The position numbers were made by a program, and so were the translations under genes. This document shows positions 1-57,413 of a stretch of DNA of 57,413 nt, one piece after another (positions within the stretch are counted from its first letter, which is position 1; every line of letters starts with the position of its first letter). The stretch lies in IMG/VR virus record IMGVR_UViG_3300032116_000239, positions 1 through 57,413 of that record, one strand, 5' to 3'. The DNA comes from a virus. Its lineage: Duplodnaviria; Caudoviricetes. The notes beneath the pieces were generated by a model. That model had not been told where the DNA came from. It did no database searches and worked only from the letters and a program-made list of their open reading frames with translations.

Positions 1-1
1 A

Positions 2-3000
2 ATGGCGACAATGAAGATGACCGGGTGCATGAAGATCGTCTCGCGCATGAGCGAGGCCGATCAGGACGCGCTGCTGTCGCGCTTGGATGCGTACCAAGCC
101 GACGGCGTCCCGGCCGAGCGTGCGCAGTTGATGGCCGCGCAGGACATGCTGGCCGAGATCCAGGGCGAGCGCGACCAGCTCTTCAACCTGCTGCGCGAGC
201 AACACCCCGACCTGTTCTCGGTCGCTGAGTCGCCAGCGCCGCGGGTGCAGGCGAGCCGGCAGCGCAACCCCCAGGTCGACACGCCTGAGTTCAAGCGGTG
301 GTCCGAAGGGTTGCCGGTCCAGGATTCGTTTGAGGACCGCGTCTCAGACCGCGGCGTGTTCCCGCTGTATCACGCCACCACGTCTGACTTCAACGAGTTC
401 AAGCCGGGCGGCCTGAACGTAAACGACAGCGGCCCGGCCATTTGGCTCGCACCCACACCGGCGACTGGGTCGGCCACGTTCCGAGTTGGCAGTGAAGGTG
501 CGTACCGCGATGGCGCCAACGTCATGCCGGTTTACGCCAAGTTGAAGTCGCCGCTGGTGATCGACGACATGGGCATGCTTGAGTGGGCGCGCACAGCGTA
601 CGCCGACGGCGAGTTTCCGCAACTCATCAGCGCCAAGACCGTCTCCGACTTGAAGGCCGACGGGTATGACTCTGTCATCCTCGACAGCGGCGCGATCTGG
701 GGCAGGCCTCAGGAGGCCGAGGTGCTGGTGTTCGAGCCCACCCAGATCAAGTCCGCCACCGGCAACAGCGGTGCGTTCAATCCTGAGAACCCCGACATCA
801 CCGCCAGCCGCCGCCGCACCATCTTCGGCGACCCTGCGCCGCTGGCCAACTGGACGATGCCTGCGGAGACCAAGTTCGACAACTGGATTCGCCTGGTGCA
901 GGACAAGCAGGTGGACATGAAGCGGGTGATCGAGGCGATCAGCCGCAACGGCGGACTGTCCGACCAGTGGAACGCCTACCTGCAAGAGGAGCTCTACCAC
1001 GGGCGCAGCGCCAAGGCGACCAAGGACTTCGGCCTGAAGGAAGTCCGGCCGCTGATGGAGGAGCTGGAGAAGTCCAAGGTCAGCCTCGCTGACTTTGAGG
1101 AGTACCTGCACAACCGCCACGCCGAGGAGCGCAACACCCAGATCGCCAAGGTCAACCCGGCCATGCCCGACGGCGGCTCGGGTATCGACACCGCGGATGC
1201 GCGAGCCTATCTCGCAGCACTCGACCCGGCCAAGCGCCGCACCTACGAGGCGCTCGCCCGTCGCGTGGACGCGATCTCCCAGGGCACGCGCGAGCTGCTG
1301 GTGCGCTCGGGCCTGGAGACGCAGGACACGATCAACCAGTGGGAGGGCGCCTACAAGAACTACGTCCCGCTCATGCGCGAGGACCTGGACTACGGGCTGT
1401 CCTCGGGCATGGGCACCGGCAGCGGGTTCAGCGTCAGAGGCCCGGCCAGCCGTCGGGCCACCGGCTCCGACCGCCCCGTGGTGGACATCCTGGCCAACCT
1501 GCTCATGCAGCGCGAGCAGGCGATCGTGCGCGCTGAGAAGACCCGGGTCGGCACCGCGCTGTACGGCCTGGCGCTGCAGAACCCGAACGCGGACTTCTGG
1601 CTGCCGGTGGACCCCAAGGCGATCAAGGACGTGCCCGGCACCATGGCCAAGCTGCAGGCGATGGGGCTGGACCCGATGGACGTGCGCAACATCATGGAGG
1701 AGCCGCTGCAGCAGGTGGTCGATCCGCGCACCGGGCTGGTCACCTACCGCGTCAACGCCAACCTGCGCAACGCCGACAACGTGATGGCCGTGCGGGTCAA
1801 CGGCGAAGACAAGTTCCTCTTCTTCAACACCCGCAACGAGCGCGCTGCGCGCATGGCCGCGTCGCTGAAGAACCTGGACGCCACCAGCCTCGAAGGGCTG
1901 CTCAACGTGTCGGGCAAGATCAGCAGATACTTCGCCGCGATCAACACCCAGTACAACCCAGTGTTCGGCGCGATCAACCTGCTGCGTGACGTGCAGGGCG
2001 CCGCTGTGAACCTCAGCAGCACCCCGCTCGCAGGCGAGCAAGCGGCTGTGCTCAAAGGCGTGGGCGGCGCCACACTCGGAATCTATCGCTCACTGCGCGC
2101 CGATAGGTCCGGTCAATCAGGACCACCCGGCAGCTGGTCCGCGCTGTGGGAGGAGTTTCAGCGCGAGGGAGGGCAGACGGGCTTCCGCGACATGTTCCGC
2201 ACGAGCGAGGACCGGACCCAGGCGCTGCAGGCCATGCTCGATCCAGCCTCGTGGACCGAGACGAAGTGGGGCAAGATCCTCACCGCCGGGGGCACGCTGA
2301 AGGTGCCGCTGGAGGCGGCGCGCAAGGGCGCTGCTGAGCCGGTCTTCAACTGGCTCTCCGACTACAACGAGACGCTGGAAAACGCGGTGCGCCTGAGCGC
2401 CTACAAGGCCGCCAAGGCCAAAGGCATGACCGCCCAGCAGGCCGCCTCGCTGGCCAAGAACCTGACGGTGAACTTCAACCGCAAGGGCGAGATCGGCACC
2501 CAAATGGGCGCGCTTTACGCCTTCTTCAATGCCAGCGTGCAGGGCACCGCCCGACTGGCCGAGACGCTCAAGGGCCCGGCCGGCAAGAAGATCCTGGCCG
2601 GCGGCCTGCTGCTGGGCACCGTCCAGGCGCTGGCCCTGGCCGCAGCGGACTTCGATGAGGACGAGCCGCCAGACTTCATCAAGGAGCGCAACTTCGTCAT
2701 CCCCACCGGGGACGGCAAGTACGCCACCTTCCCGATGCCGCTGGGTTTGAACGTCATCCCCAACACCAGCCGAGTGCTGACCGAGTGGGCGCTGGCCGGC
2801 GGCAAGGATCCCGGCAAGCGGTTCGGGCAGATCGTCGGCGCGTTCGCCGACATGTTCAACCCAATCGGCAACGCCGGGCTGTCGGTGCAGACCATCGCCC
2901 CGACCTTCGCTGACCCGCTGGTGGCGCTGGCCGAGAACCGGGACTGGAGCGGCAAGCCGATCGCCAAGGAGGACCGCTCGGGCACCGACCCGACTCCCGG

Positions 3001-3565
3001 CTACACGCGAGCCAAGGAGACGGCGAGCTGGGTGAGCAAGCAACTGGCTTACTATCTGAACCTGGCCAGCGGCGGCACCAAGTACAAGCCCGGTGGCCTG
3101 TCACCCACGCCCGACCAGCTCGACTACCTGATCGGCCAGGTGACGGGCGGTGTCGGCCGCGAGGTCCTGAAGGTCAGCCAAGCCGTCGAGAGCTCGGTGA
3201 CCGGCGAGGAGCTGCCGACCTACAAGGTGCCGATCGCGGGCCGGTTCTACGGCGACACCAAGGAGCAGGCGGCCACCGCTGATCGGTTCTACCGCAACGT
3301 GACGACCATCAACGAGCATGAAAACGAGATTGAGGGGCGCCGGAAGAACCGCGAGGGTGGGATCCCCGAGTACATCAAGGAGAACCCGGAGGCTCGCCTC
3401 GTCACCCTGGCCAACCGCATCGAGCGCGACGTGGCCGAGCTGCGCCGCAAGAAGCGTGAGATGCTAGAGAAGGACCGCCCCAAGGAGTCGATCAAGATGA
3501 TCGAGCTGCAGATCACCCGCAAGATGGAGCAGCTCAACGCCCGGGTCGAGGCCCTTCAGGACTGA
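2..3565 (+). CDS. Large polyvalent ejection protein with ART-PolyVal-like ADP-ribosyltransferase domain and LPD38-like C-terminus
   Basis: 1187 aa. Motifs YHAT..FNEF, GANVMPVY, GYDSVI, EAEVLVFEPTQIKSATGNSGAF typify polyvalent-protein ART domains. The helical C-terminus (LTVNFNRKG, LYAFFNASVQG) is LPD38-like. Confidence 0.75.
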   Translation: MATMKMTGCMKIVSRMSEADQDALLSRLDAYQADGVPAERAQLMAAQDMLAEIQGERDQLFNLLREQHPDLFSVAESPAPRVQASRQRNPQVDTPEFKRWSEGLPVQDSFEDRVSDRGVFPLYHATTSDFNEFKPGGLNVNDSGPAIWLAPTPATGSATFRVGSEGAYRDGANVMPVYAKLKSPLVIDDMGMLEWARTAYADGEFPQLISAKTVSDLKADGYDSVILDSGAIWGRPQEAEVLVFEPTQIKSATGNSGAFNPENPDITASRRRTIFGDPAPLANWTMPAETKFDNWIRLVQDKQVDMKRVIEAISRNGGLSDQWNAYLQEELYHGRSAKATKDFGLKEVRPLMEELEKSKVSLADFEEYLHNRHAEERNTQIAKVNPAMPDGGSGIDTADARAYLAALDPAKRRTYEALARRVDAISQGTRELLVRSGLETQDTINQWEGAYKNYVPLMREDLDYGLSSGMGTGSGFSVRGPASRRATGSDRPVVDILANLLMQREQAIVRAEKTRVGTALYGLALQNPNADFWLPVDPKAIKDVPGTMAKLQAMGLDPMDVRNIMEEPLQQVVDPRTGLVTYRVNANLRNADNVMAVRVNGEDKFLFFNTRNERAARMAASLKNLDATSLEGLLNVSGKISRYFAAINTQYNPVFGAINLLRDVQGAAVNLSSTPLAGEQAAVLKGVGGATLGIYRSLRADRSGQSGPPGSWSALWEEFQREGGQTGFRDMFRTSEDRTQALQAMLDPASWTETKWGKILTAGGTLKVPLEAARKGAAEPVFNWLSDYNETLENAVRLSAYKAAKAKGMTAQQAASLAKNLTVNFNRKGEIGTQMGALYAFFNASVQGTARLAETLKGPAGKKILAGGLLLGTVQALALAAADFDEDEPPDFIKERNFVIPTGDGKYATFPMPLGLNVIPNTSRVLTEWALAGGKDPGKRFGQIVGAFADMFNPIGNAGLSVQTIAPTFADPLVALAENRDWSGKPIAKEDRSGTDPTPGYTRAKETASWVSKQLAYYLNLASGGTKYKPGGLSPTPDQLDYLIGQVTGGVGREVLKVSQAVESSVTGEELPTYKVPIAGRFYGDTKEQAATADRFYRNVTTINEHENEIEGRRKNREGGIPEYIKENPEARLVTLANRIERDVAELRRKKREMLEKDRPKESIKMIELQITRKMEQLNARVEALQD

Positions 3566-3581
3566 CCCGGGGTTGATGCAA

Positions 3582-3759
3582 TGTTGGCTACACCCAACAG
3601 CATTCACTTGCTAACTACTGCTAACACTTGCAACCCTAAGTCGTTGATTCTTCTAGGATTCGTATGTTAGCCGTGCTATCTTTGGTGCCCAGAAGAAGAG
3701 CCGTGTGATCTAGTGCCATTGCGGGTCTTCAGGGTGTTGGCTACAGTTGTGGCTACACC
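3582..3759. other. attP region: core 3683-3699, IHF site, arm-type repeats
   Basis: TGGTGCCCAGAAGAAGA (3683-3699) is the reverse complement of a tRNA-Leu-like 3' end. TGGCTACA repeats at 3585, 3738 and 3750. Directly upstream of the integrase. Confidence 0.75.
3637..3649 (-). promoter_or_regulatory. IHF binding site
   Basis: Minus strand AATCAACGACTTA is an exact match to WATCAANNNNTTR, inside the att region. Confidence 0.7.
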
Positions 3760-3776
3760 AACACCAAAGGCACGAG

Positions 3777-4790
3777 ATGGCAACTCTCCAGAAACGCGGC
3801 GACGCTTGGCGCGCCGTCATTCGCCGAGTCGGGTTCAAGCCGATCAGCAAGAGCTTCCCCACCAAGGGCCTGGCCCAAGCGTGGGCGCGCAGTGTCGAGA
3901 AGGACATGGACGCTCGGGTCTACCGCGACCCCAGCGGCGCGGCCAAGACCTCGGTGCGCGAGCTCTTTGAGCAGTTCCGCGATGAGGTCTGCCCCGAGCG
4001 CCGGGGTGGCAAGTGGGAGGTCACGCGCATCGAGCGGCTGCTGCGCACCGCGCACTTCGTTGACCAGCGGCTGGACCGCATCACGCCCGAGGACATCCGC
4101 GACTGGCGCAACGAGCGGCTGAAAGAAGTCAGCGCGCCGTCAGTCAACCGCGAACTGAACCTGATCAGCGGCGTGTTCTCGCACGCGATCAAGGAGTGGG
4201 GTGTTGCCCTGCGCGAGAACCCGGTGCACTTGGTCAAGCGCCCGGCCGGCGCGGATCGGGCTCGAACCCGGCGCTTCGGCGAGCGGGAGATCGCAGCTAT
4301 CCTGGAGGCCAGCGGCTACCAGGAGGGCGTGCAGCCCACGGTGGGTCGAGAGTATGTCGGCCACGCGGTGCTGCTGGCGATCGAGACAGCCATGCGGCTG
4401 GGCGAGATCTGTGCACTACGCGTGGGCGACGTGGACTTCGAGGCGTGCAGCGCCACGCTGCACCTGACCAAGAACGGCGACGCGCGCTCGGTGCCGCTGA
4501 GCACCAAGGCGCGGGCGTTGCTGCGCACCCTGGTGACTGGGCGTGACGCCGACGAGCAGGTCGTGCCGCTCACGGCCGAGTCGCTGGGGCTGTACTTCCG
4601 CGAGGCGCGCGACGCCGCGGGTCTGCAGGACCTGCACTTCCACGACACCCGGCACGAGGCCGCCACGCGGCTGAGCAAGAAGCTGTCGAACGTGCTGGAG
4701 CTGTCGGCCGTCACCGGCCACCGCTCGCTGCAGTCGCTCAAGCGGTACTACCAGCCGCGGGCTTCTGAACTTGCATCCAAACTCGGGTAG
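3777..4790 (+). CDS. int: Tyrosine integrase
   Basis: Catalytic motifs TAMRLGEI (R), TKNG (K), FHDTRH (HxxR), GHRS (H), RYY (Y). N-terminal arm-binding MATLQKRG..WRA. Confidence 0.95.
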   Translation: MATLQKRGDAWRAVIRRVGFKPISKSFPTKGLAQAWARSVEKDMDARVYRDPSGAAKTSVRELFEQFRDEVCPERRGGKWEVTRIERLLRTAHFVDQRLDRITPEDIRDWRNERLKEVSAPSVNRELNLISGVFSHAIKEWGVALRENPVHLVKRPAGADRARTRRFGEREIAAILEASGYQEGVQPTVGREYVGHAVLLAIETAMRLGEICALRVGDVDFEACSATLHLTKNGDARSVPLSTKARALLRTLVTGRDADEQVVPLTAESLGLYFREARDAAGLQDLHFHDTRHEAATRLSKKLSNVLELSAVTGHRSLQSLKRYYQPRASELASKLG

Positions 4791-5280
4791 CGAACGGGTG
4801 CTGCTTTGCTTTCGCTTTCAAGTACGCAGCATGCGCTTCTTCGGGGCTGTTGAACCGGCCAAGTCTTACGCGCTCTCCGGCGACAGTGATCTCGGAGTAG
4901 ATAGAGCCGTCGGGAGATATGTGTGCCCCGAGCAGCCCCGACTTGTTATGCGCTTTTGCGTTCGCTTGGTTTTGCTGATTTTCAGCTCGCGTTACGCTGC
5001 GCAGATTGCTTAGCCTGTTGTCGGTCTTGCATCCGTTCTTGTGATCAATGTCCGCCGCAGGCCAAGCGCCGGTCACGAACAACCAGATCAACCGGTGGAT
5101 GTAGACGTCTGCCCCGTTGACTCTTGTCCGCAGATAGCCGTTAGCGCCAACAGAGCCTGCTGCTGCGCCCACGGCGCCGCGGCTTCCGCGCTGCTTCTTG
5201 TTGACCAGTAGGCCCGTCTCCGGGTCGTAGTGGAAGAGGTCGCGTACTAAATCAGCCGTGATAGAGTCTGCCGCGCTCAT
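4738..5280 (-). CDS. HNH homing endonuclease with AP2-like C-terminus
   Basis: YIHRLIW...DIDHKNGCKTDNRLSNLR, followed by SGLLG..LGRF..PEEAHAAY. Confidence 0.9.
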   Translation of the reverse strand: MSAADSITADLVRDLFHYDPETGLLVNKKQRGSRGAVGAAAGSVGANGYLRTRVNGADVYIHRLIWLFVTGAWPAADIDHKNGCKTDNRLSNLRSVTRAENQQNQANAKAHNKSGLLGAHISPDGSIYSEITVAGERVRLGRFNSPEEAHAAYLKAKAKQHPFATRVWMQVQKPAAGSTA

Positions 5281-5350
5281 GGTTTCGTTCTCCTTTAACG
5301 ACACCTGGGAAGTGGCGCCTCAATGTTTGCAGCATTGGGGCGCTGCGCCA

Positions 5351-5704
5351 TTATATGGACGCCACTGGCTGAGCCAGGGCCCACACGCTGTTGGGCACAG
5401 CCGGCGGTGGCTTCATGCGGGAGCGGTACTTGCGCGCCCGCTCAGAGGCGCTGACCGGCTTGGGCTTGCGTGCGTCGGGCTTGTTGCCCAGCGCATAGAC
5501 CGGGCGCGGGTAGCGCCGGCCAAAGCCCTCCATCGTCCAGCTCTGGATATGGATCTGCTTGGTCACCACGGTCAAGCGCATCGCGGTCAGGAAGCTGGAC
5601 ACCTGACGGTAGTGGACGTCGGGGAAGAACTGCGCCACCTCCCTCATGGTGAGCGGCCCGCAGATGTGAAGCACGTCGCGGATGTTGGCGAAGCTGGGCT
5701 TCAC
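5351..5704 (-). CDS. Hypothetical protein, probable winged-helix DNA-binding protein
   Basis: GTG start overlaps the upstream stop (GTGA). GPLTMREVAQ helix-turn-helix-like segment and a basic tail. Confidence 0.6.
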   Translation of the reverse strand: MKPSFANIRDVLHICGPLTMREVAQFFPDVHYRQVSSFLTAMRLTVVTKQIHIQSWTMEGFGRRYPRPVYALGNKPDARKPKPVSASERARKYRSRMKPPPAVPNSVWALAQPVASI

Positions 5705-5901
5705 TTCATGCCCTCCGGTTTCTTGGGCAGCGGCGCCCAGCCGATGTAGCCTGGCTTGCCGGGCGAGTACTGGCCGTACACGGCGACGCCCCCGGTCGTG
5801 AGCAACTGGACCTTCGCAGACAGCGGGCACGTCTCAAGCGGCCGCCAATAGTAGGCCTGGTCCACCGCTGCGGCCTTGTCGCTGGTGATCTTGACGGTCA
5901 C
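5701..5901 (-). CDS. Hypothetical phage protein
   Basis: 66 aa, coupled by 4-nt overlaps. WRP...GWAPLP motif is common in small phage proteins. Confidence 0.7.
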   Translation of the reverse strand: MTVKITSDKAAAVDQAYYWRPLETCPLSAKVQLLTTGGVAVYGQYSPGKPGYIGWAPLPKKPEGMK

Positions 5902-6083
5902 GCCTCACCCTTCGCTTTCTGCGTGCACTCAGCGCAGCGCCACAGGCGCAGCCGGGTGAACAGCGAGCCGCCTCGGATCTCCTTGGGCTGGTCGCAGGCC
6001 GAGCACTTCTTGCGGAAGGCCATGCCGGGGCCGGAGCCGCGTGTGCTCATGCTGACGTCCTTGACGTTGCTGTAGTTCTTCAT
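5898..6083 (-). CDS. Small zinc-finger protein
   Basis: CSAC...CAEC; ATGA overlap with the upstream gene. Confidence 0.6.
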   Translation of the reverse strand: MKNYSNVKDVSMSTRGSGPGMAFRKKCSACDQPKEIRGGSLFTRLRLWRCAECTQKAKGEA

Positions 6084-6373
6084 GGGAGTAGTTGCAGGCC
6101 GGGCGATGAGGTGCGGCCGGTCTTCTCGTTGTAGAGCGTGCCGGTCACCCGGTCGGCGAGGTAGCTCTTGTCCCGCAGCTTCAGCCGGGTGAAGACCTTC
6201 CTCTTCGACTCCAGGTACACGCGCACGTCGCGCTCGATGGGCACCGCCTGGCGCAGCCGCTCCATGTCGAGATCCATCACGCACATCTCCGGGGTGATGC
6301 GGATGATCACCTCGTTCATGGCGCGGAACTCGCCCACGCGGGCGGGCAGGAAAGGCGGCAGGGACTTGCTCAT
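6080..6373 (-). CDS. Hypothetical protein
   Basis: 97-aa ORF with ATGA overlaps in the operon. Confidence 0.6.
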   Translation of the reverse strand: MSKSLPPFLPARVGEFRAMNEVIIRITPEMCVMDLDMERLRQAVPIERDVRVYLESKRKVFTRLKLRDKSYLADRVTGTLYNEKTGRTSSPGLQLLP

Positions 6374-6672
6374 GCCTTGCGGAAGATCCCGTCCTCGCCC
6401 AGCGTGCCCTTGCGGTCCTTGATCTCGGCGTAGGCCGACTCCAGGCAGCTCACCAGATCGACGTCGGCCAGCGCGGCGCCAACGATGAGCGTGACCAGCA
6501 CGTCGCCGTAGGCGTCCACCATCTCTGCGCGGTCGCCCTTGTGAATGGCGCCGATCAACTCGGTCACCTCCTCCAAGGTCTTGATGGCCTGGGCCATCGG
6601 CGTGGAGCGGGGGACGATCTTGCGATCCTCCGCCCAGCGGATCACTTCCAACTCCAACTCTCTGTAGCTCAT
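6370..6672 (-). CDS. MazG-like nucleotide pyrophosphohydrolase
   Basis: WAEDR...KTLEEVTEL...DAYGDVLVTL (EExxE...DxxxD metal-binding pattern). Confidence 0.85.
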   Translation of the reverse strand: MSYRELELEVIRWAEDRKIVPRSTPMAQAIKTLEEVTELIGAIHKGDRAEMVDAYGDVLVTLIVGAALADVDLVSCLESAYAEIKDRKGTLGEDGIFRKA

Positions 6673-6902
6673 CGCGAGTCCTCCTTCATCTCGATCAGTG
6701 GCACCACTTCCCAGTCGCCCCGCGCAGCCATGGCCGCGACGTGCTCGTACTCGTCGGTTACCCGCCAGCGCGATCCCGGCAACTTGTCGGGGTGGAGGCG
6801 GAACCTCCAGGCCACCGGCTGCGGCTTGGGCGTTGGCGCGCACTCGCACTCACCGTCATCGCTGTAGGGCGCCCAGCAGACGCCGCAGACTGTCCTGCTC
6901 AC
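6669..6902 (-). CDS. Hypothetical protein
   Basis: GTG start with overlap. CGVC...CEC and a PVAW motif typical of phage early genes. Confidence 0.55.
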   Translation of the reverse strand: MSRTVCGVCWAPYSDDGECECAPTPKPQPVAWRFRLHPDKLPGSRWRVTDEYEHVAAMAARGDWEVVPLIEMKEDSR

Positions 6903-7045
6903 TTGAGGATCTCCCGCTCCAGCAGCGCCACCGCGTCGGCGATCTGCTCGTAGATGTAGTCGGGCAGGCGGGTGTCGCGCATCAGGCCGGCGCACTCCAG
7001 CGCGCTCAGCAGTCGCAGCACGCGCAGCAGCTCCTCCTTGGTCAT
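6899..7045 (-). CDS. Small hypothetical protein (48 aa, MTKEELLRVLRLLSALE...)
   Basis: Read manually. Fills the gap with 4-nt overlaps at both ends and has a GAGGG RBS. Confidence 0.6.
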   Translation of the reverse strand: MTKEELLRVLRLLSALECAGLMRDTRLPDYIYEQIADAVALLEREILK

Positions 7046-7695
7046 CCCTCACCCCTCTCGTCGTAGGTCACGGTGCTGGTGTCGCCCAGCCTCCACTTCG
7101 CGGTGTTCTCCACCCGGTAGGTCTTGGTGCACACCTTGAAGTCGGGCATGCGCAGCTCGCTGTGCGTGATCGCTGGGTCGAAGAACCTGCAGCGATTGTT
7201 CGGCTGCAGCGCGAACTGGCCATTGTCCAAGCGCAACAGGTTGAAGCTCTTGTGCTCCTCCGGTGTCTCGCTGAACGTGAAGTCCGGTATGCGCGGGTCG
7301 GGGTTGCAGCTGTCGATCGTCAGCATGTACTCGCCCCGGTGGAACTTCCTGTCCTTGCCGTAGAACTCAGCGCGCAGACCCTTGAGGAACGGCTTGTCGA
7401 CCACCTCGATGTGGTAGCTCATGCAGTCCCAGATCTGCAGGATGTCCAGCGGCAGATCGGTGTCGTCATCGATGTGCCCCCAGTCCGGCGTGTAGAACGC
7501 TGAGATCGGCAGCTTGTCGTACAGCGCACCGTACTGCGGCAGGTAGGTCTCAAACCGGAAGGCCTGGCCCCGGATTGATTTGACGCTGACCCACACGCCT
7601 TCGATGAGCGGCGCGTCTTTGTCGCAATCGAAGTCGTACAAGTACTCGGGCCGAACCAGCACCTTCTCAGGCGGCAGAGGACAGACGAAGCTCAT
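7042..7695 (-). CDS. Conserved phage protein of unknown function
   Basis: 217 aa. VRPEYLYD, YGALYDKLPISAF, EHKSFN, QPNNR motifs recalled from many uncultured phages. Confidence 0.75.
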   Translation of the reverse strand: MSFVCPLPPEKVLVRPEYLYDFDCDKDAPLIEGVWVSVKSIRGQAFRFETYLPQYGALYDKLPISAFYTPDWGHIDDDTDLPLDILQIWDCMSYHIEVVDKPFLKGLRAEFYGKDRKFHRGEYMLTIDSCNPDPRIPDFTFSETPEEHKSFNLLRLDNGQFALQPNNRCRFFDPAITHSELRMPDFKVCTKTYRVENTAKWRLGDTSTVTYDERGEG

Positions 7696-7811
7696 AGGAC
7701 ATTCCACCCCAACAGAAACAGCTTCCAGTAGGCCTTGAGGACGAACCCCACGACCGCGATCAGTGCAGCCACGCCGAAGCCGAACGCAGCGACCGACAGG
7801 ATTTTCTCCAT
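7692..7811 (-). CDS. Small membrane protein
   Basis: 39 aa with one hydrophobic helix; overlaps both neighbours. Confidence 0.55.
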   Translation of the reverse strand: MEKILSVAAFGFGVAALIAVVGFVLKAYWKLFLLGWNVL

Positions 7812-7963
7812 CACTTGGTTTTCTCCTTCTTGACTGGCGGGTGCACCACCTCGCGGGTAGTGAACCGATGCAGGTTGGCGCACTCGTAGCGCCGCCGGGT
7901 GTAGCCCGCGAGCTTGCGCGTCTCCAGCACCTCGGTCCAAGTTCCACAGGTCGGGCACTTCAT
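7811..7963 (-). CDS. NrdR-like zinc-ribbon protein
   Basis: MKCPTCG..TEVLETR....RRRYEC...HRFTT matches the NrdR N-terminal Zn ribbon. No ATP-cone. Confidence 0.75.
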   Translation of the reverse strand: MKCPTCGTWTEVLETRKLAGYTRRRYECANLHRFTTREVVHPPVKKEKTK

Positions 7964-8121
7964 GGCAGCCAGAGCGCTATGACAACGGCCGCGAGGAACG
8001 CGACGACGGTCAGCGTGACCGCCACTAGGAATCCGCTGAGCACCTTGTCGGCGCACTCCTCCTGGCAGCCATCGGTGCAGGGCTCACGGCCCTGCTGGCA
8101 CGACGTCCCGCGGCACCTCAC
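7960..8121 (-). CDS. Small Cys-rich membrane protein
   Basis: C..SCQQGREPC..GC followed by a TM helix; GTGA overlap. Confidence 0.55.
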   Translation of the reverse strand: MRCRGTSCQQGREPCTDGCQEECADKVLSGFLVAVTLTVVAFLAAVVIALWLP

Positions 8122-8342
8122 TTGCGCCCCCGCAGAACTGGCCTGCGCACGGCCGGCCGGCGCAGGCTCTCCAGCCACTCCTGCACATCGGCTTCCAGCC
8201 ACATCACCGCCTTGGTGCCGGGCACCACGAGGCGAGGGGGCAATGTCTCGGGACGCCGGGACACGTCGGACTTCAGCGTAGCCACGCTGCGCCCGAGCAG
8301 CGCGGCCAAGTCGCTCACGGTCAGGGTCTTGAGGGTTGTCAT
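8118..8342 (-). CDS. AlpA/Xis-like helix-turn-helix protein (probable excisionase)
   Basis: LTVSDLAALLGRSVATL...LPPRL...WLEADVQEWL. Confidence 0.75.
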   Translation of the reverse strand: MTTLKTLTVSDLAALLGRSVATLKSDVSRRPETLPPRLVVPGTKAVMWLEADVQEWLESLRRPAVRRPVLRGRK

Positions 8343-8557
8343 TTGGTCATCTCCTGGATCAGCCGGTCGAGGTACCAGCGTGCTTTCTGCAGATCCTCGA
8401 CGCCGTTCTTGAACTTCCAGCGCCACAGGTACTTCATCGCGTTGGCGGTGCACACCGCCTCCATGCCTTGCAGGTCCGCCGTCGCCACCGCGATGGCGTC
8501 GATGCACTCAATGGCCCCCTTGGCGTAGTGCGGGGGGCTGTTCACCATGTCTTTCAT
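8339..8557 (-). CDS. DUF3310 family protein (T7 gp1.7/SaV-like, putative nucleotide kinase)
   Basis: DMVNSPPHY...IECIDAI...NAMKYLWRW..KNGVEDLQKARWYL. Confidence 0.9.
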   Translation of the reverse strand: MKDMVNSPPHYAKGAIECIDAIAVATADLQGMEAVCTANAMKYLWRWKFKNGVEDLQKARWYLDRLIQEMTK

Positions 8558-9303
8558 CAGTCGATCTCCTCGTGGCTTACCAAATCAGGTTCCGCGCCGG
8601 GCAGCCACACCGCCGCAGAGTTGTGTTGTTCAATCCGAGAGGCAATGATTTCGGCGCGCTGGCCTGACGACGGCGGCACGTACATACCGAACCGTGACGT
8701 GGACCCAGCGTTCGACGCGGCGTTGGTGGAGTCCGCACTGGCCAACGGAAGCCGGGTGAACACCTTGGGGTTGAGCATGCGCAGTCCATGCAGCCGGCAC
8801 CACGGGCGGCCGTCTGCGTCGCAGATTGATCGCAAAGCCACGTCAACCCGGGCCCACCAAGGCGCGGTGCCCGGCGTGCGGTACTGCCCGCTTGACCCTA
8901 AAGCCACCGTGTCCCACTCCAAGGCCAGCATCTGGAGCCGCTCAACCGACTCATGCATGTGCCAGACCGGCACACCGCGAATGCGCTTCGGCCAAGCGCG
9001 CAGCAGCTCGTCGTTCTGCTCTTCAGACCCGTCAATGACGTCAGGGATCAACGCCCAATCGAAACCGGGGTGGCGCCGCCACTGATCGCACCAGCGGATG
9101 TAGCCGTCCACGTCAAGCTGGCCGCCCTGTTTCCACACAGTGAACGCGCCGTTGTCAAACACAAACGACTGGCATACGTCGGCCACAACGCCCATGTCGT
9201 CCTGTCTCGGGAACGGCACAAGCGCGTGACGACCACGCAAGAAGCGAACAAGATCCATGCGAGGGCCGCTCACCGGAGTGCCGTGGTAGTGGATCATTTC
9301 CAT
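8557..9303 (-). CDS. TGT/DpdA-like guanine transglycosylase-fold protein
   Basis: FVFDNGAF (cf. DSGxF), LIPDVI, VPVWH, VALGS, LHGL, SADST occur in TGT-barrel order. Adjacent to VUT and QueF-like genes. Confidence 0.7.
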   Translation of the reverse strand: MEMIHYHGTPVSGPRMDLVRFLRGRHALVPFPRQDDMGVVADVCQSFVFDNGAFTVWKQGGQLDVDGYIRWCDQWRRHPGFDWALIPDVIDGSEEQNDELLRAWPKRIRGVPVWHMHESVERLQMLALEWDTVALGSSGQYRTPGTAPWWARVDVALRSICDADGRPWCRLHGLRMLNPKVFTRLPLASADSTNAASNAGSTSRFGMYVPPSSGQRAEIIASRIEQHNSAAVWLPGAEPDLVSHEEID

Positions 9304-9767
9304 CTAGAGAACAACCACGCCCAAGCGGCGCCGCCGGCGGTCTTCGCCACGAACTGCGTCAGAACAACCCAAGGCATCAGCGCTCCAAAGGCCAATGTCG
9401 GGAACAGGACTGAATCGACCGCAGCCCCAGCGGTGTTGCTGCCAACACTGCGCCGCATCCATGACCCCGTCAGCCGGGCAAACACAGACCAGTCAGCAAG
9501 CGCAGCTACAAGGAAGCTGACCGAGCTGGCAATCGCAATTTGATCCGCGGCAGGGTTGAGCAACCATGTGAGCACGCCAGTTCCAACGATCAGCGTTGCC
9601 ATCTGCCAAGTGCGCAATCTGAAGTGCAGCCAATCGCGCAAGGCCAAGTCCAAACCGATCAGCAAGAAAGCGTTCACCGGCGTGACCGCCGGGCCAAACG
9701 CAACGACAAGGAGGTTTGCCGCAACCATTGCGGTGGCGTAAACAACCAGTGCAAAAACGACAGTCAT
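9294..9767 (-). CDS. VUT (Vut_1/YhhQ-like) queuosine-precursor transporter
   Basis: Hydrophobic 157 aa with AANLLV, LRDWLH, IAIASSVSFLVAALADW, SN..GAAVDSVLF.TLAFG, QFVAK signatures. Confidence 0.8.
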   Translation of the reverse strand: MTVVFALVVYATAMVAANLLVVAFGPAVTPVNAFLLIGLDLALRDWLHFRLRTWQMATLIVGTGVLTWLLNPAADQIAIASSVSFLVAALADWSVFARLTGSWMRRSVGSNTAGAAVDSVLFPTLAFGALMPWVVLTQFVAKTAGGAAWAWLFSRWK

Positions 9768-10003
9768 GGCCTGATGCTTTCAATCGTGACGCCGTGGTGT
9801 TCAGCCACGAGTTTCTGTTCGCCCCCGAACACCCGGAACAACTGATCCGCAATGTCCTCGTGGTAGCCCCGGTGATGCAAAGTCACCTCGTCGATGAGAT
9901 CCTCAACCTTGATCATTTGGTTGGTTTGGATCTCCAGGGCGTACCGAATCCGCACGCCGTTTTCCGGGCACACCGAAAAGAACTCAGTGCGATAGATGTT
10001 CAT
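9764..10003 (-). CDS. Minimal QueF/QueF-L-like T-fold protein
   Basis: TEFFSVCPENG (cf. EFTSxCPxTG, catalytic Cys), KVE, GYHEDIAD (cf. FHE), HHGV. Confidence 0.65.
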   Translation of the reverse strand: MNIYRTEFFSVCPENGVRIRYALEIQTNQMIKVEDLIDEVTLHHRGYHEDIADQLFRVFGGEQKLVAEHHGVTIESIRP

Positions 10004-12015
10004 CAGTCGATCTCCTTCATGTAGTACCGGGTCTCGAACCCGTCGCCGCGCAGCAGCAGGTCGGGCGCCCAGGCGATGGGCTGGCCGAGGACGGCCTCCA
10101 CATCGGCCAGGGAGCCGACCCCGTCTGCTGCCTCAATCACGATCTCGTCGTGGATCGTCATCAGTTGCTGGTAACCCCGCTCGTCCAGGCGCAGCATCGC
10201 CTCGCGCAGGCAGTCACGAGCGATGGCCTGCGTGACGTTCTCCACCAACTTGCCGCCGTAGCTGGACAGCCGGGTCCACTGCTTGGTCTTCTGGTCCAGG
10301 CCCTCGTAGGTCAAGCTGCCGGCCGAGGCGACGATGAAGCGGCCACCGTCAGCGGTCTCGCGGTACAGGTCCTCGGCCTCCAAGCGTGGCTTGACGTAGG
10401 CCAAGCGCCGGCCCGAGGGCAGGGTGATGAACAGGAACCCGCTCTCCCAGGCGAACACCAGCTTGGCGCGGCCGGCTGCGATCGGCAGGACCACCGTCGT
10501 GCGCTGACCCACTGCGAGCTTGGCTGCGCGCTCCATGGCGTACCAGAGCTCGACCACCTCGGGGTTGGCCTGGCGCCAGGCGTTCTTGATGTCCTCCAGC
10601 TCGTCCTCGGGCACACCCATCTCCAGCGCGCCCATGGTCTTGAGCGCGTTGGCGCCGCCCTGGTATCCGAGCGCGAGCTCGGCCACCTTGCCGCGTTGCC
10701 GATACGGGGACTTCTTGGTGACGGAGCCAGGCGGCAGCTTGAACATCTGCTCGGCCGACGCCTCGTAGATCTTGCCGTGGGTGGCGAACACCTCCAGCCG
10801 CCACGCGCACCACGCGAGCCACGCCACCACCCGGGCCTCGATCGCGGAGAAGTCCACGACGATGAACCGGTGGCCGGGCTCGGCGATGAACGCAGTGCGG
10901 ATCAGCTGGCTGAGCGTGTCGGCGGTGCCGAACAGCATCTCCAGGTCCTCGAACCGCCCGGCGATCACGAGCTCACGCGCGAGGTCCAGGTCGCGCAGCT
11001 TGTTCTGCGGCAGGTTCTGCACCTGCACCAGCCGCCCGGCCCAGCGCCCGGTGCGGTTGGCGCCGTAGAACTGCGTCAGCCCGCGCACGCGGTCGTCGCG
11101 GCACGCGGCGCGCTGCATGGCTTGGTACTTGGTCACACTGGTCTTGGCCAGCTCCTGGCGGATGCGCAGCACGCGCTGCACCGTCTGGCTGTCCGTGGCG
11201 GCCAGCAGCTTGGGCACCGACTTCTTGGTCAAGTCGGCCACCTCCTGCTCGGTCTCCTCTTCGAGCCAGGCGATGAGCTGGTCGCGGCTGTTGGGGTTGG
11301 TCAGCCCGGTCAGCGCCACCGCCTCGGACACGAGCATGGCCTTGATGCGCGCGTCGGCGGTGATCGCGTTGTCCACCAGCGTGCGGTGCACGCGGATGCC
11401 GCGGTTGTTCATCTTCTGGTCCAGGTGCCACAGCCGCCACTCCACCGCGGGCACGGGGAACTTCGACAGCCGCCGGGCCACCTCGCGCTCGGTCTCGACG
11501 TCGCGTGCGCAGTAGTCCTTGAACAGCTGCCACCGGGCCGGGTCGTGGTGCGGCAGGTTGCGCGTGCGCCCACCGTTGGTCTTGGTCGGCTTGCACGGGA
11601 TGCAGAAGTAGCGGATCAGCGCACCGCCCACGCCCATCTTCTGCTTGTCCTGGTCCAGCCCGAGCACGCGGCCGACGTCGCCCAGGCTGCCCGGCAGACC
11701 GAGGTAGAGCGAGTGCACCGACGTGCACTGCCACTGCGTGACGTCGAGCTGCAGGCCGAAGTGCTTGCTTATGCATGCCACCTCGAAGGCCGCGTTGAAG
11801 GCGGTCTTCGTCACCTCGGGGTCGGTCAGGTCGTGCAGCACATGCTGCGGCAGCGCCTGGCCCTGCAGCAGGTCCACGACGTTGACCGAGGAGTCACCGT
11901 AGGCGTAGCCGAACAGCGTGACCTCGAAGTCGTCGCTCTCCACGTAGCGGTGGACGCCGCATTTGCGCAGGTCCACGCTGCTGTAGGTCTCGATGTCGAT
12001 GCGTAGGGTTGTCAT
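10003..12015 (-). CDS. Family A DNA polymerase (APSE/SPO2-type)
   Basis: Exo motifs DIETYS and AFNAAFE; RTGRW; motif A DFSAIEAR; motif B RGKVAELALGY; motif C IHDEIV. Confidence 0.95.
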   Translation of the reverse strand: MTTLRIDIETYSSVDLRKCGVHRYVESDDFEVTLFGYAYGDSSVNVVDLLQGQALPQHVLHDLTDPEVTKTAFNAAFEVACISKHFGLQLDVTQWQCTSVHSLYLGLPGSLGDVGRVLGLDQDKQKMGVGGALIRYFCIPCKPTKTNGGRTRNLPHHDPARWQLFKDYCARDVETEREVARRLSKFPVPAVEWRLWHLDQKMNNRGIRVHRTLVDNAITADARIKAMLVSEAVALTGLTNPNSRDQLIAWLEEETEQEVADLTKKSVPKLLAATDSQTVQRVLRIRQELAKTSVTKYQAMQRAACRDDRVRGLTQFYGANRTGRWAGRLVQVQNLPQNKLRDLDLARELVIAGRFEDLEMLFGTADTLSQLIRTAFIAEPGHRFIVVDFSAIEARVVAWLAWCAWRLEVFATHGKIYEASAEQMFKLPPGSVTKKSPYRQRGKVAELALGYQGGANALKTMGALEMGVPEDELEDIKNAWRQANPEVVELWYAMERAAKLAVGQRTTVVLPIAAGRAKLVFAWESGFLFITLPSGRRLAYVKPRLEAEDLYRETADGGRFIVASAGSLTYEGLDQKTKQWTRLSSYGGKLVENVTQAIARDCLREAMLRLDERGYQQLMTIHDEIVIEAADGVGSLADVEAVLGQPIAWAPDLLLRGDGFETRYYMKEID

Positions 12016-12019
12016 GTGT

Positions 12020-12058
12020 CCTCTTCGGTGAGGGCCCAACAGGCGCTCACCGAAAAGG
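12020..12058 (-). promoter_or_regulatory. Hairpin overlapping the DNA polymerase RBS
   Basis: Minus strand CCTTTTCGGTGAGCGCC-TGTTG-GGCCCTCACCGAAGAGG, then ACAC-ATG. Confidence 0.55.
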
Positions 12059-12086
12059 GCCCCGGGTGGGGCACCTCAGGGGTTGA

Positions 12087-12320
12087 TCACTCGGTGCGCC
12101 AGACGCGCACGCCGCCGTCGACCTTGCGCACGGTGAACTTGCGACCCAGCTGCTTGGCGGCGGTCGTAGCCCCGCGGCTCACGCTCGCTGCGCGAGCCTT
12201 CTGGTCAGCAGCTGCGGCCTCAACAAGGAAGCTGTCACCCACGGCCATGCTGGGCCAGGGGTACTTGCTGACGCGCGTGCGCAGCGGGGGCACAGGGACG
12301 CCTTTGTCGATCGTGATCAT
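12087..12320 (-). CDS. Small phage DNA-binding-like protein
   Basis: IDKGVPVP...KYPWPSMAVGDSFLV...GVRVWR, a widespread small phage family. Confidence 0.75.
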   Translation of the reverse strand: MITIDKGVPVPPLRTRVSKYPWPSMAVGDSFLVEAAAADQKARAASVSRGATTAAKQLGRKFTVRKVDGGVRVWRTE

Positions 12321-12847
12321 GCGAGGAACTCCTCTTGCACTGCGGTGAAGTCGTCTTCGGCGCGGCTGCGGCCCGACAAGGGCTCGCCGTCGGCCACCTT
12401 CTGGACGTTGCCAAGGCCCGCAGCGACGCCGCGGTTGCCGTTCTGGTTGTAGGCGTAGAAGTTGATCGACACGCGGCCGTAGCAGCCGCTGTACACCTCG
12501 TCGGCGTTCAGGATCGGCTGCACGCTGGCATCGACCACCTGGGGACGCTGCTTGCTGGTGGCGTTGATGAACCAATGCCCGCGGTACTCGGGGCTGTCGC
12601 GCTCGACGTCACCGTCGCGCAGCGGCACCTTCAGGCCCGGGGGCACCTTACCGCCCCAAGTAGGCTTCCCAGCCTCCTTGGCGGCCTCGATCGCCGCCTT
12701 GATCTTGTTGACCGTGGCGGTATCAGTTTTTGGCACCAAGACACACACGCTGTACTTGGGCTCTTGGCCCTCGTTCTGCGCGCGTGGCTGGAACAGGTTG
12801 ACGTAGGACAAACGGGCCTTGCCCGTGACGATCTTCGTTGCGCTCAT
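12317..12847 (-). CDS. ssDNA-binding protein (DUF2815, T7 gp2.5-like)
   Basis: RLSYVNLF, KYSV, PLRDGD, VYSGCYGR, GLGNVQK; acidic tail. Confidence 0.9.
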   Translation of the reverse strand: MSATKIVTGKARLSYVNLFQPRAQNEGQEPKYSVCVLVPKTDTATVNKIKAAIEAAKEAGKPTWGGKVPPGLKVPLRDGDVERDSPEYRGHWFINATSKQRPQVVDASVQPILNADEVYSGCYGRVSINFYAYNQNGNRGVAAGLGNVQKVADGEPLSGRSRAEDDFTAVQEEFLA

Positions 12848-12861
12848 CTGGAGCTCCTTGA

Positions 12862-14040
12862 TTACGAAAAGTCCGCCGCAGCTGATGCGACGGAATTGAG
12901 AGCCGGCCTCTTGTCAGAGTCCGGCACAAGCGTGGGCTTGCCTTGCGGCTTGACCACGAGATCGCTGATCAGCTCAGCGAATACCTTCTTACCCAGCGCC
13001 TTCTCCATGGCCGTGATGCCGAGGAGGCTGCGTTCGTAGATCACTTCCGCGGGGATCCCGGCGGCGATCAGCTTCGCGGCCACCTGGTCGTGGTCCACGT
13101 ACTTGCGGTTGGCCCGACCCTCGACCAGCTTGAAGCCGGGCACGGTGTGGCCGGTCTCGGCCTGCGACAGGGCGTAGGTCTTGACGTCCTGCAGCCAGGC
13201 GATGGCCTCATCGGCGCGCGGTAGGATCGCGGCTATCTGGTCAACGGTGAGCAGTTCTGGAGGGGTGAACTCGCGCTTGGCCAGGGCCAGGTTGTGCTGC
13301 GCCCGAGCTGCGCAGGTGTAGCGCGCCTTGCAGAACCCCGACGTGCAGTGCTCGCCGGCCACGAACTCGCCAGCCCCGTCCCACGCCAGCGTGGCGCGCG
13401 GGCGCACGTAGTCGTCGGCCCACCGGGTCAGCTCGTCGACGGTCAGCTCCTCGCTGCTGTAGTTGCCGAGCCGCGGCTGCAGGACGGTGGTCTTCACAGA
13501 CCGCGCGTCGAACAGGTGACCCAGCTGGTGCAGCGCGCCGAGCGCGTACAGGCGCATCTGGCTGTTGTCGATCGCGCTGACCGGCACGCCCTTGCCACCC
13601 TTGAGATCGAGCGCATGAAGGCACTGGTCGCTGACGATCACCAGGTCGCCGGTGCCGAACCCCTCGGGCACCCACGGGCTGAAGTCCAGGCGCTGCTCCA
13701 GCAGCACGATGCAGTCCGGTGTGTCCTTGCGCGCTTGCTCGATCACGTTCTCAGCAAACGCCACCGCCTCGCGCACCGCCTCGTCCAGCTCGGCTGTCCA
13801 GAACCCGTCGGCATGCAGTCGCCCGAGGCGGTCCTCGAACTCCTGCGCAGTAATGCGCTGCAAGTAGTTGAGCAGCAGCAACTCGAAGAGCTCGTGCATG
13901 AACGTGCCCTCAGCCGCGAAGGTTGAGCGCTCGTCCGGGAACTGCTCTTCCAGCCTGGCGCTGGGGCTGCAGGTCAGCCACTTCTTGGAGCCGCTGGCGC
14001 TGAGCTTGGCGTGCAGCTTCACGACGGCGGTGCTGCTCAT
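12862..14040 (-). CDS. DUF2800 Cas4-like PD-(D/E)xK exonuclease
   Basis: HAKLSASG..W..C, EGT..H, EQRLDFS, GFGTGD, DLKGGKG, QMRLYALG, C-terminal Cys cluster. Confidence 0.9.
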   Translation of the reverse strand: MSSTAVVKLHAKLSASGSKKWLTCSPSARLEEQFPDERSTFAAEGTFMHELFELLLLNYLQRITAQEFEDRLGRLHADGFWTAELDEAVREAVAFAENVIEQARKDTPDCIVLLEQRLDFSPWVPEGFGTGDLVIVSDQCLHALDLKGGKGVPVSAIDNSQMRLYALGALHQLGHLFDARSVKTTVLQPRLGNYSSEELTVDELTRWADDYVRPRATLAWDGAGEFVAGEHCTSGFCKARYTCAARAQHNLALAKREFTPPELLTVDQIAAILPRADEAIAWLQDVKTYALSQAETGHTVPGFKLVEGRANRKYVDHDQVAAKLIAAGIPAEVIYERSLLGITAMEKALGKKVFAELISDLVVKPQGKPTLVPDSDKRPALNSVASAAADFS

Positions 14041-14258
14041 ACCGGCGCGCCTTCGATGTCGCCCTTGGGGACCTCGCGCATGAACCACTGCGCAGCGGCC
14101 TCGCTGATCTGCTGCGCGTGGGCGGCGATGTACGAGGCCACGATCAGGGCCGCCGTCGGCGCGGGCAGATCGGCGCCTGGCTCATGGCCGTCGATGCGGC
14201 CTTCCATGTTCAACGTGCCCTCAGGCCCGTCGGTGATGGTCACGATGCAGGTAGTCAC
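14037..14258 (-). CDS. Hypothetical protein
   Basis: 73 aa, translationally coupled. Confidence 0.6.
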   Translation of the reverse strand: MTTCIVTITDGPEGTLNMEGRIDGHEPGADLPAPTAALIVASYIAAHAQQISEAAAQWFMREVPKGDIEGAPV

Positions 14259-14755
14259 AGGGCGCTCGCCTTCTCCAGCAGCTGCTGGTACTGGGTCGGG
14301 GGGATGTCGCTCAGCTTCGCGGCGCCGAGCTCGGCCATCAGGGCCTTGACTTCGGCGGCCTTGCCGGCGCGGCTGATCTCGGCGAGCTTGGCGCGCACGT
14401 CCTCAAGGCTGAGGGTCGGTGCGGCCGGCGCAGCCGGGGCAAGGATGGGCTCCGCAGGGGTCGGGGCCGGCTCGGGCTCGACGGGAGGGGGTGGCTGGAC
14501 AGGGGTGTCCACTTGCTGGACAGGGGTGTCCACTTGCTCAGGCTCGGCGTCCTTCACCTTGGGCGGGCGGCCGCGCTTCTTGGCCGGCTCCTCCGGGGTG
14601 ACGGTGATGGTGCCGGTCTGGGCCAGCGCGCTGATGGCCTCGGGGTTGAAGGCCATCGCCTCCTGGCTGCGGCGCAGGTCGGCCAGGCGCGCGACGGCGT
14701 CGGCCACCACCTGCAGTTCGGCGGCGTCAGCCACCGTCAGGGTGATCTCGATCAT
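14255..14755 (-). CDS. Pro-rich hypothetical protein typical upstream of DUF2800
   Basis: C-terminal LEDVRAKL...G..KLSDI...Y..LL module and an AT-hook-like KKRGRPPK. Confidence 0.75.
   Translation of the reverse strand: MIEITLTVADAAELQVVADAVARLADLRRSQEAMAFNPEAISALAQTGTITVTPEEPAKKRGRPPKVKDAEPEQVDTPVQQVDTPVQPPPPVEPEPAPTPAEPILAPAAPAAPTLSLEDVRAKLAEISRAGKAAEVKALMAELGAAKLSDIPPTQYQQLLEKASAL
14494..14538. repeat. 21-bp tandem duplication, each unit containing the palindrome TGGACA-N4-TGTCCA
   Basis: GCTGGACAGGGGTGTCCACTT x2. Confidence 0.9.
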
Positions 14756-14891
14756 GTGTGGGTCTTTCAGATGGGTCGGTGAGGATGAGGAACCGGGTGA
14801 GCAGCTCCTGCATCAGCGGATTGGGTTGGGTGAAGAGCTCATCGGCCACGAGCCGGATGAGCTCCTCGTCGGTCAGCGCCCAGTGGGTCAC
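14727..14891 (-). CDS. Small hypothetical protein
   Basis: GTG start overlapping the upstream stop; MTHWALTDEELIRLV...; read manually. Confidence 0.45.
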   Translation of the reverse strand: MTHWALTDEELIRLVADELFTQPNPLMQELLTRFLILTDPSERPTHDRDHPDGG

Positions 14892-15121
14892 CACCGGGCC
14901 TCGGGCGCGGTCTCGATGGACTCGCTCAGCACCCGCTTGGCCTCCTTGCGCCGTGCTTCGACGACGCGAGGATCGAGCATGCCGAACGGCCAGTTGGGGT
15001 CGACCTTGTAGAACAGCCGACGGATGTCGGTGCCTGCGGCCGGGGTGTAGACGAAACCGGGATCGTCAAAGCGCACCGAGGGCTCGGTGCGGCGTGCTAC
15101 TTGCACTTCCATGTATGCCAC
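14888..15121 (-). CDS. Hypothetical protein
   Basis: First gene after the putative pL. FVYTPAAGTDIRR motif. True start may be the ATG at 15112. Confidence 0.6.
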   Translation of the reverse strand: MAYMEVQVARRTEPSVRFDDPGFVYTPAAGTDIRRLFYKVDPNWPFGMLDPRVVEARRKEAKRVLSESIETAPEARW

Positions 15122-15132
15122 CTCTCTTTTTG

Positions 15133-15199
15133 TGCAGCGCTACTTGCTGCTGGTGGCGAGTTTAGCTTGCGTCTGCGAACAAACGCAAGCGCTACTTAC
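15133..15199 (-). promoter_or_regulatory. Putative leftward early promoter with three operator-like sites
   Basis: TTGCGT-18-TAAACT on the minus strand. G(N)WAG-N5-CTW(N)C-like sites at 15133, 15156 and 15185. Confidence 0.55.
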
Positions 15200-15221
15200 A
15201 TACGGGAAAACCCGGAGGGGA

Positions 15222-15749
15222 TCAGGTGCGCAGGATCTCGACGACCTTGGCCAGGGCGTCGGTAGGCGAGGCCACCGCGTGCAGGTTGGCCGCAGCGGAC
15301 CCGACCAGGATCAGGTGGGCCTTGCTGGGGTCAGCGTGCTGCGCCAGGCGCTGCAGCTTGTGCACGAGGTGCTCGGGGGTGGCGGCGAAGACGAACAGGT
15401 GCCCGTGCTGCTCCAGGTCGGGCAGGACGTCGGGCGGGGGAGCGGCCTGCGGCAAAGTGGGAGCGTTGGCGGCCACAGGGCCGTGCTCTCCGAACTCGCT
15501 CGTCAGGCGCCAGATGGCGTTGAGGTCTGAGGCGTCGTTGAGCAGCCACTCCAAGGGCACGCGGGTGACGGAGGCGATCTTGACGACGTGCTCGGTGGTG
15601 GGCTTCGTCCGGTGCTCCGGCTCGGCCGCCTCCCACAGCGCAACGGCGCCTCGCGACACGCCGACCTTGTCGGCGAGGTCCTGTTGTGTCATGTCGGCGA
15701 CGCGGCGCGCCTGCCGGAGTCGTTGCCACAGCTCAGTGATCGGTGCCAT
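15222..15749 (-). CDS. cI: CI-like XRE-family repressor
   Basis: RLRQARRVADMTQQDLADKVGVSRGAVALWE HTH; divergent from a Cro-like gene. Confidence 0.85.
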   Translation of the reverse strand: MAPITELWQRLRQARRVADMTQQDLADKVGVSRGAVALWEAAEPEHRTKPTTEHVVKIASVTRVPLEWLLNDASDLNAIWRLTSEFGEHGPVAANAPTLPQAAPPPDVLPDLEQHGHLFVFAATPEHLVHKLQRLAQHADPSKAHLILVGSAAANLHAVASPTDALAKVVEILRT

Positions 15750-15886
15750 GACAGGATAGTGCAAGTGTGGGTAGCTAATTGCAAGCGTGTGCATGTGGGA
15801 AATGAGACAGCGGTGGACCCTGACGGGAGTCTGCAGATGCGTTGCAGGGGTGTCGAGGAAATCGTTCACCCGCTGCCGACAGGGTC

Positions 15887-15914
15887 TTGACCGCGATGAA
15901 AGCGCCGCTATCAT
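15887..15914 (+). promoter_or_regulatory. Putative pR promoter for cro with overlapping operator
   Basis: TTGACC-16-TATCAT; GAAAG-CGCCG-CTATC at 15898-15912. Confidence 0.55.
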
Positions 15915-15923
15915 CTGGCCCCC

Positions 15924-16151
15924 ATGGACTTGCAAAACATCATCCGCCGGTTAGGCGGACCAGCGGCGGTAGGCCGCGTGCTTGGCGTGCGCTCGCAGGC
16001 GGTCAGCCTGTGGGTGGCCAAGAACAGAGTACCCATTGACCGTGTGCCGGCGCTGGTGGCGCTGGGCCGGGCGTTGGGCGTGGACCTGAAGCCAGAGGAC
16101 CTGCGGCCGGACGTCCAATGGGCTGCTCTGCGGTGCGAGGTGTGCGCATGA
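15924..16151 (+). CDS. cro: Cro/YdaS-like regulator
   Basis: LGGPAAVGRVLGVRSQAVSLW...VP..R...EDLRPDV.W. Confidence 0.85.
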   Translation: MDLQNIIRRLGGPAAVGRVLGVRSQAVSLWVAKNRVPIDRVPALVALGRALGVDLKPEDLRPDVQWAALRCEVCA

Positions 16152-16360
16152 GCGCGCTGCGTGAAGCCGCTCAGCAGGCGGTCGAGGCCATCGAGGAGGG
16201 GCTGTCCTTCGCACACCTGGACAACGTCGTGGCGCCAGCGCTGAGAGCGGCGCTGGAGCGCCAGCTCACGATCGAGGAGATCGAGGAGCTCTGGACTCAG
16301 ACGGGCTACACCGGACGCGCTCCGCTTGGTTTCGCACGGGCGCTGGCCCGGATGCTATGA
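16148..16360 (+). CDS. Hypothetical protein
   Basis: ATGA overlap with cro; LREAAQQA...LTIEEI...FARA. Confidence 0.65.
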   Translation: MSALREAAQQAVEAIEEGLSFAHLDNVVAPALRAALERQLTIEEIEELWTQTGYTGRAPLGFARALARML

Positions 16361-16551
16361 CCGAGCTGCGTCTGGAGCTCAGCCGGGAGGCGCTGGAGGC
16401 TATCGTGCGTGGGGAGGAGCTGGTGCTGGACCTGATCGACGAGGATCTGCGCGTGTTCCTGGCCTGCGATCAGGTGACCCTGGAGCACTTCGCATCCGCC
16501 GTGCAGCGGGCCATGCTGCACCTGCTGCCGGTGGGCGACAGCAAACATTGA
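16357..16551 (+). CDS. Hypothetical protein
   Basis: 64 aa, coupled. Confidence 0.6.
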   Translation: MTELRLELSREALEAIVRGEELVLDLIDEDLRVFLACDQVTLEHFASAVQRAMLHLLPVGDSKH

Positions 16552-16601
16552 TCACCGTGCCGGCCGGTCTGCCGGTGACTTGACCTGAAAGAGGAGAGGC
16601 T

Positions 16602-16808
16602 GTGAGTTTGCAACGACAAGAGTATTTTGAGGACCTGGTGAACGACGCGCTGGTGGTGCTTGAGCGGCGCTGGCCCGAGCACGACGTGGCCGATCAGCCG
16701 GAGGTGGTGGCGGCGCTGATCGTGAGCGACGCTCTGAACGGCATGCGCAAGAGCATGCTGGACCTGAGCGAGGCTGTGCGCTCCGTCGGGCGGACCCGGC
16801 TGGGGTGA
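16602..16808 (+). CDS. Hypothetical protein
   Basis: 68 aa with a GAGGAG RBS. Confidence 0.65.
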   Translation: MSLQRQEYFEDLVNDALVVLERRWPEHDVADQPEVVAALIVSDALNGMRKSMLDLSEAVRSVGRTRLG

Positions 16809-19162
16809 CGGTGAGCAGGTTCGGCGTGCTGGGCCCGAAGTTGCACCGGGCCGGCTGGGATGTCATCCCGATCCCCGACGGAGAGAAGAGGCCGGCGTTC
16901 AAGCGCTGGCAGCACGGGCTGTCCACCGAGCAGGTGGACCACTACGCCGCGAACGGCTACGCCCGCGGCTCGGTGGGGCTGCTGGCGCGCGGGTTCCCCG
17001 CGGTGGACGTCGACGTGCTCGACGCCGAGTGCGCCCTGGCGGTGCAGGCGCTGGCGCTTGAGGTGCTGGGCGACGCGCCCGTGCGCGTGGGCAAGCCGCC
17101 GAAGCGGCTGCTGATGTACCGCTGCGACACGGCGTTCGCCAAGGTGAAGGTGAACCTGGCCGGCCCCGGCGAGGCCACTGGCATCGTCGAGGTGCTCAGC
17201 GATGGCCAGCAGTACCTGATCTACGGGCGCCACCCGGAGGGCCACGAGTACGAGTGGGTGCGCGGCGCCGGGCCCGGCGACGACTGCGATGTGTGGCAGC
17301 TCACGGCGATCGACCAGGCCGCGGTGAGCCGCCTGGTGCAGCGCCTGAGCGAGCCTGGCGCGCTGCCGCAGGGCTGGAGCGTGGTGGGCGGCCGGCAGGG
17401 CGCGGCAGGGCAGGGCGGTGTGGCGGAGAGCGGGGAGGGCGGCGACGCCTTCGCCCTGCTGAAGGCGCCGCTGGAGGGCTGGCCGCTGGAGCGGGTGGTG
17501 ACGCAGGTCCTGCCCCACCTGGACCCGAACATGCTGAACGATCAGTGGGCTGTGGTGGGGATGGCGCTGCACCACCAGGGGCAGGGCGATGAGGAGTGGC
17601 TGCAGGCATGGGATGAGTGGTCCCAGCCGGGCCACACCTGGGTGGAGGGCGAGTGCGCCTACCGCTGGGGCTCGTTCAAGGACGCGCTTGGCCGAGGCGC
17701 CGGCGGGGTCACGCTTGCCACCTTGCTGAAGTGGAGCAAGGAGGCCCGGGAGAAGGCCGAGCGCGAGGGCCGCCACGCCCTGCTGCAGGAGCTGCAGGCC
17801 CTGGTGGCCGGCGTGCAGGACGCGCAGGACCTGCCGGAGAAGATCGCCCCACGCATCGCCCAGCAGTCAGCGCTGAACGAACTGGAGCGCGAGCAGCTCG
17901 CGGTGGCGATCCGCCAGCGCACGCAGGAGCTCACCGGGGTGCGCCTGCAGATCGGCGCCGTGCGCAGCTGGCTGCGGCCCAAAACCAGCTCGGCGTTCGC
18001 CCATGTCAACGACGAGGGCCACCCCCTGTGCACGTTGGAGAACATGCGCCAACTGCTGAGCCAGCTGCACTGGCGCGTGCGCTACAACGTGATCAAGAAG
18101 GCGATCGAGATTTTGATTCCCGGCCAGGGGTTCTCCCGCGACAACCGCGACAACGCCGCGATCGCCTGCGTGCTGTCTGAGTGCGAGAAGGCACGCATGC
18201 CGACGAAGCATGTGGCGCAGTACCTGATCCGCATCGCCGACGAGAACCAGTTCAACCCCGTGGCGGTCTGGGTGGAGTCCAAGCCGTGGGACGGGGTGTC
18301 GCGCCTGGAGGACTTCTACGCCACCGTGCGGGCCACCGCCGACAGCGACGCCATGAAGAAGCGACTGCTGCGCAAGTGGCTGATCCAGTCCGTGGCCGCG
18401 GCGTTCAGCCCCGACGGCATCGCCACCCAAGGCATCCTGACCTTTGTCGGGCCGCAGAACATCGGCAAGACCACCTGGTTCCAGCGGCTGGCGCCGCCGG
18501 AGCTCGATGTGGTGCTGACCGGGCACACGCTGGACACCAAGAGCAAGGACAGCATCTTCGTCGCGCTGTCGTTCTGGCTGGTGGAGCTGGGCGAGGTGGA
18601 CGCGACCATGCGCAAGAGCGACATATCGGCTCTGAAGTCATTCATCACGCAACCTCACGACAAGATCCGGCGACCGTACGCAGCGACGGAAAGTAGCTTT
18701 GGACGCAGGACGGCGTTTGGCGCAACCGTGAACGACGAACAGTATCTGCACGACCCAACCGGCAACCGCAGGTTCTGGACGATCGAGGTGGAGAGCTTCG
18801 ACCTGGACCGCACGATCGACATGCAGCAGCTGTGGGCTGAGGTGTTGGGCCTGTACCAGGCCGGGGAGCGGTGGTTCCTGGACCACGCGGAGGTGACGGA
18901 GCTGAACGCGCACAACGACGACTTCACGGTCCAGGACCCGATCGAGGAGCGCATCGCGGGCGCTTTTGACTGGTCCACAGACGGCCCTTGGCGATGGGTG
19001 ACGGCCACAGAAGTGCTGATGATGGTGGGCGTTTCGGACCCATCGCGCTACCAAGCGATCAGTGCTGGCCGGGCGATCAAGCGGCTCAACAAAAATCAGC
19101 GAAAAAAGAGCAATGGCCGCGTGATTTTTGCGATCCCAGCCGCGGAGGCGTTTTTAGGGTAA
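16805..19162 (+). CDS. Primase-helicase: Prim-Pol + PriCT-2 + VirE/VapE ATPase
   Basis: GWDVIPI..EKRP, AVDVD, GRHP; W..VGMALH...WDEWS; Walker A GPQNIGKTT; RRPY; DPTGNRRFW. Confidence 0.9.
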   Translation: MTVSRFGVLGPKLHRAGWDVIPIPDGEKRPAFKRWQHGLSTEQVDHYAANGYARGSVGLLARGFPAVDVDVLDAECALAVQALALEVLGDAPVRVGKPPKRLLMYRCDTAFAKVKVNLAGPGEATGIVEVLSDGQQYLIYGRHPEGHEYEWVRGAGPGDDCDVWQLTAIDQAAVSRLVQRLSEPGALPQGWSVVGGRQGAAGQGGVAESGEGGDAFALLKAPLEGWPLERVVTQVLPHLDPNMLNDQWAVVGMALHHQGQGDEEWLQAWDEWSQPGHTWVEGECAYRWGSFKDALGRGAGGVTLATLLKWSKEAREKAEREGRHALLQELQALVAGVQDAQDLPEKIAPRIAQQSALNELEREQLAVAIRQRTQELTGVRLQIGAVRSWLRPKTSSAFAHVNDEGHPLCTLENMRQLLSQLHWRVRYNVIKKAIEILIPGQGFSRDNRDNAAIACVLSECEKARMPTKHVAQYLIRIADENQFNPVAVWVESKPWDGVSRLEDFYATVRATADSDAMKKRLLRKWLIQSVAAAFSPDGIATQGILTFVGPQNIGKTTWFQRLAPPELDVVLTGHTLDTKSKDSIFVALSFWLVELGEVDATMRKSDISALKSFITQPHDKIRRPYAATESSFGRRTAFGATVNDEQYLHDPTGNRRFWTIEVESFDLDRTIDMQQLWAEVLGLYQAGERWFLDHAEVTELNAHNDDFTVQDPIEERIAGAFDWSTDGPWRWVTATEVLMMVGVSDPSRYQAISAGRAIKRLNKNQRKKSNGRVIFAIPAAEAFLG

Positions 19163-19372
19163 GAGGGCAAAGGAAAGCGGTCTATTGCCCTGACCCTTTA
19201 CCCTCACCTAAGTCCTTGATCTTCAACAAGAAAACACTAAAGGGTAATAGAGGGTAATAGATCTCTAATACAACATTGGGGTAAGTATATAGTAAGTAGT
19301 GCTTACTATATATATCCCCTAGAGATATAGTCTTCTAAGTACATTCCCCTCCTATGCCCTTTACCCTGCACC
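19156..19372. other. Putative replication origin (AT-rich, iteron-like repeats)
   Basis: AGGG(T/C)AA direct and inverted copies, a 27-bp palindrome at 19286-19312 and a near-IHF site at 19209-19221, directly after the primase-helicase. Confidence 0.6.
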
Positions 19373-19642
19373 ATGCTTGAGCGAGAAGTTGAGCGTCATT
19401 TGGTTGAGCGGGTCCGTGCGGCCGGCGGTATGGCGCTGAAATGGGTCAGCCCGGCTAACGCAGGGGTGCCCGACCGCGTGTGCTTCCTGCCCGGCGGGCG
19501 GGTGGTGTTCGTGGAGCTCAAACGGCCGGGTGGGCAGTTGAGGCCGCTGCAGGAGCGGGTGATCGGGATGCTGAGGCGGCTGGGTGCGGAAGTCCACGTC
19601 GTGGACAGCAAGGAAGGTGTGGATGAGGTTCTTGCCGCGTGA
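19373..19642 (+). CDS. VRR-NUC nuclease
   Basis: EREVE...GVPDR...FVELKRPGG...Q. Confidence 0.9.
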   Translation: MLEREVERHLVERVRAAGGMALKWVSPANAGVPDRVCFLPGGRVVFVELKRPGGQLRPLQERVIGMLRRLGAEVHVVDSKEGVDEVLAA

Positions 19643-20972
19643 GGTGCAGCGCATCGCCATTGAGCGGGTGCTGAGCGCCAAGGAGCAGCTGATCGCGCTG
19701 CGCATGGGTGCGGGCAAGTCAGCGGTGGTGCTCACGGCGCTGCAGGAGCTGCTGCACGACCGGTTCGAGGTGGGTCGATGCCTGATCGTGGCGCCCAAGC
19801 GGGTGGCCGAGCTCGTGTGGGCGCAGGAATGCGCGAAGTGGGATCACACCCGGGGCTTGCGGGTTGAGCGCGTGTTGGGCACCCGGGAGCAGCGCGTGGC
19901 CGCGTTGGCACGGCCAGCGGATGTGCATGTGATCAACGTCGAGAACTTCTGCTGGTTGGTGGAGCTGGTGGAGGAGAGCGGCGAGGCCTGGCCGTGGGAC
20001 ATGGTGGTGATCGATGAGAACCGCGGCGTGAAGGACCGGGCCAGCAAGACCTGGAAGGCCTTCAAGCGGGTGCGCGATCAGATCCAACGGCTGTACCTGC
20101 TGACTGGCACGCCCACGCCCAACGGGTTGTTAGAGCTTTGGGCGCAGGTGAGCCTGCTGGACCGTGGGCAGCGGCTGGGCCGGAGCCTGACGGCGTACCG
20201 GGACAGGTGGTTCCAGCCGGACAAGCGCAACGGCATGGTGGTCTACACCTGGAAGCTGAGGCCGGGCGCGGAGCAGGAGATCCACGAGGCGGTGTCGGAC
20301 GTGATGCTGAGCCTGGACAGCGACGCGCGGATGCCGGAGCGGATCGACAACATCGTGCCGGTGGCGTTCGACATGCGGCGCTACCGGGAGCTGGAGCGCA
20401 CCTTGGTGAGCGGGGCCGTCACAGCGCCGTCAGCGGGCGTGCTGGCGGGCAAGCTGGCGCAGATGGCCAACGGGGCGGTGTATGACGACGTGGGCGGCGT
20501 GGAGCACGTCCACGACGCGAAGCTGGAGGCGCTGCGCGAGATCGTCGAGCAGGGCGAGCCGGTGCTGTGCCTGACGACGTTCAGGCATGACACAGCGAGA
20601 ATCCGGCACGCCTTCCCACAGGCCCGGGAATTCGACGGCGAGCGGTCGCTGCGGGATTGGCAGGCGGGCAAGGTGCCGTTGCTGCTGATGCACCCGGCCA
20701 GCGGCGGCCACGGGGTCGACGGGCTGCAGCTGGGTGGGCGCGTGGCGGTGTGGTGGGGTCTGCCGTTCAGCCTGGACCTGTACGAGCAGGCCAACGCCCG
20801 GCTGCACCGGCCAGGCCAGAGCCGCGGGGTGGTGATCCACCACTTGGTGGCGCAGGGCACGATCGATGAGCGGGTGATGGCCGTCCTGGCGGCCAAGGGC
20901 GACGTGCAGCAGGCGCTGCTGGACGCGGTCAAGGGTTTGCAGCAAGGGCAGAACGCGGGGGTTACAGCATGA
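19623..20972 (+). CDS. SNF2-like SF2 helicase
   Basis: MGAGKS, VVIDE, LTGTP, HPASGGHG, QANARLHRPGQ. Confidence 0.9.
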   Translation: MRFLPREVQRIAIERVLSAKEQLIALRMGAGKSAVVLTALQELLHDRFEVGRCLIVAPKRVAELVWAQECAKWDHTRGLRVERVLGTREQRVAALARPADVHVINVENFCWLVELVEESGEAWPWDMVVIDENRGVKDRASKTWKAFKRVRDQIQRLYLLTGTPTPNGLLELWAQVSLLDRGQRLGRSLTAYRDRWFQPDKRNGMVVYTWKLRPGAEQEIHEAVSDVMLSLDSDARMPERIDNIVPVAFDMRRYRELERTLVSGAVTAPSAGVLAGKLAQMANGAVYDDVGGVEHVHDAKLEALREIVEQGEPVLCLTTFRHDTARIRHAFPQAREFDGERSLRDWQAGKVPLLLMHPASGGHGVDGLQLGGRVAVWWGLPFSLDLYEQANARLHRPGQSRGVVIHHLVAQGTIDERVMAVLAAKGDVQQALLDAVKGLQQGQNAGVTA

Positions 20973-21460
20973 GGCGAGAGCGGATCGACCAGGCGCAGGG
21001 CTCGCGCCACCTGGAGGAGGCACCGATCGAGGAGATCGGCGACGTGGACGTGCTGAGGGCCATGGGCATGGCCGCGCAGCGCCAGCCGCTGGGGGTGAGC
21101 CTGTGGAGGCTGCGCTACAGCCGCGCGAGAAGCGAGCTGGCCACGGTGCTGGAGGGCCTGACCGCGTGGGCGTGCCGTAACGGGACGGACCCCGAGCTGG
21201 TGCCGCCCGTGCTGGCGCACTGGCTGCAGGACGTGTGCCGGGTCTGCGAGGGCCGCGGGTACGCGGTGGTGGACGGCACGCCGATGCTGTCAGACGTGCC
21301 GTGCGGTGCGTGCGGGGGAAGCGGCAGGGCCCCGCTGCCGGTGGCCGGGGCGCAGGCTGCGGCGCTGCTGGAGCACATCGCCAGCCTGGAGCGGCTGGCG
21401 GCGGCGGACATCATGCGGCGCCTGAGCCTGCAGCTGGCGGACCTGGACGGCCCGGGCTGA
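20969..21460 (+). CDS. Zinc-finger protein, putative Q-like late antiterminator/activator
   Basis: CRVCEGRG and CGACGGSG; last gene of the rightward early operon. Confidence 0.55.
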   Translation: MRRERIDQAQGSRHLEEAPIEEIGDVDVLRAMGMAAQRQPLGVSLWRLRYSRARSELATVLEGLTAWACRNGTDPELVPPVLAHWLQDVCRVCEGRGYAVVDGTPMLSDVPCGACGGSGRAPLPVAGAQAAALLEHIASLERLAAADIMRRLSLQLADLDGPG

Positions 21461-21478
21461 GCTGCAGGCCGGCGGGCG

Positions 21479-21907
21479 TCAGGCCCGATCGGGCAGGCGC
21501 TGGCCGCAGCAGGGGCAGCGGGCCTTGGTGTCGCGAGCGATGGCCGCGTAAACCGCGCTGGAGCTGATTCCCAGCCTTTCAGCGGCCTGCATGGGCCCCA
21601 CCCCTTGGCTGACCAGTTCCAGCGCCTTCTGCGTGCGGCTGAGGGGCTCGCCGGGGCGGGCCTGGGCAGCGGTAGCGCGTGCGGCGGCTTCAGGCGTGGG
21701 CCTGGGGCGCCTGTAGAGCGCCACGGCGCCAGGCGGCAGGGGTACGGGCGTGCGGGGGAAGGACAGGCAGCGCAAGGGCCCGTCGGGCAGGGCACGGGTC
21801 GCGACCAGCACCGTCCGGGGAGCGGACGCCACTGTGGCCTCGATGCCGGCGCGCACCTTGTCGGACCAGGGCAGCGCCAGGAAATCGGCAAGCGGGGATG
21901 GGTTCAT
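21479..21907 (-). CDS. HTH + zinc-knuckle protein
   Basis: AAERLGISSSAVY HTH; CPCCGQ. Confidence 0.65.
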   Translation of the reverse strand: MNPSPLADFLALPWSDKVRAGIEATVASAPRTVLVATRALPDGPLRCLSFPRTPVPLPPGAVALYRRPRPTPEAAARATAAQARPGEPLSRTQKALELVSQGVGPMQAAERLGISSSAVYAAIARDTKARCPCCGQRLPDRA

Positions 21908-22128
21908 GGCTGGACCTCCGCCACCGGTGGCCGGTGTTTGGCCGCCCAGCGACGGTCGGCGGGCACGGCGGGGTAGATCCACAGGGGCTTGTCACCGGTC
22001 AGCACCTGCACCAGGACGTGCGAGACCTGGCCTTGGGCGTCCAGCACCACGCCGGCCGCGTAGGCCTCACCCCGGCGGATGAGGTCCACCGCCCGGGGGC
22101 GTTTTGCGGGGATGGCGGTTTGGATCAT
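21904..22128 (-). CDS. Hypothetical protein
   Basis: ATGA overlaps and a GAGG RBS. Confidence 0.55.
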   Translation of the reverse strand: MIQTAIPAKRPRAVDLIRRGEAYAAGVVLDAQGQVSHVLVQVLTGDKPLWIYPAVPADRRWAAKHRPPVAEVQP

Positions 22129-22502
22129 GCGGTCACCTCTTCGGCAGAGTCGGCAGCAACCCACACCCAGGCTTGAACCCAGGCCCCGTCGTCGGCTTCA
22201 GACACAACGGCGTTGTCGTCGATGTCGATTTCATCGCATACGTACTGGCGGATTGCTTTTTCGACCAAAGCGGGGTTGGTGTTGTCGGCTGTCGTGTCTT
22301 TTTGGGCGGGGGTCAGGGCGTAGATGAGCGAGACCAAGGCGGATGTGGCGGCTTCGATTTCTTCCTGTTCGTCGGCCAGATCGGACACCTCGGTCCAATC
22401 GGCTTGTTCCAACCAAGCCCTCTTGTCGGACAGGCCGGCGTCCGCGTAGTCGCGCAGGAGGGCCCACTGGGATTCGGGCAGGGTGATGGTGAGCATGGTC
22501 AT
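22125..22502 (-). CDS. Acidic hypothetical protein
   Basis: 125 aa, GGAG RBS; EIDIDDNAVVS...GAWVQAWVWV motif. Confidence 0.7.
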   Translation of the reverse strand: MTMLTITLPESQWALLRDYADAGLSDKRAWLEQADWTEVSDLADEQEEIEAATSALVSLIYALTPAQKDTTADNTNPALVEKAIRQYVCDEIDIDDNAVVSEADDGAWVQAWVWVAADSAEEVTA

Positions 22503-22518
22503 GGTGTCAGTCTCCGGG

Positions 22519-22608
22519 TCAGATGAAAGCGGCCACGAGCAGGGCCAGGGCTAAGCCGTAGGCCACGGCGAAGGCGGCATCACGCCAGGTCAGGGGTTGG
22601 CCGTGCAT
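22519..22608 (-). CDS. Small membrane peptide (29 aa)
   Basis: MHGQPLTWRDAAFAVAYGLALALLVAAFI with a GGAGG RBS; read manually. Confidence 0.5.
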   Translation of the reverse strand: MHGQPLTWRDAAFAVAYGLALALLVAAFI

Positions 22609-22611
22609 GGT

Positions 22612-23037
22612 TCAGGCCTCCACGCGGAACAGGGGGCCGCTGATGCACCAGGCGCGGCTGTCTTCGTAGCCGGGCAGGGCGCGGATGGCGGACTGGCTGA
22701 TGGCCGCGATGATGGCGAAGGCCTCGGTCGACTCCCAGTCGTCGGTCTCGCAGGCCTGGTATCCGTAGCCGTGACAGCCCTTGATCACGTCAATGGGGTT
22801 GAGCACGTTCGAGACGTACTGGAACTTGAAGCCGTGCGCCGGGTCGGCTTCGTTGTAGCGGTGGTTCACGCTGCGCACGTTTTGCGCGTACAGCACGGAG
22901 GCGATGCGCTTCTCATCGCCGCGCAGGTCGCGACGGCGGCCGCCCCAGTAGTAGCTGACAGCGCTCAAGCCGTGGCGGTCGCGGGCCCAGCTAACGAGGG
23001 CGTTGATGTGGAAGTCGGGTACGAGGTATGCGGACAT
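22612..23037 (-). CDS. Conserved hypothetical phage protein
   Basis: MSAY....HI..L, N..SV..RY, YQACE..DW motifs; GGAG RBS. Confidence 0.75.
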   Translation of the reverse strand: MSAYLVPDFHINALVSWARDRHGLSAVSYYWGGRRRDLRGDEKRIASVLYAQNVRSVNHRYNEADPAHGFKFQYVSNVLNPIDVIKGCHGYGYQACETDDWESTEAFAIIAAISQSAIRALPGYEDSRAWCISGPLFRVEA

Positions 23038-23123
23038 GGTCAGAGTCTCCAGTGCAGGCATCCGGCCTGCGACGGTGTGTCGACGACACTCCCAGGCCGC
23101 CCGTGGGCGGCTAGGGGCTGGCG

Positions 23124-23351
23124 TCAGCGGGTGGTGTAGGCCTTGAGGTAGCCGTCGGGCGTGTTGACGATGAGGCCGTCGCTGAGCAGTTGACTCAGGG
23201 CGGTGTTGATGCTGATGTCGTCTGCGTAGCCGTTGGCTGCGCACACCCGTCGGATGTCGGGCATGCGGGGGCAGGCGCCGTCGTCCAGGTAGTCGAGGAT
23301 CACACCAGCGTTGAAGGCGGCGGCCTTGAGCAGGGCGGGGTAGTAGGCCAT
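23124..23351 (-). CDS. Small winged-helix-like protein
   Basis: INTALSQLLSDGLI...GY; GGAG RBS. Confidence 0.55.
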   Translation of the reverse strand: MAYYPALLKAAAFNAGVILDYLDDGACPRMPDIRRVCAANGYADDISINTALSQLLSDGLIVNTPDGYLKAYTTR

Positions 23352-23367
23352 GGTGTCGGGCTCCGGG

Positions 23368-23595
23368 TTAGGCGGTGCGAAGGCTGCGGACCACGTCCGT
23401 GGCCAGGTCGCGCAGGGCTGACAGGCACTCGGCGTGCGACAGGCCGGCGGCCTGCATGTTGCGCATGGCCGCCTGGATCGCCAGGGCGGCGGGTGAGCCT
23501 TCCCCGGCCTCGTAGGTGCCGCCAGTGCGGCGGGCGCGTTCAGCGGCAACGAAGTGCTGGCGGACGGTCATCAGCAGGTGTGCGGTGGTGGTCAT
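23368..23595 (-). CDS. Hypothetical protein
   Basis: 75 aa with an AAGGA RBS. Confidence 0.6.
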   Translation of the reverse strand: MTTTAHLLMTVRQHFVAAERARRTGGTYEAGEGSPAALAIQAAMRNMQAAGLSHAECLSALRDLATDVVRSLRTA

Positions 23596-23607
23596 GGTGT
23601 GGTCCTT

Positions 23608-23826
23608 TCAAAAGCGGGTCGGGGTGTTGGCAACGGGCTCGTGCGGCGCGTAGTCCCGCAGGATTTGCTTGGCACGGGCAACCCGTGGGTCACGTTCCAT
23701 GGTCGGGTTGAGCGCTGCGTAAGCCGTCAGGGCCTCAAGGGTGCGCAGGATGTCGGCCACGTTGGGAAGGGCGACGTTGTTCAGGTGTGCCGATGCGTCG
23801 GCGATGGCGTCAAGTGTTGCGGTCAT
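23608..23826 (-). CDS. Hypothetical protein
   Basis: 72 aa with a GGAGG RBS. Confidence 0.6.
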   Translation of the reverse strand: MTATLDAIADASAHLNNVALPNVADILRTLEALTAYAALNPTMERDPRVARAKQILRDYAPHEPVANTPTRF

Positions 23827-23829
23827 GGT

Positions 23830-24057
23830 TCAGGCCTCCGTGGTAGCGCGGGCCACAACCAAGCGGGCGGTGCCGCCCAGGCGCAGGGTCAGCAGCAGCA
23901 CGTCGGCGCCGTGAGTGGTGTTGCGCTCTACGTCAGCCCAGCCCAGCTCTTCCAGCTTGCGGGCCGCCTTTTCTTGCTGAGGGCCGAAGGCGGCGGCGCA
24001 GCCGTAGCGGATCAGGGTGTCCAGCAGGTTGATCGCCGTGGTGTTCAGGTTGGTCAT
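23830..24057 (-). CDS. Hypothetical protein
   Basis: AAGGA RBS; first gene after the leftward promoter. Confidence 0.6.
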   Translation of the reverse strand: MTNLNTTAINLLDTLIRYGCAAAFGPQQEKAARKLEELGWADVERNTTHGADVLLLTLRLGGTARLVVARATTEA

Positions 24058-24103
24058 GTCGTCTGTCCTTGTCTGCTGCAGCAACCGGCTGCTCGGTGAC
24101 GAC

Positions 24104-24132
24104 AGTGTAAGCACAGCTATCGGCTGTTGGAA
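24104..24132 (-). promoter_or_regulatory. Putative leftward early promoter with operator
   Basis: TTCCAA-17-TACACT; GTAAG-CACAG-CTATC at 24107-24121. Confidence 0.55.
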
Positions 24133-24301
24133 TGAAAAATTTTGACGACAGCGCGGCTAAACGTTCAAACGGATTGAACGGTCACGCTTGGCCGTTCAAA
24201 GCCTGCAAAAGTGATAGATCTGATACTTCAAACTGATAGATGTGATGCACTTGACAGCCGGCGAGCCCTGCCCGAAACTCTTTGCGCGCCTAAGTGCGTC
24301 C

Positions 24302-24328
24302 AAAAACCCCGCAGCCTGCGGGGTTTTT
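24302..24328. terminator. Bidirectional intrinsic terminator
   Basis: AAAAACCCCGCA-GCC-TGCGGGGTTTTT. Confidence 0.75.
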
Positions 24329-24820
24329 CACTTGTGCGCTGCCCCGGCCTGCGGGCCCGATCAGCGCACCACCAGCCCAGCACGTCACCAGCCTGGCAGC
24401 CTCAGCGCTGTACCAGGCCGGCCGCGTGCTGCCTGCTCCAGAACTGTAGCCAGCAAGCGCCCGCTCCCTAGGTGGAGGGGTGCTGATTCGTGTCCTGATG
24501 CAGGCACCCGAACGGTGCTGCAGGGCTGGCAGGGCCTGGCTGCAGGGCACGGCGCTGGGCAGGCAGGGCAGGGGTGGAAAGAAAATCGACCCCCACCCCC
24601 GGGGTCTTTTTTCTGGTGGTGATTCCCGGACCCCCGGTACACCCCCGCTTTCGAGTTGGGGCCCCCGGAGCTATAGGTACCTACCCAATCCACGAGCCGG
24701 GCCATCCAGCCAACACACTTCCTATGCAACTACCTACAAGTTGTATAGGAGGTGTGTAGGTAGACACGTAAACAACGTGCAAACCGACAACGTAAATGCG
24801 CAAATCAGCGTAAGAGCCAC

Positions 24821-25078
24821 ATGCAAAACTACAGCGTCCCTACCCCTTCACGTAACCCCTCACGCAACGCAGGAGCTCCCATGAAAGCAGTCTCTGGTCC
24901 TTTCGCACTCAACGCTGGCAAGCAAGTCGGCGGCAACGCCATGCAGGGCAAAGGTGACTTGCCGGCCAAGGTCAGCGTGCCGATGCCCGGCACCAACGCC
25001 ACTCAGCCTGCCTACAAGGGCGGCATGAAGAGCTCTGTCCCCGGATTCGGCGGTGGAGTCATCCCGGGGAAGATCTGA
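24821..25078 (+). CDS. Small Gly/Pro-rich hypothetical protein
   Basis: Coupled to terS (TGATG). Alternative start at 24881 has an AGGAG RBS. Confidence 0.6.
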   Translation: MQNYSVPTPSRNPSRNAGAPMKAVSGPFALNAGKQVGGNAMQGKGDLPAKVSVPMPGTNATQPAYKGGMKSSVPGFGGGVIPGKI

Positions 25079-25527
25079 TGGCCAAGCAATTCGCCGACCT
25101 TGCAGGCGAAGTCCCCAAGCTGGCCACCGCCGCGGACATCTACCCTGAGATCCAGGGTCGGACGCGGCCGACCAAGCACGCGCAGGATGTGCGGGCCAAA
25201 TCGCCGGGCAAGATCAACCTGAAGCACGTCGCAGAGGCGTGCGCAGACGCTGGTCTCGATCCCGCGGCCGAGATCTTGCGCGTGCTCACGGAGCGCGTGC
25301 CGGTGCTCGACCGCTCCGGCCAGCCTGTGCTGGACCCCAACACCGGCGAGCCCATGACTGTGGACCGGGTGGACCCTGACACCAGGCTGCGCACGCTCAA
25401 CGAATTGCTCCAGTACACGCAACCGAAGCTGAAGGCGGTGGAGGTGAAGGTCAACGGCAATCTGGAGCTCAGCGGCGACCAGCTCGATCAGCGGCTGGCA
25501 TCGCTTATCGCGAAGGCGGCCAAGTGA
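25078..25527 (+). CDS. terS: Probable terminase small subunit
   Basis: Immediately upstream of terL; GLDP..E...ELLQYTQPKLKAVEV motif. Confidence 0.65.
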   Translation: MAKQFADLAGEVPKLATAADIYPEIQGRTRPTKHAQDVRAKSPGKINLKHVAEACADAGLDPAAEILRVLTERVPVLDRSGQPVLDPNTGEPMTVDRVDPDTRLRTLNELLQYTQPKLKAVEVKVNGNLELSGDQLDQRLASLIAKAAK

Positions 25528-26987
25528 ATCTGGCTGGTCTGAATCTCGCCGCGCTGTCCGATGAGGAAAAGCGCGAGCTCTACGAGCTGCTCAAGCTCAA
25601 GGACACGCGGGAAAAGCGCAACCGCCTCGCAGCCTACGCCCCGTACGCCAAGCAGCGCGAGTTCCACTCCGCTTCGGCTGGCTACCGTGAGCGTCTGTTC
25701 ATGGCAGCCAACCAGAGTGGCAAAACGTGGGCTGGTGCATTCGAGATGGCCATGCACCTGACCGGTCGTTACCCCGACTGGTGGACCGGCCGGCGCTTTA
25801 ACTACGCGATTCGGGCCATGTGTGGATCCGAATCGGCCGAGTTGACACGCAAGGGTGTCCAGCGTCTGCTCATCGGGCCACCCGAGCTCAGGGACGAGTG
25901 GGGCACAGGGGCGATTCCGCATGAGGCGCTGCGCGACACCAGCATGAAGCAGGGGGTGCCCGACGCCATCAGCTCGGCTGTGGTGCGGCATGTGTGCGGC
26001 GAAGACAGCGTGCTGCAGTTCAACTCCTACGACCAGGGCCGTGGCAAGTGGCAGGCCGACACTGTGGACCTGGTCTGGATGGACGAGGAGCCGCCGCAAG
26101 CGATCTACAGCGAGGCCCTGACCAGAACCAACGCCACCAGTGGCAGCGTCTACGTGACGTTCACTCCGCTGCTGGGCATGAGCGACGTCGTCAAGCGGTA
26201 TCTGCTGGACAGGCCCACCGGCACGACCGTCATCAACATGACGATCGACGACGTCGAGCATTACAGCAAGGAGCAGCGCGAGGCGATCGTCGCGAGCTAC
26301 CCCGAGCACGAGCGAGAAGCGCGCACCAAGGGGATCCCGATCCTGGGCTCGGGGCGGGTGTTCCCGATCGCCGAGAGCGCGATCTCGATCAATCCGTTCC
26401 CTATCCCCGCGCATTGGCCGCGGATCGTCGGGCTGGACTTCGGCATCGACCACCCCACCGCTGCCGTGTGGCTGGCCTGGGACCGCGACGCCGACGCTCT
26501 GTACGTCACCGACTGCTACCGGGTCAAGGACTCCAGCATCGCGATCCACGCCGCCAGCATCAGGGCGCGCGGCGACTGGATCCCAGTCGCGTGGCCGCAT
26601 GACGGCTTGCAGCGGGATAAGGGGTCAGGCGAGCAGCTGGCCGACCAGTACCGGGCGCAGGGGTTGAACATGCTGCGCAACCGCGCCACGTTTGAGGACG
26701 GCTCCAGCGGGGTGGAGGCGGGAATCGCCGAGATGCTGACCCGGATGCAGACGATGCGTCTGCGGGTGTTCAGCCATCTCGCTGATTGGTTTGAAGAGTT
26801 CCGGCTGTACCACCGCAAGGACGGGCTGGTGGTCAAGGACGGCGACGACCTGCTCTCAGCCACCCGCTACGCCATGATGGCCCGCCGACTGGCCAAGACC
26901 CAAGACGCGGCCGTCACATCGCTGCGCCGCGGCAACATGTTCCCCGTCATCGATTACGGCGTGCTGGACGCCGAGATCGGTTACTGA
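25524..26987 (+). CDS. terL: Terminase large subunit (P22-like)
   Basis: MAANQSGKT, VWMDEEPP, TFTPLLG, GLDFG.DHP, WPHDG, DDLLSATRYA. Confidence 0.95.
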   Translation: MNLAGLNLAALSDEEKRELYELLKLKDTREKRNRLAAYAPYAKQREFHSASAGYRERLFMAANQSGKTWAGAFEMAMHLTGRYPDWWTGRRFNYAIRAMCGSESAELTRKGVQRLLIGPPELRDEWGTGAIPHEALRDTSMKQGVPDAISSAVVRHVCGEDSVLQFNSYDQGRGKWQADTVDLVWMDEEPPQAIYSEALTRTNATSGSVYVTFTPLLGMSDVVKRYLLDRPTGTTVINMTIDDVEHYSKEQREAIVASYPEHEREARTKGIPILGSGRVFPIAESAISINPFPIPAHWPRIVGLDFGIDHPTAAVWLAWDRDADALYVTDCYRVKDSSIAIHAASIRARGDWIPVAWPHDGLQRDKGSGEQLADQYRAQGLNMLRNRATFEDGSSGVEAGIAEMLTRMQTMRLRVFSHLADWFEEFRLYHRKDGLVVKDGDDLLSATRYAMMARRLAKTQDAAVTSLRRGNMFPVIDYGVLDAEIGY

Positions 26988-26998
26988 AAGCACACCAC

Positions 26999-29272
26999 AT
27001 GGACTTCCCCAAGGAAATCGATCCCGAGCTGCTGGTGGACGTCGAGGACGACACCCAGGCTGAGATGGATCCCGAGATCGACCCAGAGCGCGAGGCCGAG
27101 ATGGCGCAGGAGCGCCTGCAGATGTTCGGCTACAACATGGCGCGCCAGCGCGACGAGTGGATCCGGGATCGGTATTCCTACGGCGTGGACAAGCGCTGGA
27201 TTGAGGACCAGGACCAGTACGACAGCAAGGACAACATCGCCAAGGCCGCCAGCCAGATGATGACCAGCGTCGAGCAGGGCTACCCTGTCACGACGCAGAT
27301 GGCCAAGCCCAACCGGTCCACCGTGTTCATCGGCATGACCCGGATGAAGACCAACGCGGCTGAGGCGCGCCTGGCCGACATCCTGCTGCCCACGGACGAC
27401 AGGAACTGGGGCATCCAGCCCACGCCCGAGCCGCATGTCATGGGTATGGTCATGGACGACCGCATGGCCGGCGACAAGCTCACCGGGCAGCCGATGGTCG
27501 ACCCTGAGACGGGGCAGCCGCTGCGCGTCAAGGACGTCGCGCGGGCTGCGCTGGAGGTGGCCCGGCGCAAGGCCGACGCCATGCAGACCCGCATCGACGA
27601 CCAGTTGACGGAGTGCGACTACAACGGTGAGCTGCGCAAGGTGATCCACGACGCCGCGGTGCTGGGCACCGGGGTGGTCAAGGGACCGGTGGTCACCAAC
27701 CGCGTGCGCAAGGCCTGGCAGCCGATGACCGACGCCATGGGCCAGACCGTGCAGACGGTGATGATCGTCGAGGAGCTGGCACCGGCGAGCTTCCGCGTGG
27801 ACCCGCGCAACGTCTTCCCCGACCCCGGCTGCGGTGAGAACGTGCACACGGGCAAGGGCATCTACGAGCGCGAGAAGCTCACCGCCAAGCAAGTCCGCGA
27901 CCTGGCTAAGCAGCCTGGCTTCATGCGCGAGCAGCTGCGCAAGGTGCTCGAAGAGGGGCCCAAGCGCTCGGCCACCTTCCAGGAGCTGCGCGACGAGGAC
28001 CAGCGCGACATCGCCCGCGACACCTACGAGATGTGGACGTACTGGGGCGAGGTCGAGCACGAGGACCTGCGCAGCGCCGGCGTTGACCCGGGCGAGGAGG
28101 ACGTGCTGCGCACCATCTCCGCGTGCGTGGTGATGATCAACAGCACCGTGGTCAAAGCGTTCCTGAACCCGCTGGAGGGTGGCGACATCCCCTACGACTT
28201 CTACGTCTGGGAGAAGGTGGCCGGCTCCTGCTGGGGCTACGGCATCCCGTACCTCATGCGCAGCCAGCAGAAGGTGCTCAACGCGGCTTGGCGCCAGCTG
28301 ATGGACAACGCAGGCGTCAGCTCGGGCCCGCAGATCGTGATGAAGCCCAGCGTCATTCAGCCGGCCGACAAGCGCTGGGAGCTGAGCTCGCGCAAGATCT
28401 GGTTTGCCACCGACGACATGGACGACGTGCGCAAGGCGTTCGCCACGTTCGAGTTCGACTCGCACCAGGCAGAGCTGGCCAACATCATCAAGATGGCCAC
28501 CGAGCTCGCCGATGCGGAGACCGGTGTGCCGATGATTGCGCAGGGCGAGCAGGGCGCTGCGCCCGAGACGGTCGGGGGCATGACCCTGCTGATGAACAGC
28601 GCCAACGTCGTGCTGCGCCGACTGGTCAAGCAGTTCGACGACATGATCACCCGGCCGCACCTGCGCCGGTACTACGACTACAACATGCTCTACGACGAGG
28701 ACGAGAGCATCAAGGGCGACTTCAGCGTCGACGCCCGTGGCTCCAGCGCCCTGCTGGTGCGCGACGTCCAGAACCAGGCGTTCCTGAACCTGCTGGCCGC
28801 GGCGGCCAACCCGATCTTCGGCAAGTACATCGACCCGAAGAAGCTCTTCGAGAAGGCGCTGCAGGCGCAGCACATCGACCCGGCTGAGGTCTTCAAGCCC
28901 GAGGACGAGATCGAGGAGATGGAGGCCGCCGAGAAGCAGGCGATGGCCCAGGCGCAGGAACCGGCCGATCCGAAGATCGAGGCCGCGCGCATCCGCGCCG
29001 AGAGCGACATGGCCAAGATTCAGGCGCAAAACGACGGCGACGCCGCGGAGCTCAACACCCGACTGCAGATCGCCCAGGCCAACATCCAAGCGCGCCGCGA
29101 GCAGATGCAGATGCAGCGCGAGATCGAGATGATGCGCTTGGCCAACCAGCAGAACGTCAGCCTGGAGCAGATCAAAGCCAAGCTGGCCGAGACGTCGATC
29201 CGCGAACGCGGCAAGAAGGAACTGTTCGCGGCCGAACAGCGTCTGAAACTCGTAGCCGGATCGGGTATCTGA
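26999..29272 (+). CDS. Portal protein
   Basis: Follows terL; LGTGVVK, VDPRNVFPDP, WGYGIP; C-terminal coiled-coil barrel. Confidence 0.9.
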   Translation: MDFPKEIDPELLVDVEDDTQAEMDPEIDPEREAEMAQERLQMFGYNMARQRDEWIRDRYSYGVDKRWIEDQDQYDSKDNIAKAASQMMTSVEQGYPVTTQMAKPNRSTVFIGMTRMKTNAAEARLADILLPTDDRNWGIQPTPEPHVMGMVMDDRMAGDKLTGQPMVDPETGQPLRVKDVARAALEVARRKADAMQTRIDDQLTECDYNGELRKVIHDAAVLGTGVVKGPVVTNRVRKAWQPMTDAMGQTVQTVMIVEELAPASFRVDPRNVFPDPGCGENVHTGKGIYEREKLTAKQVRDLAKQPGFMREQLRKVLEEGPKRSATFQELRDEDQRDIARDTYEMWTYWGEVEHEDLRSAGVDPGEEDVLRTISACVVMINSTVVKAFLNPLEGGDIPYDFYVWEKVAGSCWGYGIPYLMRSQQKVLNAAWRQLMDNAGVSSGPQIVMKPSVIQPADKRWELSSRKIWFATDDMDDVRKAFATFEFDSHQAELANIIKMATELADAETGVPMIAQGEQGAAPETVGGMTLLMNSANVVLRRLVKQFDDMITRPHLRRYYDYNMLYDEDESIKGDFSVDARGSSALLVRDVQNQAFLNLLAAAANPIFGKYIDPKKLFEKALQAQHIDPAEVFKPEDEIEEMEAAEKQAMAQAQEPADPKIEAARIRAESDMAKIQAQNDGDAAELNTRLQIAQANIQARREQMQMQREIEMMRLANQQNVSLEQIKAKLAETSIRERGKKELFAAEQRLKLVAGSGI

Positions 29273-29306
29273 ACCCTAGAATTCGACCCCAAGACAGGAG
29301 CACTGT

Positions 29307-29612
29307 ATGCCCAATCTCTATATCACCGAGTTCGCCCAAGAGGGCATTGACGCCCTGGGCCGGATCGTGCCCGTGGCGAAGGTGCCGGCCGTCACCGAAC
29401 AGAAGGTTGTGTTCAGCACGAGCACGCAAAGCGCCACGCTTGATCCGCAGACCACGCTGGTACGGCTGCACGCCGACGGCATCTGCTCGGTGGCGGTGGG
29501 CGTGAACCCGACGGCCACGACGAGCAACATGCGTCTCGGGTTGAACCAGACCGAGTACTTCGCGGTTCAGGCCAACAGCGGCCTGAAGATCGCTGCGATC
29601 AACAACACCTGA
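29307..29612 (+). CDS. Small virion beta-protein (hypothetical)
   Basis: 101 aa, AGGAG RBS; NPTAT...EYF.V...KIA motif. Confidence 0.7.
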   Translation: MPNLYITEFAQEGIDALGRIVPVAKVPAVTEQKVVFSTSTQSATLDPQTTLVRLHADGICSVAVGVNPTATTSNMRLGLNQTEYFAVQANSGLKIAAINNT

Positions 29613-29624
29613 CCGAGCGCAGAA

Positions 29625-31916
29625 ATGTTTCCAGTACCGACCCACGGCTTGATGGGGGCGATGTCGGGTGCCGACATCTCGGCAGGCGTTGCGTTGGCGC
29701 TGGACTTCATCAACGGCGCCACCAGCCTCGATCGCCGCATCACCTTCTCCCGCACCACCAACGCCACGCTGACGGACAGCACGGGCAAGATTGCCTACGC
29801 GCCACACAACCTGCTGACGAACTCGGAAAACTTTGAGGCGGCGGCTTGGGCTAAATCCGCTGGTGCCAGCGTATCTGCAAACTCAACGATTGCACCTGAT
29901 GGTACTTTGACCGCCGACACAGTGACGTTTGCGGCAAGTTCAGACTTCATCAACCAGCAAATCCTGTCCTACTCCGCAGTCAACGGGCAATCAGTCACGT
30001 TCTCAATCTATGCCAGAACGGCAACACAGCTTATTGTCTTCGGCGGCGCATCGCCTGCTGGCACGGACGTATTTACAGCAACTGCTGTAGGCGGCGGTTG
30101 GTTCCGTCAAGTTGTAACACGCACCTTCACGGTGACTGTATCTGGCACTTTGCAGTTGCTGCCAGCGGGCTTGATTATCGGAGCGGGTAGTTTTCCTATC
30201 TGGGGAGCCCAACTCAACATCGGAAGCACTGCACAGTCCTACAACTCCACCACGCCCAAGAACCTGCTTGGCTTCACTCAGGAGCCTGAGAACGCAGCGT
30301 GGACCAAGAGCAACTCGTATGTGCAGCAGAACTTGCTGACATGGAGTCAGGACTTTGACAATGCGGCTTGGAACAAAGGCAACGTAACCGTTACTGCCAA
30401 TGCCGCCATTGCTCCTGACGGATCGGCCACCGCAGACAACCTTGTAACGGTGGCTACAACAGCAATTACGGGCCCTTTCACTGTTGCTGGAGTTGCGTCT
30501 GCTACCAATACGCAGAGCTTCTACGTCAAGCAAAACGTCGGCATTCGCTATGTCCAACTCTTGTGGACGAGTTCAGGAACGTCTTCTGACTATGCTGACT
30601 TTGATCTGCAAACCGGAACACTGACGGCTGGTTCCTACGCTGGAGCGTCAATCACAGCAGCAGGGAATGGCTGGTACAGAATCAGCCTGACCTCTGCGTT
30701 GTCTGCAACCGCAGGTGGTCCTTGGTTGATTGCAATTCCAACATCCACTGCTGGCCGTGGCGCAACGTATGTGGGCAACGGTACTGACGCGCTGTTTGTC
30801 TGGGGCGCTCAACTCGTCCAAGGCTCCGTCCCCGGCGATTACCAAGTCACGACCTCTGCTGCTGCGGCGGTGCAGTACAGCGATCCAAACGGGACTCGGA
30901 CGGCGGATAAGTTGGTTGAGGATGCAGCCACAGCGTTCCATTACGCTTTTCAATTAGCAACCCCTTCTAACTCAGCGCCATACACCGTTAGTTTGTATGC
31001 CAAAGCTGCCGAAAGAACTCGACTGCGAATAAGTGGTAGCGCATCAAGTTGGGCATCTCAATCAATTGCCGTTTTTGACCTCTTAAATGGGACGGTTGTC
31101 ACTAATAGTGGCGCGTTTACAAGTGCAAGTATTGTTAGTGTTGGTAATGGGTGGTATCGCTGTACAGCAACAGGCTTGTCAAATGCAGCGCCAACACCCT
31201 CTCAGGAGATGGTTCAGATAGTTTTGGTTAGCTCCGGAACTACGGCCTCCTACACCGGCGACGGCACCTCTGGCATCTTCATCTGGGGAGCCCAGCTCAG
31301 CAACAGCGCCAGCGTGGACCCCTACGTCTACAACCCGCAAGCAGCGCCCACCAGCACGGCCTACTACGGCCCGAGGTTTGACTACAACCCGGTGACGCTG
31401 GCGGCTAACGGGCTGCTGATTGAGCAACAGTCAACCAATCTTCTGTTGTGGTCTGAGGATTTCAGCAATGCGGTTTGGGTGAACAACGGTGGAACCGTAA
31501 CGTCAAATGCGTTAGTCGCGCCTGATGGCACAACGACTGCGGATTATTTGGTTCGTTCCACAGCATCTGGTGATGGTAGATATCAAGCAATATCTGCTGG
31601 AACATCTGGAGTTTTGACAGCTTCAATTTACATCAAGAAAGACACGGCGGTAAATTCTGCCATTTGGATTTACGACGCTACGGCTGTAGCGGATAGAGCG
31701 TTTGCGACCATTACTTGGTCCGGTTCCACTCCGACACTTACGGCAACAGTCGGCACTGCTGGAACACCCATAGACGCTGGTAATGGTTGGTGGCGTATAT
31801 CAATCACCTCAACAGCGCTAGTTGGGGCGAACACCAATCGCCTCTACTTGTTGCCAGCGTACACCGCTTCTAGCAATGGACAACAGACGGCATTCTGGGG
31901 TGCCCAGCTGGAGTAA
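29625..31916 (+). CDS. Head/tail fibre (spike) protein, N-terminal part
   Basis: Four NLL...WGAQL beta-sandwich modules, plus PRFDY..GLLIE..TNLL. Ends abruptly at WGAQLE. Confidence 0.8.
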   Translation: MFPVPTHGLMGAMSGADISAGVALALDFINGATSLDRRITFSRTTNATLTDSTGKIAYAPHNLLTNSENFEAAAWAKSAGASVSANSTIAPDGTLTADTVTFAASSDFINQQILSYSAVNGQSVTFSIYARTATQLIVFGGASPAGTDVFTATAVGGGWFRQVVTRTFTVTVSGTLQLLPAGLIIGAGSFPIWGAQLNIGSTAQSYNSTTPKNLLGFTQEPENAAWTKSNSYVQQNLLTWSQDFDNAAWNKGNVTVTANAAIAPDGSATADNLVTVATTAITGPFTVAGVASATNTQSFYVKQNVGIRYVQLLWTSSGTSSDYADFDLQTGTLTAGSYAGASITAAGNGWYRISLTSALSATAGGPWLIAIPTSTAGRGATYVGNGTDALFVWGAQLVQGSVPGDYQVTTSAAAAVQYSDPNGTRTADKLVEDAATAFHYAFQLATPSNSAPYTVSLYAKAAERTRLRISGSASSWASQSIAVFDLLNGTVVTNSGAFTSASIVSVGNGWYRCTATGLSNAAPTPSQEMVQIVLVSSGTTASYTGDGTSGIFIWGAQLSNSASVDPYVYNPQAAPTSTAYYGPRFDYNPVTLAANGLLIEQQSTNLLLWSEDFSNAVWVNNGGTVTSNALVAPDGTTTADYLVRSTASGDGRYQAISAGTSGVLTASIYIKKDTAVNSAIWIYDATAVADRAFATITWSGSTPTLTATVGTAGTPIDAGNGWWRISITSTALVGANTNRLYLLPAYTASSNGQQTAFWGAQLE

Positions 31917-31921
31917 CCAAC

Positions 31922-32404
31922 ATGATGGAACACGACCTCGTAAAAGAACTGTTTGACTATCGTGATGGTCACTTGTACTGGAAGAAGAAAACCAACAAGA
32001 GACACAGCATCGACAAGCCCGCTGGGACGATCAACTCCCTTGGCTACGTTGTCATCACGCTCAACGGCAAGAAGATGCATGAGCACAGGCTGGTGTGGTT
32101 GTGGCACGGCAAAGAGTTGCCTGTGATGATTGACCACATCAACCGAGACAAGTCAGACAACAGGATTGAGAACCTTCGCGCTGCTGACTACATCACCAAC
32201 TCGTACAACAGCAAGCTGAAGACCGACAACACCTCTGGCGTCAAAGGCGTGAGTTGGTGCAATACCTACAACAAGTGGGTTGTGCAGATTTACGCGAACA
32301 AGCAGAAGATTTCTAAACGGTTTGACCTGATGCAAGATGCCATTGACTTTGCCAAGCAAAAGCGCCAAGAGTTGCATCAAGCATTTGCCTGTGAAGGGGT
32401 ATAA
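31922..32404 (+). CDS. HNH homing endonuclease inserted in the fibre gene
   Basis: HEHRLVW...IDHINRDKSDNRIENLR, NTSGVKGVSW. Confidence 0.9.
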   Translation: MMEHDLVKELFDYRDGHLYWKKKTNKRHSIDKPAGTINSLGYVVITLNGKKMHEHRLVWLWHGKELPVMIDHINRDKSDNRIENLRAADYITNSYNSKLKTDNTSGVKGVSWCNTYNKWVVQIYANKQKISKRFDLMQDAIDFAKQKRQELHQAFACEGV

Positions 32405-32406
32405 AA

Positions 32407-32934
32407 ATGGCAGCATTTGCTACATCGTATATACCGACACAAGCCTCCCAAGTCACCCGAGCAGCGGACAATGCGTCGATGCTGGGGGATAACTTTGCGA
32501 CTTGGTTCAATGCGAGTCAGGGGACGTTGTACGCGGAAGCCACAAGCAGTGTTCCTAGTTCCGATGCAGTGGTTAGGTTTGCTGCCGTTGTGTTTGACGC
32601 AGCTAGCTACTCAAATGCTTTGAGACTTGAGCGTCTTGGTGGTTCTGCTAGGTATGTCCAAACCGTGAGCGGAGTAAGCAACGTAGCAACCGCGACTTGG
32701 AACGCGGGCGATACGGTTGCAATAGCAGCGGCATACCAAAACAGCAATAACGCAGCAGCGTTCAACGGCGGGGCAGCACAGGCTGTTGCTGGCAACGTGC
32801 CGACGGGGCTTGTAACTCTTGGCATAGGCGGCCACGGCACGATAAGCGCTAACAGTCTTTGCGGGTATGTGCGCTCCATCAGCTACTACCCCACGCGCCT
32901 GTCCAACGCAACTCTTCAGGCCATCACAGCATGA
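32407..32934 (+). CDS. Fibre protein C-terminal part (LamG/ConA-like)
   Basis: Begins AFATSYIPT...VTRAAD, the usual continuation of WGAQLE. Ends YYPTRLSNATLQAIT. Confidence 0.8.
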   Translation: MAAFATSYIPTQASQVTRAADNASMLGDNFATWFNASQGTLYAEATSSVPSSDAVVRFAAVVFDAASYSNALRLERLGGSARYVQTVSGVSNVATATWNAGDTVAIAAAYQNSNNAAAFNGGAAQAVAGNVPTGLVTLGIGGHGTISANSLCGYVRSISYYPTRLSNATLQAITA

Positions 32935-33257
32935 CCGACGAAACCCTAACCGAGCCCATCGTCCAAGAGGGCTACTGCGACTACATGGTGGTCTTCGCTG
33001 ATGAGGATGAGGCTATTGCAGTCCTGTACGACTCAACCACCGATGGTGAAGGCAACGTGACGCTGACGCCGCGCTTCACTGCGGTGGACATGATCGGCAC
33101 GATTTACGAGCCTGCGCCTGATCCGGTGCCTGAGAACTACAAGCCGCTGCCGTACACGGGCTACCACGCCAACGTGCGCAACATCGGGCCAGCGCCTGAG
33201 CTGGATGCGTTTGTGGTGAGCCCGACTCCCGTAACTCCTCTTCGTGTGTGGGCCTGA
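32931..33257 (+). CDS. Fibre-associated small protein
   Basis: D.IGTIY...GYHANVR...P.TPLRVWA motif usually found after this fibre type. Confidence 0.65.
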   Translation: MTDETLTEPIVQEGYCDYMVVFADEDEAIAVLYDSTTDGEGNVTLTPRFTAVDMIGTIYEPAPDPVPENYKPLPYTGYHANVRNIGPAPELDAFVVSPTPVTPLRVWA

Positions 33258-33282
33258 AGGCAGAAAGATCGTGAACGTGGCC

Positions 33283-33549
33283 ATGACTGACTCTGACTTC
33301 CAGCGGCTTGAAGCCAAAGTGGACAAGCTCACCGACGCCATCCAGCGGCTGATCCTCATCGAGGAGAGGCAGTCCAGTCAGGGCGAGCGGATCGGCAAGT
33401 GCGAGGCCTCGATCGCCGTGCACGACACGATGATCCACAAGACCGACAAGAAGGTCGACCAGTGGATCAACCGCGGCATCGGGGTGTGGGTCGCGGCCAC
33501 CATGCTCTTCGCGGTGGTGCAGTTCGGCGCCAAGTTCATGGGGAAATGA
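33283..33549 (+). CDS. Coiled-coil + single-TM protein (holin/XhlA-like)
   Basis: N-terminal heptads and a C-terminal TM helix. Confidence 0.55.
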   Translation: MTDSDFQRLEAKVDKLTDAIQRLILIEERQSSQGERIGKCEASIAVHDTMIHKTDKKVDQWINRGIGVWVAATMLFAVVQFGAKFMGK

Positions 33550-33917
33550 AGATGGGCAAAGCAGGCGAGCTGATCGCGATGGTCTTTGTGGGCCGCGACA
33601 TGGCGCATCGCGCCCACCTGAGCACGCGCAGCTACGCTGAGCACATGGCGCTCGGCGGCTTCTACGAGGGCATCATCCCGCTGGTGGACGGCTTCGCTGA
33701 GGCCTACCAGGGGCGGTTCAACGAGCTGCTGGACATCCCGCTGGCCGACAACGACTTCGAGGGCGAGATCGGCGACGTGCTGGAGCAGCAGATGTCGTGG
33801 ATCGAGGACAACCGCGAAGCCATCGCGCCGCGCAGCGAGAGCGCGCTGCACAACGCGCTGGACGAAATAGTGAGCCTCTATCAAGCGACGCTGTACAAAC
33901 TGCGTTTCCTATCGTAG
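33546..33917 (+). CDS. Ferritin/Dps-like four-helix protein (DUF5856-like)
   Basis: AHRAHL.TRSYAEHMAL..FY......D.FAEAYQG...LYKL.FL. Confidence 0.75.
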   Translation: MKMGKAGELIAMVFVGRDMAHRAHLSTRSYAEHMALGGFYEGIIPLVDGFAEAYQGRFNELLDIPLADNDFEGEIGDVLEQQMSWIEDNREAIAPRSESALHNALDEIVSLYQATLYKLRFLS

Positions 33918-33941
33918 ACTTTTTCGCGGCAAGGTGCGTCC

Positions 33942-34145
33942 ATGATCGACTACCAATCCGCCACCTGGCATCTGCTGCGAAAGTGGGCAGATGAGCAGCT
34001 AAGGCGGGCCCGCGAGAAGAACGATTCCGCGGACTTGGACGCCACAGAGACCGCCGCCCTGCGCGGCGAGATCCGACTACTCAAAAGATTCCTTGATCTG
34101 CCCAACGCGGCAGCTCGGGACCTAAGCGTGCTGCCGGACGAATAG
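33942..34145 (+). CDS. Small head-assembly-region protein
   Basis: ETAALRGEIRLLK..L.LP, typical of the gene preceding the scaffold. Confidence 0.7.
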   Translation: MIDYQSATWHLLRKWADEQLRRAREKNDSADLDATETAALRGEIRLLKRFLDLPNAAARDLSVLPDE

Positions 34146-34167
34146 TCCCGCCGCACGATGGCAAGCG

Positions 34168-34195
34168 AGCCACCTTCGGGTGGCTTTTGTGTTTT
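34168..34195 (+). terminator. Intrinsic terminator-like hairpin
   Basis: AGCCACC-TTCG-GGTGGCT followed by a T-rich tail. Confidence 0.7.
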
Positions 34196-34209
34196 CTGGA
34201 GGGCATGAA

Positions 34210-35127
34210 GTGGATGAACAGCTGACTCAGGAGCAGATGCAAGAGCTCTGGAACGAAGAGGCCGAAAAACTTGACGCCGGCGAGCAATTGCCCGCGTTAG
34301 AGCTACAGGCCGATGCGCCAGCCGCCCAAGAGGCGCCGCCGCAGGAAGAAGTTCCGCAAGCTCAAGCAGCAGTCCCGGAGCAGGCAGCCGATCCGCTCGC
34401 CGGTCTACCCGAGGAAGTGAAGGCGGCTCTGGCCAAGATCACGCACCTTGAGCAGGCCAATGCCCAGTTGCAGCACAAGGTCAATTCGGCCGAGGGTCGA
34501 GTGGCTGCGATGCAGCGTGAGTTCCAGCAGGCGAAGGTGGCGCAGCAATCCGTTGCCCCACAAGACGCGCCGACGCAGGGACAAATGGCTGCAGCGGCCA
34601 AGAACCCGGAGAAGTGGGAATCACTCAAGAACGACTTTCCTGAGTGGGCTGGTGCGATGGAAGAGTACGTCGCGTCCAAGCTCAGCGGTGTGCAGTCGCA
34701 AGACAAGCCCGGCATTTCGTCGGATTTGGTTGTCGAGTACGTCAGACGAGAAATCGCTGCCGAGCGCGAGACGATTGCCAAGCGCATCGAGGAAGCCAAG
34801 GTTGAAGGCAAGTACGACGACTGGCGCGAGACGGTGAACACACCGGAATTCGCGGCATGGTTCGCACTGCAGCCAGCCCAGACGAAAGCGCTCGCGGACA
34901 GCACTGCTGCCAAGGACGCCATTCGGCTGCTTGATTCGTACCACCAGGCCAAGGCCAAGCCCGCTGCCGAAGTGAGGCAAGAGCGCTCAGCGCGACTTGC
35001 AATGGCTGCAACAACTCGCCCGGGGCAGACACCGCCACCCAAGACGATGGGTGACATGTCGCCAGCCGAACTCTGGAACTACGAAGCCGCGCAGCGTGAG
35101 AAGACTCGCGCAGCCCGCGGCTACTGA
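34210..35127 (+). CDS. Capsid scaffolding protein
   Basis: Acidic N-terminus and coiled coil, immediately upstream of the MCP. GTG start inferred from the GGAGG RBS. Confidence 0.75.
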   Translation: MDEQLTQEQMQELWNEEAEKLDAGEQLPALELQADAPAAQEAPPQEEVPQAQAAVPEQAADPLAGLPEEVKAALAKITHLEQANAQLQHKVNSAEGRVAAMQREFQQAKVAQQSVAPQDAPTQGQMAAAAKNPEKWESLKNDFPEWAGAMEEYVASKLSGVQSQDKPGISSDLVVEYVRREIAAERETIAKRIEEAKVEGKYDDWRETVNTPEFAAWFALQPAQTKALADSTAAKDAIRLLDSYHQAKAKPAAEVRQERSARLAMAATTRPGQTPPPKTMGDMSPAELWNYEAAQREKTRAARGY

Positions 35128-35154
35128 CCACATCAACCTCAAAGGAACTGAACC

Positions 35155-36213
35155 ATGTCTATCCAAAACTACGGCACCGTTGCGTCGCGAAACCTCATTC
35201 GCGCGGCGCAAGGCATGCTGGAGCACGCACAGCCCATCACTGTTCTGGGTGACTTTGGCACCCAGCGCGAGATGCCCCAGAACTCGACCGACACCCTGGT
35301 CTTCCGTCGTACGCTGCCCTTCGGCGCTTCGACCACCGGCACGACGATCGAGAACAGCCAGCGCTACGTTGGCACGCCTGACGTCACGGCGTCGAACTTC
35401 GTGCTGGCTGAAGGCGTCACGCCCAACGCCAACACGATCTCGTTCCAGGACGTGAGCGTGCAGCTGCAGCAGTACGGTATCTTGTTCAAGTACAGCTCCA
35501 AGGTCGAGCAGCTGTACGAAGACGACATCCCTGGCGAGATGGTCAAGCTGACTGGCGAGACCCTGGCCGAGGTGATGGAGCTCGTGCGCTACGGCGTGCT
35601 GAAGGCCGGCTCCACGGTGATCTACGCCAACGGCTCCAGCCGCTCGGCCGTGAACACCGCGATCAGCCTGAACGCCCTGCGCAAGGCCGCTCGTACGCTG
35701 GAGTCCAACCGCGCTCGCCGCGTGACCAGCCGCCTGGCTCCTGGCGTGAACTTCGGCACCCGTGCTGTGCAGCCCGCGTTCATCGTGTTCTGCCACACCG
35801 ACGCTGTGAGCGACGTGCGTAACCTGCCCGGCTTCACCCGGGTGGAAGAGTACGGCTCGTTCAAGCCCATCCACGACCGTGAGGTCGGGGCTTGCGAGGA
35901 CTTCCGCTTCATCAGCTCGCCGCTGCTCAAGAGCTTCGCCGCTTCGGGCTCCGGCACGCTCAACGGCATGCTGTCCATCGGCGCCTCCAACGTGGACGTG
36001 TACCCCTTCATCATCATCGGTGAGGACTGCTGGGGCCAGGTTGCGCTCAAGGGCATGGCGGCCATCAAGCCGGTGGTGCTCAAGGCCAGCCAGACCAACC
36101 ACGCCAACCCGCTGGGCCAGTTCGGCTACGTGGGTGCTTCGACATGGTTCGCCACGGTCCGCCTCAACGACGCCTTCATGGCTCGTATCGAGGCCGGCGT
36201 GACCGCTCTGTGA
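35155..36213 (+). CDS. Major capsid protein (N4-gp56 family)
   Basis: FG....MP.N....FRR, L.EGVTP, LQQYG, EVG....RF, NPLGQ.GYVG. Confidence 0.92.
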   Translation: MSIQNYGTVASRNLIRAAQGMLEHAQPITVLGDFGTQREMPQNSTDTLVFRRTLPFGASTTGTTIENSQRYVGTPDVTASNFVLAEGVTPNANTISFQDVSVQLQQYGILFKYSSKVEQLYEDDIPGEMVKLTGETLAEVMELVRYGVLKAGSTVIYANGSSRSAVNTAISLNALRKAARTLESNRARRVTSRLAPGVNFGTRAVQPAFIVFCHTDAVSDVRNLPGFTRVEEYGSFKPIHDREVGACEDFRFISSPLLKSFAASGSGTLNGMLSIGASNVDVYPFIIIGEDCWGQVALKGMAAIKPVVLKASQTNHANPLGQFGYVGASTWFATVRLNDAFMARIEAGVTAL

Positions 36214-36262
36214 TGATCCGGGGCCAGGTCACCCTGGCCCCACCACTCTGAAAGGAACGTAC

Positions 36263-36448
36263 ATGGCTACTGAATCCGTAGCAGAGCGGGTTAATCGGCT
36301 TGCTGACGGCATCGACCGTCAAGAGCTGGGCATCCTGCTGACCGCCATTGTCGACGCGCTGCAAGCCGTCGGCGCCAAGCTGGACGCGGACTCTGGTGTC
36401 GGTGACACCAACTACGCCGCGACCATCGCCACCTTCGTCAAAGACTAA
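36263..36448 (+). CDS. Small virion protein
   Basis: AKLDADSGV.DTNY motif; AAGGA RBS. Confidence 0.7.
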   Translation: MATESVAERVNRLADGIDRQELGILLTAIVDALQAVGAKLDADSGVGDTNYAATIATFVKD

Positions 36449-36461
36449 AGGAACCTGAACC

Positions 36462-36902
36462 ATGTCTTACAACATTGAGCAAATCAACAGCGGCTCCGTG
36501 TCGCTGACCGCCGCCGGCTTGGCCGAGGGCACCAACGCCAACACCTACAAGACGACCAACACGCTGGCCTACACGGTCAACGGCGTGTTCAAGTCCAAGG
36601 GTGCAACGGACAACGTCGCCATGACCGCCGGCGTGGGCACCGTGCCCCCGTCCAGCGCCGCCCTGTACGGCGTGTGGATCGACGGCTCTGGCAACTTCAG
36701 CAACACCCGCGGCCCGGTGGTCGAGACCGGCGCTCCTTGCCCGGTGCCCAGCGCTCCTGCCGGTGACGTCGCTCTGGTCGGCCTGATCAAGGTCACGACC
36801 AACAGCTCGACCACCTTCACCCCGGGATCCACTGACCTGGGCGCAGCGGGCGTCACCGACGTCTACCTCGACTGCATGGTCATGCCGGGCAGCGCGCAGT
36901 AA
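36462..36902 (+). CDS. Probable capsid decoration protein
   Basis: Thr/Gly-rich 146 aa after the MCP, strong RBS, upstream of a terminator. Confidence 0.6.
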   Translation: MSYNIEQINSGSVSLTAAGLAEGTNANTYKTTNTLAYTVNGVFKSKGATDNVAMTAGVGTVPPSSAALYGVWIDGSGNFSNTRGPVVETGAPCPVPSAPAGDVALVGLIKVTTNSSTTFTPGSTDLGAAGVTDVYLDCMVMPGSAQ

Positions 36903-36938
36903 CCATTGCCATCTCCCTGATCCTCCTCAGTGGAGTTT

Positions 36939-36967
36939 GAGAGGCGCCTTCGGGCGCCTCTCTTTTT
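36939..36967 (+). terminator. Intrinsic terminator after capsid genes
   Basis: GAGAGGCGCC-TTCG-GGCGCCTCTC-TTTTT. Confidence 0.85.
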
Positions 36968-37004
36968 GGCAATTCCCTTTTCCCAACCAGACGGAGAGCT
37001 TGAG

Positions 37005-37430
37005 ATGGCAAACAAGAAGGACCCCATGCAGGGCATCGAAATCGCTGACGACACGCCTGTTGTCGAGACCGTGGCGGAGTCCAAGGATTTCCGGCAGCTG
37101 GCCGCTGACGAGGCGTTCATGAACGAGATGGTCACGGTGATGGTGCACAGCACCACCGACGAGAACCAGGCTCCGCATGTGATCGTCAACTGCAACGGGA
37201 TGAACCAGCCGATCGTCCGCGGCTATCCGACCAAGGTGCGACGCAAGTACGTCGAGATCCTGGCGCGGATGAAGGAGACCAAGTACACCCAGCGCACGCC
37301 GAACCCGGCCGCGCCGGATCAGTCCGAGCTGGTGCCGCGGCACGGCTTGGCCTACCCCTTTGACTTAGTGTCCGACGACAATCCTCGTGGCCGCGCGTGG
37401 CTGCAGAACGTCTTGGCTGAGCCTGCCTGA
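37005..37430 (+). CDS. Hypothetical virion-assembly protein
   Basis: FMNE.V.V...VNCNG...RG....V.RKYVE.LAR...YPF...D.NPRG.AWL. Confidence 0.7.
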   Translation: MANKKDPMQGIEIADDTPVVETVAESKDFRQLAADEAFMNEMVTVMVHSTTDENQAPHVIVNCNGMNQPIVRGYPTKVRRKYVEILARMKETKYTQRTPNPAAPDQSELVPRHGLAYPFDLVSDDNPRGRAWLQNVLAEPA

Positions 37431-37432
37431 GC

Positions 37433-38122
37433 ATGAACTTCCTCGCCCTTGTGAACCGCACGTTGGTCGAGTGCGGCGTCTCTGGTGCCAGCACGCCGTT
37501 GACCACGCTGACAGGAGTCACGGGCGAGCTGCTGCGCATCAAGCAGTGGGTCAACTCGGCGTGGATAGACATCCAGACCGCGCACGAGGACTGGCAGTGG
37601 ATGCGTTACCCGGTGCAGTTCAACACGGTGACGCAGCAGCAGACCTACACGCCGACGCAAGCCGGCGTGGGGTCTACGTTTGGCAACTGGAAGCGCGACA
37701 GCTTCCGCTGCTCGTCGGTCGGTCAGAACTACGCCGATGAGCAGCTGCTGAACTTCATGGAGTACACCACCTTCCGCAACCTGTACCAGTACAGGAACAT
37801 GCGGTTCACCTACGCGCGACCGGTGGTGGTGTCGATCCAGCCCAGTGACAAGAGCCTGGCGTTCGGGTCGATCCCCGACCAGCCCTACGTCATCGTGGGC
37901 GAGTACTACGTTGCGCCGACTGAGATGTCGGCCAACACCGATGAGCCTGTGCTGCCGTCGCGCTTTCACATGGCCATCGTCTACCGGGCCATGATGTCCT
38001 ACGGCAGTTTTGAGGCTGCGCCCGAGGTTTACTCGCGCGGCGAGCTGGAGTTCAAGCGGTTGATGAACCGGCTGGAGATCGACCAGATCACCACGCCTGT
38101 CAGCGGTCCGCCGTTGGCGTGA
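37433..38122 (+). CDS. Head-tail adaptor protein
   Basis: MNFL.LVN..L.E, WVN.AW.DIQ, PD..Y, P.LP.RFH.AIV; position after the head genes. Confidence 0.75.
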   Translation: MNFLALVNRTLVECGVSGASTPLTTLTGVTGELLRIKQWVNSAWIDIQTAHEDWQWMRYPVQFNTVTQQQTYTPTQAGVGSTFGNWKRDSFRCSSVGQNYADEQLLNFMEYTTFRNLYQYRNMRFTYARPVVVSIQPSDKSLAFGSIPDQPYVIVGEYYVAPTEMSANTDEPVLPSRFHMAIVYRAMMSYGSFEAAPEVYSRGELEFKRLMNRLEIDQITTPVSGPPLA

Positions 38123-38130
38123 GGTAAGGC

Positions 38131-40182
38131 ATGCCAACGCCTAAGATGCCGCCGGTTCAGTACGACTTGATCCGCCTCGGTGGAGGCTTGGATCAGGTCA
38201 CGCCGACGTTGACTCTGCCGCCAGGCTTCGCGCGCAAGGCCGCCAACTTCGAGTGCAACGTCAGCGGCGGCTACACCCGCATCGCAGGCTACGAGCGCTT
38301 CGATGGCCGGACCAGCCCGTCAGCGGCCCTCTACAACATTCTGATCTGCACCTTCACCGGCGTCGTCGCGGTCGGCAACACGGTCACCGGCATGACGTCT
38401 GCGGCCACCGGCAAGGTGATCGCCGTGACCGACACGACGGTCGTGGTCACGCGCCAGGTGGGCGACTTCGTTGTGAGCGAGGGCCTGTCGGTCTCTGCCG
38501 TGCAGAGGGCCACCGTAACGGGAATTCAAGGCGTCAGTGCCGACGGCCTGACCGACGCGCAGTACCGCAACCTGGCGGCCGACGAGTACCGCTCCAGCAT
38601 CCAAGCGGTGCCCGGGTCCGGCAAGGTCCTGGGCGTGGCCATCTACAAGGGCGACGTCTACGCTTGGCGCAACGCGATCGGCGGCGCCAGCGCGGCCATG
38701 TTCAAGGCTACGACCAGCGGCTGGACTGCGGTGACGCTGGGCAAGGAGCTCGTCTTCACCAACGGCGTGGTCGACATCCCCGAGGGCTCAACGGTCACCG
38801 GGCAGTCCAGCGGCGCCACGGGCGTGGTGGCCAGGACGGTGCTGCAGGCCGGCTCTTGGGGCGGCACCACGCTGGCCTCAGGCCGGCTGATCCTGTCCAG
38901 CACCACGGGCACCTTCACCACCGGCGAAAACCTGCGCATCGGTGCGACAGTCCACGCACACGCGGGCGGGGCGGCCACGCAGATCACGTTGCTGCCCAAC
39001 GGGCGGTACGAGACCGTCGTCGGCAACTTCGGCGGCGGCGACGCCAACTTCCGCCTCTACGGGTGCGACGGCGTCAACCGCGCGTTTGAGTTCGACGGCA
39101 CGGTGTTTGTGCCGATCGCAACCACGATGCCCAGCGACGTTCCTCTGCATGTGGCTGTGCACAAGCAGCACCTGTTCCTGTCGTTTGGCGCGTCGCTGCA
39201 GTTCTCCGCCCTCGGGTATCCGTATCAGTGGGACCCCGTACTGGGCGCTGGCGAGATCGCCATGAACGGCCAGATCACGAATCTGATCGTGCTGCCCGGC
39301 GACCAGACCAGCGGTGCGTTGGGCGTCTACACCCGGCGCGATACCTCGGTGCTGTACGGCACAAGCGAGGCCAACTTCTCGCTGTCGACGTTCAACACGG
39401 GCACGGGTGCGGTGCCCTACACCGCGCGCAACATGGACCAGGCCTACGTCCTGGACGACCGCGGCATCATCAGCTTGGGCACGACGCTGAACTTCGGCAA
39501 CTTCTTGCCGGCGTCGCTGACCATGAACCTGCGGCCGTACTTGCAGAGCCGGATCAACTTGGCCACGGCCAGCTCGCTGAACCGCAACAAAGGTCAGTAC
39601 CGGGTGTTCTTCTCTGACGGCACCGGCATCTACATGACGATGATCAACGGCAAGTTGATCGGCTCGATGCCTGTGGAGTTTCTGGACCCCGTGGTGTGCT
39701 GCGATGAGGGCGAGGACGCCGACGGCAACGCGGTGTCGTTCTTTGGTTCCGATGACGGGTTCGTCTACGAGCTCGACAAGGGCACCAGCTTTGATGGCGA
39801 CATCATCTCTGCCAGCGTCAACCTGGTCTACAACTCGATCAAGTCGCCGCGGATTCTGAAGAGATACCGCAAGGCCAGTGTCGAGCTGGCGGGCAACTAC
39901 TACACCGAGATCCAGTTCGGCTACGACCTTGGTTACCGAAGGGCGGAGATCCCTCAGCCCTTGGACGCGGCATTCCCAAATGACCTCAGGTCAAGCTACT
40001 GGGACTCCATGATCTGGGACAACTTTGTGTTTGACGGTTCTGACGTAACGCCGTCGGAGATCGAGATCAGTGGCACGGCAGAGAACATTGCCATCCGCGT
40101 GTCTTGCGCGTCGGATCTCTTTGAACCGTTCACGGTGAACACGATCATCATCCATTACACACCGCGTCGAGGACTGCGCTGA
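38131..40182 (+). CDS. Tail nozzle/tubular protein B (P22 gp10-like)
   Basis: 683-aa beta-rich protein; GGLD..TP, GYTRI.GYERFDG; follows the adaptor. Confidence 0.7.
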   Translation: MPTPKMPPVQYDLIRLGGGLDQVTPTLTLPPGFARKAANFECNVSGGYTRIAGYERFDGRTSPSAALYNILICTFTGVVAVGNTVTGMTSAATGKVIAVTDTTVVVTRQVGDFVVSEGLSVSAVQRATVTGIQGVSADGLTDAQYRNLAADEYRSSIQAVPGSGKVLGVAIYKGDVYAWRNAIGGASAAMFKATTSGWTAVTLGKELVFTNGVVDIPEGSTVTGQSSGATGVVARTVLQAGSWGGTTLASGRLILSSTTGTFTTGENLRIGATVHAHAGGAATQITLLPNGRYETVVGNFGGGDANFRLYGCDGVNRAFEFDGTVFVPIATTMPSDVPLHVAVHKQHLFLSFGASLQFSALGYPYQWDPVLGAGEIAMNGQITNLIVLPGDQTSGALGVYTRRDTSVLYGTSEANFSLSTFNTGTGAVPYTARNMDQAYVLDDRGIISLGTTLNFGNFLPASLTMNLRPYLQSRINLATASSLNRNKGQYRVFFSDGTGIYMTMINGKLIGSMPVEFLDPVVCCDEGEDADGNAVSFFGSDDGFVYELDKGTSFDGDIISASVNLVYNSIKSPRILKRYRKASVELAGNYYTEIQFGYDLGYRRAEIPQPLDAAFPNDLRSSYWDSMIWDNFVFDGSDVTPSEIEISGTAENIAIRVSCASDLFEPFTVNTIIIHYTPRRGLR

Positions 40183-42521
40183 TGTCGAACTCGTATTACA
40201 ACCACGGAACCTATCCGACCCCGAACTCGCCGGGTTCGTCGGCTGCGTTGCGCGCGGAACTGCAGTCCATCACCGACGGCTTTGACCTGCTGCCGACTCT
40301 GTCTGGCAATGCCAACAAGGTCGCGGTTGTCAATGGAACTGGCACGGCGCTGGTGGCCAGCTCGGCCCTGCAATCGTTGGCCGTCACGAGCTCGACTGTC
40401 GACAGCACGGTAATCGGCGGCGCGGCGCCTGCCGCAGGCACGTTCACGTCATTGGCTGCGACCAGCGCCACGGTTGGCGGGGCGAACGTGGTTACGACCA
40501 CCGGCACGCAGACGCTGACCAACAAGACGTTGACGGCGCCGGTCATCAGCACCATCAGCAACACCGGTACGCTGACGCTGCCCACCAGTACGGACACGTT
40601 GGTCGGTCGCGCAACCACCGACACGCTGACCAACAAGACGATCAGCGGATCCAGCAACACGCTCAGCAACATCGCCAATGCGAGCCTGACCAACTCGTCC
40701 GTCACCATCGGCTCGACGTCGGTCAGCCTGGGCAGCACGGCCACCACGGTGGCGGGCTTGACGCTGACCAGCCCGGTAATCAGCTCGATCAGCAATACCG
40801 GCACGCTGACGCTGCCCACCAGCACGGACACGCTGGTTGGCCGGGCCACGACGGACACGCTGACGAACAAGACCATCAGCGGTTCGAGCAACACCCTGAG
40901 CAACATCGCCAACGCCAGCCTGACGAACTCGTCGCTGACAATCGGCAGCACCTCGGTGAGCCTGGGCGGCACTGCGACGACGCTGGCTGGGCTGACCAGC
41001 GTGACGTCCACGAGCTTCGTGGGCGCGCTCACCGGCAACGCCAGCACGGTCACCAACGGCGTCTACACGAGCGGGTCCTACGCTGATCCTTCGTGGATCA
41101 CAAGCCTGGCCGGCAGCAAGGTCTCGGGCAACATCAGCGGCAACGCGGCCAACGTCACCGGCACGGTGGCCGTGACCAACGGGGGCACGGGAGCCACCAG
41201 CGCCTCGGGCGCGCGCACGAACCTGCTGCCCTCATTCACCGGCAACGCCGGCAAGGTGCTGGCCGTCAATGCCGGCGCCACGGACGTCGAATACATCGTG
41301 GCCGCTGGCACAGGCACCGTCACCAGCGTGGCCGTTTCGGGCGGCACGACGGGCCTGACCACTTCTGGCGGCCCTGTCACGACGGCTGGCACCATCACCC
41401 TGGCCGGAACCTTGGCGGTGGCCAACGGTGGCACGGGTCAGACGTCGTACACCGATGGCCAGCTGCTCATCGGCAACAGCACCGGCAACACCCTGGCCAA
41501 GTCGACGCTGACCGCGGGCAGTGGCATCTCCATCACCAACGGCGCGGGGTCGATCACCATCGCGTCGACGGCGGGGATGGTGTACCCCAGCGCGGGCGTT
41601 GCGGTGTCTACCGGGTCGGCATGGGGGACGTCGCTTACAGCGCCCACCGGCGCGATCGTCGGCACTACCGATACCCAGACGCTGACCAACAAGACGCTGA
41701 CAACGCCGGTCTTGTCTGCGACCACTTCCAACACTTCTGGCGCGCTTGGCTACGGTTCGGGCGCTCTGTCTTTTGGAACGGGGGCAACCTCGCTCACGGT
41801 AGCCACTCGCGAAGAGGCGAACTCGTTCACCGGTGCCAACGTGTTTGGCAACGTCAGCGGGCAGACGTTTCTTGCGTCAACCAACGCCTCGCAAGACGGC
41901 GTGGTTGTCAACGGCCGAGCCGGCGGGGCGAGCTCGTACCGCGTCACGATCGCGCCGACGACCTTGTCGGCGTCACGCAGTGTCACGCTGCCTGACGCAG
42001 ACGGCGTGGTCGTGCTTGCCGCTGCAACGCAGACGCTGACCAACAAGACGCTGACGGCACCGGTCATCAGCTCGATCAGCAACACCGGCACGCTGACTCT
42101 GCCGACGAGCACCGACACGCTGGTGGGTCGAGCTACGACGGACACGCTGACGAACAAGACGCTGACCAACCCGGCGCTGGGCAACAGCAACCTGACCGGC
42201 ATCAAGAACGCGACGTTCAACAGCCAGACCACCATCGCCACGACGAGCGGCAGCATCACGGTGGACTGGACGACGGCCCAGAACCAACTGCAGACCGAGC
42301 CTACGGGCACGATCACCTACACCTTCACCGCGCCGCCCGGGCCGTGCCACCTGCAGCTCATCATCAACAGCGACGGCACCAGCACGGCGCAGACGATCAA
42401 CTGGCCGGGCACGGTGATCCAGTATGGCGCCACTTGGGCCGGGGCGAACAACAAGAAAGCCGTCATCAACTTCTGGTACGACGGCACCAACTACCACATG
42501 ATCGGCACAAACCAGGTGTAA
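40182..42521 (+). CDS. Tail fibre protein with TLTNKT repeats
   Basis: N-terminal attachment motif (RAEL..I..GFD.LP), repeated TQTLTNKT, and V.NGGTG motifs. Confidence 0.8.
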   Translation: MSNSYYNHGTYPTPNSPGSSAALRAELQSITDGFDLLPTLSGNANKVAVVNGTGTALVASSALQSLAVTSSTVDSTVIGGAAPAAGTFTSLAATSATVGGANVVTTTGTQTLTNKTLTAPVISTISNTGTLTLPTSTDTLVGRATTDTLTNKTISGSSNTLSNIANASLTNSSVTIGSTSVSLGSTATTVAGLTLTSPVISSISNTGTLTLPTSTDTLVGRATTDTLTNKTISGSSNTLSNIANASLTNSSLTIGSTSVSLGGTATTLAGLTSVTSTSFVGALTGNASTVTNGVYTSGSYADPSWITSLAGSKVSGNISGNAANVTGTVAVTNGGTGATSASGARTNLLPSFTGNAGKVLAVNAGATDVEYIVAAGTGTVTSVAVSGGTTGLTTSGGPVTTAGTITLAGTLAVANGGTGQTSYTDGQLLIGNSTGNTLAKSTLTAGSGISITNGAGSITIASTAGMVYPSAGVAVSTGSAWGTSLTAPTGAIVGTTDTQTLTNKTLTTPVLSATTSNTSGALGYGSGALSFGTGATSLTVATREEANSFTGANVFGNVSGQTFLASTNASQDGVVVNGRAGGASSYRVTIAPTTLSASRSVTLPDADGVVVLAAATQTLTNKTLTAPVISSISNTGTLTLPTSTDTLVGRATTDTLTNKTLTNPALGNSNLTGIKNATFNSQTTIATTSGSITVDWTTAQNQLQTEPTGTITYTFTAPPGPCHLQLIINSDGTSTAQTINWPGTVIQYGATWAGANNKKAVINFWYDGTNYHMIGTNQV
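40539..41006 (+). repeat. 234-bp (78-aa) tandem duplication in the tail fibre; third partial copy at ~42060
   Basis: PVIS.ISNTGTLTLPTSTDTLVGRATTDTLTNKT begins at 40539, 40773 and 42060. Confidence 0.85.
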
Positions 42522-42524
42522 GAC

Positions 42525-44618
42525 ATGGCAGATCGCTATTGGGTCGGCGGCACGGGTAGCTGGAGTGCCACAAACACCGCCAACTGGTCTGCGTCGTCTG
42601 GCGGGGCCAGTGGGGCGAGCGTTCCCACGTCCGCCGACAACGTCTTCTTTGACAATGCGTCGGACAGCGGAGCGGATTACACGGTCACGATTACGCATGA
42701 CCCCGCCGCCAGTTGTGCAAACCTGACCATCAGCTCTCAGGACTTCATCCTCACACTTGCCTCCACAAATGTCAGGCTGAACATACATGGATCTATCAAC
42801 ATAAACCCGGTTGTTTCAGGTAGATATAACGCCACCAATACGCATGAGTGGTCCCTGAATGGGACAGGCGCTCAGACAATAAGCCTGTCTAATGCCGCAA
42901 AATTAAGCAACGGGACTCTTGTATTTAACTCAAGCGGCACATACACGCTGTCCACCGGAGTGACTACGGGTGGTTCAGTTACGGTGCAAAACCCGTCGAC
43001 GCTTGCGCTTGCCGGGTTTACGTTAACCATCGCGTCGGACTTTACGCTTAATTCTGGCGGAACCATCAGCTTCGGCACCGGCGGCGTTATATACAGCACG
43101 GCGTCAAACATAACGCACACGTTCAACGGAACCGTAACCGCAGGCACGGGCCACGTCTGGATGAACGGCGCAGGAACCCAGACGCTCAATGGCGGCGGAA
43201 AGACTTTCTACCAAGTCACCATGGGCAGCGTAAGCGCAACCAGCTTGGTTGTGAACGGGGCCAACACGTACACGAACCTCATCTTTGCAAGCCCTGCCAA
43301 TGTTTCCAGGACAGTAACTGTCTCCGCCAATCAGACTGTTACGAGCGCATTGAACTTTGGTGGTGCGTCGCCGACGTCAAACCCCCACGACCGGCGCACG
43401 GTCATCAAGTCCAATACCTTCGGAACGCAGCGCACCATTTCGATCGCAACTGCTCAGAACGTCCAGACGCTTGACTTTGAGGACATTGCGATCACTGGGG
43501 CGGCTTCGCCCATCAGCGGCAGCAGCCTGTCGAACAGACTGGGCAATTCAGGCATCACTTTCACTGCAGCCAAGACCAGCTACTGGGTGGGCGGCACGGG
43601 CAACTGGAGCAGCGACGCTGGCACCAAGTGGGCCGCGTCTAGCGGAGGAGCTGCTGCCGTAACAAACTACCCGCTGGCTCAAGATACCGTCGTCGTCGAC
43701 AACAGCAGCGGAACCGGCACTATCACGGTCGACACGCTAAATTTCCCGCAGGCAGTAGGGACATTGGACCTGAGTGCAAGAAGCTCAGGTGCTCTTACCT
43801 TCTCCGCCGGCAGCTCTGCGTTCTACATATACAAGGATTGGAAACTGAGTTTTGTTATGGCATTTGGCGGCACAAGCTCCGTCCACCTGCTAAATCGCTC
43901 TTCTGGAAGCATTGACAGTAACGGAGCATCCGTAGACACCAACGTCACCATCAACGCTATTGGCGGAACTGTTTCCCTGCTTGATGCCTTTTCTCAAACG
44001 TCTTCGTATTCTGTTTCACTTACGACGGGCACTCTTGATCTGAACGGAAGCAACTTTACGTGCGGATCATTTTCGGCGGCCGGGTCGTCGTCGAGGACAC
44101 TGGCTCTTGGATCAAACAATTTGGTTTGCGCAGGTAGCGGCGCAAGCGCATTTTCCGCCAGCGGTTCTGGTTTTTCGGTTACCGGCACAGGCAAGATCAG
44201 GATGACGTCTGCGTCGGCCAAGACGTTTGCCGGCAACGGATTGACGTATCCCGAGCTGGAGAACGGCGGCGCCGGATCGCTCACCATCAGCGGCAACAAC
44301 ACGTTCACGACGATCAGCAATTCGGTCCAGCCGACGACGTTCAACTTCACGTCGGGCACCACGCAGACGGTCACCAACTTCAACGTCTCAGGGACTGCGG
44401 GAAACCTGGTCACCATCACGGCGACCTCAACCGGCCAGGCCACCTTGTCCAAGGCGTCCGGCACGGTGTCGGTCTCGTACACCAGCATCAGCAAGTCCAA
44501 CGCCACGGGCGGGGCGACTTGGCGCGCGCTGGCTGCTGACGGAAACGTGAACGGCGGCACCAACACCGGCTGGATCTTCTCCAGCGGCAACGGACTCTTC
44601 TTTGGGAGCAACTTCTGA
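42525..44618 (+). CDS. Beta-solenoid tail spike/adhesin-like protein
   Basis: Two YWVGGTG.WS modules; Ser/Thr/Gly-rich; ends N.GWIF. Confidence 0.7.
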   Translation: MADRYWVGGTGSWSATNTANWSASSGGASGASVPTSADNVFFDNASDSGADYTVTITHDPAASCANLTISSQDFILTLASTNVRLNIHGSININPVVSGRYNATNTHEWSLNGTGAQTISLSNAAKLSNGTLVFNSSGTYTLSTGVTTGGSVTVQNPSTLALAGFTLTIASDFTLNSGGTISFGTGGVIYSTASNITHTFNGTVTAGTGHVWMNGAGTQTLNGGGKTFYQVTMGSVSATSLVVNGANTYTNLIFASPANVSRTVTVSANQTVTSALNFGGASPTSNPHDRRTVIKSNTFGTQRTISIATAQNVQTLDFEDIAITGAASPISGSSLSNRLGNSGITFTAAKTSYWVGGTGNWSSDAGTKWAASSGGAAAVTNYPLAQDTVVVDNSSGTGTITVDTLNFPQAVGTLDLSARSSGALTFSAGSSAFYIYKDWKLSFVMAFGGTSSVHLLNRSSGSIDSNGASVDTNVTINAIGGTVSLLDAFSQTSSYSVSLTTGTLDLNGSNFTCGSFSAAGSSSRTLALGSNNLVCAGSGASAFSASGSGFSVTGTGKIRMTSASAKTFAGNGLTYPELENGGAGSLTISGNNTFTTISNSVQPTTFNFTSGTTQTVTNFNVSGTAGNLVTITATSTGQATLSKASGTVSVSYTSISKSNATGGATWRALAADGNVNGGTNTGWIFSSGNGLFFGSNF

Positions 44619-45163
44619 TGTACGCACTCATTCAAGCCGGGGCCGTTGTAACGTACCCGTACTCCATCGGCCAGTTCCAGGCCGACAACCCGCATGTGGC
44701 GCTGCCGATGTCGCCGACCACGGCGCAGCTCAACGAGGTGGGCATCTACGCCGTCACCCCGGCCAGCCCGCCTGCGGCCTCGGTGGGCCAGGTGGTCGAG
44801 GAGACCACGCCGGAGCTGGTGTCTGGGGCGTGGATGCAGGCCTGGGCGGTGCGCGCAGCGACACCCGCCGAGGTGACGCAGCAAGAGCAGGCGCTGCTGG
44901 CCGACATCGTGGCCGCCACCCAGGCCCGCTTGGACGCCTTCGCGCGCACGCGCAGCTACGACGACATCAAGAGCGCCAGCGACTACGCCGGCTGCTCGGT
45001 GCCCAAGTTCAGCGTCGAGGGCACCTACTGCCGCGACGCCCGGGCCGAGACCTGGGCCAAGCTGTACGACATGCTTGACGAAGTGAACGCCGGCACGCGG
45101 CCGATGCCTTCCAGCTTCGCGGATGTTGAGCCAGAATTGCCAGCGCTCGCCTGGCCGACCTGA
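44618..45163 (+). CDS. Tail fibre assembly/chaperone-like protein
   Basis: YPYS...NP; RLD.FA..R.YD.I.SA..Y; ELP.L.WP. Confidence 0.65.
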   Translation: MYALIQAGAVVTYPYSIGQFQADNPHVALPMSPTTAQLNEVGIYAVTPASPPAASVGQVVEETTPELVSGAWMQAWAVRAATPAEVTQQEQALLADIVAATQARLDAFARTRSYDDIKSASDYAGCSVPKFSVEGTYCRDARAETWAKLYDMLDEVNAGTRPMPSSFADVEPELPALAWPT

Positions 45164-45171
45164 AAGGTGTT

Positions 45172-45642
45172 GTGATGTTGGAAGCACTCTTCTCTTTTCT
45201 CGGCGGCTCGGTTTTCCGCATGATCTGGGGCGAGGTTTCGGCTTGGTACAACAAGCGGCAGGATCACGCTTTCGAGATTGAGCGCTTGCGGCTGCAGTCC
45301 GACCTGGACGCAGCGCAGCACCAGCGCACGCAGGAAATGCTGCGCCTGCAAAGCGAGCTTGGCATCAAGACGGTGGCGGCGCAAGCAGAGGCGGATGTGG
45401 CCACAGCCGAAGCCGACGCCTTTGTCAAAGCCATGGAGAACGCTTTCAAGCCCTCAGGCTGGGCCTTCGTGGACATCTGGAACGGAATCATCCGCCCGTC
45501 GGCTGCCACCATTGCGCTGACGTTGTGGGTGCTTAAGCTCAACAGCCAGAACTGGATCATGCAGGAGTGGGACATCACTCTGGCGGGGACGGTGTTGGGT
45601 TTTTTCTTTGCGGACCGCAGCCTTGGCAAGCGTGGAAGGTAA
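45172..45642 (+). CDS. Probable holin
   Basis: Hydrophobic N-terminus, coiled coil, W...IRP and FFF.DRSL.KR; precedes the lysozyme. Confidence 0.65.
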   Translation: MMLEALFSFLGGSVFRMIWGEVSAWYNKRQDHAFEIERLRLQSDLDAAQHQRTQEMLRLQSELGIKTVAAQAEADVATAEADAFVKAMENAFKPSGWAFVDIWNGIIRPSAATIALTLWVLKLNSQNWIMQEWDITLAGTVLGFFFADRSLGKRGR

Positions 45643-46084
45643 GGCTGTCGCGGTTGCACGGGACCTATGTCTCGTGTTCGAGGGCATGTACCTCAAGCCG
45701 TATCTGTGCCCGGCCAACGTGCCGACCATCGGCGTCGGCTCGACTTTCTACGAGGACGGTACGCGCGTATCGTTGGCTGATCCTGCGATCACTCGCGAGA
45801 GAGCGATGGCGCTATTGGAGTGGGAGCTAAACCACTGCCTGCCCAGAGTGCGGCGTTTGTGCCCGGGGCTCAAAGATTGGGGCGAACAGGCCACGGGCGC
45901 CATTCTGGATTTCGCCTTCAACTGCGGCGTCGGCGCTTTGCAAGGCAGCACGTTGCGCAAGCGCATCAATGCTGACGACGAGGCAGGAGCCAAGGCCGAG
46001 CTGATGCGCTGGACGCGCGGCGGCGGCCGAGTTTTACCAGGACTTGTGAAAAGACGTGCGGCAGAGGTAGCGCTGCTGCCCTGA
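45632..46084 (+). CDS. Endolysin, GH24 lysozyme
   Basis: FEG...PYLCPANVPTIG.G.T, DFAFN.G, STLRKRIN, LPGLVKRR.AE. Confidence 0.92.
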   Translation: MEGKAVAVARDLCLVFEGMYLKPYLCPANVPTIGVGSTFYEDGTRVSLADPAITRERAMALLEWELNHCLPRVRRLCPGLKDWGEQATGAILDFAFNCGVGALQGSTLRKRINADDEAGAKAELMRWTRGGGRVLPGLVKRRAAEVALLP

Positions 46085-46106
46085 CGCCCCTACAATTTTC
46101 TCCGGG

Positions 46107-46141
46107 AAGGGCTGCCCATCGGGCGGCCCTTTCTAGCTTTT
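46107..46141 (+). terminator. Hairpin/terminator after the lysis genes
   Basis: AAGGGCTGCCC-ATC-GGGCGGCCCTT followed by TCTAGCTTTT. Confidence 0.55.
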
Positions 46142-46152
46142 GAGGCCTGAAC

Positions 46153-48816
46153 ATGGCAGAAACCAACCCGTTCGACATCAACACCGGAAACGCGAACACG
46201 TTCGCCGCTCGTGAGCGCAGCGTTGACCGCGGAACCGAGACCGCTGCGGGCCAGGTAGAGGGCCTGCTGGCCAAGGACAGTCCACTGCTGCAGCGTGCCC
46301 GCACGCAGGCCATGCAGGGCATGAACCAGCGCGGACTGGTCAACAGCTCCATGGCTCAGGGCGCTGGCGTAGCCGCGATGATCGACCGCGTCACGCCGCT
46401 GGCCCAGCAGGACGCGCAGACCTACGCAAACCAAGCGCTGTCCAACCAGAAGGCTTTCAACGAAGCCGGGATGTTCAGCGCGAGCGAGAAGAACAAGTTC
46501 GGCCTGCAGCTGGGCGAGCAGAAGTTCACCCGTGGTGAGAACGAGGCTCAGCGCAAGTTCCAGACTTCAGAGCGCACCGCCGGCCAGGCGTTCACGGCTG
46601 AGCAGACGAGGGCGACGCAGAACTTCACGGCTGCGCAAACCGCGCTGGACCGAGCACTGCAGACGTCTTTGGCTGACAAGTCGATTGAGGCGACGCAGGC
46701 CCTGGAAACGGCGCGGCAGAACTTCAGCGCTGCGCAGGCTGCTCTTGACCGATCGCAGCAAACCTCGCTGCAGGAGAAGCAGCAGGCGTTCCAATCAACT
46801 CAGAACAATCTGGACCGCCAGCAGCAGTTCCAGCTGCAGCAGGCACAGCAGACGTTCCAAGGTTCTCAGGCAGAGCTTGAGCGCGCTCAGCAGATCATGC
46901 TGGCCGACAAGAACATCACAGCTCAGAGGGCCCTGGAGCAAGCGCGTCAAGAGTTTCAGCGCGGAGAGTCTGCGCTGGATCGCACTCAGCAGACGGCGCT
47001 GCAACAGGCACAACAGACGTTCCAAGCCTCTCAGGGTGAGCTTGATCGCGCTCAACAGCTCATGCTGGCCGACAAGAACATCACGGCTCAACAGGCTCTG
47101 GAGAGGGCGCGTCAGGAGTTCCAAGGCACGCAGGCAGAGCTGGATCGCACTCAGCAGACGGCGCTGCAGACGGCACAGCAGACGTTCCAAGGCTCTCAGG
47201 CAGAGCTTGACCGCGCTCAGCAGACGGCGCTGCAGACGGCACAGCAGACGTTCCAAGGCTCTCAGGCAGAGCTTGAGCGCGCTCAGCAGATCATGCTGGC
47301 CGACAAGAACATCACGGCTCAGCAGGCCCTGGAGAAGGCGCGTCAGGAGTTCCAGAAGGGAGAGTCCCAACTGGATCGCACCCAGCAGACGGCGCTGCAG
47401 CAGGCACAGCAGACGTTCCAAGGCTCTCAGGCAGAGCTTGATCGCGCTCAGCAGATCATGCTGGCCGACAAGAACATCACGGCTCAGAAGGCTCTGGAGC
47501 AAGCGCGACAGGAATTCCAGCGCGGAGAGTCTGCGCTGGATCGCACTCAGCAGACGGCGCTGCAGCAGGCACAGCAGACGTTCCAGGGCTCTCAGGCAGA
47601 GCTTGATCGCGCTCAGCAGATCATGCTGGCCGACAAGAACATCACAGCCCAGAAGGCTCTGGAGACCGCGCGTCAAGAGTTCCAGCGCGGAGAGTCTGCG
47701 CTGGATCGCACTCAGCAGACCGCGCTGCAGCAGGCGCAGCAGACGTTCCAAGGCTCTCAGGCAGAGCTTGATCGCGCTCAGCAGATCATGCTGGCCGACA
47801 AGAACATCACGGCTCAGCAGGCCCTGGAGAAGGCGCGTCAGGAGTTCCAGAGCGGAGAGTCTGCGCTGGATCGCACTCAGCAGACGGCGCTGCAGCAGGC
47901 GCAGCAGACGTTCCAAGGCTCTCAGGCAGAGCTTGATCGCGCTCAGCAGATCATGCTGGCCGACAAGAACATCACGGCTCAGCAGGCCCTGGAGCAAGCG
48001 CGTCAGGAGTTCCAGCGCGGAGAGTCTGCGCTGGATCGCACTCAGCAGACGGCGCTGCAGCAGGCGCAGCAGACGTTCCAAGGCTCCCAGGCAGAGCTTG
48101 ATCGCGCTCAGCAGATCATGCTGGCCGACAAGAACATCACGGCTCAGAAGGCTCTGGAGACCGCGCGTCAGGAGTTCCAGCGCGCAGAGTCTGGACTGGA
48201 TCGAACGCAGCAGTCCAACCTGCAGACTAATCAGCAAGCGTTCCAACGCGAGCAGGCCGGGCTGGATCGCACGCAGCAGCAGACCCTGCAGCAGGCGCAG
48301 CAGAGCTTCCAGGCCACTCAAGCGCAGCTCGACCGCACGCAGCAAGAGGCCATGATCAGGTTGCAGAACACGCTGTCGCAGTCCAGCGTCTCGGGCACTT
48401 TCGCGGCCAACATCACGGCCAACACCAGCTCTGCGATCAACGCCCTCCTGGCTGATCCGAACTTGAGCTCAGAGGTGAACTCCAGTACCGGGAAGAGCCC
48501 GAAGCAGCAGGCAATCGACAACGTCATTGCCAACGCCAACGCCACGCTGCAGTGGGGCGCGTCGTTCTACAACACGACGCTGCCCGGAATTACTGGACCA
48601 GGCGGCACGTCCACGCCGATCGCGCCGGGTGGTAATGCAGCCGCGCCCGCTCCAGCTCCTGCGCCTGCGCCTGCACCAGCGCCTGCACCAGCGCCGGCGA
48701 CGGGTGGTGGCGGCGTCATTGGGGACGCAAGAGCTTCCGTGCAAGACCAGTGGGGTCGAAGCCCGTTTGACCCGATGTACGGCGTCAATCCGTACGTTGA
48801 ATCAAGCGGCCCATGA
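46153..48816 (+). CDS. Gln-rich repeat coiled-coil protein, putative ejection/DNA-pilot protein
   Basis: RGLVNSSMA motif, 55-aa tandem repeats, (AP)n linker; first gene of the ejection module. Confidence 0.7.
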   Translation: MAETNPFDINTGNANTFAARERSVDRGTETAAGQVEGLLAKDSPLLQRARTQAMQGMNQRGLVNSSMAQGAGVAAMIDRVTPLAQQDAQTYANQALSNQKAFNEAGMFSASEKNKFGLQLGEQKFTRGENEAQRKFQTSERTAGQAFTAEQTRATQNFTAAQTALDRALQTSLADKSIEATQALETARQNFSAAQAALDRSQQTSLQEKQQAFQSTQNNLDRQQQFQLQQAQQTFQGSQAELERAQQIMLADKNITAQRALEQARQEFQRGESALDRTQQTALQQAQQTFQASQGELDRAQQLMLADKNITAQQALERARQEFQGTQAELDRTQQTALQTAQQTFQGSQAELDRAQQTALQTAQQTFQGSQAELERAQQIMLADKNITAQQALEKARQEFQKGESQLDRTQQTALQQAQQTFQGSQAELDRAQQIMLADKNITAQKALEQARQEFQRGESALDRTQQTALQQAQQTFQGSQAELDRAQQIMLADKNITAQKALETARQEFQRGESALDRTQQTALQQAQQTFQGSQAELDRAQQIMLADKNITAQQALEKARQEFQSGESALDRTQQTALQQAQQTFQGSQAELDRAQQIMLADKNITAQQALEQARQEFQRGESALDRTQQTALQQAQQTFQGSQAELDRAQQIMLADKNITAQKALETARQEFQRAESGLDRTQQSNLQTNQQAFQREQAGLDRTQQQTLQQAQQSFQATQAQLDRTQQEAMIRLQNTLSQSSVSGTFAANITANTSSAINALLADPNLSSEVNSSTGKSPKQQAIDNVIANANATLQWGASFYNTTLPGITGPGGTSTPIAPGGNAAAPAPAPAPAPAPAPAPAPATGGGGVIGDARASVQDQWGRSPFDPMYGVNPYVESSGP
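46837..48222 (+). repeat. 165-bp coding tandem repeat, 8 copies plus one extra 66-bp unit
   Basis: GCCGACAAGAACATCAC at 46903, 47068, 47299, 47464, 47629, 47794, 47959 and 48124. Confidence 0.95.
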
Positions 48817-49259
48817 CCAAGATCGTCTGCCGCAAAGCCAAGATCGGCGACTTGCCGGCGATCGTGGACCTCGCCTGCGAGTCGGTGTCTCGCGATCCGT
48901 TGCCGGTCAAGGTCGACCGCGACGGCATGCTGGAGACAGGCAAGACGCTGCTCAACCCGGCGCACTTCCTCTGGGTCGCAGAGGACGGGTCTGGCAACGT
49001 GGTGGGTGCGGTGGCTGCGTGCGCGCAGCAGTCGTTTTGGTATCGGGGCCTGCAGTGCAGCGTGATGCTGTACTACGCGCGGGTGCCCGGCGCGGGCGCA
49101 GCGTTGCTGCGCGAGTTCGCTCGGTGGGTGAAGTCCCGCTCGGGCATCAAGGTAGCGGTGCTGGAGCTGGAACCCAGCACCGACATCCGGCTGATCAGGT
49201 TCCTGCGCCGCCTCGGGTTTGAGCGCAAGAGCATCAACATGAGCTACGTAAGAACGTAA
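48813..49259 (+). CDS. GNAT-fold protein
   Basis: R.A...DLPAIV.L, WVAE..G.VVG, GAALLREF..W, FLRRLGF; position typical of podovirus GNAT-like assembly proteins. Confidence 0.7.
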   Translation: MTKIVCRKAKIGDLPAIVDLACESVSRDPLPVKVDRDGMLETGKTLLNPAHFLWVAEDGSGNVVGAVAACAQQSFWYRGLQCSVMLYYARVPGAGAALLREFARWVKSRSGIKVAVLELEPSTDIRLIRFLRRLGFERKSINMSYVRT

Positions 49260-49270
49260 AGGAGCTCCAA

Positions 49271-49951
49271 GTGTCAAAAGTCGTCAAGGGCGTAGGCCGC
49301 GCGATCGGTAAGGTCGTCAAGGGCGTTGGCAACGTCGTCAAGAAGGTCGCCAAGTCCAAGCTGGGCAAGATCTTGGTGGGTGCTGCACTGGTCTACTTTG
49401 GTGGTGCTGCGCTGATGGGCGGACTCAGCAGTGCAACCGCAGGAGGCAGTTTCCTGACAGGCGCTAGTGCAGGGTTATCCAGTGCGGCATCGGGGATAAG
49501 CGGCGCCTGGACAGCGCTGACTGGAGGCGGCGGGTCCGTCACGGGCTCTCTCAGCTCTGGCTTCTCTGGCGCCAGCGCGGCCGGGGCCCAGGCAGCCAAC
49601 GCCGCGGCTATAACGCCAGGGGCTTACGCCGGCACGCTGGGGAGCGGCGCCGCAACTGGGGCAGGATCGCAGGCAGCCTTGCTGGCTGAGCAAACTGCCG
49701 GCTTTGGCGCAAAAGGACTGTCCGCAACGCAGGCCGCGGCGCAAACCGCGATTCCTGGGGCGGCCGGCGCCGGCGGCTCCGGCATCATCAGCGGCATGTG
49801 GAACGGTCTCGGCCCCTACGGCAAGGCCGCAGCGGTCTCTGGCGGCCTGCAGCTCGGCGGCGCGATGTACGCCAAGAAGGAGCAGGAAGACGCCACGGAA
49901 GAGCAGCGCGCCAACTACAACCAGAACATCGGCGGCTTCACCTACGCCTGA
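49271..49951 (+). CDS. Small Gly/Ala-rich ejection protein
   Basis: Cationic amphipathic N-terminus, TM segment, glycine-rich body. Confidence 0.65.
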   Translation: MSKVVKGVGRAIGKVVKGVGNVVKKVAKSKLGKILVGAALVYFGGAALMGGLSSATAGGSFLTGASAGLSSAASGISGAWTALTGGGGSVTGSLSSGFSGASAAGAQAANAAAITPGAYAGTLGSGAATGAGSQAALLAEQTAGFGAKGLSATQAAAQTAIPGAAGAGGSGIISGMWNGLGPYGKAAAVSGGLQLGGAMYAKKEQEDATEEQRANYNQNIGGFTYA

Positions 49952-49962
49952 AAGGAATCATC

Positions 49963-50460
49963 ATGGCAGGACTGATCAAAGAGCAGATGGCTCCTGGGCA
50001 GGAGGCGATGCCGCCGCAAGGTGAGATGCCCCCGATGGACGACGAGGGTGGTGAGGACGCTGACAGCAATCCGCAGTACGTCACCGCGCTGAAGTTTGCG
50101 ATGCAGGCGCTGTACGAGAACGGCGGTGCGGAAGGTGTGGCTGAAGGGCTGCGCACCGCCACAGACCCGGTGGATGGCCTGGCCAACACCGCCTACGAGA
50201 TCACGTCGGTTGTGGACGAGCGCACCGAGGGCAGCGTGCCTGACGAGCTCTTCGCGCTGTTGGCGACCAAGATCCTCGAAGAGGTCGCTGACATAGGCGG
50301 CGCAGCGGGCATCCAGTACAAGCCCTCGGACATCGCCCTGGCGTTGAAGCAGATGATCCTGCGCTACCTCGGCGAGCAGGGGATGGACACCTCGCAGCTG
50401 CAGCAGGCGATGGACCAGGTCGATCCCGAAGAGTTCAACCGCATGGCGCAGGAGGCTTAA
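49963..50460 (+). CDS. Acidic hypothetical protein (ejection module)
   Basis: AAGGA RBS; Met/Pro-rich N-terminus. Confidence 0.65.
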   Translation: MAGLIKEQMAPGQEAMPPQGEMPPMDDEGGEDADSNPQYVTALKFAMQALYENGGAEGVAEGLRTATDPVDGLANTAYEITSVVDERTEGSVPDELFALLATKILEEVADIGGAAGIQYKPSDIALALKQMILRYLGEQGMDTSQLQQAMDQVDPEEFNRMAQEA

Positions 50461-51576
50461 ATGGCCGGGCTGATCGGACAAGCGATCTCGAACATCGGTT
50501 CGACGATCGGCAACTACATGCTCCAGTCGAACCTGCAAGAGGACCGGCAGGAAGAGCGCCGCCGTGAGCGCGAAGAGGACGCCAGGCGGCAGGCCGAGCG
50601 CGATGCGCTGTACCGCCGCACGGCTGACCAGCAGACGGCTGCAGCGCGCAGCAGCGGCGGTGGTGCGGATGGCGGGCTGCCTGCCAAGAGCATCGGCGAG
50701 GGTGGCGAAGACGAGGCCATGCTGGCTCGCGCTGCCGGGCTGACCGTGCCTGAGCTGCGTGCGCTGCGGCAATACTCCTCAACCGGCGACAAGGAGCCGT
50801 TCAAGCGCGACGTGACGCGCTACAGCCGCGATCAAGATGACACGATGGCCGGGCCCAACGATGAGTTCGGCGACGCTGTCTCGCGCAAGACCGCCAAGCT
50901 GGTCGAGGAAAAGGCCAAGGAGCTGCCGCCCGGGTTCGAGCCTGAGATACGCGCCAAGATGCAATCTCTCGCCCGCATCGAGGAGTCCTACCGGCTGGGC
51001 AAGAACTACAAGGAAGTCACCGAGGGTCGTCAGAACGAGTTCGAGACTGATGTCGGCAAGGGCATCCTGAGCGGCGCTGTTGGCCCAGGCCGGGGCGCGG
51101 CCTCGGTCGGCGGCATGAAGGGCAACGCCGTCTTTGAGGGCGACAGCAACACCACCCGCAACCGCTACAGCGGTGAGTCCGGCGCGACAGCGGTGGGGCA
51201 GTCAGTCATTACCGAAAACCGTGCACAGGCTGGCAAGGCGTCCGCTGACGCTCGGGCCACGGCGGATGGCAAGGGCAAGGTGGACATCACCGGCGTGGCC
51301 GCCAACGCTGCCAACCTAATCAAGCTCGCCGAGGCGGCTGACAACGAGGGCAACACGGAAGAGGCGAAGCGGCTGCGCAAGGAAGCGGCCCGGCTGTCGA
51401 CGGGCGCTGGCGACAAGAAGGTGCCGCCTTCCGACCGCGGCGGTGCGGGGCCCGCTCCTAGCCGGCTCAAGGTGGGCGATGTCGTTGAGGGCTACCGGTT
51501 CATGGGTGGCAATCCCAACGACCCGAAAAGTTGGACTCCTGCCAGCCGTTCTGCGGCCGGCTCGGTTGCGAGGTAA
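50461..51576 (+). CDS. Probable ejection protein
   Basis: 371 aa, helical; C-terminal G.V..GYRF.GG.P.D..W module. Confidence 0.65.
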   Translation: MAGLIGQAISNIGSTIGNYMLQSNLQEDRQEERRREREEDARRQAERDALYRRTADQQTAAARSSGGGADGGLPAKSIGEGGEDEAMLARAAGLTVPELRALRQYSSTGDKEPFKRDVTRYSRDQDDTMAGPNDEFGDAVSRKTAKLVEEKAKELPPGFEPEIRAKMQSLARIEESYRLGKNYKEVTEGRQNEFETDVGKGILSGAVGPGRGAASVGGMKGNAVFEGDSNTTRNRYSGESGATAVGQSVITENRAQAGKASADARATADGKGKVDITGVAANAANLIKLAEAADNEGNTEEAKRLRKEAARLSTGAGDKKVPPSDRGGAGPAPSRLKVGDVVEGYRFMGGNPNDPKSWTPASRSAAGSVAR

Positions 51577-51582
51577 CACAGC

Positions 51583-54500
51583 ATGGCGAACCCCTGGGAA
51601 AGAGCGTGGGCGGTTGAGGATGAGGAGGCCAAGCCGTGGACCCGTTCCTGGGAAGTTGATGCGCCTGATCGAAAACCCGCCGGGTTCTTCAGCGAACTTG
51701 GGTCGGCCGTCAGCGAAGGCGCGCAGAAGACCTACCGCTCGGCACGCGCTGCGCTCAGCACCTACCTGGGCGCTGGCGAAGACGTCGTCGAGCAGTCGGC
51801 GCGCACGCAAGAGATTGAGCGGGACTCTCGCGCCACCGGCCTGACCCAACTCAAGCGAGACGTTCAAGCGCGCAAGGTCGCGGACGACGACTCGCTGTGG
51901 TCTGGCATCAAGAACGTCGCCGGCGCCATTATTGACAACCCGCGCGGCGGGGCACAGCTGGTGGCTGAGCAGGCGCCCAACGCCGCTGTGGCACTGGGCA
52001 CAGGCTTCGCCGGGGCCAAGGGCGGCGCGCTGATCGGCTCTGCGTTCGGCCCTGTGGGCACCGCAGTCGGTGGAACGGTCGGCTTCATCACCGGTCTGTT
52101 CGGCGCGAACACGCTGCTGGAGACCGGCGGCAAGGCGATTGAGGCTGGTCAAGACAAGCAGTTCACACCCGCAGAGCGCGAGCGCGTGATGCGCGAGGGC
52201 GCGGTCAAGGGCGCAGTCATCACCGGTGTTGACGCGGTCACCCTGGGCGCAAGCAAGTACGTGCTTGGCGCAGCGAATCGCGCCGTCGAGCAAGCCACCG
52301 TGCGTACGCTGTCAGACGCTGGCATCGACGCGCAGAAAGCCGCGCAAGCTATCCAGCAGGCGCAGCGCGATGCGCTGCAAGCCGGCCGGGGCCTGAGCCG
52401 CGAGGCGCTGCAGGAGTCCGTTGAGAAGGCGACGGTCGAGGCGATGGCCCGCCAAGGTCTGCTCAAGCCTGACCTGGTGTCGGCTGTGCAGTCCGCGCAG
52501 AAAGCCGCCTTCGACACCAGCACCACGCTTGCGAAACGCACGGGACGCGGTGCGACCGCGCTGGGCTTGGAGTCGTTCGGCGAGGGACTGGGCGAGTACA
52601 CCGGTGAGCTGGCCGCTACCGGTGAGGCGTCGTTCACCGATGCGGCGCTGGAGTCTGTGGCCGGCTTGGCCACGAGCCTGCCTGAGCTGTACGTCGCCAA
52701 GCGGCTTGACCAGCCGGGCATCCTGACTCAGGAGATGTCGCGCTCCCGTCCGCTCGACCAGGCGTCGCCGCCCGCACCGCCCTCCGCGCTGCAGGACCTC
52801 GGCACCGCCAACACCGAGCTCAGCTCAGCGGTGGACTCCTACCTGCGCGATCTCGGCCAGGCCCGCACCGCCGACGAGGCGATCAATGCAGCGGTCAGCG
52901 CGGCCTCGGTGCCGGTGGCTCCGACCCTGCCGCCGCTGCCCACCATGGACGAGCGGCTGGCCGCCGCGGAGAGCCCGGGCCTGCTCGGCCGTCAGCTCGA
53001 CATCCAGCGCCAGCTCGATCAAGCCGCCGGCTTGGACGTCGCGCCGACTGCCGAGCGTCCTGCGTTGCCGACTCTGCCGCCGCTGCCGCAGCCCGCTGCC
53101 CAGCGCAACATGGAGCTGATGGGCCAAGCTGCGCAGGCCGGCACGGAGTTCGAGCGCCAGCAGGCGCTTGAGCAGGCCAAGGTCTCGCTGCCCACTCCGG
53201 CACCGGGCCCGGCCGCCCGCTACGCCGACCTCACGCCGATGGACGCGCGCCAGGCGCAGCAGCGGCTGACGGTGCTGCAGGAGCAGACCGGCACCCCGCT
53301 GAGCCTGGAGATCGTCCCGCACCCGGCGCAGAAGGAGCGCTTTGCGATCGGCCGGCGCGAGCTGCCGGTCAGCGCCGCCGACCTGGAGATGCCGGACCTG
53401 CGCGCCCCTGTGGCGCCTGCGCAAGCCCAGGTGCAGATCGAGTCTGCAGCCCTGGCCGGCAAGGAAGTGCAGCGCCGCGCAGAGGACGCGCCGCGCCAGC
53501 AGATGATCAGCCGGGCGATGGCCAACATCGAAGCCCGCGGCGGAGTGGCCTCACCCTACGAGGCAGAGCTGCTGCGCTCGGCCAACCTGGGCCAGCCGTA
53601 CAACAGCATTGATCCGAACCTTGGCCGCCCGGCTTCTCAGGACCAACTGCTGACCGCAGCCACCGGCATCCCGGTCGGCTCCGAGGCGGGTCTGGGCTAC
53701 GGTGCTCGCACAGACAATGCGCTGACCGACATTGCGCAACAGACCGCGCAACAGCGCGGCGAGCTCGTGCAGCGAAACCCGCAAGCTGCGGGACAGAACA
53801 TCTTCTCCCGGGTCAGCGACCAAGACGTTCAGCAGCGCATCCCGTTGGAGCGCAACCGCACGCCGGACGATGTCTCCACCGGGTTTGCCTACACGCCCGA
53901 GCTGCAGGGCCGCAAGCGCGCCGAGCCGGCGGAGCAAGCTGCGCCGCAGGCCGACATCGTCGGCACGTTCGTGCAGCAGATGCGCGAGACCAACACGCCC
54001 GCAGCCCGGGCGTTCGTGCAGGACTACGAGGCCGGGCGCATCTCGCCGGCTGAGGTGCAAAGCGCGCTGGACATCCAGCGTGGTCTGCCGCCAAGCTCGC
54101 AAGAGCGCATCGAGGGCGCGGCCGCAGCAGCGCCGGCTCCCGCCACGCCGACCGGCGTGCAGGTGGAAACGCCCAGCGCCAGAGTCGAGAACCCCGCACT
54201 GCGCGAGGCGGTGGAGCTGTACGGCAACCGCCCGCTCACGCAGCAAGACCTGACGGTGGAGGGCGCCACGGCGCGCATCGCTCGCGCCGGCCAGCAGGCT
54301 CCGGCACCGCAGGTCACGGCAAGCGGCATCGAGATCGCCCAGAGCGAGGACCTGACGCCACGCGGGGCGTTCCGCGGGCGCAACGAGGCGATCCGTGCCG
54401 GCAATAACCTGCCGAGGCCGACGATGGTCGGCGGCCGCCGTGCCGCGTCGCTCACGGACGCTGATCTGCAGCAGACAGCCAACGACATGGGGCTGCCGGC

Positions 54501-57324
54501 GATCACCCGCCGCGGCGCTCAGATTGAGCTGTTGGCGCGCCAACAGACCGAGCGGGCAGCTGCCCCTGCCCAGCCGCCGGCTGACGATGTCAGCGCGCGT
54601 CTGCAGGCCGCTGCGGCTCAAGCCACCAAGCCCCTAGACCAGCCTGCGCCGGGGCGCATCATCACCTCTGGGGTGAAGATGTCCACCGCCCGGGCGGCGG
54701 TGCCGGGCAGCACGCTGACGGTCAACGACCAGGGCACCGACCACCAGCTTCGCGTAGTGGACAGCTCCACGCTCGGCGAGCCGGGAAAGATGATCCAGCA
54801 GGTGGCTCGGATCTTCGGCAAGAAGGTGGTCGTGTTCGAGTCCGACACCGCGCAGGTGGACGGCTTCGTGCGCGACGACGACGACTCCACGATCTACCTC
54901 AGCTCAAAGTCCAGCGTCTCGCCGCTGGCCGTGTTCGGCCACGAGCTCACGCACCTGATCAAGCGCGACAGCCCCGAGGCCTACAGCGCGCTGGAGGCGG
55001 TGGTCAAGGCCAACCTGAAGCCCGAGGGCATGGCCGGGTTCGAGCAGGACTACGGCCAGGGCGCGAACCTGGAGGAGCTCTCCAGCGATCTGGTGGGCAA
55101 CCGGTTCCAGGAGGCCGACTTCTGGAACGGCGTGTTCGAGGACATTGCTGCCAAGAACCCCGAGCAGTCGCGCGGCATCATCACCCGGCTGGCCGCGTCG
55201 GTGAACAAGGCGGTCAACGCCTTCATGCGCGTGGTGCGCGGCCAGACGTTCAACGCTGACCAGTACGTCAAGGATCTGACCGCGGTGAAGGCCGCGGTGC
55301 GCACCGCAGTAAGCCAGTACGCGCAGCAGCGCCGCGAGCCGGCCATGCGCCTGGACGCCGAGCTCATGCGTCAGGAGAGCCAGGTCGACTTGACCGCGGG
55401 CTCTCGCATGCCCGCGAGCGCAAGTGTGGCTGGCGAAACGGCAGAGCCGATGGGCATCACGGCAAGCGCGACTCGCGCAGCGCCGCAGCCGCAGACCTCC
55501 GAGGCCCTGCCCGTGCCGGCCAGCGAGTGGAAGGCATCGACCTCCGACAAGCAGCAGGCCAAGACCTACGCCGAGAACAACGGCATCGACCCGTACCTGT
55601 CCGAGGGCCAGCTGCAGCCCCCGGTGGTCTCGGCGAAGTTCTCCGTCAAGCGGCCCTACGGCGACAAGGACCTGGCCAAGGGGCGCGAGAACCACCCGGT
55701 GCTGGGCCTGCCGCTCAACGCCAACGGCACGGTCACGCTGTACTTCCCCGCCACCAACGAGGAGGCTCGCCGCGTCGCCAAGGACAAGCGGCTGCGCGGG
55801 GCCACCCCCGAGAGCAACCGGATCTACCTCACCAACGAGTCGAGCGGGCCGAAGGTTGCGGACAACCCGGGCAACATTGAGCAGCCGGTGGACGGCGCCA
55901 ACGTCCTGGTGCAGGTGGACCCCGAGCTGCTGCACTTGGACCAGGAGCACTCCGACGGGCGCAAGGACTTCTTCATCCAGCTCGCCGAAGGCGAGGCGTT
56001 TGCGCGCAAGATGGCGCAGACCAAGCTCTTCACGCTGGACGCTCCGCGCGACGCGCCGCTGTCCAAGAGCACCTCGATCTCCGACATCACCGAGGGCGTC
56101 ACCAAGGCGATCAACAACTACCGCAGCCTGGCGTTGCGGGAGCGACGCGAGGCGCTGCGCAACGCACGCGAGGTCCTCAAGCGCGAGCACAACGTCGGCA
56201 CGCTGCTGGGCGAGAACGGCAAGCTGGAGAAGACCCGCATCGGTGACTACGGCCTGGACTACGACGGCAAGAGCGTTGCGTCGCTGGGCCTGGGCCTAGC
56301 CAGCGCGCAGAAGATCAACGAGAAGCTCTCCACCTGCCCGCAGGCCGCGCGCTGCGAGGGGCTGTGCCTGGGTGAGACCAGCGGCCAGAACCTGCTCTAC
56401 GGCGGTGACGGTCAGTTTCGCAGCGGCCCTCGGCTGAGCCAGTACCTCAAGACCGAGGCGCTGGTGCAGCACCCCGAGGAGTTCGCGGTGGTGCTGTTCA
56501 ACGAGATCGAGCGCTTCTCGCGCAACATGGGCAAGGAAGACATCCAGCCCGCGATCCGGCTGAACGTCACGAGTGACTTCCCGCCCAAGGTGTTCGAGTC
56601 GATCATCCGCGCCTTCCCCGGCACGATGTTCTATGACTACACCAAGCTGGACTCGCGCCCGATCGCCGACAACCACCACCTGACCTACAGCTCCACCGGC
56701 GTGGCCCAGGAGGTCGGCGGCAAGGTGATCGGCGTGCCCGATCGCGCTGCCGGCAACCCCGGGGCCAACTGGACGCAGATGGTCAAGAAGCTCAACCAGG
56801 GCTTCAACGTGGCGATGGCGTTTACCAGCCGCACCTCAATGCCAGAGTTCCTCAAGGACGAGGCCACGGGGCAGTTGTTCCGCGTGTGGAACGGCGACAA
56901 CTACGACGCCCGGTTCCTTGATCCGAAGCAGGACGACGGCATCGGCATGATCGTCGGCCTGACCAACAAGGACCGCACCGGCAAGCCCGAGGACGCGGCG
57001 CTCAAGTACGACGGGTTCTTCGTCGACTACGACCCTGAGCGTGACGGACCGACGCTGCTGATCCGCGATCAGAACGCGCTGGCGGAGAAGGCGCGCGGGC
57101 CTGAGCGCAAGACGATCCCGCTGGTGCAGGCATCGCGCTCAAGAGAACGCGCCGCAACCGACATTCCGCTGGCAGAATTGCGCGGCCGCAAGGTCGCCAT
57201 GCAGGTTCGCGTCGAGTCCACCGGCGAGACCGGCACGCTGACCATGGACGCCGGCGATTCGCTCACTGACATCAACGAGCGAGAAGCCGCCATGCAACGC
57301 CTGCTGGAGTGCGTGCGCAAATGA
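51583..57324 (+). CDS. Large polyvalent ejection protein with zincin metallopeptidase and GP88-like domain
   Basis: 1913 aa. Gly-zipper TM region; GHELTH...EE zincin motif; TCPQAARCEGLCL, IRLNVTSD, FYDYTK, HLTYS, GD..DARFLD. Confidence 0.75.
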   Translation: MANPWERAWAVEDEEAKPWTRSWEVDAPDRKPAGFFSELGSAVSEGAQKTYRSARAALSTYLGAGEDVVEQSARTQEIERDSRATGLTQLKRDVQARKVADDDSLWSGIKNVAGAIIDNPRGGAQLVAEQAPNAAVALGTGFAGAKGGALIGSAFGPVGTAVGGTVGFITGLFGANTLLETGGKAIEAGQDKQFTPAERERVMREGAVKGAVITGVDAVTLGASKYVLGAANRAVEQATVRTLSDAGIDAQKAAQAIQQAQRDALQAGRGLSREALQESVEKATVEAMARQGLLKPDLVSAVQSAQKAAFDTSTTLAKRTGRGATALGLESFGEGLGEYTGELAATGEASFTDAALESVAGLATSLPELYVAKRLDQPGILTQEMSRSRPLDQASPPAPPSALQDLGTANTELSSAVDSYLRDLGQARTADEAINAAVSAASVPVAPTLPPLPTMDERLAAAESPGLLGRQLDIQRQLDQAAGLDVAPTAERPALPTLPPLPQPAAQRNMELMGQAAQAGTEFERQQALEQAKVSLPTPAPGPAARYADLTPMDARQAQQRLTVLQEQTGTPLSLEIVPHPAQKERFAIGRRELPVSAADLEMPDLRAPVAPAQAQVQIESAALAGKEVQRRAEDAPRQQMISRAMANIEARGGVASPYEAELLRSANLGQPYNSIDPNLGRPASQDQLLTAATGIPVGSEAGLGYGARTDNALTDIAQQTAQQRGELVQRNPQAAGQNIFSRVSDQDVQQRIPLERNRTPDDVSTGFAYTPELQGRKRAEPAEQAAPQADIVGTFVQQMRETNTPAARAFVQDYEAGRISPAEVQSALDIQRGLPPSSQERIEGAAAAAPAPATPTGVQVETPSARVENPALREAVELYGNRPLTQQDLTVEGATARIARAGQQAPAPQVTASGIEIAQSEDLTPRGAFRGRNEAIRAGNNLPRPTMVGGRRAASLTDADLQQTANDMGLPAITRRGAQIELLARQQTERAAAPAQPPADDVSARLQAAAAQATKPLDQPAPGRIITSGVKMSTARAAVPGSTLTVNDQGTDHQLRVVDSSTLGEPGKMIQQVARIFGKKVVVFESDTAQVDGFVRDDDDSTIYLSSKSSVSPLAVFGHELTHLIKRDSPEAYSALEAVVKANLKPEGMAGFEQDYGQGANLEELSSDLVGNRFQEADFWNGVFEDIAAKNPEQSRGIITRLAASVNKAVNAFMRVVRGQTFNADQYVKDLTAVKAAVRTAVSQYAQQRREPAMRLDAELMRQESQVDLTAGSRMPASASVAGETAEPMGITASATRAAPQPQTSEALPVPASEWKASTSDKQQAKTYAENNGIDPYLSEGQLQPPVVSAKFSVKRPYGDKDLAKGRENHPVLGLPLNANGTVTLYFPATNEEARRVAKDKRLRGATPESNRIYLTNESSGPKVADNPGNIEQPVDGANVLVQVDPELLHLDQEHSDGRKDFFIQLAEGEAFARKMAQTKLFTLDAPRDAPLSKSTSISDITEGVTKAINNYRSLALRERREALRNAREVLKREHNVGTLLGENGKLEKTRIGDYGLDYDGKSVASLGLGLASAQKINEKLSTCPQAARCEGLCLGETSGQNLLYGGDGQFRSGPRLSQYLKTEALVQHPEEFAVVLFNEIERFSRNMGKEDIQPAIRLNVTSDFPPKVFESIIRAFPGTMFYDYTKLDSRPIADNHHLTYSSTGVAQEVGGKVIGVPDRAAGNPGANWTQMVKKLNQGFNVAMAFTSRTSMPEFLKDEATGQLFRVWNGDNYDARFLDPKQDDGIGMIVGLTNKDRTGKPEDAALKYDGFFVDYDPERDGPTLLIRDQNALAEKARGPERKTIPLVQASRSRERAATDIPLAELRGRKVAMQVRVESTGETGTLTMDAGDSLTDINEREAAMQRLLECVRK

Positions 57325-57413
57325 AGACCGTCAAGGACCTCACCGAGCTCAAGCAACTGGCGCTCAGCCGAGGCGCCGCAGTCGAGCTCGGCGCGACGCG
57401 GTTCAACTCCTCG
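57321..57413 (+). CDS. Hypothetical protein, truncated by the window end
   Basis: ATGA overlap and GGAG RBS; MKTVKDLTELKQLALSRGA... remains open to the end. Confidence 0.6.
   Translation, partial: MKTVKDLTELKQLALSRGAAVELGATRFNSS

What the first reader, a model, noticed from the sequence alone, without database searches (positions are those of the whole stretch)
8557..10003. Salvage-only 7-deazaguanine cassette: mini-QueF + VUT transporter + TGT-like enzyme behind the DNA polymerase
Seen: three tightly coupled genes directly downstream of the polymerase. They encode a 79-aa protein with EFFSVCP/YHE motifs, a VUT-family membrane protein and a 248-aa protein with DNGAF/PDVI/VWH/ADST motifs. By eye the block is less GC-rich at third positions than its flanks. 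No folE, queD, queE or queC is recognisable in the window. Established: VUT/YhhQ proteins import preQ0/preQ1; QueF and QueF-L convert the preQ0 nitrile via a catalytic Cys; phage DpdA (TGT fold) inserts 7-deazaguanines into DNA against restriction. Inference: the phage imports or scavenges the precursor, edits it with an unusually small T-fold enzyme and installs it with a short, divergent transglycosylase that shows no obvious Cys-rich Zn site. The product base and target (DNA or tRNA) may be new.
Basis: partly seen in the sequence, partly recalled or inferred. Interest (0 to 1): 0.9.

Follow-up and report, generated by a model that had tools for sequence, protein, structure and literature searches.

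The report
Phage DpdA with mini QueF-like partner
A temperate phage carries an enzyme that swaps guanine in DNA for a 7-deazaguanine base, a small precursor importer, and an undescribed 79-residue relative of the preQ0-processing enzymes QueF and QueF-L that almost always sits next to the swapping enzyme and may decide which modified base goes into the DNA.

Summary
On the minus strand, PolA (10003-12039), a 79-aa protein (9764-10003), a 157-aa VUT/YhhQ-like protein (9294-9767), a 246/248-aa DpdA-like protein (8557-9303) and a DUF3310 gene overlap by 1-10 nt. The trio has lower GC3 (0.67-0.76) than its neighbours (0.86-0.94).

- **79-aa protein:** a confident T-fold. The best solved match is archaeosine synthase QueF-L (Z 12.8, rmsd 1.2 Å, all 79 residues). 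It keeps the thioimide Cys and the His-Glu pair. It lacks the QueF NADPH motif and the Asp seven residues after the Cys.
- **248-aa protein:** belongs to the "DpdA-only" phage clade (Salmonella phage 7-11, Pantoea phage MED16).
- **Precursor genes:** the window has no FolE, QueD, QueC or radical-SAM gene.
- **Conserved unit:** the pair, not the trio. DpdA adjoins the T-fold in 82 of 83 loci; VUT is present in 18 of 83.

I infer a DNA-modification module that runs on host-made or imported preQ0, with a non-reductive, nitrile-directed partner. The product base is unknown. I found no paper on the small protein. This scan has noted the same pair before on other DNA. I rate it a new variant of a known kind.

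The parts
10003..12039 (-). Family A DNA polymerase (678 aa). It is the first gene of the translationally coupled run and provides context, not part of the modification chemistry.
   Evidence: PF00476 4.7e-21. phrog_17 7.1e-136. Its stop overlaps the T-fold start by 1 nt.
9764..10003 (-). 79-aa minimal T-fold protein, QueF/QueF-L-like. It has an invariant Cys12 and Glu49 (with His48) and an invariant Tyr4 and His69. It has no NADPH motif.
   Evidence: phrog_37496 'unknown function' 1.5e-21. AF2 pLDDT 95.7, topology bbaabb. QueF-L 5jyx Z 12.8, rmsd 1.2, 79 of 79 residues aligned. Conserved residues in 126 family members. Register against QueF-L: C12 aligns with C21, HE with HE. No Pfam QueF hit.
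9294..9767 (-). 157-aa VUT/YhhQ-like membrane protein; putative importer of a 7-deazaguanine precursor. It is an accessory of the pair.
   Evidence: Pfam Vut_1 2.1e-8, above the cut-off, profile positions 66-141 of 152. phrog_4899 1.5e-33. 28% identity over 96 aa, pairwise E 3e-9, to the 159-aa 'preQ0 transporter YhhQ' of Seuratvirus VogelGryff. Present next to the pair in 18 of 83 loci. A natural VUT-T-fold fusion exists, P0148.
8557..9303 (-). DpdA-type guanine transglycosylase, minimal form (248 aa from the first ATG; probably 246 aa from the ATG at 9297).
   Evidence: phrog_887 'queuine tRNA-ribosyltransferase' 4.4e-70. tblastn hits: Pantoea phage MED16 DpdA 3e-32, Salmonella phage 7-11 DpdA 1e-20, Seuratvirus '7-deazaguanosine inserting enzyme' 4e-5. 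D50, H115 and D191-S192 invariant in 7 of 7 aligned DpdAs. TIM-barrel model, pLDDT 72, whose best solved matches are all of the TGT superfamily.
8339..8557 (-). 72-aa DUF3310 protein, coupled to the DpdA stop by a 1-nt overlap. Its role is unknown and it is not conserved with the pair.
   Evidence: PF11753 3e-16. Found in only 3 of 83 loci. Weak similarity (pairwise E 2e-4 over 30 aa) to gp033, the gene next to DpdA in phage 7-11.

Best explanation
This is a 7-deazaguanine DNA-modification module that depends on precursor it does not make. It sits inside the replication operon of a temperate phage.

Shown or strongly supported:
- The 246/248-aa protein is a stripped-down DpdA of the 'DpdA-only' clade.
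- The 157-aa protein is a phage-type mini-YhhQ.
- The 79-aa protein is a QueF/QueF-L-derived T-fold. It keeps the thioimide-forming Cys and the His-Glu base anchor. It has lost the NADPH motif and the Asp seven residues after the Cys.
- The phage makes no preQ0 itself.

Inferred mechanism:
1. preQ0 comes from the host's own QueC pathway, and where VUT is present also from outside the cell.
2. In the cytoplasm the T-fold oligomer attacks the nitrile of the free base with Cys12.
3. The covalent adduct is then resolved without reduction, by ammonia to the amidine (G+) or by water to the amide (ADG). Alternatively the adduct simply keeps the base away from host QueF and hands it on.
4. DpdA exchanges guanine in phage DNA for the resulting base, using Asp50 as acid/base and Asp191 as nucleophile.

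Which base ends up in the DNA is not known.

My odds:
- Module identity (DpdA plus precursor supply): about 0.85.
- T-fold acts on the preQ0 nitrile: about 0.6.
- Given that, free base rather than DNA-bound base: about 0.6.

The confidence figure of 0.5 is for the explanation as a whole.
For: DpdA:
- phrog_887, 4.4e-70.
- Homology to the DpdAs of phages with measured 7-deazaguanines in their DNA: MED16 3e-32 and 7-11 1e-20. Also to the Seuratvirus DpdA, 4e-5 (PMC8306585 and PMC6884629, passages read).
- D50, H115 and D191 are invariant in 7 of 7 aligned sequences.
- All 50 entries shown after re-ranking Foldseek's 1000 best chains are TGT-superfamily, Z 12.8-13.4.

T-fold:
- pLDDT 95.7.
- QueF-L Z 12.8, against GTP cyclohydrolase I 11.0 and QueF 9.6.
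- The alignment ranges place Cys12 on QueF-L Cys21. The HMM alignment gives the same register and also pairs HE with HE. Cys21 of QueF-L and Cys55 of QueF form the thioimide (PMC5485725).
- C12 and E49 are invariant in 126 of 126 members.
- The nearest named Atlas clusters are PF14489 QueF, TM 0.85-0.86.

Coupling:
- DpdA is on the same strand next to the T-fold in 82 of 83 loci, and abuts or overlaps it in 70 of those 82.
- Both gene orders occur: 32 and 16 of 49 non-redundant clusters.

Dependence on the host:
- QueC in 0 of 32 and QueD in 0 of 32 related viral records of 30 kb or more, and in 0 of the 24 that are at least 90% complete.
- QueC in 5 of 5 bacterial genomes that carry the gene.

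Free-base reading:
- Natural fusions join the T-fold to a VUT transporter (P0148), a nucleoside 2-deoxyribosyltransferase domain (P0152) and PTPS/QueD-like modules (P0027, P0047, P0067). That is 5 of the 10 long forms scanned.
- This copy has a net charge of about -5, by my own count from the translation.
Against: - No experiment exists for any member.
- Sequence-level kinship to QueF/QueF-L is not significant: Pfam QueF gave no hit; the A4 profile against QueF-L gave E 1.7; hhalign gave probabilities of 0.4-13%.
- The Asp general acid/base that QueF and QueF-L share has no counterpart in the alignments. Tyr4 and His69 are invariant instead, so the chemistry may differ.
- Characterised relatives with DpdA only (7-11, MED16) carry just 0.02-0.13% dADG without any T-fold gene nearby (PMC8306585). 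DpdA of this clade therefore works without the partner, and in MED16 the modification had no visible effect on the restriction enzymes tested.
- Net charge across the family is not uniformly acidic: mean -1.4, with 35 of 126 members at zero or above. DNA binding is not excluded.
- The DpdA model is only moderately confident (pLDDT 72), and generic TIM barrels reach Z 12.1.
Confidence: 0.5

Rival explanations
1. The T-fold acts after insertion. DpdA puts preQ0 into DNA, and the T-fold converts dPreQ0 in the DNA to dG+ with free ammonium, as archaeal QueF-L does on tRNA. It would be a DNA archaeosine synthase.
For: QueF-L is the best solved match: Z 12.8, rmsd 1.2 over 79 residues. Like QueF-L, the protein lacks the NADPH motif. 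QueF-L turns over only nucleic-acid-bound preQ0, and its adduct with the free base is inert (PMC5485725). Free G+ base deamidates spontaneously (PMC5699537), which argues against making it before insertion. 35 of 126 family members are neutral or basic.
Against: The fusions to a membrane transporter, a nucleoside deoxyribosyltransferase domain and PTPS-like modules point to small-molecule chemistry. This copy is acidic, about -5. The Asp that QueF-L uses as acid/base is missing. The protein is 30 residues shorter than QueF-L, and I could not model an oligomer surface.
Confidence: 0.2
2. The T-fold is not an enzyme of the modification pathway. It is a preQ0 sponge or an antagonist of host QueF. 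It raises the preQ0 pool for DpdA, or starves host tRNA of queuosine.
For: QueF-type thioimides with free preQ0 are stable (PMC5485725). The loss of both the NADPH motif and the Asp fits binding without turnover. 4 of the 5 carrier genomes encode QueF, which would compete for preQ0.
Against: Tyr4, His69, Asp53 and Arg78 are invariant or nearly so, beyond what binding alone would need. Stoichiometric capture is costly. Proteobacterial QueF is bimodular, so mixed oligomers with a unimodular mini-protein seem unlikely; that last point is inference.
Confidence: 0.1
3. The T-fold uses a different substrate or chemistry, for example a metal site built from Cys12, His48 and His69 as in GTP cyclohydrolase I. 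It would act on a pterin, on GTP, or on another 7-deazaguanine such as preQ1 or CDG.
For: GTP cyclohydrolase I domains score Z 10-11 over all 79 residues. From recall, QueF Cys55 corresponds to a zinc ligand of FolE. His69 is invariant and the QueF Asp is absent. Some members are fused to PTPS-like modules.
Against: The CP and HE motifs and the best structural and Atlas matches are QueF-type, not FolE-type. Strict coupling to DpdA in phages without QueC or QueD fits a late step of the pathway, not an early one.
Confidence: 0.1
4. The transglycosylase targets host or phage tRNA rather than DNA.
For: The fold and the PHROG name are those of tRNA-guanine transglycosylases.
Against: The gene sits inside the DNA replication operon. 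At 246-248 aa it lacks the C-terminal parts of TGTs (aligned chains are 325-577 residues). Its closest studied relatives (7-11, MED16) have 7-deazaguanine in virion DNA (PMC6884629, PMC8306585).
Confidence: 0.05

Closest known systems
Phage DpdA of the 'DpdA-only' group (Salmonella phage 7-11 gp032, Pantoea phage vB_PagS_MED16 gp38; group 3 of Hutinet et al. 2019, PMC6884629)
   Same: Homologous short transglycosylase: 33-36% identity, E 1e-20 and 3e-32. The same invariant Asp, His and Asp-Ser. No preQ0 synthesis genes in the phage. Located among replication genes.
   Different: Those phages have no T-fold gene within 2.5 kb of dpdA, and no VUT appears in the stretches I fetched. Only 4 phage records (3 phages) of the 50,697 in the collection hold the T-fold, against 130 that hold this DpdA type.
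Archaeosine synthase QueF-L of Pyrobaculum calidifontis (PDB 5jyx, 5k0p)
   Same: Best structural match: Z 12.8, rmsd 1.2 over all 79 residues. The Cys and the His-Glu are in the same register. No NADPH motif.
   Different: 30 residues shorter. 15-19% identity, with sequence similarity not significant (E 1.7). The Asp seven residues after the Cys is absent. Tyr4 and His69 are invariant instead. It is encoded by bacterial phages next to a DNA transglycosylase, not in archaea with arcTGT. Its substrate is unknown.
NADPH-dependent preQ0 reductase QueF (unimodular, Bacillus subtilis, PDB 4f8b) and the validated phage QueFs (PMC10516641)
   Same: T-fold, Z 9.6. EFxxxCP and (F/Y)HE motifs are seen in the alignment with a host unimodular QueF.
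   Different: No E(S/L)K(S/A)hK(L/Y)(Y/F/W) motif; only the first Glu remains. No Pfam QueF hit. The CP...D loop is about three residues shorter. Phage QueFs described so far come with the full FolE-QueDEC set; this family comes with none.
Phage YhhQ of Queuovirinae (Escherichia phages CAjan and VogelGryff)
   Same: A 157-159-aa mini-VUT next to deazaguanine genes. 28% identity, pairwise E 3e-9.
   Different: There it accompanies a complete preQ0 pathway. Here it stands in for one.

Membership tests
Phage DpdA (7-deazaguanine DNA transglycosylase, TGT superfamily) | Sequence homology to phage DpdAs linked to 7-deazaguanines in DNA | tested here: met
   tblastn: MED16 3e-32, 7-11 1e-20, Seuratvirus DpdA 4e-5. 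phrog_887 4.4e-70.
Phage DpdA (7-deazaguanine DNA transglycosylase, TGT superfamily) | TGT-type TIM barrel | tested here: met
   AF2 model, pLDDT 72. Best of 48,161 chains: arcTGT Z 13.6, Cap10 13.3, DpdA 7ui4 12.8, bTGT 12.6; unrelated TIM barrels reach 12.1. All 50 entries shown after re-ranking are TGT-superfamily. The margin is small, so this is support, not proof.
Phage DpdA (7-deazaguanine DNA transglycosylase, TGT superfamily) | Catalytic Asp acid/base and Asp nucleophile (Asp95 and Asp256 in S. Montevideo DpdA, PMC10164549), plus the base-binding His | tested here: met
   D50 (DNGAF), H115 and D191-S192 are invariant in 7 of 7 aligned phage DpdAs, including an annotated Seuratvirus DpdA. 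Mapping to the Salmonella numbering is by motif likeness only, partly recalled.
Phage DpdA (7-deazaguanine DNA transglycosylase, TGT superfamily) | Structural zinc site (Cys cluster plus His) | tested here: not met
   No Cys column is conserved across the 7 aligned DpdAs. C44, C161 and C169 are conserved only among close relatives.
Phage DpdA (7-deazaguanine DNA transglycosylase, TGT superfamily) | Match to Pfam TGT PF01702 or to solved TGT/DpdA sequences | tested here: not met
   No Pfam hit at E <= 1. No PDB sequence hit with the single sequence or with profiles A2 and A5.
QueF (NADPH-dependent preQ0 reductase, PF14489) | T-fold with the thioimide Cys and the His-Glu substrate anchor | tested here: met
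   bbaabb fold. C12 and E49 invariant and H48 in at least 90% of 126 members. Register against QueF-L and a host QueF.
QueF (NADPH-dependent preQ0 reductase, PF14489) | QueF motif E(S/L)K(S/A)hK(L/Y)(Y/F/W) for NADPH binding (PMC10516641) | tested here: not met
   The aligned stretch reads VEDLIDEVT. Only E34 is kept and there are no lysines.
QueF (NADPH-dependent preQ0 reductase, PF14489) | Pfam model PF14489 | tested here: not met
   No hit at E <= 1. The model also missed the T-fold genes in the 5 carrier genomes while finding their true QueF.
QueF-L (archaeosine synthase) | QueF-like T-fold without an NADPH site, with a Cys thioimide | tested here: met
   Top solved match: Z 12.8, rmsd 1.2, 79 of 79 residues. 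Cys12 aligns with Cys21.
QueF-L (archaeosine synthase) | Conserved Asp general acid/base (PMC5485725) | tested here: not met
   The Asp seven residues after the Cys in QueF-L and QueF aligns with a hydrophobic column (I19). No acidic column is conserved in the loop.
QueF-L (archaeosine synthase) | Statistically significant sequence kinship | tested here: not met
   A4 profile against 5jyx: E 1.7.
QueF-L (archaeosine synthase) | Ammonium-dependent conversion of nucleic-acid-bound preQ0 to G+ | not testable with these tools
   Needs purified protein and substrate.
VUT / YhhQ (COG1738) 7-deazaguanine precursor transporter | Pfam Vut_1 above the gathering score | tested here: met
   35.1 bits against 27.2, but only profile positions 66-141 of 152. 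32.8 bits in the record search.
VUT / YhhQ (COG1738) 7-deazaguanine precursor transporter | NCBIfam equivalog models for YhhQ / queuosine precursor transporter | tested here: not met
   PRK11212: 17.7 bits against a cut-off of 252. TIGR00697: 14.6 against 50.95.
VUT / YhhQ (COG1738) 7-deazaguanine precursor transporter | Transport of preQ0 or preQ1 | not testable with these tools
   Only context supports it: adjacency to DpdA and the T-fold, the fusion P0148, and homology to the Seuratvirus YhhQ.

The most novel reading that the evidence does not exclude
The 79-residue protein is the smallest known T-fold enzyme and a new, cofactor-free nitrile-converting activity. Using Cys12, with His69 and Tyr4 in place of the QueF Asp, it turns host preQ0 into an amidine or amide base. 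Together with its dedicated DpdA it writes that base, dG+ or a derivative not yet seen in DNA, into phage DNA at protective levels. This would explain how the largest and least understood group of deazaguanine phages (DpdA without any pathway genes) obtains an effective modification.
Probability: 0.3. Interest if true: 0.75.

Novelty: new variant of a known kind. Interest (0 to 1): 0.62.

Why it matters
Phages with DpdA but no precursor genes were the largest group in the 2019 survey: 76 of 182 viruses (PMC6884629). Their modification status is called hard to predict. The two studied members carry only traces of dADG, and its origin is an open question (PMC8306585).

The protein described here forms a widespread family: 510 representative clusters at 50% identity. 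It is unannotated, strictly coupled to DpdA, and carries the nitrile-attacking Cys of QueF and QueF-L. That makes it a concrete candidate for the missing step. The 2023 survey stated that no phage QueF aligned with QueF-L (PMC10516641), so this would be the first phage lineage of that type.

A cultured temperate Pseudomonas phage, Epa33, carries the pair, so the question can be tested directly. The protein would also extend T-fold chemistry and give a compact two- or three-gene tool for installing 7-deazaguanines in DNA.

Tried and rejected
- **Complex prediction, DpdA with T-fold.** The verdict was 'no answer', score 0.00. It says nothing either way.
- **Profile comparisons to prove QueF kinship by sequence.** hhalign of A1 against 4 host QueFs gave probability 0.4% on a wrong stretch. 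hhalign of the 126-member profile against 57 QueF sequences gave 12.6% local and 3.1% global, in the expected register. The QueF side of that comparison was poor because I asked for 'shorter' proteins by mistake. It returned mostly truncated QueFs of 60-88% identity, and I used 57 of the 120 listed.
- **PDB sequence searches.** The single proteins and profiles A1, A2 and A5 found no TGT, DpdA or QueF.
- **T-fold gene beside dpdA in studied phages.** hmmsearch without filters on MED16, 7-11, BTP1 and VogelGryff gave a best E of 0.027, on an antisense ORF.
- **One locus without DpdA.** L044 has the T-fold but no DpdA within 6 kb or in its record, which is 37% complete. I left it as the single exception.
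- **Neighbour clustering.** Among same-strand ORFs within 3.5 kb, nothing else was conserved beyond DpdA and VUT. The other frequent clusters were alternative-frame ORFs of GC-rich DNA or assorted replication genes.
- **Genome scan.** It used one narrow peptide pattern and returned only 5 bacterial loci. It does not measure how widespread the gene is in bacteria.
- **Rejected: a true QueF reductase.** There is no NADPH motif.
- **Rejected: DpdC-like.** DpdC is DUF328, not a T-fold (PMC5699537).
- **Literature searches for a description of the small protein.** Searches found none. One search found no DNA-modification data for the cultured carriers. Supplementary Data 1 of PMC6884629 and Data S1 of PMC10516641 list genes per phage and could mention this family.
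- **How much of each paper I read.** PMC6884629: passages and the whole of section 8. PMC10516641, PMC10484667, PMC10164549, PMC8306585, PMC5485725, PMC5699537, PMC12838167 and 10.64898/2026.04.15.718813: passages only. PMC7544227: search listing only. TGT motif residues of Zymomonas, the FolE zinc ligands and the YhhQ topology are recalled, not from any call.


Full report
**What is there.** The window is a complete IMG/VR virus record of 57,413 bp with about 65% G+C. Between 14.1 kb and 3.7 kb the minus strand carries a replication and recombination module:
- exonuclease, 12862-14088
- Gp2.5-like ssDNA-binding protein, 12317-12847
- family A DNA polymerase, 10003-12039
- the three genes of the finding
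- a DUF3310 gene
- an excisionase-like gene
- a MazG-like pyrophosphatase
- an HNH endonuclease

A tyrosine integrase sits on the plus strand at 3747-4790. The polymerase, the 79-aa gene, the 157-aa gene, the 248-aa gene and DUF3310 overlap one another by 1, 4, 10 (or 4) and 1 nt, so they are read as one unit. GC3 of the three genes is 0.67-0.76 against 0.86-0.94 for the flanking replication genes. That fits a cassette acquired from elsewhere.

**The 248-aa protein.**
- Pfam and NCBIfam do not recognise it.
- PHROGs places it in phrog_887, 'queuine tRNA-ribosyltransferase', at 4.4e-70.
- tblastn finds it in 130 of 50,697 phage records. These include Pantoea phage MED16 (36% identity, 3e-32), Salmonella phage 7-11 (33%, 1e-20), P22-like phages such as BTP1 (47%) and, weakly, Seuratvirus phages whose gene is annotated '7-deazaguanosine inserting enzyme DpdA' (24%, 4e-5).
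- MED16 and 7-11 are the studied members of the 'DpdA but no precursor genes' group. Their DNA holds 0.13% and 0.02% of G as dADG (PMC8306585 and PMC6884629, passages).
- In an alignment of seven such proteins, D50 of DNGAF, H115 of VWH and D191-S192 of ADST are invariant. This fits the acid/base Asp, the base-binding His and the nucleophile Asp described for Salmonella DpdA (PMC10164549). The mapping to that numbering is by motif likeness.
- The AF2 model is a TIM barrel of moderate confidence, pLDDT 72. Against 48,161 representative chains its best matches are arcTGT (Z 13.6), Cap10 (13.3), DpdA 7ui4 (12.8) and bacterial TGT (12.6), with unrelated barrels close behind at 12.1.
- In the second look at Foldseek's 1000 best chains, all 50 entries shown are of the TGT superfamily.

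I file it as a minimal DpdA.

**The 157-aa protein.**
- It passes the Pfam Vut_1 cut-off over the C-terminal half of the model and matches phrog_4899.
- It is 28% identical (pairwise E 3e-9) to the 159-aa 'preQ0 transporter YhhQ' that lies in the full preQ0/DpdA cluster of Seuratvirus VogelGryff.
- It fails the NCBIfam equivalog cut-offs by a wide margin.

The family is clear and the substrate is inferred.

**The 79-aa protein.**
- It has no Pfam or NCBIfam family. It belongs to phrog_37496, 'unknown function'.
- With 18 homologues, AF2 gives a bbaabb T-fold at pLDDT 95.7.
- Foldseek and VIA-align both rank QueF-L first: 5jyx and 5k0p at Z 12.8 and 12.7, rmsd 1.2 Å, all 79 residues. GTP cyclohydrolase I domains follow at Z 10-11 and B. 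subtilis QueF at 9.6.
- The aligned ranges (model 1-79 on chain 10-100) put Cys12 on Cys21 of QueF-L.
- The profile of 126 diverse members aligns CP with C21-P22 and HE with the HE of QueF-L. The E-value is only 1.7.
- Cys21 of QueF-L and Cys55 of QueF form the covalent thioimide with preQ0 (PMC5485725).
- Across the 126 members, Y4, C12, E49 and H69 are invariant. N2, F8, P13, Y21, E34, H48, A52, D53, L55, G61, A67, I74, T76 and R78 are at least 90% conserved.
- Two defining features are missing. The QueF NADPH motif is reduced to its first Glu. The Asp seven residues after the Cys, the shared general acid/base, aligns with a hydrophobic column.
- The ESM Atlas gives PF14489 QueF clusters as the nearest named neighbours, TM 0.85-0.86.
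- BFVD lists a viral 'archaeosine synthase' third.

The protein is therefore QueF/QueF-L-like in fold and in two catalytic positions. It is not a member of either family by their sequence models, and it probably has a modified catalytic apparatus.

**Is the trio a unit?**
- The exhaustive profile search found 510 representative proteins at E <= 1e-3 and 305 at <= 1e-10.
- I examined 80 IMG/VR loci and 3 loci from isolated phages. A DpdA-like ORF lies on the same strand as the T-fold gene in 82 of 83. In 70 of those 82 it abuts or overlaps the T-fold gene; the other 12 have gaps of 124-959 nt.
- After collapsing T-fold sequences at 90% identity, 48 of 49 clusters keep the pair. The order is T-fold then DpdA in 32, and the reverse in 16. 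Tight coupling in both orders is good evidence of a functional pair.
- VUT is next to the pair in 18 of 83 loci (8 of 49 clusters), in several arrangements. It is an accessory.
- Nothing else is conserved nearby.
- The converse does not hold. Only 4 records (3 phages) in the phage collection have the T-fold, against 130 with this DpdA type. MED16, 7-11, BTP1 and VogelGryff have none beside dpdA.

**Where does the base come from?**
- The window has no QueC, QueD, FolE or radical-SAM gene.
- I searched the 32 related viral records with contigs of 30 kb or more, out of 80. None has QueC or QueD, and that includes the 24 rated at least 90% complete.
- The five bacterial genomes in which the scan found the gene are Roseateles, two Phytopseudomonas, Paraburkholderia and Cupriavidus. 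All five encode QueC and four encode QueF.

The host can therefore supply preQ0. Import through VUT is an optional extra, and host QueF is a competitor for the same base.

**How it most likely works.** QueF and QueF-L share one path to the thioimide and differ in what attacks it: hydride from NADPH, or ammonia (PMC5485725). A protein that keeps the Cys and the base anchor but has no NADPH site should form the adduct and resolve it without reduction, or hold it.

Natural fusions argue for action on the free base in the cytoplasm. Of the ten long forms scanned, five carried a recognisable second domain:
- a VUT transporter (P0148)
- a nucleoside 2-deoxyribosyltransferase domain (P0152)
- PTPS/QueD-like T-fold modules (P0027, P0047, P0067)

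The other five had no recognisable partner domain. I therefore favour capture or conversion of free preQ0, followed by DpdA-catalysed exchange into phage DNA.

The main rival is the QueF-L model proper: conversion of dPreQ0 already in DNA to dG+. It is favoured by the inertness of the QueF-L/free-preQ0 adduct and by the instability of free G+ base (PMC5485725, PMC5699537). The family's net charge (mean -1.4, range -9 to +9) does not settle this. The complex prediction gave no answer.

**Novelty.** Phages with DpdA only, and phage YhhQ homologues, are published (PMC6884629). The small partner is not. Seven full-text searches found no description. The 2023 survey states that no phage QueF aligned with QueF-L (PMC10516641). 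Supplementary tables could not be checked.

Earlier follow-ups in this scan reached the same reading on other phage DNA. I looked at those notes only after my own analysis, and they agree with it.

What this window adds:
- the three-gene form with VUT inserted between the pair
- the GC3 evidence for a cassette
- the fusion evidence
- the missing Asp, with Tyr4 and His69 invariant instead
- the contrast with the studied T-fold-less relatives, which carry only trace dADG

Noticed in passing
window 8339-8557 (-); L095 1986-2261: A 72-aa DUF3310 gene overlaps the DpdA stop by 1 nt. The small gene next to dpdA in Salmonella phage 7-11 (gp033, annotated dNMP kinase) shows weak similarity to it (pairwise E 2e-4 over 30 aa). 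DUF3310 occurs beside the pair in only 3 of 83 loci.
   Followed up: partly
proteins P0076 (443 aa) and P0066 (295 aa): Two long family members carry the T-fold at the C-terminus behind a shared N-terminal domain of about 130 residues. That domain matches no Pfam or PHROG family.
   Followed up: partly
protein P0152 (214 aa); Atlas row 6: A nucleoside 2-deoxyribosyltransferase domain is fused to the mini T-fold. The Atlas also lists an archaeal cluster of QueF-domain proteins in which 10% of members carry the same domain. This hints at a route through free nucleosides or nucleotides in some viruses.
   Followed up: no
L044 6001-6240: The only locus of 83 with the T-fold gene but no DpdA-like gene within 6 kb or anywhere in its record, which is 37% complete. 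Its neighbours are unknown proteins.
   Followed up: partly
window 6370-6849 (-) and 7042-7947 (-): A MazG-like pyrophosphatase (phrog_1992 1.7e-23) and a protein of phrog_3704, labelled 'ferredoxin' (5.3e-85), lie just downstream of the cassette in the same orientation. Whether they relate to nucleotide or base metabolism of the module was not examined.
   Followed up: no
window 4738-5304 (-): An HNH endonuclease gene (phrog_99 2.3e-53) next to the integrase has GC3 0.667, as low as the cassette's, which suggests another mobile insertion.
   Followed up: no
window 30001-33000: The strongest G+C dip of the record, 0.51-0.55 against about 0.65 overall. Earlier notes on this genome place fibre genes and an HNH gene there.
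   Followed up: no

What the first reader, a model, noticed from the sequence alone, without database searches (positions are those of the whole stretch)
31896..32460. Fibre gene cut in two at a conserved motif by an intron-less HNH gene
Seen: the 763-aa ORF ends WGAQLE-stop. An HNH ORF starts 5 nt later, and 2 nt after its stop a new ORF begins MAAFATSYIPT...VTRAAD. From recall, homologous fibres read contiguously as WGAQLE-xG-AFATSYIPT. The last codons of fragment 1 (CTG GAG) supply the HNH Shine-Dalgarno, and the HNH tail (GAAGGGG) supplies one for fragment 2. There is no non-coding room for an intron core. Established precedent: free-standing endonucleases can split genes whose halves reassemble as proteins (mobE in Aeh1 nrdA). 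Inference: a domesticated split of a structural/receptor-binding protein, where homing could also co-convert the adjacent host-range module.
Basis: partly seen in the sequence, partly recalled or inferred. Interest (0 to 1): 0.82.

Follow-up and report, generated by a model that had tools for sequence, protein, structure and literature searches.

The report
Phage fibre gene split by endonuclease
A mobile HNH endonuclease gene sits inside a phage virion-fibre gene and cuts it into two separately translated pieces that are predicted to snap back together, a rare case of a structural gene in pieces.

Summary
Fragment 1 (29625-31916) ends FWGAQLE-TAA. An intact HNH_3 endonuclease ORF follows after 5 nt (31922-32404). 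Fragment 2 (32407-32934, MAAFATSYIPT...) starts 2 nt after its stop.

One PHROG fibre profile covers both fragments back to back. Relatives read straight through this point: 20 of 28 close junctions, and 79 of 80 plus 25 of 25 in the wider family. Every split allele I could inspect carries an endonuclease gene in the gap. It is either the window's forward HNH_3 type or an unrelated HNH on the opposite strand, inserted at the same nucleotide. Both types recur at 66-68% identity in a second phage group.

Natural pairs with and without the endonuclease gene exist (99.94% identical downstream). Identical cassettes lie next to different C-terminal modules. No intron, intein or joint that skips the insert was found. 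A complex model (0.84; best control 0.18) docks fragment 2's first 21 residues onto fragment 1's last domain.

The closest characterised relative is the RcGTA head spike fibre, so "tail fibre" is not established. I file this as a new member of the known genes-in-pieces kind. Protein reassembly and homing remain inferred.

The parts
29625..31916 (+). Fibre fragment 1 (763 aa). It holds four lectin-like repeat domains, each ending in WGAQ, and ends FWGAQLE-TAA.
   Evidence: ORF; phrog_5939 'tail protein' at 1.1e-78, best stretch at profile positions 395-583. RcGTA head spike fibre Rcc01080 at 5.3e-24. WGAQ at residues 193, 393, 554 and 758.
31347..31913 (+). Last domain of fragment 1 (residues 575-763). 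This is the predicted docking platform for the N-terminus of fragment 2.
   Evidence: interface residues 21-38 and 185-189 of this piece; invariant G22, E26, N31 and S36; the homologous domain in the fused relative is modelled with block pLDDT mostly 81-98.
31910..31921 (+). GGAG (inside the last two codons of fragment 1), the TAA stop, and the 5-nt spacer before the HNH ATG.
   Evidence: the window reads TGGGGTGCCCAGCTGGAG where most relatives read TGGGGCGCTCAACTAGAA. That is five synonymous changes, one of which creates GGAG.
31922..32404 (+). Free-standing HNH_3 (plus weak AP2) endonuclease gene, 160 aa. GC is 48.7% against 64.5% for the window.
   Evidence: a homologue 66% identical sits at the same site in L184.
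32393..32406 (+). GAAGGGG Shine-Dalgarno sequence inside the HNH tail, the HNH stop TAA, and the 2-nt spacer before fragment 2.
32407..32934 (+). Fibre fragment 2 (175 aa). It has a conserved N-terminal docking peptide (residues 1-21) and a variable LamG/ConA-like lectin domain with a conserved C-terminal tail.
   Evidence: phrog_5939 positions 586-761; 10,867 relatives, nearly all as the C-terminal end of longer proteins; jellyroll pair; docking.
32443..32511 (+). DNA-level conserved linker block. It is identical at synonymous sites among alleles that differ elsewhere. It marks a recombination boundary and is the presumed endonuclease recognition neighbourhood.
   Evidence: a 29-nt exact block is present in 19 viral and 25 metagenome contigs; column conservation; similarity to L018 ends at 32511; depth is 100-300 times that of flanking unique sequence, and joints lie at 32506/32511.
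32512..32871 (+). Variable core of the C-terminal module. Median pairwise identity among alleles is about 30%.
   Evidence: joints run from 32506/32511 to 32872-32917, with other sequence in between.

Best explanation
A free-standing homing-type HNH endonuclease gene has been inserted, without an intron or intein, exactly between the codon for E763 and the next codon of a virion fibre (adhesin) gene. The insertion lies in the middle of a roughly 100-nt linker that is conserved at the DNA level. That linker separates the repeat-domain shaft from an exchangeable C-terminal lectin-like module.

The inserted cassette brings everything the host gene needs to survive. It supplies a stop codon directly after E. 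It supplies a ribosome-binding site and an ATG that replaces the first linker codon, so A-G-[S/A]-F becomes M-A-A-F. The locus is therefore read as three cistrons on one late transcript: fragment 1, the HNH gene (coupled through a GGAG made from fragment 1's last codons), and fragment 2 (ribosome-binding site inside the HNH tail).

The two fibre polypeptides are inferred to reassemble without a covalent bond. Fragment 2's conserved first 21 residues (AAFATSYIPTQASQVTRAAD) are predicted to lie as an added strand on the conserved N-terminal strand and the WGAQLE strand of fragment 1's last domain. This would tether the variable lectin domain.

In the population the cassette behaves as a mobile element. 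It is present or absent in otherwise near-identical alleles. It is embedded with short identical flanks in unrelated fibre backgrounds. It is interchangeable with a second, unrelated HNH gene on the other strand at the same nucleotide position.

Shown: the anatomy, contiguity in relatives, presence/absence polymorphism, mosaic flanks, and the absence of intron or intein features.

Inferred: cleavage of the allele that lacks the endonuclease gene, homing, absence of splicing in vivo, protein reassembly, and presence of fragment 2 in virions.

The confidence of 0.8 is for the whole statement. Taken singly, I put the endonuclease-gene insertion that splits the gene at about 0.95, two separate polypeptides without splicing at about 0.85, and reassembly by strand docking at about 0.6.
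For: Anatomy:
- One profile covers both fragments back to back.

Contiguity in relatives:
- 15 of 19 viral loci read through the point.
- 17 of 25 metagenome loci read through.
- After removing duplicates, 20 of 28 distinct junctions are fused and 8 are split.
- In the wider family 79 of 80 loci and 25 of 25 loci are fused.

The split always comes with an endonuclease gene:
- The gap is 490 nt (forward HNH_3) or 578 nt (reverse HNH) wherever the contig reaches fragment 1. Contigs that end earlier run into endonuclease sequence.
- Ten of 10 viral contigs with an ATG at the junction hold an HNH gene. This includes a second phage group, L180-L185.

The reverse HNH is a real gene:
- Pfam HNH hit at 2.4e-6.
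- 29 of 48 differences fall on its third codon positions.

Both endonuclease lineages recur in the second group, at 66% and 68% protein identity.

Mobility signatures:
- L018 (with the endonuclease gene) against L019 (without): 99.94% over 1559 nt downstream and 93.3% over 702 nt upstream.
- L065 shares a 704-nt block with L018 at 98.2% (cassette plus short flanks), in an otherwise unrelated fragment 1. Its C-module is 100% identical to the fused allele L003.
- L066 equals L018 upstream and in the cassette (99.5% over 1411 nt) but carries another C-module.

No intron:
- Rfam E-value scans found no intron or ribozyme.
- Only 7 non-coding bases exist in the gap.

No intein: the fragment ends coincide with the fused sequence and carry no extra residues.

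Fragment 2 is retained:
- It is intact in all 7 complete split alleles.
- dN/dS is 0.29 for split L004 against fused L051. Fused-against-fused controls give 0.13 and 0.23.
- Nine of the best 150 representative clusters start with M at this junction.

Complex model:
- ipSAE is 0.84 (runs 0.84, 0.82, 0.84) against a best control of 0.18.
- The mark was reached by 58 of 80 solved complexes and by 2 of 110 mismatched pairs.
- The runs agree in at least 86% of contacts, and the partner's pLDDT is at least 88.
- The interface is fragment 2 residues 1-21 with fragment 1 piece residues 21-38 and 185-189.
- This supports binding but does not show it. My own alignments, cut from fused homologues, were used.

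Model of a fused relative: pLDDT is 86 for the block that holds FATSYIPT. The low-confidence hinge lies after it (residues 211-220, pLDDT 48). The cut is therefore inside a structural unit and not at the hinge.

Sequence homology to solved chains runs through this segment.
Against: - No RNA or protein data bear directly on this locus. The only RNA-library contig (X20, depth 2.8) belongs to the other endonuclease type and may be contaminating DNA.
- No sibling of the window's own allele without the endonuclease gene was found. Gain or loss is documented only for the reverse-HNH type.
- Module reassortment also occurs among alleles without the endonuclease gene (for example L006/L057 and L011/L063). 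The endonuclease is therefore not needed to explain the mosaics.
- Split alleles are a minority (8 of 28). Several pairs with and without the endonuclease gene are almost identical, as expected for a recent, possibly mildly harmful parasite.
- The complex model rests on alignments taken from fused proteins. It may only reproduce the intramolecular contact of the uninterrupted fibre.
- The genomic context of the more distant stand-alone proteins (P0062, P0076, P0111, P0132) could not be seen. A split without an endonuclease gene somewhere is not excluded.
Confidence: 0.8

Rival explanations
1. Parasitic insertion with loss of function. The endonuclease gene has truncated the fibre. Fragment 2 is still translated, or merely still open because the event is recent. 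It does not rejoin the fibre, so the virion carries a fibre without its C-terminal lectin module.
For: Split alleles are the minority, 8 of 28. L018/L019 and L065/L003 have identical C-modules, so these events are recent and selection has had little time to act. In RcGTA, particles without head spikes still transfer genes, though at low frequency (passages of PMC10218006). A fibre of this kind may therefore be dispensable.
Against: Both endonuclease lineages have diverged to 66-68% identity between two phage groups. Fragment 2 keeps its ATG, its ribosome-binding site and a full-length frame throughout. dN/dS is 0.29 for the split allele L004 against a fused one. Nine representative clusters of stand-alone proteins start at this junction, and their linkers have diverged. 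The complex model passes its controls.
Confidence: 0.13
2. The insert is removed at the RNA level, by a group I or II intron or by some other splicing or bypass. A single fibre polypeptide is then made.
For: Many phage HNH genes are carried in introns (established knowledge; review PMC2988022, passages). The cut lies at a conserved motif, as is usual for introns.
Against: Only 5 and 2 non-coding bases flank the ORF. No Rfam intron or ribozyme appeared in E-value scans of the window at 29000-34000 or of L018, L002 and L004. Fragment 1 has its own stop, and fragment 2 has its own ribosome-binding site and an ATG that fused alleles lack. In sister alleles the endonuclease gene is on the opposite strand. 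No joint skipping 31917-32406 was seen in the four runs laid. Those were contigs, so this is weak evidence.
Confidence: 0.03
3. The fibre was ancestrally two genes in this lineage. The endonuclease genes merely landed in a pre-existing intergenic gap, as was proposed for seg43 in the already split gene 43 of phage 25.
For: Two unrelated HNH genes share the same fragment-2 start (ATG GCA GCN TTT...). This suggests that at least one of them entered an already split site. The precedent is discussed in PMC2988022 (passages).
Against: No split allele without an endonuclease gene was seen: 0 of 8 distinct split junctions and 0 of 6 further contigs. Fused alleles dominate both the close set (20 of 28) and the wide sets (79 of 80; 25 of 25). 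Fused and split alleles share identical modules (L018/L019, L065/L003).
Confidence: 0.04
4. Assembly chimera or mis-assembly at a repeated conserved linker.
For: The linker block is shared by many much more abundant genomes in the same samples, at depth 100-300 times that of the flanks. Such a place invites chimeric joins.
Against: The same junctions occur in several independently named contigs (L001, L055, L059; L018, L062, L065, L066, L068). They also occur in a second phage group. A 1036-nt contig of a DNA run bridges fragment 1, the HNH gene and the start of fragment 2 without a mismatch.
Confidence: 0.01

Closest known systems
mobE-split nrdA of Aeromonas phage Aeh1 ('genes-in-pieces'; Friedrich et al. 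2007, as described in the review PMC2988022, passages read)
   Same: A free-standing HNH endonuclease gene lies inside a coding sequence that is contiguous in relatives. No intron or intein is involved. The result is two polypeptides that must reassemble.
   Different: The target here is a virion fibre/adhesin, not a nucleotide-metabolism enzyme. The cut lies in a DNA-conserved module-exchange linker. Reassembly here is only modelled, whereas for NrdA it was shown biochemically according to that review.
Split gene 43 (43A/43B) of Aeromonas phages 25 and 44RR, with either seg43 or an untranslated spacer in the gap, and T4 mobA between genes 39 and 60 (PMC2988022)
   Same: Alternative inserts occupy one split site. 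The question is the same: did an endonuclease gene enter an already split gene?
   Different: Here both alternatives are intact HNH genes of different Pfam families on opposite strands. No split form without an endonuclease gene was found.
Homing-endonuclease islands at boundaries of genetic exchange between phages (Barth et al. 2023, PMC10448857; abstract from the listing and passages)
   Same: The endonuclease gene sits exactly where similarity between related phages begins and ends, next to structural genes.
   Different: That work, as far as I read it, describes endonuclease genes near or within operons. In the passages I read, the only gene split it mentions is the nrdA case. The term 'tail fiber' had 0 occurrences in its main text.
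RcGTA head spike fibre Rcc01080 (PDB 6TB9 and related entries; PMC7296036 and PMC10218006, passages)
   Same: This is the best solved-structure sequence match: profile E 1.2e-58 over the last domain plus the WGAQLE-AG-...IPT..VTRAAD linker, and 5.3e-24 with fragment 1 alone. It is a lectin-like, flexible fibre. The window's gene also lies in the head module.
   Different: Rcc01080 is one 325-residue chain with a single such domain. Its N-terminal Ile/Leu-Gly anchor and its pentameric base protein were not recognised here. PHROG and Foldseek also link the domain to tail and baseplate proteins: E217 gp45 and Pa193 gp46.

Membership tests
Free-standing homing endonuclease gene (HNH; intronless homing) | HNH (His-Me finger) catalytic domain, intact | tested here: met
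   Window ORF: Pfam HNH_3 at 7.2e-10, 38.8 bits against a cut-off of 24.8. Sister-allele reverse ORF: Pfam HNH at 2.4e-6, 28 bits against a cut-off of 21.4. Both frames are full length.
Free-standing homing endonuclease gene (HNH; intronless homing) | Not embedded in an intron or intein | tested here: met
   Seven non-coding bases in all. No Rfam intron. The ORF is out of frame and bounded by stops. The fragment ends carry no extra residues.
Free-standing homing endonuclease gene (HNH; intronless homing) | Presence/absence polymorphism at one conserved site among otherwise similar genomes, with identical cassette flanks in diverged backgrounds | tested here: met
   Shown for the reverse-HNH type: L018/L019, L065/L003 and L066. 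For the window's forward type no sibling without the endonuclease gene was found. A homologue 66% identical does sit at the same site in L184.
Free-standing homing endonuclease gene (HNH; intronless homing) | Site-specific cleavage of the allele that lacks the gene, and biased inheritance in crosses | not testable with these tools
   Needs purified enzyme and co-infection experiments.
Genes-in-pieces (endonuclease-split gene with functional reassembly) | Gene contiguous in relatives, with the endonuclease gene exactly between the two fragments | tested here: met
Genes-in-pieces (endonuclease-split gene with functional reassembly) | Each fragment has its own stop, or its own ribosome-binding site and start, and stays open under purifying selection | tested here: met
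   dN/dS is 0.29. The arrangement is retained in a second phage group.
Genes-in-pieces (endonuclease-split gene with functional reassembly) | The two polypeptides assemble into a working protein | tested here: inconclusive
   Model only: ipSAE 0.84 against a best control of 0.18. The mark was reached by 58 of 80 solved complexes and by 2 of 110 mismatched pairs. Contact agreement is at least 86% and the partner's pLDDT is at least 88. There are no protein data.
Intron-encoded endonuclease (group I/II intron) | Ribozyme core flanking or surrounding the ORF | tested here: not met
   No match in the Rfam E-value scans. Of the 490-nt insert, 483 nt are ORF.
Fractured gene with split intein | Intein-N at the end of fragment 1 and intein-C at the start of fragment 2 | tested here: not met
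   Fragment 1 ends at the residue that precedes the linker in fused alleles. Fragment 2 starts at the next residue, with total length conserved.
RcGTA-type head spike fibre (Rcc01080) | Sequence homology of the lectin-like domain and linker | tested here: met
   E 1.2e-58 (profile) and 5.3e-24 (fragment 1 alone).
RcGTA-type head spike fibre (Rcc01080) | Attachment to capsid vertices through a pentameric jellyroll base protein and an N-terminal Ile/Leu repeat | tested here: inconclusive
   The 101-aa ORF just upstream (29307-29612) folds as a confident beta-sandwich (pLDDT 96.9). It gave no sequence hit to the base protein and no clear fold match (Foldseek E at least 0.13; best VIA Z 6.2).

The most novel reading that the evidence does not exclude
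The endonuclease cassette is a portable gene-splitting module carrying a stop, a ribosome-binding site and a start. Two endonuclease lineages pass it around a family of freshwater phage fibres. By breaking the uninterrupted linker in co-infecting relatives, it drives exchange of the adjacent lectin tip. Because the tip is then a separate protein held only by a 21-residue docking strand, tips from different co-infecting phages could also be swapped at the protein level. The selfish element would thus double as an engine of adhesin (host-range) diversification.
Probability: 0.2. Interest if true: 0.8.

Novelty: new member of a known kind. Interest (0 to 1): 0.62.

Why it matters
The gene splits by free-standing endonucleases described in the review I read (PMC2988022) concern enzymes of DNA metabolism: nrdA, gene 43 and the topoisomerase genes.

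This case offers three things. The target is a virion adhesin. The data contain natural alleles with and without the endonuclease gene. Two alternative endonuclease genes use the same nucleotide position.

It makes three questions directly testable:
- Can a structural protein tolerate being cut if a short docking strand is kept?
- Do endonuclease-made breaks at a module boundary speed up exchange of receptor-binding modules?
- How does one endonuclease gene replace another at a fixed site?

It also warns annotators. Stand-alone proteins of about 175 aa that begin MAAFATSYIPT are fibre tips, not separate genes.

Tried and rejected
- **Near-identical DNA in the phage collection:** no match. By protein, fragment 2 found only five cyanophage records, each covering 24% of it.
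- **Rfam:** only chance-level matches.
- **Promoter and terminator scan, 29000-34300:** one promoter-like site against 1.8 expected. Nothing bears on the HNH gene.
- **RNA hairpin over the HNH ribosome-binding site:** z = -1.66, not significant.
- **Context of distant stand-alone fragment-2 proteins:** scans with P0062 and P0111 returned only fused loci. In one search I read 25 of the 31 loci. The six I left out (L149-L154) are the same contigs as loci already read.
- **Head-spike base protein:** tested on the 101-aa upstream ORF. No sequence hit. The Atlas gave only unnamed viral clusters. Foldseek gave nothing at E up to 0.001. The best VIA-wide Z was 6.2, a generic beta-sandwich. Result: inconclusive.
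- **'Translational bridge' idea:** the frame exactly opposite the reverse HNH is open (0 stops; P about 0.01 from fibre codon usage). However, the window's forward HNH, where no such selection applies, has only 1 stop in the same relative frame, and group 2 also has 1. I dropped the idea as probably a codon-usage effect.
- **Packaging-associated HNH:** rejected. The gene is about 5 kb from the terminase gene, is polymorphic in presence, and belongs to the common HNH_3 family.
- **Reads:** no joint skipping the insert was listed. These are contigs, so this proves nothing. The run X20 contig, from an RNA library, runs from window-like fragment 1 into the reverse-HNH junction. That is one contig at depth 2.8 and may be DNA.
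- **Paper supplements:** not consulted. Those of PMC10448857 (tables of endonuclease-gene neighbourhoods) might list fibre genes.
- **Literature searches for a fibre gene split by an endonuclease:** no such case was found in the listings and passages I read. The nearest were endolysin ORFs interrupted by HNH or intron insertions in Staphylococcus phages (PMC13729910, passages).

Full report
**1. What is in the window**

- ORF 29625..31916 (+) encodes 763 aa and ends ...TAFWGAQLE, with stop TAA at 31914-31916.
- After five bases, ORF 31922..32404 encodes 160 aa.
- After two more bases, ORF 32407..32934 encodes 175 aa and begins MAAFATSYIPTQASQVTRAAD.
- The middle ORF is an HNH endonuclease. It hits Pfam HNH_3 at 7.2e-10, above the curated cut-off, and has a weak AP2 hit below the cut-off. 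It also hits phrog_99 at 1.6e-54.
- Its family is very common in phages: 3402 records have a match, the best at about 40% identity.
- GGAG at 31910-31913, formed by the last two codons of fragment 1, lies 8 nt before the HNH ATG.
- GAAGGGG at 32393-32399, inside the HNH tail, lies 7 nt before the fragment-2 ATG.
- One PHROG profile (phrog_5939, 'tail protein', 801 positions) matches fragment 1 at positions 395-583 and fragment 2 at positions 586-761. The two ORFs are therefore consecutive parts of one family.

**2. Relatives read through the point**

- A scan of viral contigs with fragment 2 gave 19 loci. Fifteen read straight through: 14 as WGAQLE-[AQ]G-[SAG]F[AS]TS[YL]I and one as AWQIEAGSFATSLIPT. 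Four are split.
- A 29-nt piece of the linker occurs letter for letter in all 19 viral contigs and in 25 metagenome contigs. Of those 25, 17 are fused and 8 are split.
- After removing duplicates there are 28 distinct junctions: 20 fused and 8 split.
- In the wider family, 79 of the best 80 loci found with an alignment of stand-alone tips are fused. The one split locus is a contig already known.
- All 25 further loci found with two distant stand-alone proteins are fused.
- A search of 1.84 billion representatives found 10,867 relatives of fragment 2 at E up to 0.001. Among the best 150, nearly all carry the domain at the C-terminal end of proteins of 240-6800 aa.
- Nine of those 150 are stand-alone proteins of 169-182 aa whose first residue aligns with fragment 2's M. 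Eight begin MAAF and one begins MGAF.
- The uninterrupted state is therefore the rule, and the split is derived.

**3. Every split allele carries an endonuclease gene, of one of two unrelated kinds**

- Where the contig reaches fragment 1, the gap is 490 nt with the window's forward HNH_3 gene (window, L001, L055, L059). Otherwise it is 578 nt (L018, L062, L065, L066, L068).
- The 578-nt gap encodes, on the opposite strand, a 179-aa protein with a classical HNH domain (Pfam PF01844, 2.4e-6).
- Differences between copies fall mainly on that frame's third codon positions (29 of 48), so it is a real gene.
- The contigs cut short (L002/L049 and L004/L054) run into this same gene.
- Both kinds share the same fragment-2 start, ATG GCA GC[A/G] TTT GCT ACA TCG TAT ATA CCG ACA CAA. 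Fragment 1 stops directly after the E codon in both.
- A pattern search for an ATG at this junction found 10 viral contigs: 4 already known and 6 new (L180-L185). The new ones belong to a second phage group, with a shorter fibre and other neighbouring genes.
- Five of the six new contigs hold a reverse HNH that is 68% identical to L018's. One (L184) holds a forward HNH that is 66% identical to the window's. In L184 an ATGA overlap couples it to fragment 1, and its stop abuts the fragment-2 ATG.
- No allele was split without an endonuclease gene.

**4. Signs of mobility and of module exchange**

- L018 (with the endonuclease gene) and L019 (without) are 99.94% identical over 1559 nt downstream of the junction and 93.3% over 702 nt upstream. 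They differ by the cassette and by a cluster of synonymous changes in the next 21 nt.
- L065 shares with L018 only a 704-nt block at 98.2%. That block runs from 25 nt of fragment 1 through the cassette to about 100 nt of fragment 2. Its fragment 1 is otherwise unrelated. Its C-terminal module is 100% identical to that of the fused allele L003.
- L066 equals L018 upstream and in the cassette (99.5% over 1411 nt) but has another C-module.
- The variable cores of the C-modules have a median identity of about 30%. The linker, in contrast, is conserved at synonymous sites.
- All split alleles carry one downstream haplotype. Some fused alleles carry halves of it (L006 the first half; L005, L011, L019 and L063 the second half). 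This is what conversion tracts of varied length would leave, but it is not proof.
- In metagenome runs the linker and the conserved 3' tail are 100-300 times deeper than the window's unique sequence. Loose ends show the fused haplotype in the same samples. Alleles with and without the endonuclease gene therefore meet.
- Modules also reassort among fused alleles. The endonuclease's contribution remains an inference.

**5. Alternatives to a true split**

- *Intron.* There is no room (7 non-coding bases). There is no Rfam match in the window at 29000-34000 or in L018, L002 and L004. The sister endonuclease gene is antisense.
- *Intein or split intein.* The fragment ends coincide with the fused sequence and total length is kept: A-G-[S/A]-F becomes M-A-A-F.
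- *Chimera.* Many independent contigs show the junctions, and a 1036-nt contig of run X5 bridges 31410-32445 without a mismatch.
- *RNA.* The only RNA-library evidence is one contig (X20, depth 2.8). It lies on 31729-31900 with 6 differences and runs on into the reverse-HNH junction. It is unspliced there, belongs to the other endonuclease type, and may be DNA.

**6. Is fragment 2 kept and used?**

- It is full length in all complete split alleles.
- The C-module of split L004 against fused L051 gives dN/dS 0.29. Fused-against-fused controls give 0.13 and 0.23.
- The ATG and ribosome-binding site persist in two phage groups, while both endonucleases diverged to 66-68% identity.
- A model of the fused relative's last domain plus tip (L019; 76-row alignment) has mean pLDDT 83.8 and pTM 0.64. 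The segment right after the cut (FATSYIPT) has pLDDT 86. The weak hinge comes later, at residues 211-220, with pLDDT 48.
- Homology to solved chains also runs through this segment.
- The complex model of fragment 1 residues 575-763 with fragment 2 scored ipSAE 0.84 (runs 0.84, 0.82, 0.84), against 0.18 for the best of three controls.
- That mark was reached by 58 of 80 solved complexes and by 2 of 110 mismatched pairs. The runs agree in at least 86% of contacts, and the partner's pLDDT is at least 88.
- Fragment 2 residues 1-21 touch residues 21-38 and 185-189 of the fragment-1 piece. Both surfaces are the most conserved stretches of their alignments.
- This supports binding by strand docking but does not show it. 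The alignments were cut from fused proteins, so the model may simply recall the intramolecular contact.

**7. What kind of fibre is it?**

- Foldseek puts the domain pair next to baseplate and tail-fibre chains of Pseudomonas phages Pa193 and E217 (E 1.5e-10 and 7e-9). It also finds laminin-G pairs and CBM40 sialic-acid-binding modules.
- By sequence, the best solved entry is the head spike fibre Rcc01080 of the Rhodobacter gene transfer agent (profile E 1.2e-58). Next come E217 gp45, Pa193 gp46 and a tail fibre gp17.
- According to passages of PMC7296036 and PMC10218006, that fibre is a single flexible chain. It is anchored by its N-terminus to a pentameric base on capsid vertices, and it binds the capsular polysaccharide.
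- The window's gene lies between the portal (26999-29272) and the scaffold-like and major-capsid genes (35155-36213). A head fibre is therefore as likely as a tail fibre.
- I could not recognise a base protein.

**8. Comparison with what is known**

- The mechanism is that of the genes-in-pieces cases reviewed in PMC2988022: mobE in nrdA of Aeh1, seg43 or an untranslated spacer in gene 43, and mobA between genes 39 and 60.
- The position at a boundary of exchange matches Barth et al. 2023 (PMC10448857).
- I found no description of a fibre gene split in this way in five searches. That covers only open-access text and only the listings and passages I read.
- I therefore rate it a new member of a known kind, with three features of interest: a structural target, natural pairs with and without the endonuclease gene, and two endonuclease lineages alternating at one nucleotide position in two phage groups.

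Noticed in passing
window 4738-5304 (-): A second HNH_3-like ORF, 34-38% identical to the fibre-borne HNH proteins, lies on the minus strand in a genome otherwise read on the plus strand.
   Followed up: partly
window 29800-32800: The fibre locus is a low-GC island: 49-56% against 64.5% for the whole window, with the HNH gene at 48.7%. This fits a cassette exchanged with phages of lower GC.
   Followed up: partly
window 29307-29612 (+): The 101-aa ORF just upstream of the fibre folds as a very confident small beta-sandwich (pLDDT 96.9) with no clear solved relative. 74 homologues were found, all about 100 aa. One is named from a Macromonas nakdongensis record, a possible hint to the host.
   Followed up: yes
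L018 5419-5988 (+), and the same place in L065, L066 and L068: The frame exactly opposite the reverse HNH is open for 189 codons. It starts in an ATGA overlap with fragment 1's stop and ends 12 nt before fragment 2. A control (the window's forward HNH has only 1 stop in the same relative frame) suggests a codon-usage effect rather than a translational bridge.
   Followed up: yes
L181 536-787 (+) and L183 4159-4407 (+): In the second phage group the short ORF overlapping the start of the fibre gene begins M-L-I-G-L-N-L-K-L (L181) or M-Q-I-G-I-N-L-R-L (L183). [quoted passage not shown]
   Followed up: no
window 30798 and upstream; L055, L001: Contigs identical to the window from about 30798 onward differ upstream. 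L055 is 99.9% identical downstream but only 68-96% in patches upstream. L001 shares only the first 61 residues of the small ORF. The shaft repeats therefore also reassort.
   Followed up: partly
window 2-3565 (+) and 51583-57324 (+): A 5'-open ORF of 1187 aa matches the C-terminal third of giant-protein PHROGs (phrog_14770, 1.5e-202), with a weak DarB-like hit. A 1913-aa ORF carries a GP88 domain.
   Followed up: no
window 34167-34186 (+): A strong terminator-like hairpin (8 pairs, followed by a T-run) lies just before the scaffold-like gene.
   Followed up: no
run X20 contig on window 31729-31900: A contig from an RNA library is 96.5% like the window's fragment-1 end but continues into the reverse-HNH junction. 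A window-like shaft therefore also exists with the other endonuclease gene. This rests on one contig at depth 2.8.
   Followed up: no

Follow-up and report, generated by a model that had tools for sequence, protein, structure and literature searches.

The gene at positions 46153-48816 (+ strand) of the analysed viral DNA (57,413 nucleotides in full, hereafter the window) is, judged by its sequence relationships, a member of a large and unnamed protein family of uncultured freshwater phages, in which protein length changes predominantly in steps of eleven residues. We propose that the encoded protein (referred to here as the rod protein) forms a straight hendecad coiled-coil rod and is probably a virion component of a putative ejection module, a reading to which we give a probability of somewhat less than one half (about 0.45). 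The proposal builds on the repeat anatomy, the periodicity, the family and its quantised lengths, the synteny and a shared motif, from which we infer oligomerisation, virion location, ejection and role. The family would be among the clearest natural cases of protein length quantised by coiled-coil geometry: its hundreds of relatives cover about 16 to 145 nm in steps of 11 residues, and the rare exceptions fall on the well-known +4/+7 discontinuities. Structural biology would gain a ready-made graded series of straight, polar-core hendecad rods, and phage biology an abundant and entirely unannotated component, together with a shared short motif, in a putative ejection module of widespread uncultured freshwater phages. 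Moreover, should the rod be either ejected or exposed on the outside, the rapid variation of its length would constitute a new and simple axis of host adaptation.

The open reading frame starts at an ATG and encodes 887 residues. Its frame was taken as the right one because relatives keep the N- and C-domains, and two long overlapping frames (46532-48355 on the + strand and 46795-48345 on the - strand) were rejected as by-products of the repeat. All parts of the protein are encoded on the + strand. At the extreme N-terminus, family conservation marks an 'NPFD' motif (aa 5-8; 46165-46176), which is kept at this end of the family even where extra domains follow it, P6 and D8 being nearly invariant (alignment A3). 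A conserved N-domain (aa 20-67; 46210-46353), delimited by alignment and model, consists of two to three short helices (26-29, 31-39 and 44-60) and ends in the anchor 'RGLVNSSM' (aa 60-67; 46330-46353; alignment and model), which caps the long helix. The long helical region itself (aa 68-743, some 676 residues; 46354-48381), defined by the AlphaFold2 model and a periodicity of 3.67, would measure about 100 nm if continuous. It is followed by a conserved C-domain (aa 745-818; 48385-48606; alignment and model), a predicted helix-turn-helix cap (748-766 and 783-805) with consensus 'FAAN...SAINA..ADPNL...AI.NVI..AN.T.QWG..FY.T.LP', by a Pro-Ala linker evident in the sequence (aa 826-848; 48628-48696) and by a C-terminal tail recognised through relatives (aa 849-887; 48697-48813; 'GGVIGDA...WGRSPFDPMYGVNPY'), which also occurs in 9 of 72 distinct phage-contig relatives. 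The rod protein has no membrane segment and, by inspection, no signal peptide. A promoter and terminator scan gave no match at the gene borders; an imperfect GC-rich hairpin with a T-run, seen by eye between the endolysin stop and the rod start codon, was given no weight.

The helix is dominated by an array of 22- and 33-residue units (aa 166-726; 46648-48330), 561 residues or 51 hendecads in total, which we parsed by cutting at L-[D/E]-R boundaries. The unit order is 33, 22, 22, 33, 22, 33, 22, 22, 33, 22, 33, 22, 33, 22, 33, 22, 33, 22, 33, 22, 22, and by inspection the 33-residue unit is a 22-residue unit with an 11-residue insert, 'ADKNITAQKAL'. The parse confirms the eight 55-residue repeats (22+33) and the extra 22-residue unit of the initial annotation, placing the blocks at aa 221, 276, 353, 408, 463, 518, 573 and 628 and the extra unit at aa 331, and it adds four more, degenerate units at aa 166, 199, 683 and 705. 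At the DNA level the most recent tandem copies lie at 47205-48213, where Tandem Repeats Finder reported a 165-nt period with 6.1 copies, 93% matches and a score of 1703; further periods of 66, 231 and 396 nt over the array are likewise multiples of 33 nt. The composition of aa 131-760 is 25% Q, 16% A, 9% T, 9% L, 7% E and 7% R with zero proline, and the proline-free stretch extends over residues 83-768.

With such an array, the repeat number in the window might be an assembly artefact, i.e. copies collapsed or expanded in a protein that is itself real. The 55-residue blocks are pairwise 85-98% identical over 165 nt (seven of the eight, the block at aa 276 being left out), and in four public runs the short-read contigs, which recovered both array flanks without differences, included none that bridged 46825-48130, the inside being represented by pieces of 65-112 nt only. 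The holders of the matching runs are labelled 'freshwater', 'lake water' and 'fungus' metagenome. We nevertheless regard a wrong count as unlikely, if to be taken seriously, given that the copies differ enough for placement and that arrays as long or longer are found on many independent contigs; in any case a mis-count would leave the family-level result unchanged.

An exhaustive search returned 3069 proteins at E<=1e-3, of which 790 reach <=1e-10 and 92 reach <=1e-30; the 790 are cluster representatives, every one of them unnamed. A word-indexed search gave 96 matches, and in IMG/VR a relative is encoded in 466 of 483 pattern-matched stretches. By tblastn, 50,697 phage records yielded a single match for the rod protein, an uncultured record, and no match for its acidic neighbour. 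Bacterial and archaeal genomes held no relative when queried with the single protein; a closer alignment found eight loci there, all in metagenome-assembled bins and one on a 57.7-kb contig, and no host can be named because the bins are of mixed taxa. Family members consist of a single long helix between a small helical N-domain and a small C-domain, with optional small add-on domains on flexible Pro/Ala/Thr linkers at either end; DUF4214 was found in 7 of the 9 extended relatives scanned, and some variable domains are inserted between the N-terminal motif and the N-domain. One high-scoring match (P0124, 2909 aa, E 3e-49) proved an unrelated repetitive protein with neither end domain, and therefore only relatives with both anchors were counted.

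Foldseek gave no match in the PDB at E<=0.001, and a PDB sequence profile search (alignment A2) returned chance antibody matches only (E 0.2-0.7). Against BFVD, four matches reached E<=0.001. Uncultured phages are the source of all four; three are uncharacterised and the fourth is named for an intramolecular-chaperone (fibre-type) domain (E 5.6e-6); the ESM Atlas offered viral 'hypothetical protein' clusters only. The Pfam scan of the rod protein (E<=0.01) produced just one sub-threshold match, DUF7854. We rejected the NCBIfam match to pneumococcal PspA (31 bits against a cut-off of 850) as a product of coiled-coil and Pro-rich composition, and the PHROG matches phrog_17907, 10270 and 11998 as families with no assigned function and no significant stretch.

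The clearest property of the family is the quantisation of its length. The distance between the N- and C-anchors equals 10 modulo 11 in 142 of the 163 database relatives with both anchors, the remainder being 3 in 14 cases, 6 in six and 2 in one. The phage contigs, with only 2 of 54 proteins identical to the database set, behave alike: 47 of 54 distinct ORFs are at 10 modulo 11, four at 3, two at 6 and one at 5. In most of the exceptions the shift is +4 or +7. These counts concern members related by descent and hence not independent events. Between anchors the family spans 109-967 residues (175-967 in the phage-contig set), which corresponds to helices of about 106 to 964 residues, or about 16 to 145 nm. 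Close relatives can differ about two-fold in protein length (327 versus 636 aa), and near-identical ones differ by 55, 66, 77, 176, 187 or 209 aa, figures that serve as examples only since they mix rod indels with variable C-tails and stem from non-independent pairs. Duplication of 22- and 33-residue units alone would give the modulo-11 rule trivially. However, short members in which tandem repeats are not obvious (109-175 residues between anchors) follow the rule as well, in single 11-residue steps, and therefore count against such a trivial origin. The expectation of the initial annotation that length shifts keep the register is thus strongly supported, and it has withstood one of the refutations that the annotation itself had named, homologue indels that are not multiples of 11.

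The same number governs the periodicity. The top Fourier peak of hydrophobicity over aa 68-766 lies at a period of 3.67 (11/3), which together with the missing proline and the modelled helix bears out the earlier description of a Pro-free, 11-residue-periodic long helix. More specifically, the 11-residue register is sharply position-specific, positions 2, 6 and 9 being hydrophobic and position 3 being Q in 51 of 64 hendecads, whereas the 7-residue register is flat over the helix. The hydrophobic seam is formed by positions 5, 9, 2 and 6, with the conserved Q about 115 degrees away. The a, d, e and h core positions of a hendecad coiled coil recur along the whole helix. The core is Ala-rich and polar: about one in three of its a and e positions is Q. 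Family-wide, the best period falls at 3.60-3.74 in 129 of 163 relatives (101 of 108 among those with helices of at least 200 aa) and at 3.45-3.55 in none of the 163. AlphaFold2 models a 327-aa relative as a single unbroken helix over 72-287 with pLDDT values mostly above 90 (mean pLDDT 84), the means of 10-residue blocks being mostly 83-98 and falling to 56-67 at the C-terminal end (251-270); the window's protein was modelled as helix over 68-766 with low confidence (mean pLDDT 64.9). From the sequence pattern the helix would be expected to associate with its own copies as a coiled coil. A trimer model of the 327-aa relative (residues 25-327, three copies, alignment A2) scored 0.07 against a mark of 0.42 and was given no weight in either direction.

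The genomic context links the gene to a conserved cluster, of which the members below are all encoded on the + strand. Directly upstream lies an endolysin gene (PF00959; 45608-46084; Pfam/PHROG). Downstream, a GNAT acetyltransferase gene (48813-49259; ORF, Pfam/PHROG, synteny) has a start that overlaps the rod stop (ATGA). It is followed by a protein rich in Gly and Ala, amphipathic and Lys-rich at its N-terminus and with one membrane-type segment at aa 34-52 (49271-49951; sequence and synteny), an acidic protein starting 'MAGLIKEQM' (49963-50460; ORF and synteny) and a 371-aa protein starting 'MAGLIGQAI' (50461-51576; ORF and synteny), a candidate helical tunnel-type ejection protein. The cluster continues with the first part, 1913 aa, of a giant protein (51583-57324) with a weak N-terminal tail-lysin match and a match to PF17338 (GP88). 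At the window start, a 1187-aa ORF with a DarB-like part (2-3565; phrog_14770, E 1.5e-202) matches the C-terminal ~900 aa of phage giant proteins of ~3400 aa, and in two relatives (L001 and L017) its counterpart sits within the giant ORF of the module. The order rod, GNAT, Gly-rich, acidic recurs in 31 of the 32 loci listed with a length of 15 kb or more, in which the ~370-aa protein was detected in 10 and the giant ORF in 3. Locus L001 has the rod and giant genes only, with GNAT not adjoining, and a distant relative (L084) as well as MW202426.1 show a matching gene order by ORF sizes.

In the known ejection operons of podoviruses three kinds of product come together, one a small membrane protein, one a helical tunnel protein and one of giant size (PMC11445570, in the part available). 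The rod gene, too, has genes for a small membrane protein and a giant protein in its cluster, and by this analogy the module resembles a podovirus internal or ejection-protein operon, its ejection role being putative. The window also has portal, major capsid protein, terminase and tail-fibre-like genes, and tail tube, sheath and tape-measure families found no match among the 26 ORFs scanned, which makes the earlier assignment to a dsDNA podovirus plausible. In addition, the rod protein has a short motif, G-[LIV]-[IV]-x3-M, in common with three module proteins. It occurs at the N-domain anchor in 63 of 70 rod family members, with an extra N-tail copy in 30 of the 70, within the first 40 aa of the acidic protein in 36 of 46 and within the last 70 aa of the Gly-rich protein in 35 of 51; it was found in 0/52 GNAT proteins, 0/34 and 0/34 tail proteins, 0/28 lysozymes and 0/23 p229 proteins.

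In the preferred reading, the single narrow L/F/A/M seam, alternating with Q, would join copies of the helix into a straight, essentially non-supercoiled, few-stranded rod, about 100 nm long for the window's protein. This length would change when the 33-, 66- and 165-nt DNA repeats recombine unequally or slip, and we propose that only 11-residue steps or +4/+7 discontinuities persist because other steps break the seam. Because of the operon-like cluster and the shared motif, the rod may be packaged with the module proteins and exit the capsid together with them. It would then act as an accessory spacer, a tether or a needle-like lead element of the ejection apparatus rather than as a DNA-conducting tube. 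By estimate, a rod of 100-145 nm exceeds the capsid interior expected for a 57-kb genome and would have to bend or be stored otherwise, a point against the ejection reading.

Conserved end domains with free length variation would also suit an external virion fibre, whether on the head, in the centre of the tail or as a tail needle or plug of the P22 gp26 kind. Such a fibre would be anchored by its N-terminus, with rod length setting the reach through surface layers and the optional end domains (DUF4214 and others) binding surface structures. The free length variation between near-identical phages and the swapping of small modules on Pro-rich linkers at the ends (with DUF4214 as noted) point this way, and P22 has its needle gene immediately upstream of those for the ejection proteins. 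The BFVD match to a fibre protein is of the same tenor, though a long helix alone may explain it. However, the C-domain equals the N-domain in conservation and forms a small helical cap, unlike a typical receptor-binding domain; variable domains occur on the N-terminal side too; the motif is common to presumed internal proteins and not to tail proteins; and needle and fibre families gave no PHROG or Pfam match. On balance we consider an external fibre rather unlikely.

We also doubt that the protein stays outside the virion, as an assembly factor or scaffold for ejection proteins or as a late cytoplasmic filament former. Such a role would fit the first gene of the module, translationally coupled to GNAT, and a product without membrane segment or signal peptide, and a docking-like motif might be as useful for transient chaperoning as for co-packaging. 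A rod of up to about 960 helical residues, or length variation that keeps the register, would have no obvious use in a chaperone, and the linker-borne add-on domains look rather like exposed binding modules.

A more elaborate version of ejection is equally doubtful in our view. In the short-tailed phages of this group, the straight, pre-formed hendecad coiled coil would be a tape-measure-like thread, spooled in the capsid and slim enough to pass through the tail channel, that leaves before the DNA and sets the reach of ejection (through capsule, S-layer or periplasm); recombination among its own repeats would retune it in steps of 1.6 nm (11 residues), and the G-[LIV]-[IV]-x3-M tags would link it with the membrane-active and giant ejected proteins. 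As to the earlier suggestion of a tape-measure analogue, only the arithmetic of 11-residue units holds; the 26 ORFs scanned gave no match to long-tail genes, which such a ruler would measure.

Because the model of the window's protein is weak and broken at ADK[NS] sites, hinges or a folded-back form keep a small share of the probability. Nine short breaks (175-177, 250-255, 307-309, 384-387, 439-442, 491-498, 549-551, 604-606 and 659-661) all coincide with these sites, and by inspection each 33-residue unit has two conserved Ile opposite the main seam. If these were true helix breaks, the protein would be a zig-zag or bundle of helices of 33-77 residues and lengths in nanometres would be meaningless. 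We think this improbable: pLDDT at the breaks is below 50, whereas the 327-aa relative has 'TDKSV' and 'ADKSI' inside its unbroken helix with block means of 92-98. Moreover, unit order is free among relatives, with all-33 arrays (P0010), all-22 runs (P0021) and the 55- or 77-residue spacing of the window's protein, which misfits a fixed hairpin architecture.

Least probable is the proposal of the initial annotation that many copies form an alpha-helical barrel like that of phiX174 H, with a Gln-lined lumen that conducts dsDNA across the envelope and perhaps also across a capsule or S-layer, its length tuned in 11-residue steps: hendecad periodicity in a Q/R-rich protein, the nearly invariant Q at one hendecad position, a gene within a putative ejection module and the N/Q/R residues at 18 of 23 inward positions of the H lumen (PMC7354561, as far as available) would agree with it, but nothing tested supports it, and sequence, fold and length range speak against it. 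More specifically, PHROGs, Pfam, PDB sequences and PDB folds gave no match to H or to any tunnel protein (T7 gp15, DEV gp72 and P22 gp20 included), nor did the Pfam Microvirus H family at E<=0.01. Each helix has one narrow hydrophobic seam, and a barrel would probably need two or else expose F and L to the lumen, though the geometry of this seam and the conserved Q is compatible with either outcome. The module has separate genes for membrane, ~370-aa and giant proteins, the sizes of which resemble the known ejection trio (PMC11445570, available part). A conduit fitted to one envelope sits badly with anchor distances that vary over 109-967 residues, with helices of ~16 to 145 nm and with an about two-fold difference in protein length between close relatives; the shortest helices could not span an envelope.

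Among known systems, phiX174 H shares with the rod protein Gln-rich helices with hendecads and a proposed role at genome delivery (PMC7354561, available part). The two are not homologous, and H is itself mostly heptads, with three hendecads followed by eleven heptads among the 14 coiled-coil repeats named in Table 1 of the available part of PMC7354561 and a decameric tube of 17 nm, whereas the rod protein has at least 51 consecutive hendecads and a single hydrophobic seam. The stalk of tetrabrachion, a right-handed hendecad coiled coil, shares with the rod protein an unbroken 11/3 periodicity and a core at positions a, d, e and h; the rod differs in its polar, Ala-rich core, in being a phage protein and in its far more variable lengths. 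The P22 needle gp26 is heptad-based, trimeric and about 24 nm long, whereas the rod is hendecad-based and reaches up to ~145 nm in the family, and the gp26 family gave no PHROG or Pfam match. As is proposed for the rod, gp26 is a coiled-coil fibre (PMC3741392, available part).

The operons of T7 (gp14/15/16) and DEV (gp73/72/71) likewise encode all-helical proteins, clustered with one giant and one small membrane protein; the module described here has the rod, GNAT and acidic proteins as extra members, and repeat-driven length variation of the kind seen in the rod is not described for the T7 and DEV ejection proteins in the available part of PMC11445570. The tail tape measure proteins with 11-residue repeats differ from the rod in sequence, with no sequence, Pfam or PHROG match, and in context: tube, sheath and chaperone genes had no match among the 26 ORFs scanned, and the rod gene has lysis genes upstream and GNAT, membrane and giant proteins downstream, which is not a tail module. 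A protein annotated as lambda GpH appeared in the Foldseek search at E 0.38 only. The two-fold length variation between close relatives is also one that the ruler of a fixed tail would not permit. Nevertheless, in the available part of Belcaid et al. 2011 (PMC3271669) these tape measures are, like the rod, long and helical with a variable count of 11-residue units; their units are marked by W or F, as F marks the rod every 22 or 33 residues, and in both cases length evolves through the duplication and loss of units.

The rod family is characterised by one long Pro-free helix with a straight (11/3) hydrophobic seam and a length that changes in steps of 11 residues, and the rod gene is the first of a conserved, putative ejection module. 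In the window the rod is the 887-aa product of the ORF called at 46153-48816 (+ strand); its repeat region is rich in Gln (25%) and Ala (16%), and proline is absent from residues 83 to 768. Tandem Repeats Finder revealed a period of 165 nt at 47205-48213 (6.1 copies, 93% matches, score 1703), together with further periods of 66, 231 and 396 nt, each a multiple of 33 nt. When the protein was cut at its L-[D/E]-R boundaries, residues 166 to 726 (561 residues, i.e. 51 x 11) fell apart into 22- and 33-residue units. As assembled, the array comprises eight 22+33 blocks, four degenerate units and one extra 22-residue unit; DNA identity is 85-98% among the seven blocks compared (the block at residue 276 lay outside the comparison), and inspection showed that a 22-residue unit plus an 11-residue insert makes a 33-residue unit. 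The initial annotation, which had described near-identical 55-residue repeats with 22/33 sub-units, Pro-free and rich in Gln, Ala, Glu and Arg, was correct on each of these points according to repeat finder, unit parsing and composition. The hydrophobicity of residues 68-766 has its top periodicity at 3.67 residues, or 11/3. Arranged in an 11-residue register, the sequence is hydrophobic at positions 2, 6 and 9 and has Gln at position 3 in 51 of 64 hendecads; the 7-residue register is flat.

On sequence criteria, the rod is a member of a large, unnamed family. A word-indexed search returned 96 relatives, and an exhaustive search of 1.84 billion cluster representatives returned 3069 proteins (E<=1e-3), of which 790 reached 1e-10 and 92 reached 1e-30; its weak end contains spurious repeat matches such as P0124. 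In IMG/VR, 466 of the 483 pattern-matched stretches code for a relative, and each of the eight matches in the genome collection belongs to a metagenome bin, the bins being of mixed taxa. Among 50,697 phage records searched, the rod matched one uncultured record, and no cultured relative came to light. The sources name the relatives only 'hypothetical protein', save for one sigma-subunit label that we took as a mis-annotation, and no informative match to the rod was obtained in Pfam, PHROGs, NCBIfam, the PDB (sequence or fold), BFVD or the ESM Atlas. The plan is common to all members: the motif 'M-A-T-T-x-x-N-P-F-D' at the extreme N-terminus, a conserved N-domain with 'RGL[VI]NSSM' at its end, a Gln-rich middle of very variable length and a conserved C-domain around 'ADPNL ... 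AI.N ... AN ... W ... FY.T.LP'. Some carry small extra domains at either end on Pro/Ala/Thr linkers, and DUF4214 was found in seven of nine extended relatives scanned. The rod of one related IMG/VR phage contig (L079) has an N-domain 54% identical to that of the query; this contig and the window have essentially no common 20-mers (<6 of those sampled), and their equal size of 57413 bases is a coincidence.

The AlphaFold2 model of a 327-aa relative (alignment of 78 sequences, mean pLDDT 84) contains a single unbroken helix, residues 72-287, with confidence mostly >90, which starts just past 'NSS' and ends just before the 'ADPN' position. The model of the query (31 sequences, mean pLDDT 64.9) is helical from residue 68 to 766 and has nine short low-confidence breaks, all at 'ADK[NS]' sites. 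This coincidence would fit true hinges, a reading that we keep as a rival; however, two 'ADK[NS]'-type sites lie within the confident, unbroken helix of the short relative, and the breaks are therefore regarded as probable compaction artefacts of the monomer model.

For the length analysis, the 'NSSM' column of the N-domain and the 'ADPN' column of the C-domain were located as anchors in every relative by HMMs built from the family. Among members that are related by descent, the distance between the anchors equals 10 mod 11 in 142 of the 163 database relatives in which each anchor occurs once (14 in class 3, 6 in class 6, 1 in class 2; range 109-703 residues) and in 47 of 54 distinct IMG/VR ORFs, two of them identical to proteins of the database set (4 in class 3, 2 in class 6, 1 in class 5; range 175-967); duplication of 22- or 33-residue units alone keeps multiples of 11, and identical units could be mis-counted in short-read assemblies. 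For the repeat count of the window, no short-read contig from four public runs bridged 46825-48130. The caveat on unit duplication is countered by the shortest members, which have no obvious tandem repeats and keep the rule in single 11-residue steps, all steps from 109 to 263 being occupied in the database set. In P0027, a relative from the protein search, residues 173-205 form three consecutive near-identical units 'FQTxEREAxQx', which shows that single hendecads, and not just 22- and 33-residue units, have been duplicated in the family. The off-classes lie at +4 and +7, which established coiled-coil knowledge assigns to insertions of pentadecad and heptad type into a hendecad coiled coil. 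The best hydrophobic period was 3.60-3.74 in 129 of the 163 relatives, and in 101 of the 108 whose helix has 200 or more residues; a peak at 3.45-3.55 was seen in none of the 163. Near-identical relatives differ by clean blocks of, for example, 55, 66, 77, 176, 187 and 209 residues. The 703 residues between the anchors of the query are the longest of the database set, not of the family, the longest contig relative having 967 in a 1207-aa protein.

To judge by its gene content, the window seems to be the whole, or nearly the whole, genome of a short-tailed phage. It encodes a terminase (25524-26987), a portal (26999-29272; best match 36% identical, from an uncultured freshwater phage), tail and fibre-like proteins, a major capsid protein (35155-36213) and a probable scaffold, followed by a holin-like gene and, before the rod, an endolysin (45608-46084). 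The ORFs at 29625-31916 (763 aa) and 32407-32934 (175 aa) match successive stretches of a single tail-protein family, phrog_5939 (positions 395-583 and 586-761), and an HNH endonuclease ORF (31922-32404; phrog_99, E 1.6e-54) sits between them. The GC content around 29625-32934 is 0.53-0.57 versus 0.62-0.72 in most other 2-kb bins, and the region has the appearance of a tail gene into which a homing endonuclease has been inserted. Between the endolysin stop and the rod start codon (46085-46152) an imperfect GC-rich hairpin is followed by a T-rich run, which may constitute a transcript boundary; the hairpin was not called by a pattern scan for promoters and terminators. A GAGG lies ~9 nt upstream of the rod ATG. 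Two long frames over the array, 46532-48355 (+, 607 aa) and 46795-48345 (-, 516 aa), were rejected as genes and are stop-free by-products of the repeats.

Downstream of the rod gene, the window encodes, in this order, a small GNAT acetyltransferase, a Gly/Ala-rich protein that has one membrane-type segment, an acidic protein, one of 371 aa and a giant protein. The order rod-GNAT-Gly-rich-acidic was found in 31 of the 32 listed loci of at least 15 kb, and the ~370-aa protein and the giant ORF were detected in 10 and 3 of these, respectively. A distant relative and MW202426.1 have a matching gene order as judged by ORF sizes. GNAT directly follows the rod in 31 of the 32 loci, the exception being L001, which has rod and giant only; in the window (GNAT gene at 48813-49259) its start overlaps the rod stop (ATGA), and the gene is translationally coupled to that of the rod. 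Most module proteins start with M-A or M-S, typical of N-terminal acetylation substrates, although to view them as substrates of the GNAT is speculation. The giant protein is represented by two ORFs at the end and start of the window, 51583-57324 (1913 aa) and 2-3565 (1187 aa), with the contig ends and ~90 nt between them. The 1187-aa part is similar to a DarB-like family and to the C-terminal ~900 residues of phage giant proteins of ~3400 aa; in loci L001 and L017 its matches lie within the one giant ORF that the module has there (3145 aa in L001). The gene may be genuinely split in the window, or else the circular contig was cut beside a stop.

A short motif, counted as G-[LIVM]-[LIVMA]-x3-M, recurs in several module proteins. 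It is found at the N-domain anchor of the rod ('RGLVNSSM', window 46330-46353) in 63 of 70 distinct ORFs, as an extra copy in the rod N-tail ('GIVGGAM') in 30 and in the last 120 residues in 11 of the 70, as well as in the first 40 residues of the acidic protein ('MAGLIKDQM'; 36/46) and the last 70 of the Gly-rich protein (35/51); a relaxed form occurs at the start of the ~370-aa protein (22/24). It was found nowhere in GNAT (0/52), two tail proteins (0/34 and 0/34), lysozymes (0/28) or p229 (0/23). The narrower form G-[LIV]-[IV]-x3-M, followed through the window and loci L002-L081, is absent from the GNAT, tail, lysis and capsid proteins there; in the window it marks the same rod site, the acidic protein at 49963-49992 and the C-terminal part of the Gly-rich protein (49271-49951), and the relaxed form the N-terminus of the ~370-aa protein (50461-50490). 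The motif may serve these proteins as a shared tag for docking or packaging. In addition, the C-terminal tail of the rod (48697-48813), 'G-I-V-x-x-A-M ... W-G-R-x-P-x-D-P-M-Y-G-x-[D/N]-P', is shared by 9 of 72 relatives. It bears a loose likeness to the 'GLVxxxM ... YNPY' tails seen in 9 of 51 Gly-rich proteins, as though one tail module moved between the two.

The seam of the helix is single and narrow (11-register positions 5, 9, 2 and 6 being small, A/L, F/Q and L/Q), which is typical of a few-stranded coiled coil and points to a homo-oligomeric rod. We propose that the protein forms a nearly non-supercoiled coiled coil, predicted to be ~100 nm long for the window and ~16-145 nm across the family. 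Its length would change through recombination among the 33/66/165-nt repeats, and only changes that leave the seam in register would survive. The rod would be packaged and released together with its module neighbours and act as a spacer, tether or needle-like lead element. We give this model as a whole a probability of about 45%, and are more confident of its structural part alone.

The suggestion of a tape measure retains the 11-residue arithmetic, as some tape measures vary by such units (PMC3271669), but the likeness ends there: no match to tube, sheath or tape-measure proteins was obtained among 26 ORFs scanned, and no long-tail genes were found in the window for the rod to measure. The DNA conduit resembling phiX174 H, put forward in the initial annotation, is very improbable and found no backing in homology, seam, module or length range, since a Pfam scan gave no homology to H, the helix carries one seam only, a candidate tunnel trio is encoded by other module genes, helix lengths run from too short for the envelope to five times the need, protein length varies about two-fold among close relatives (327 vs 636 aa), and H itself (PMC7354561) has three hendecads and then eleven heptads, in a tube of just 17 nm. 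Known podovirus ejection operons encode a small membrane protein, a giant protein and, between these, a helical protein of the periplasmic tunnel (PMC11445570). The Gly-rich, 371-aa and giant proteins of the window agree with that trio in sizes and order, the Gly-rich protein being the one also checked for a membrane-type segment. With these three as the putative trio, the rod, GNAT and the acidic protein would be additional members of such an operon.
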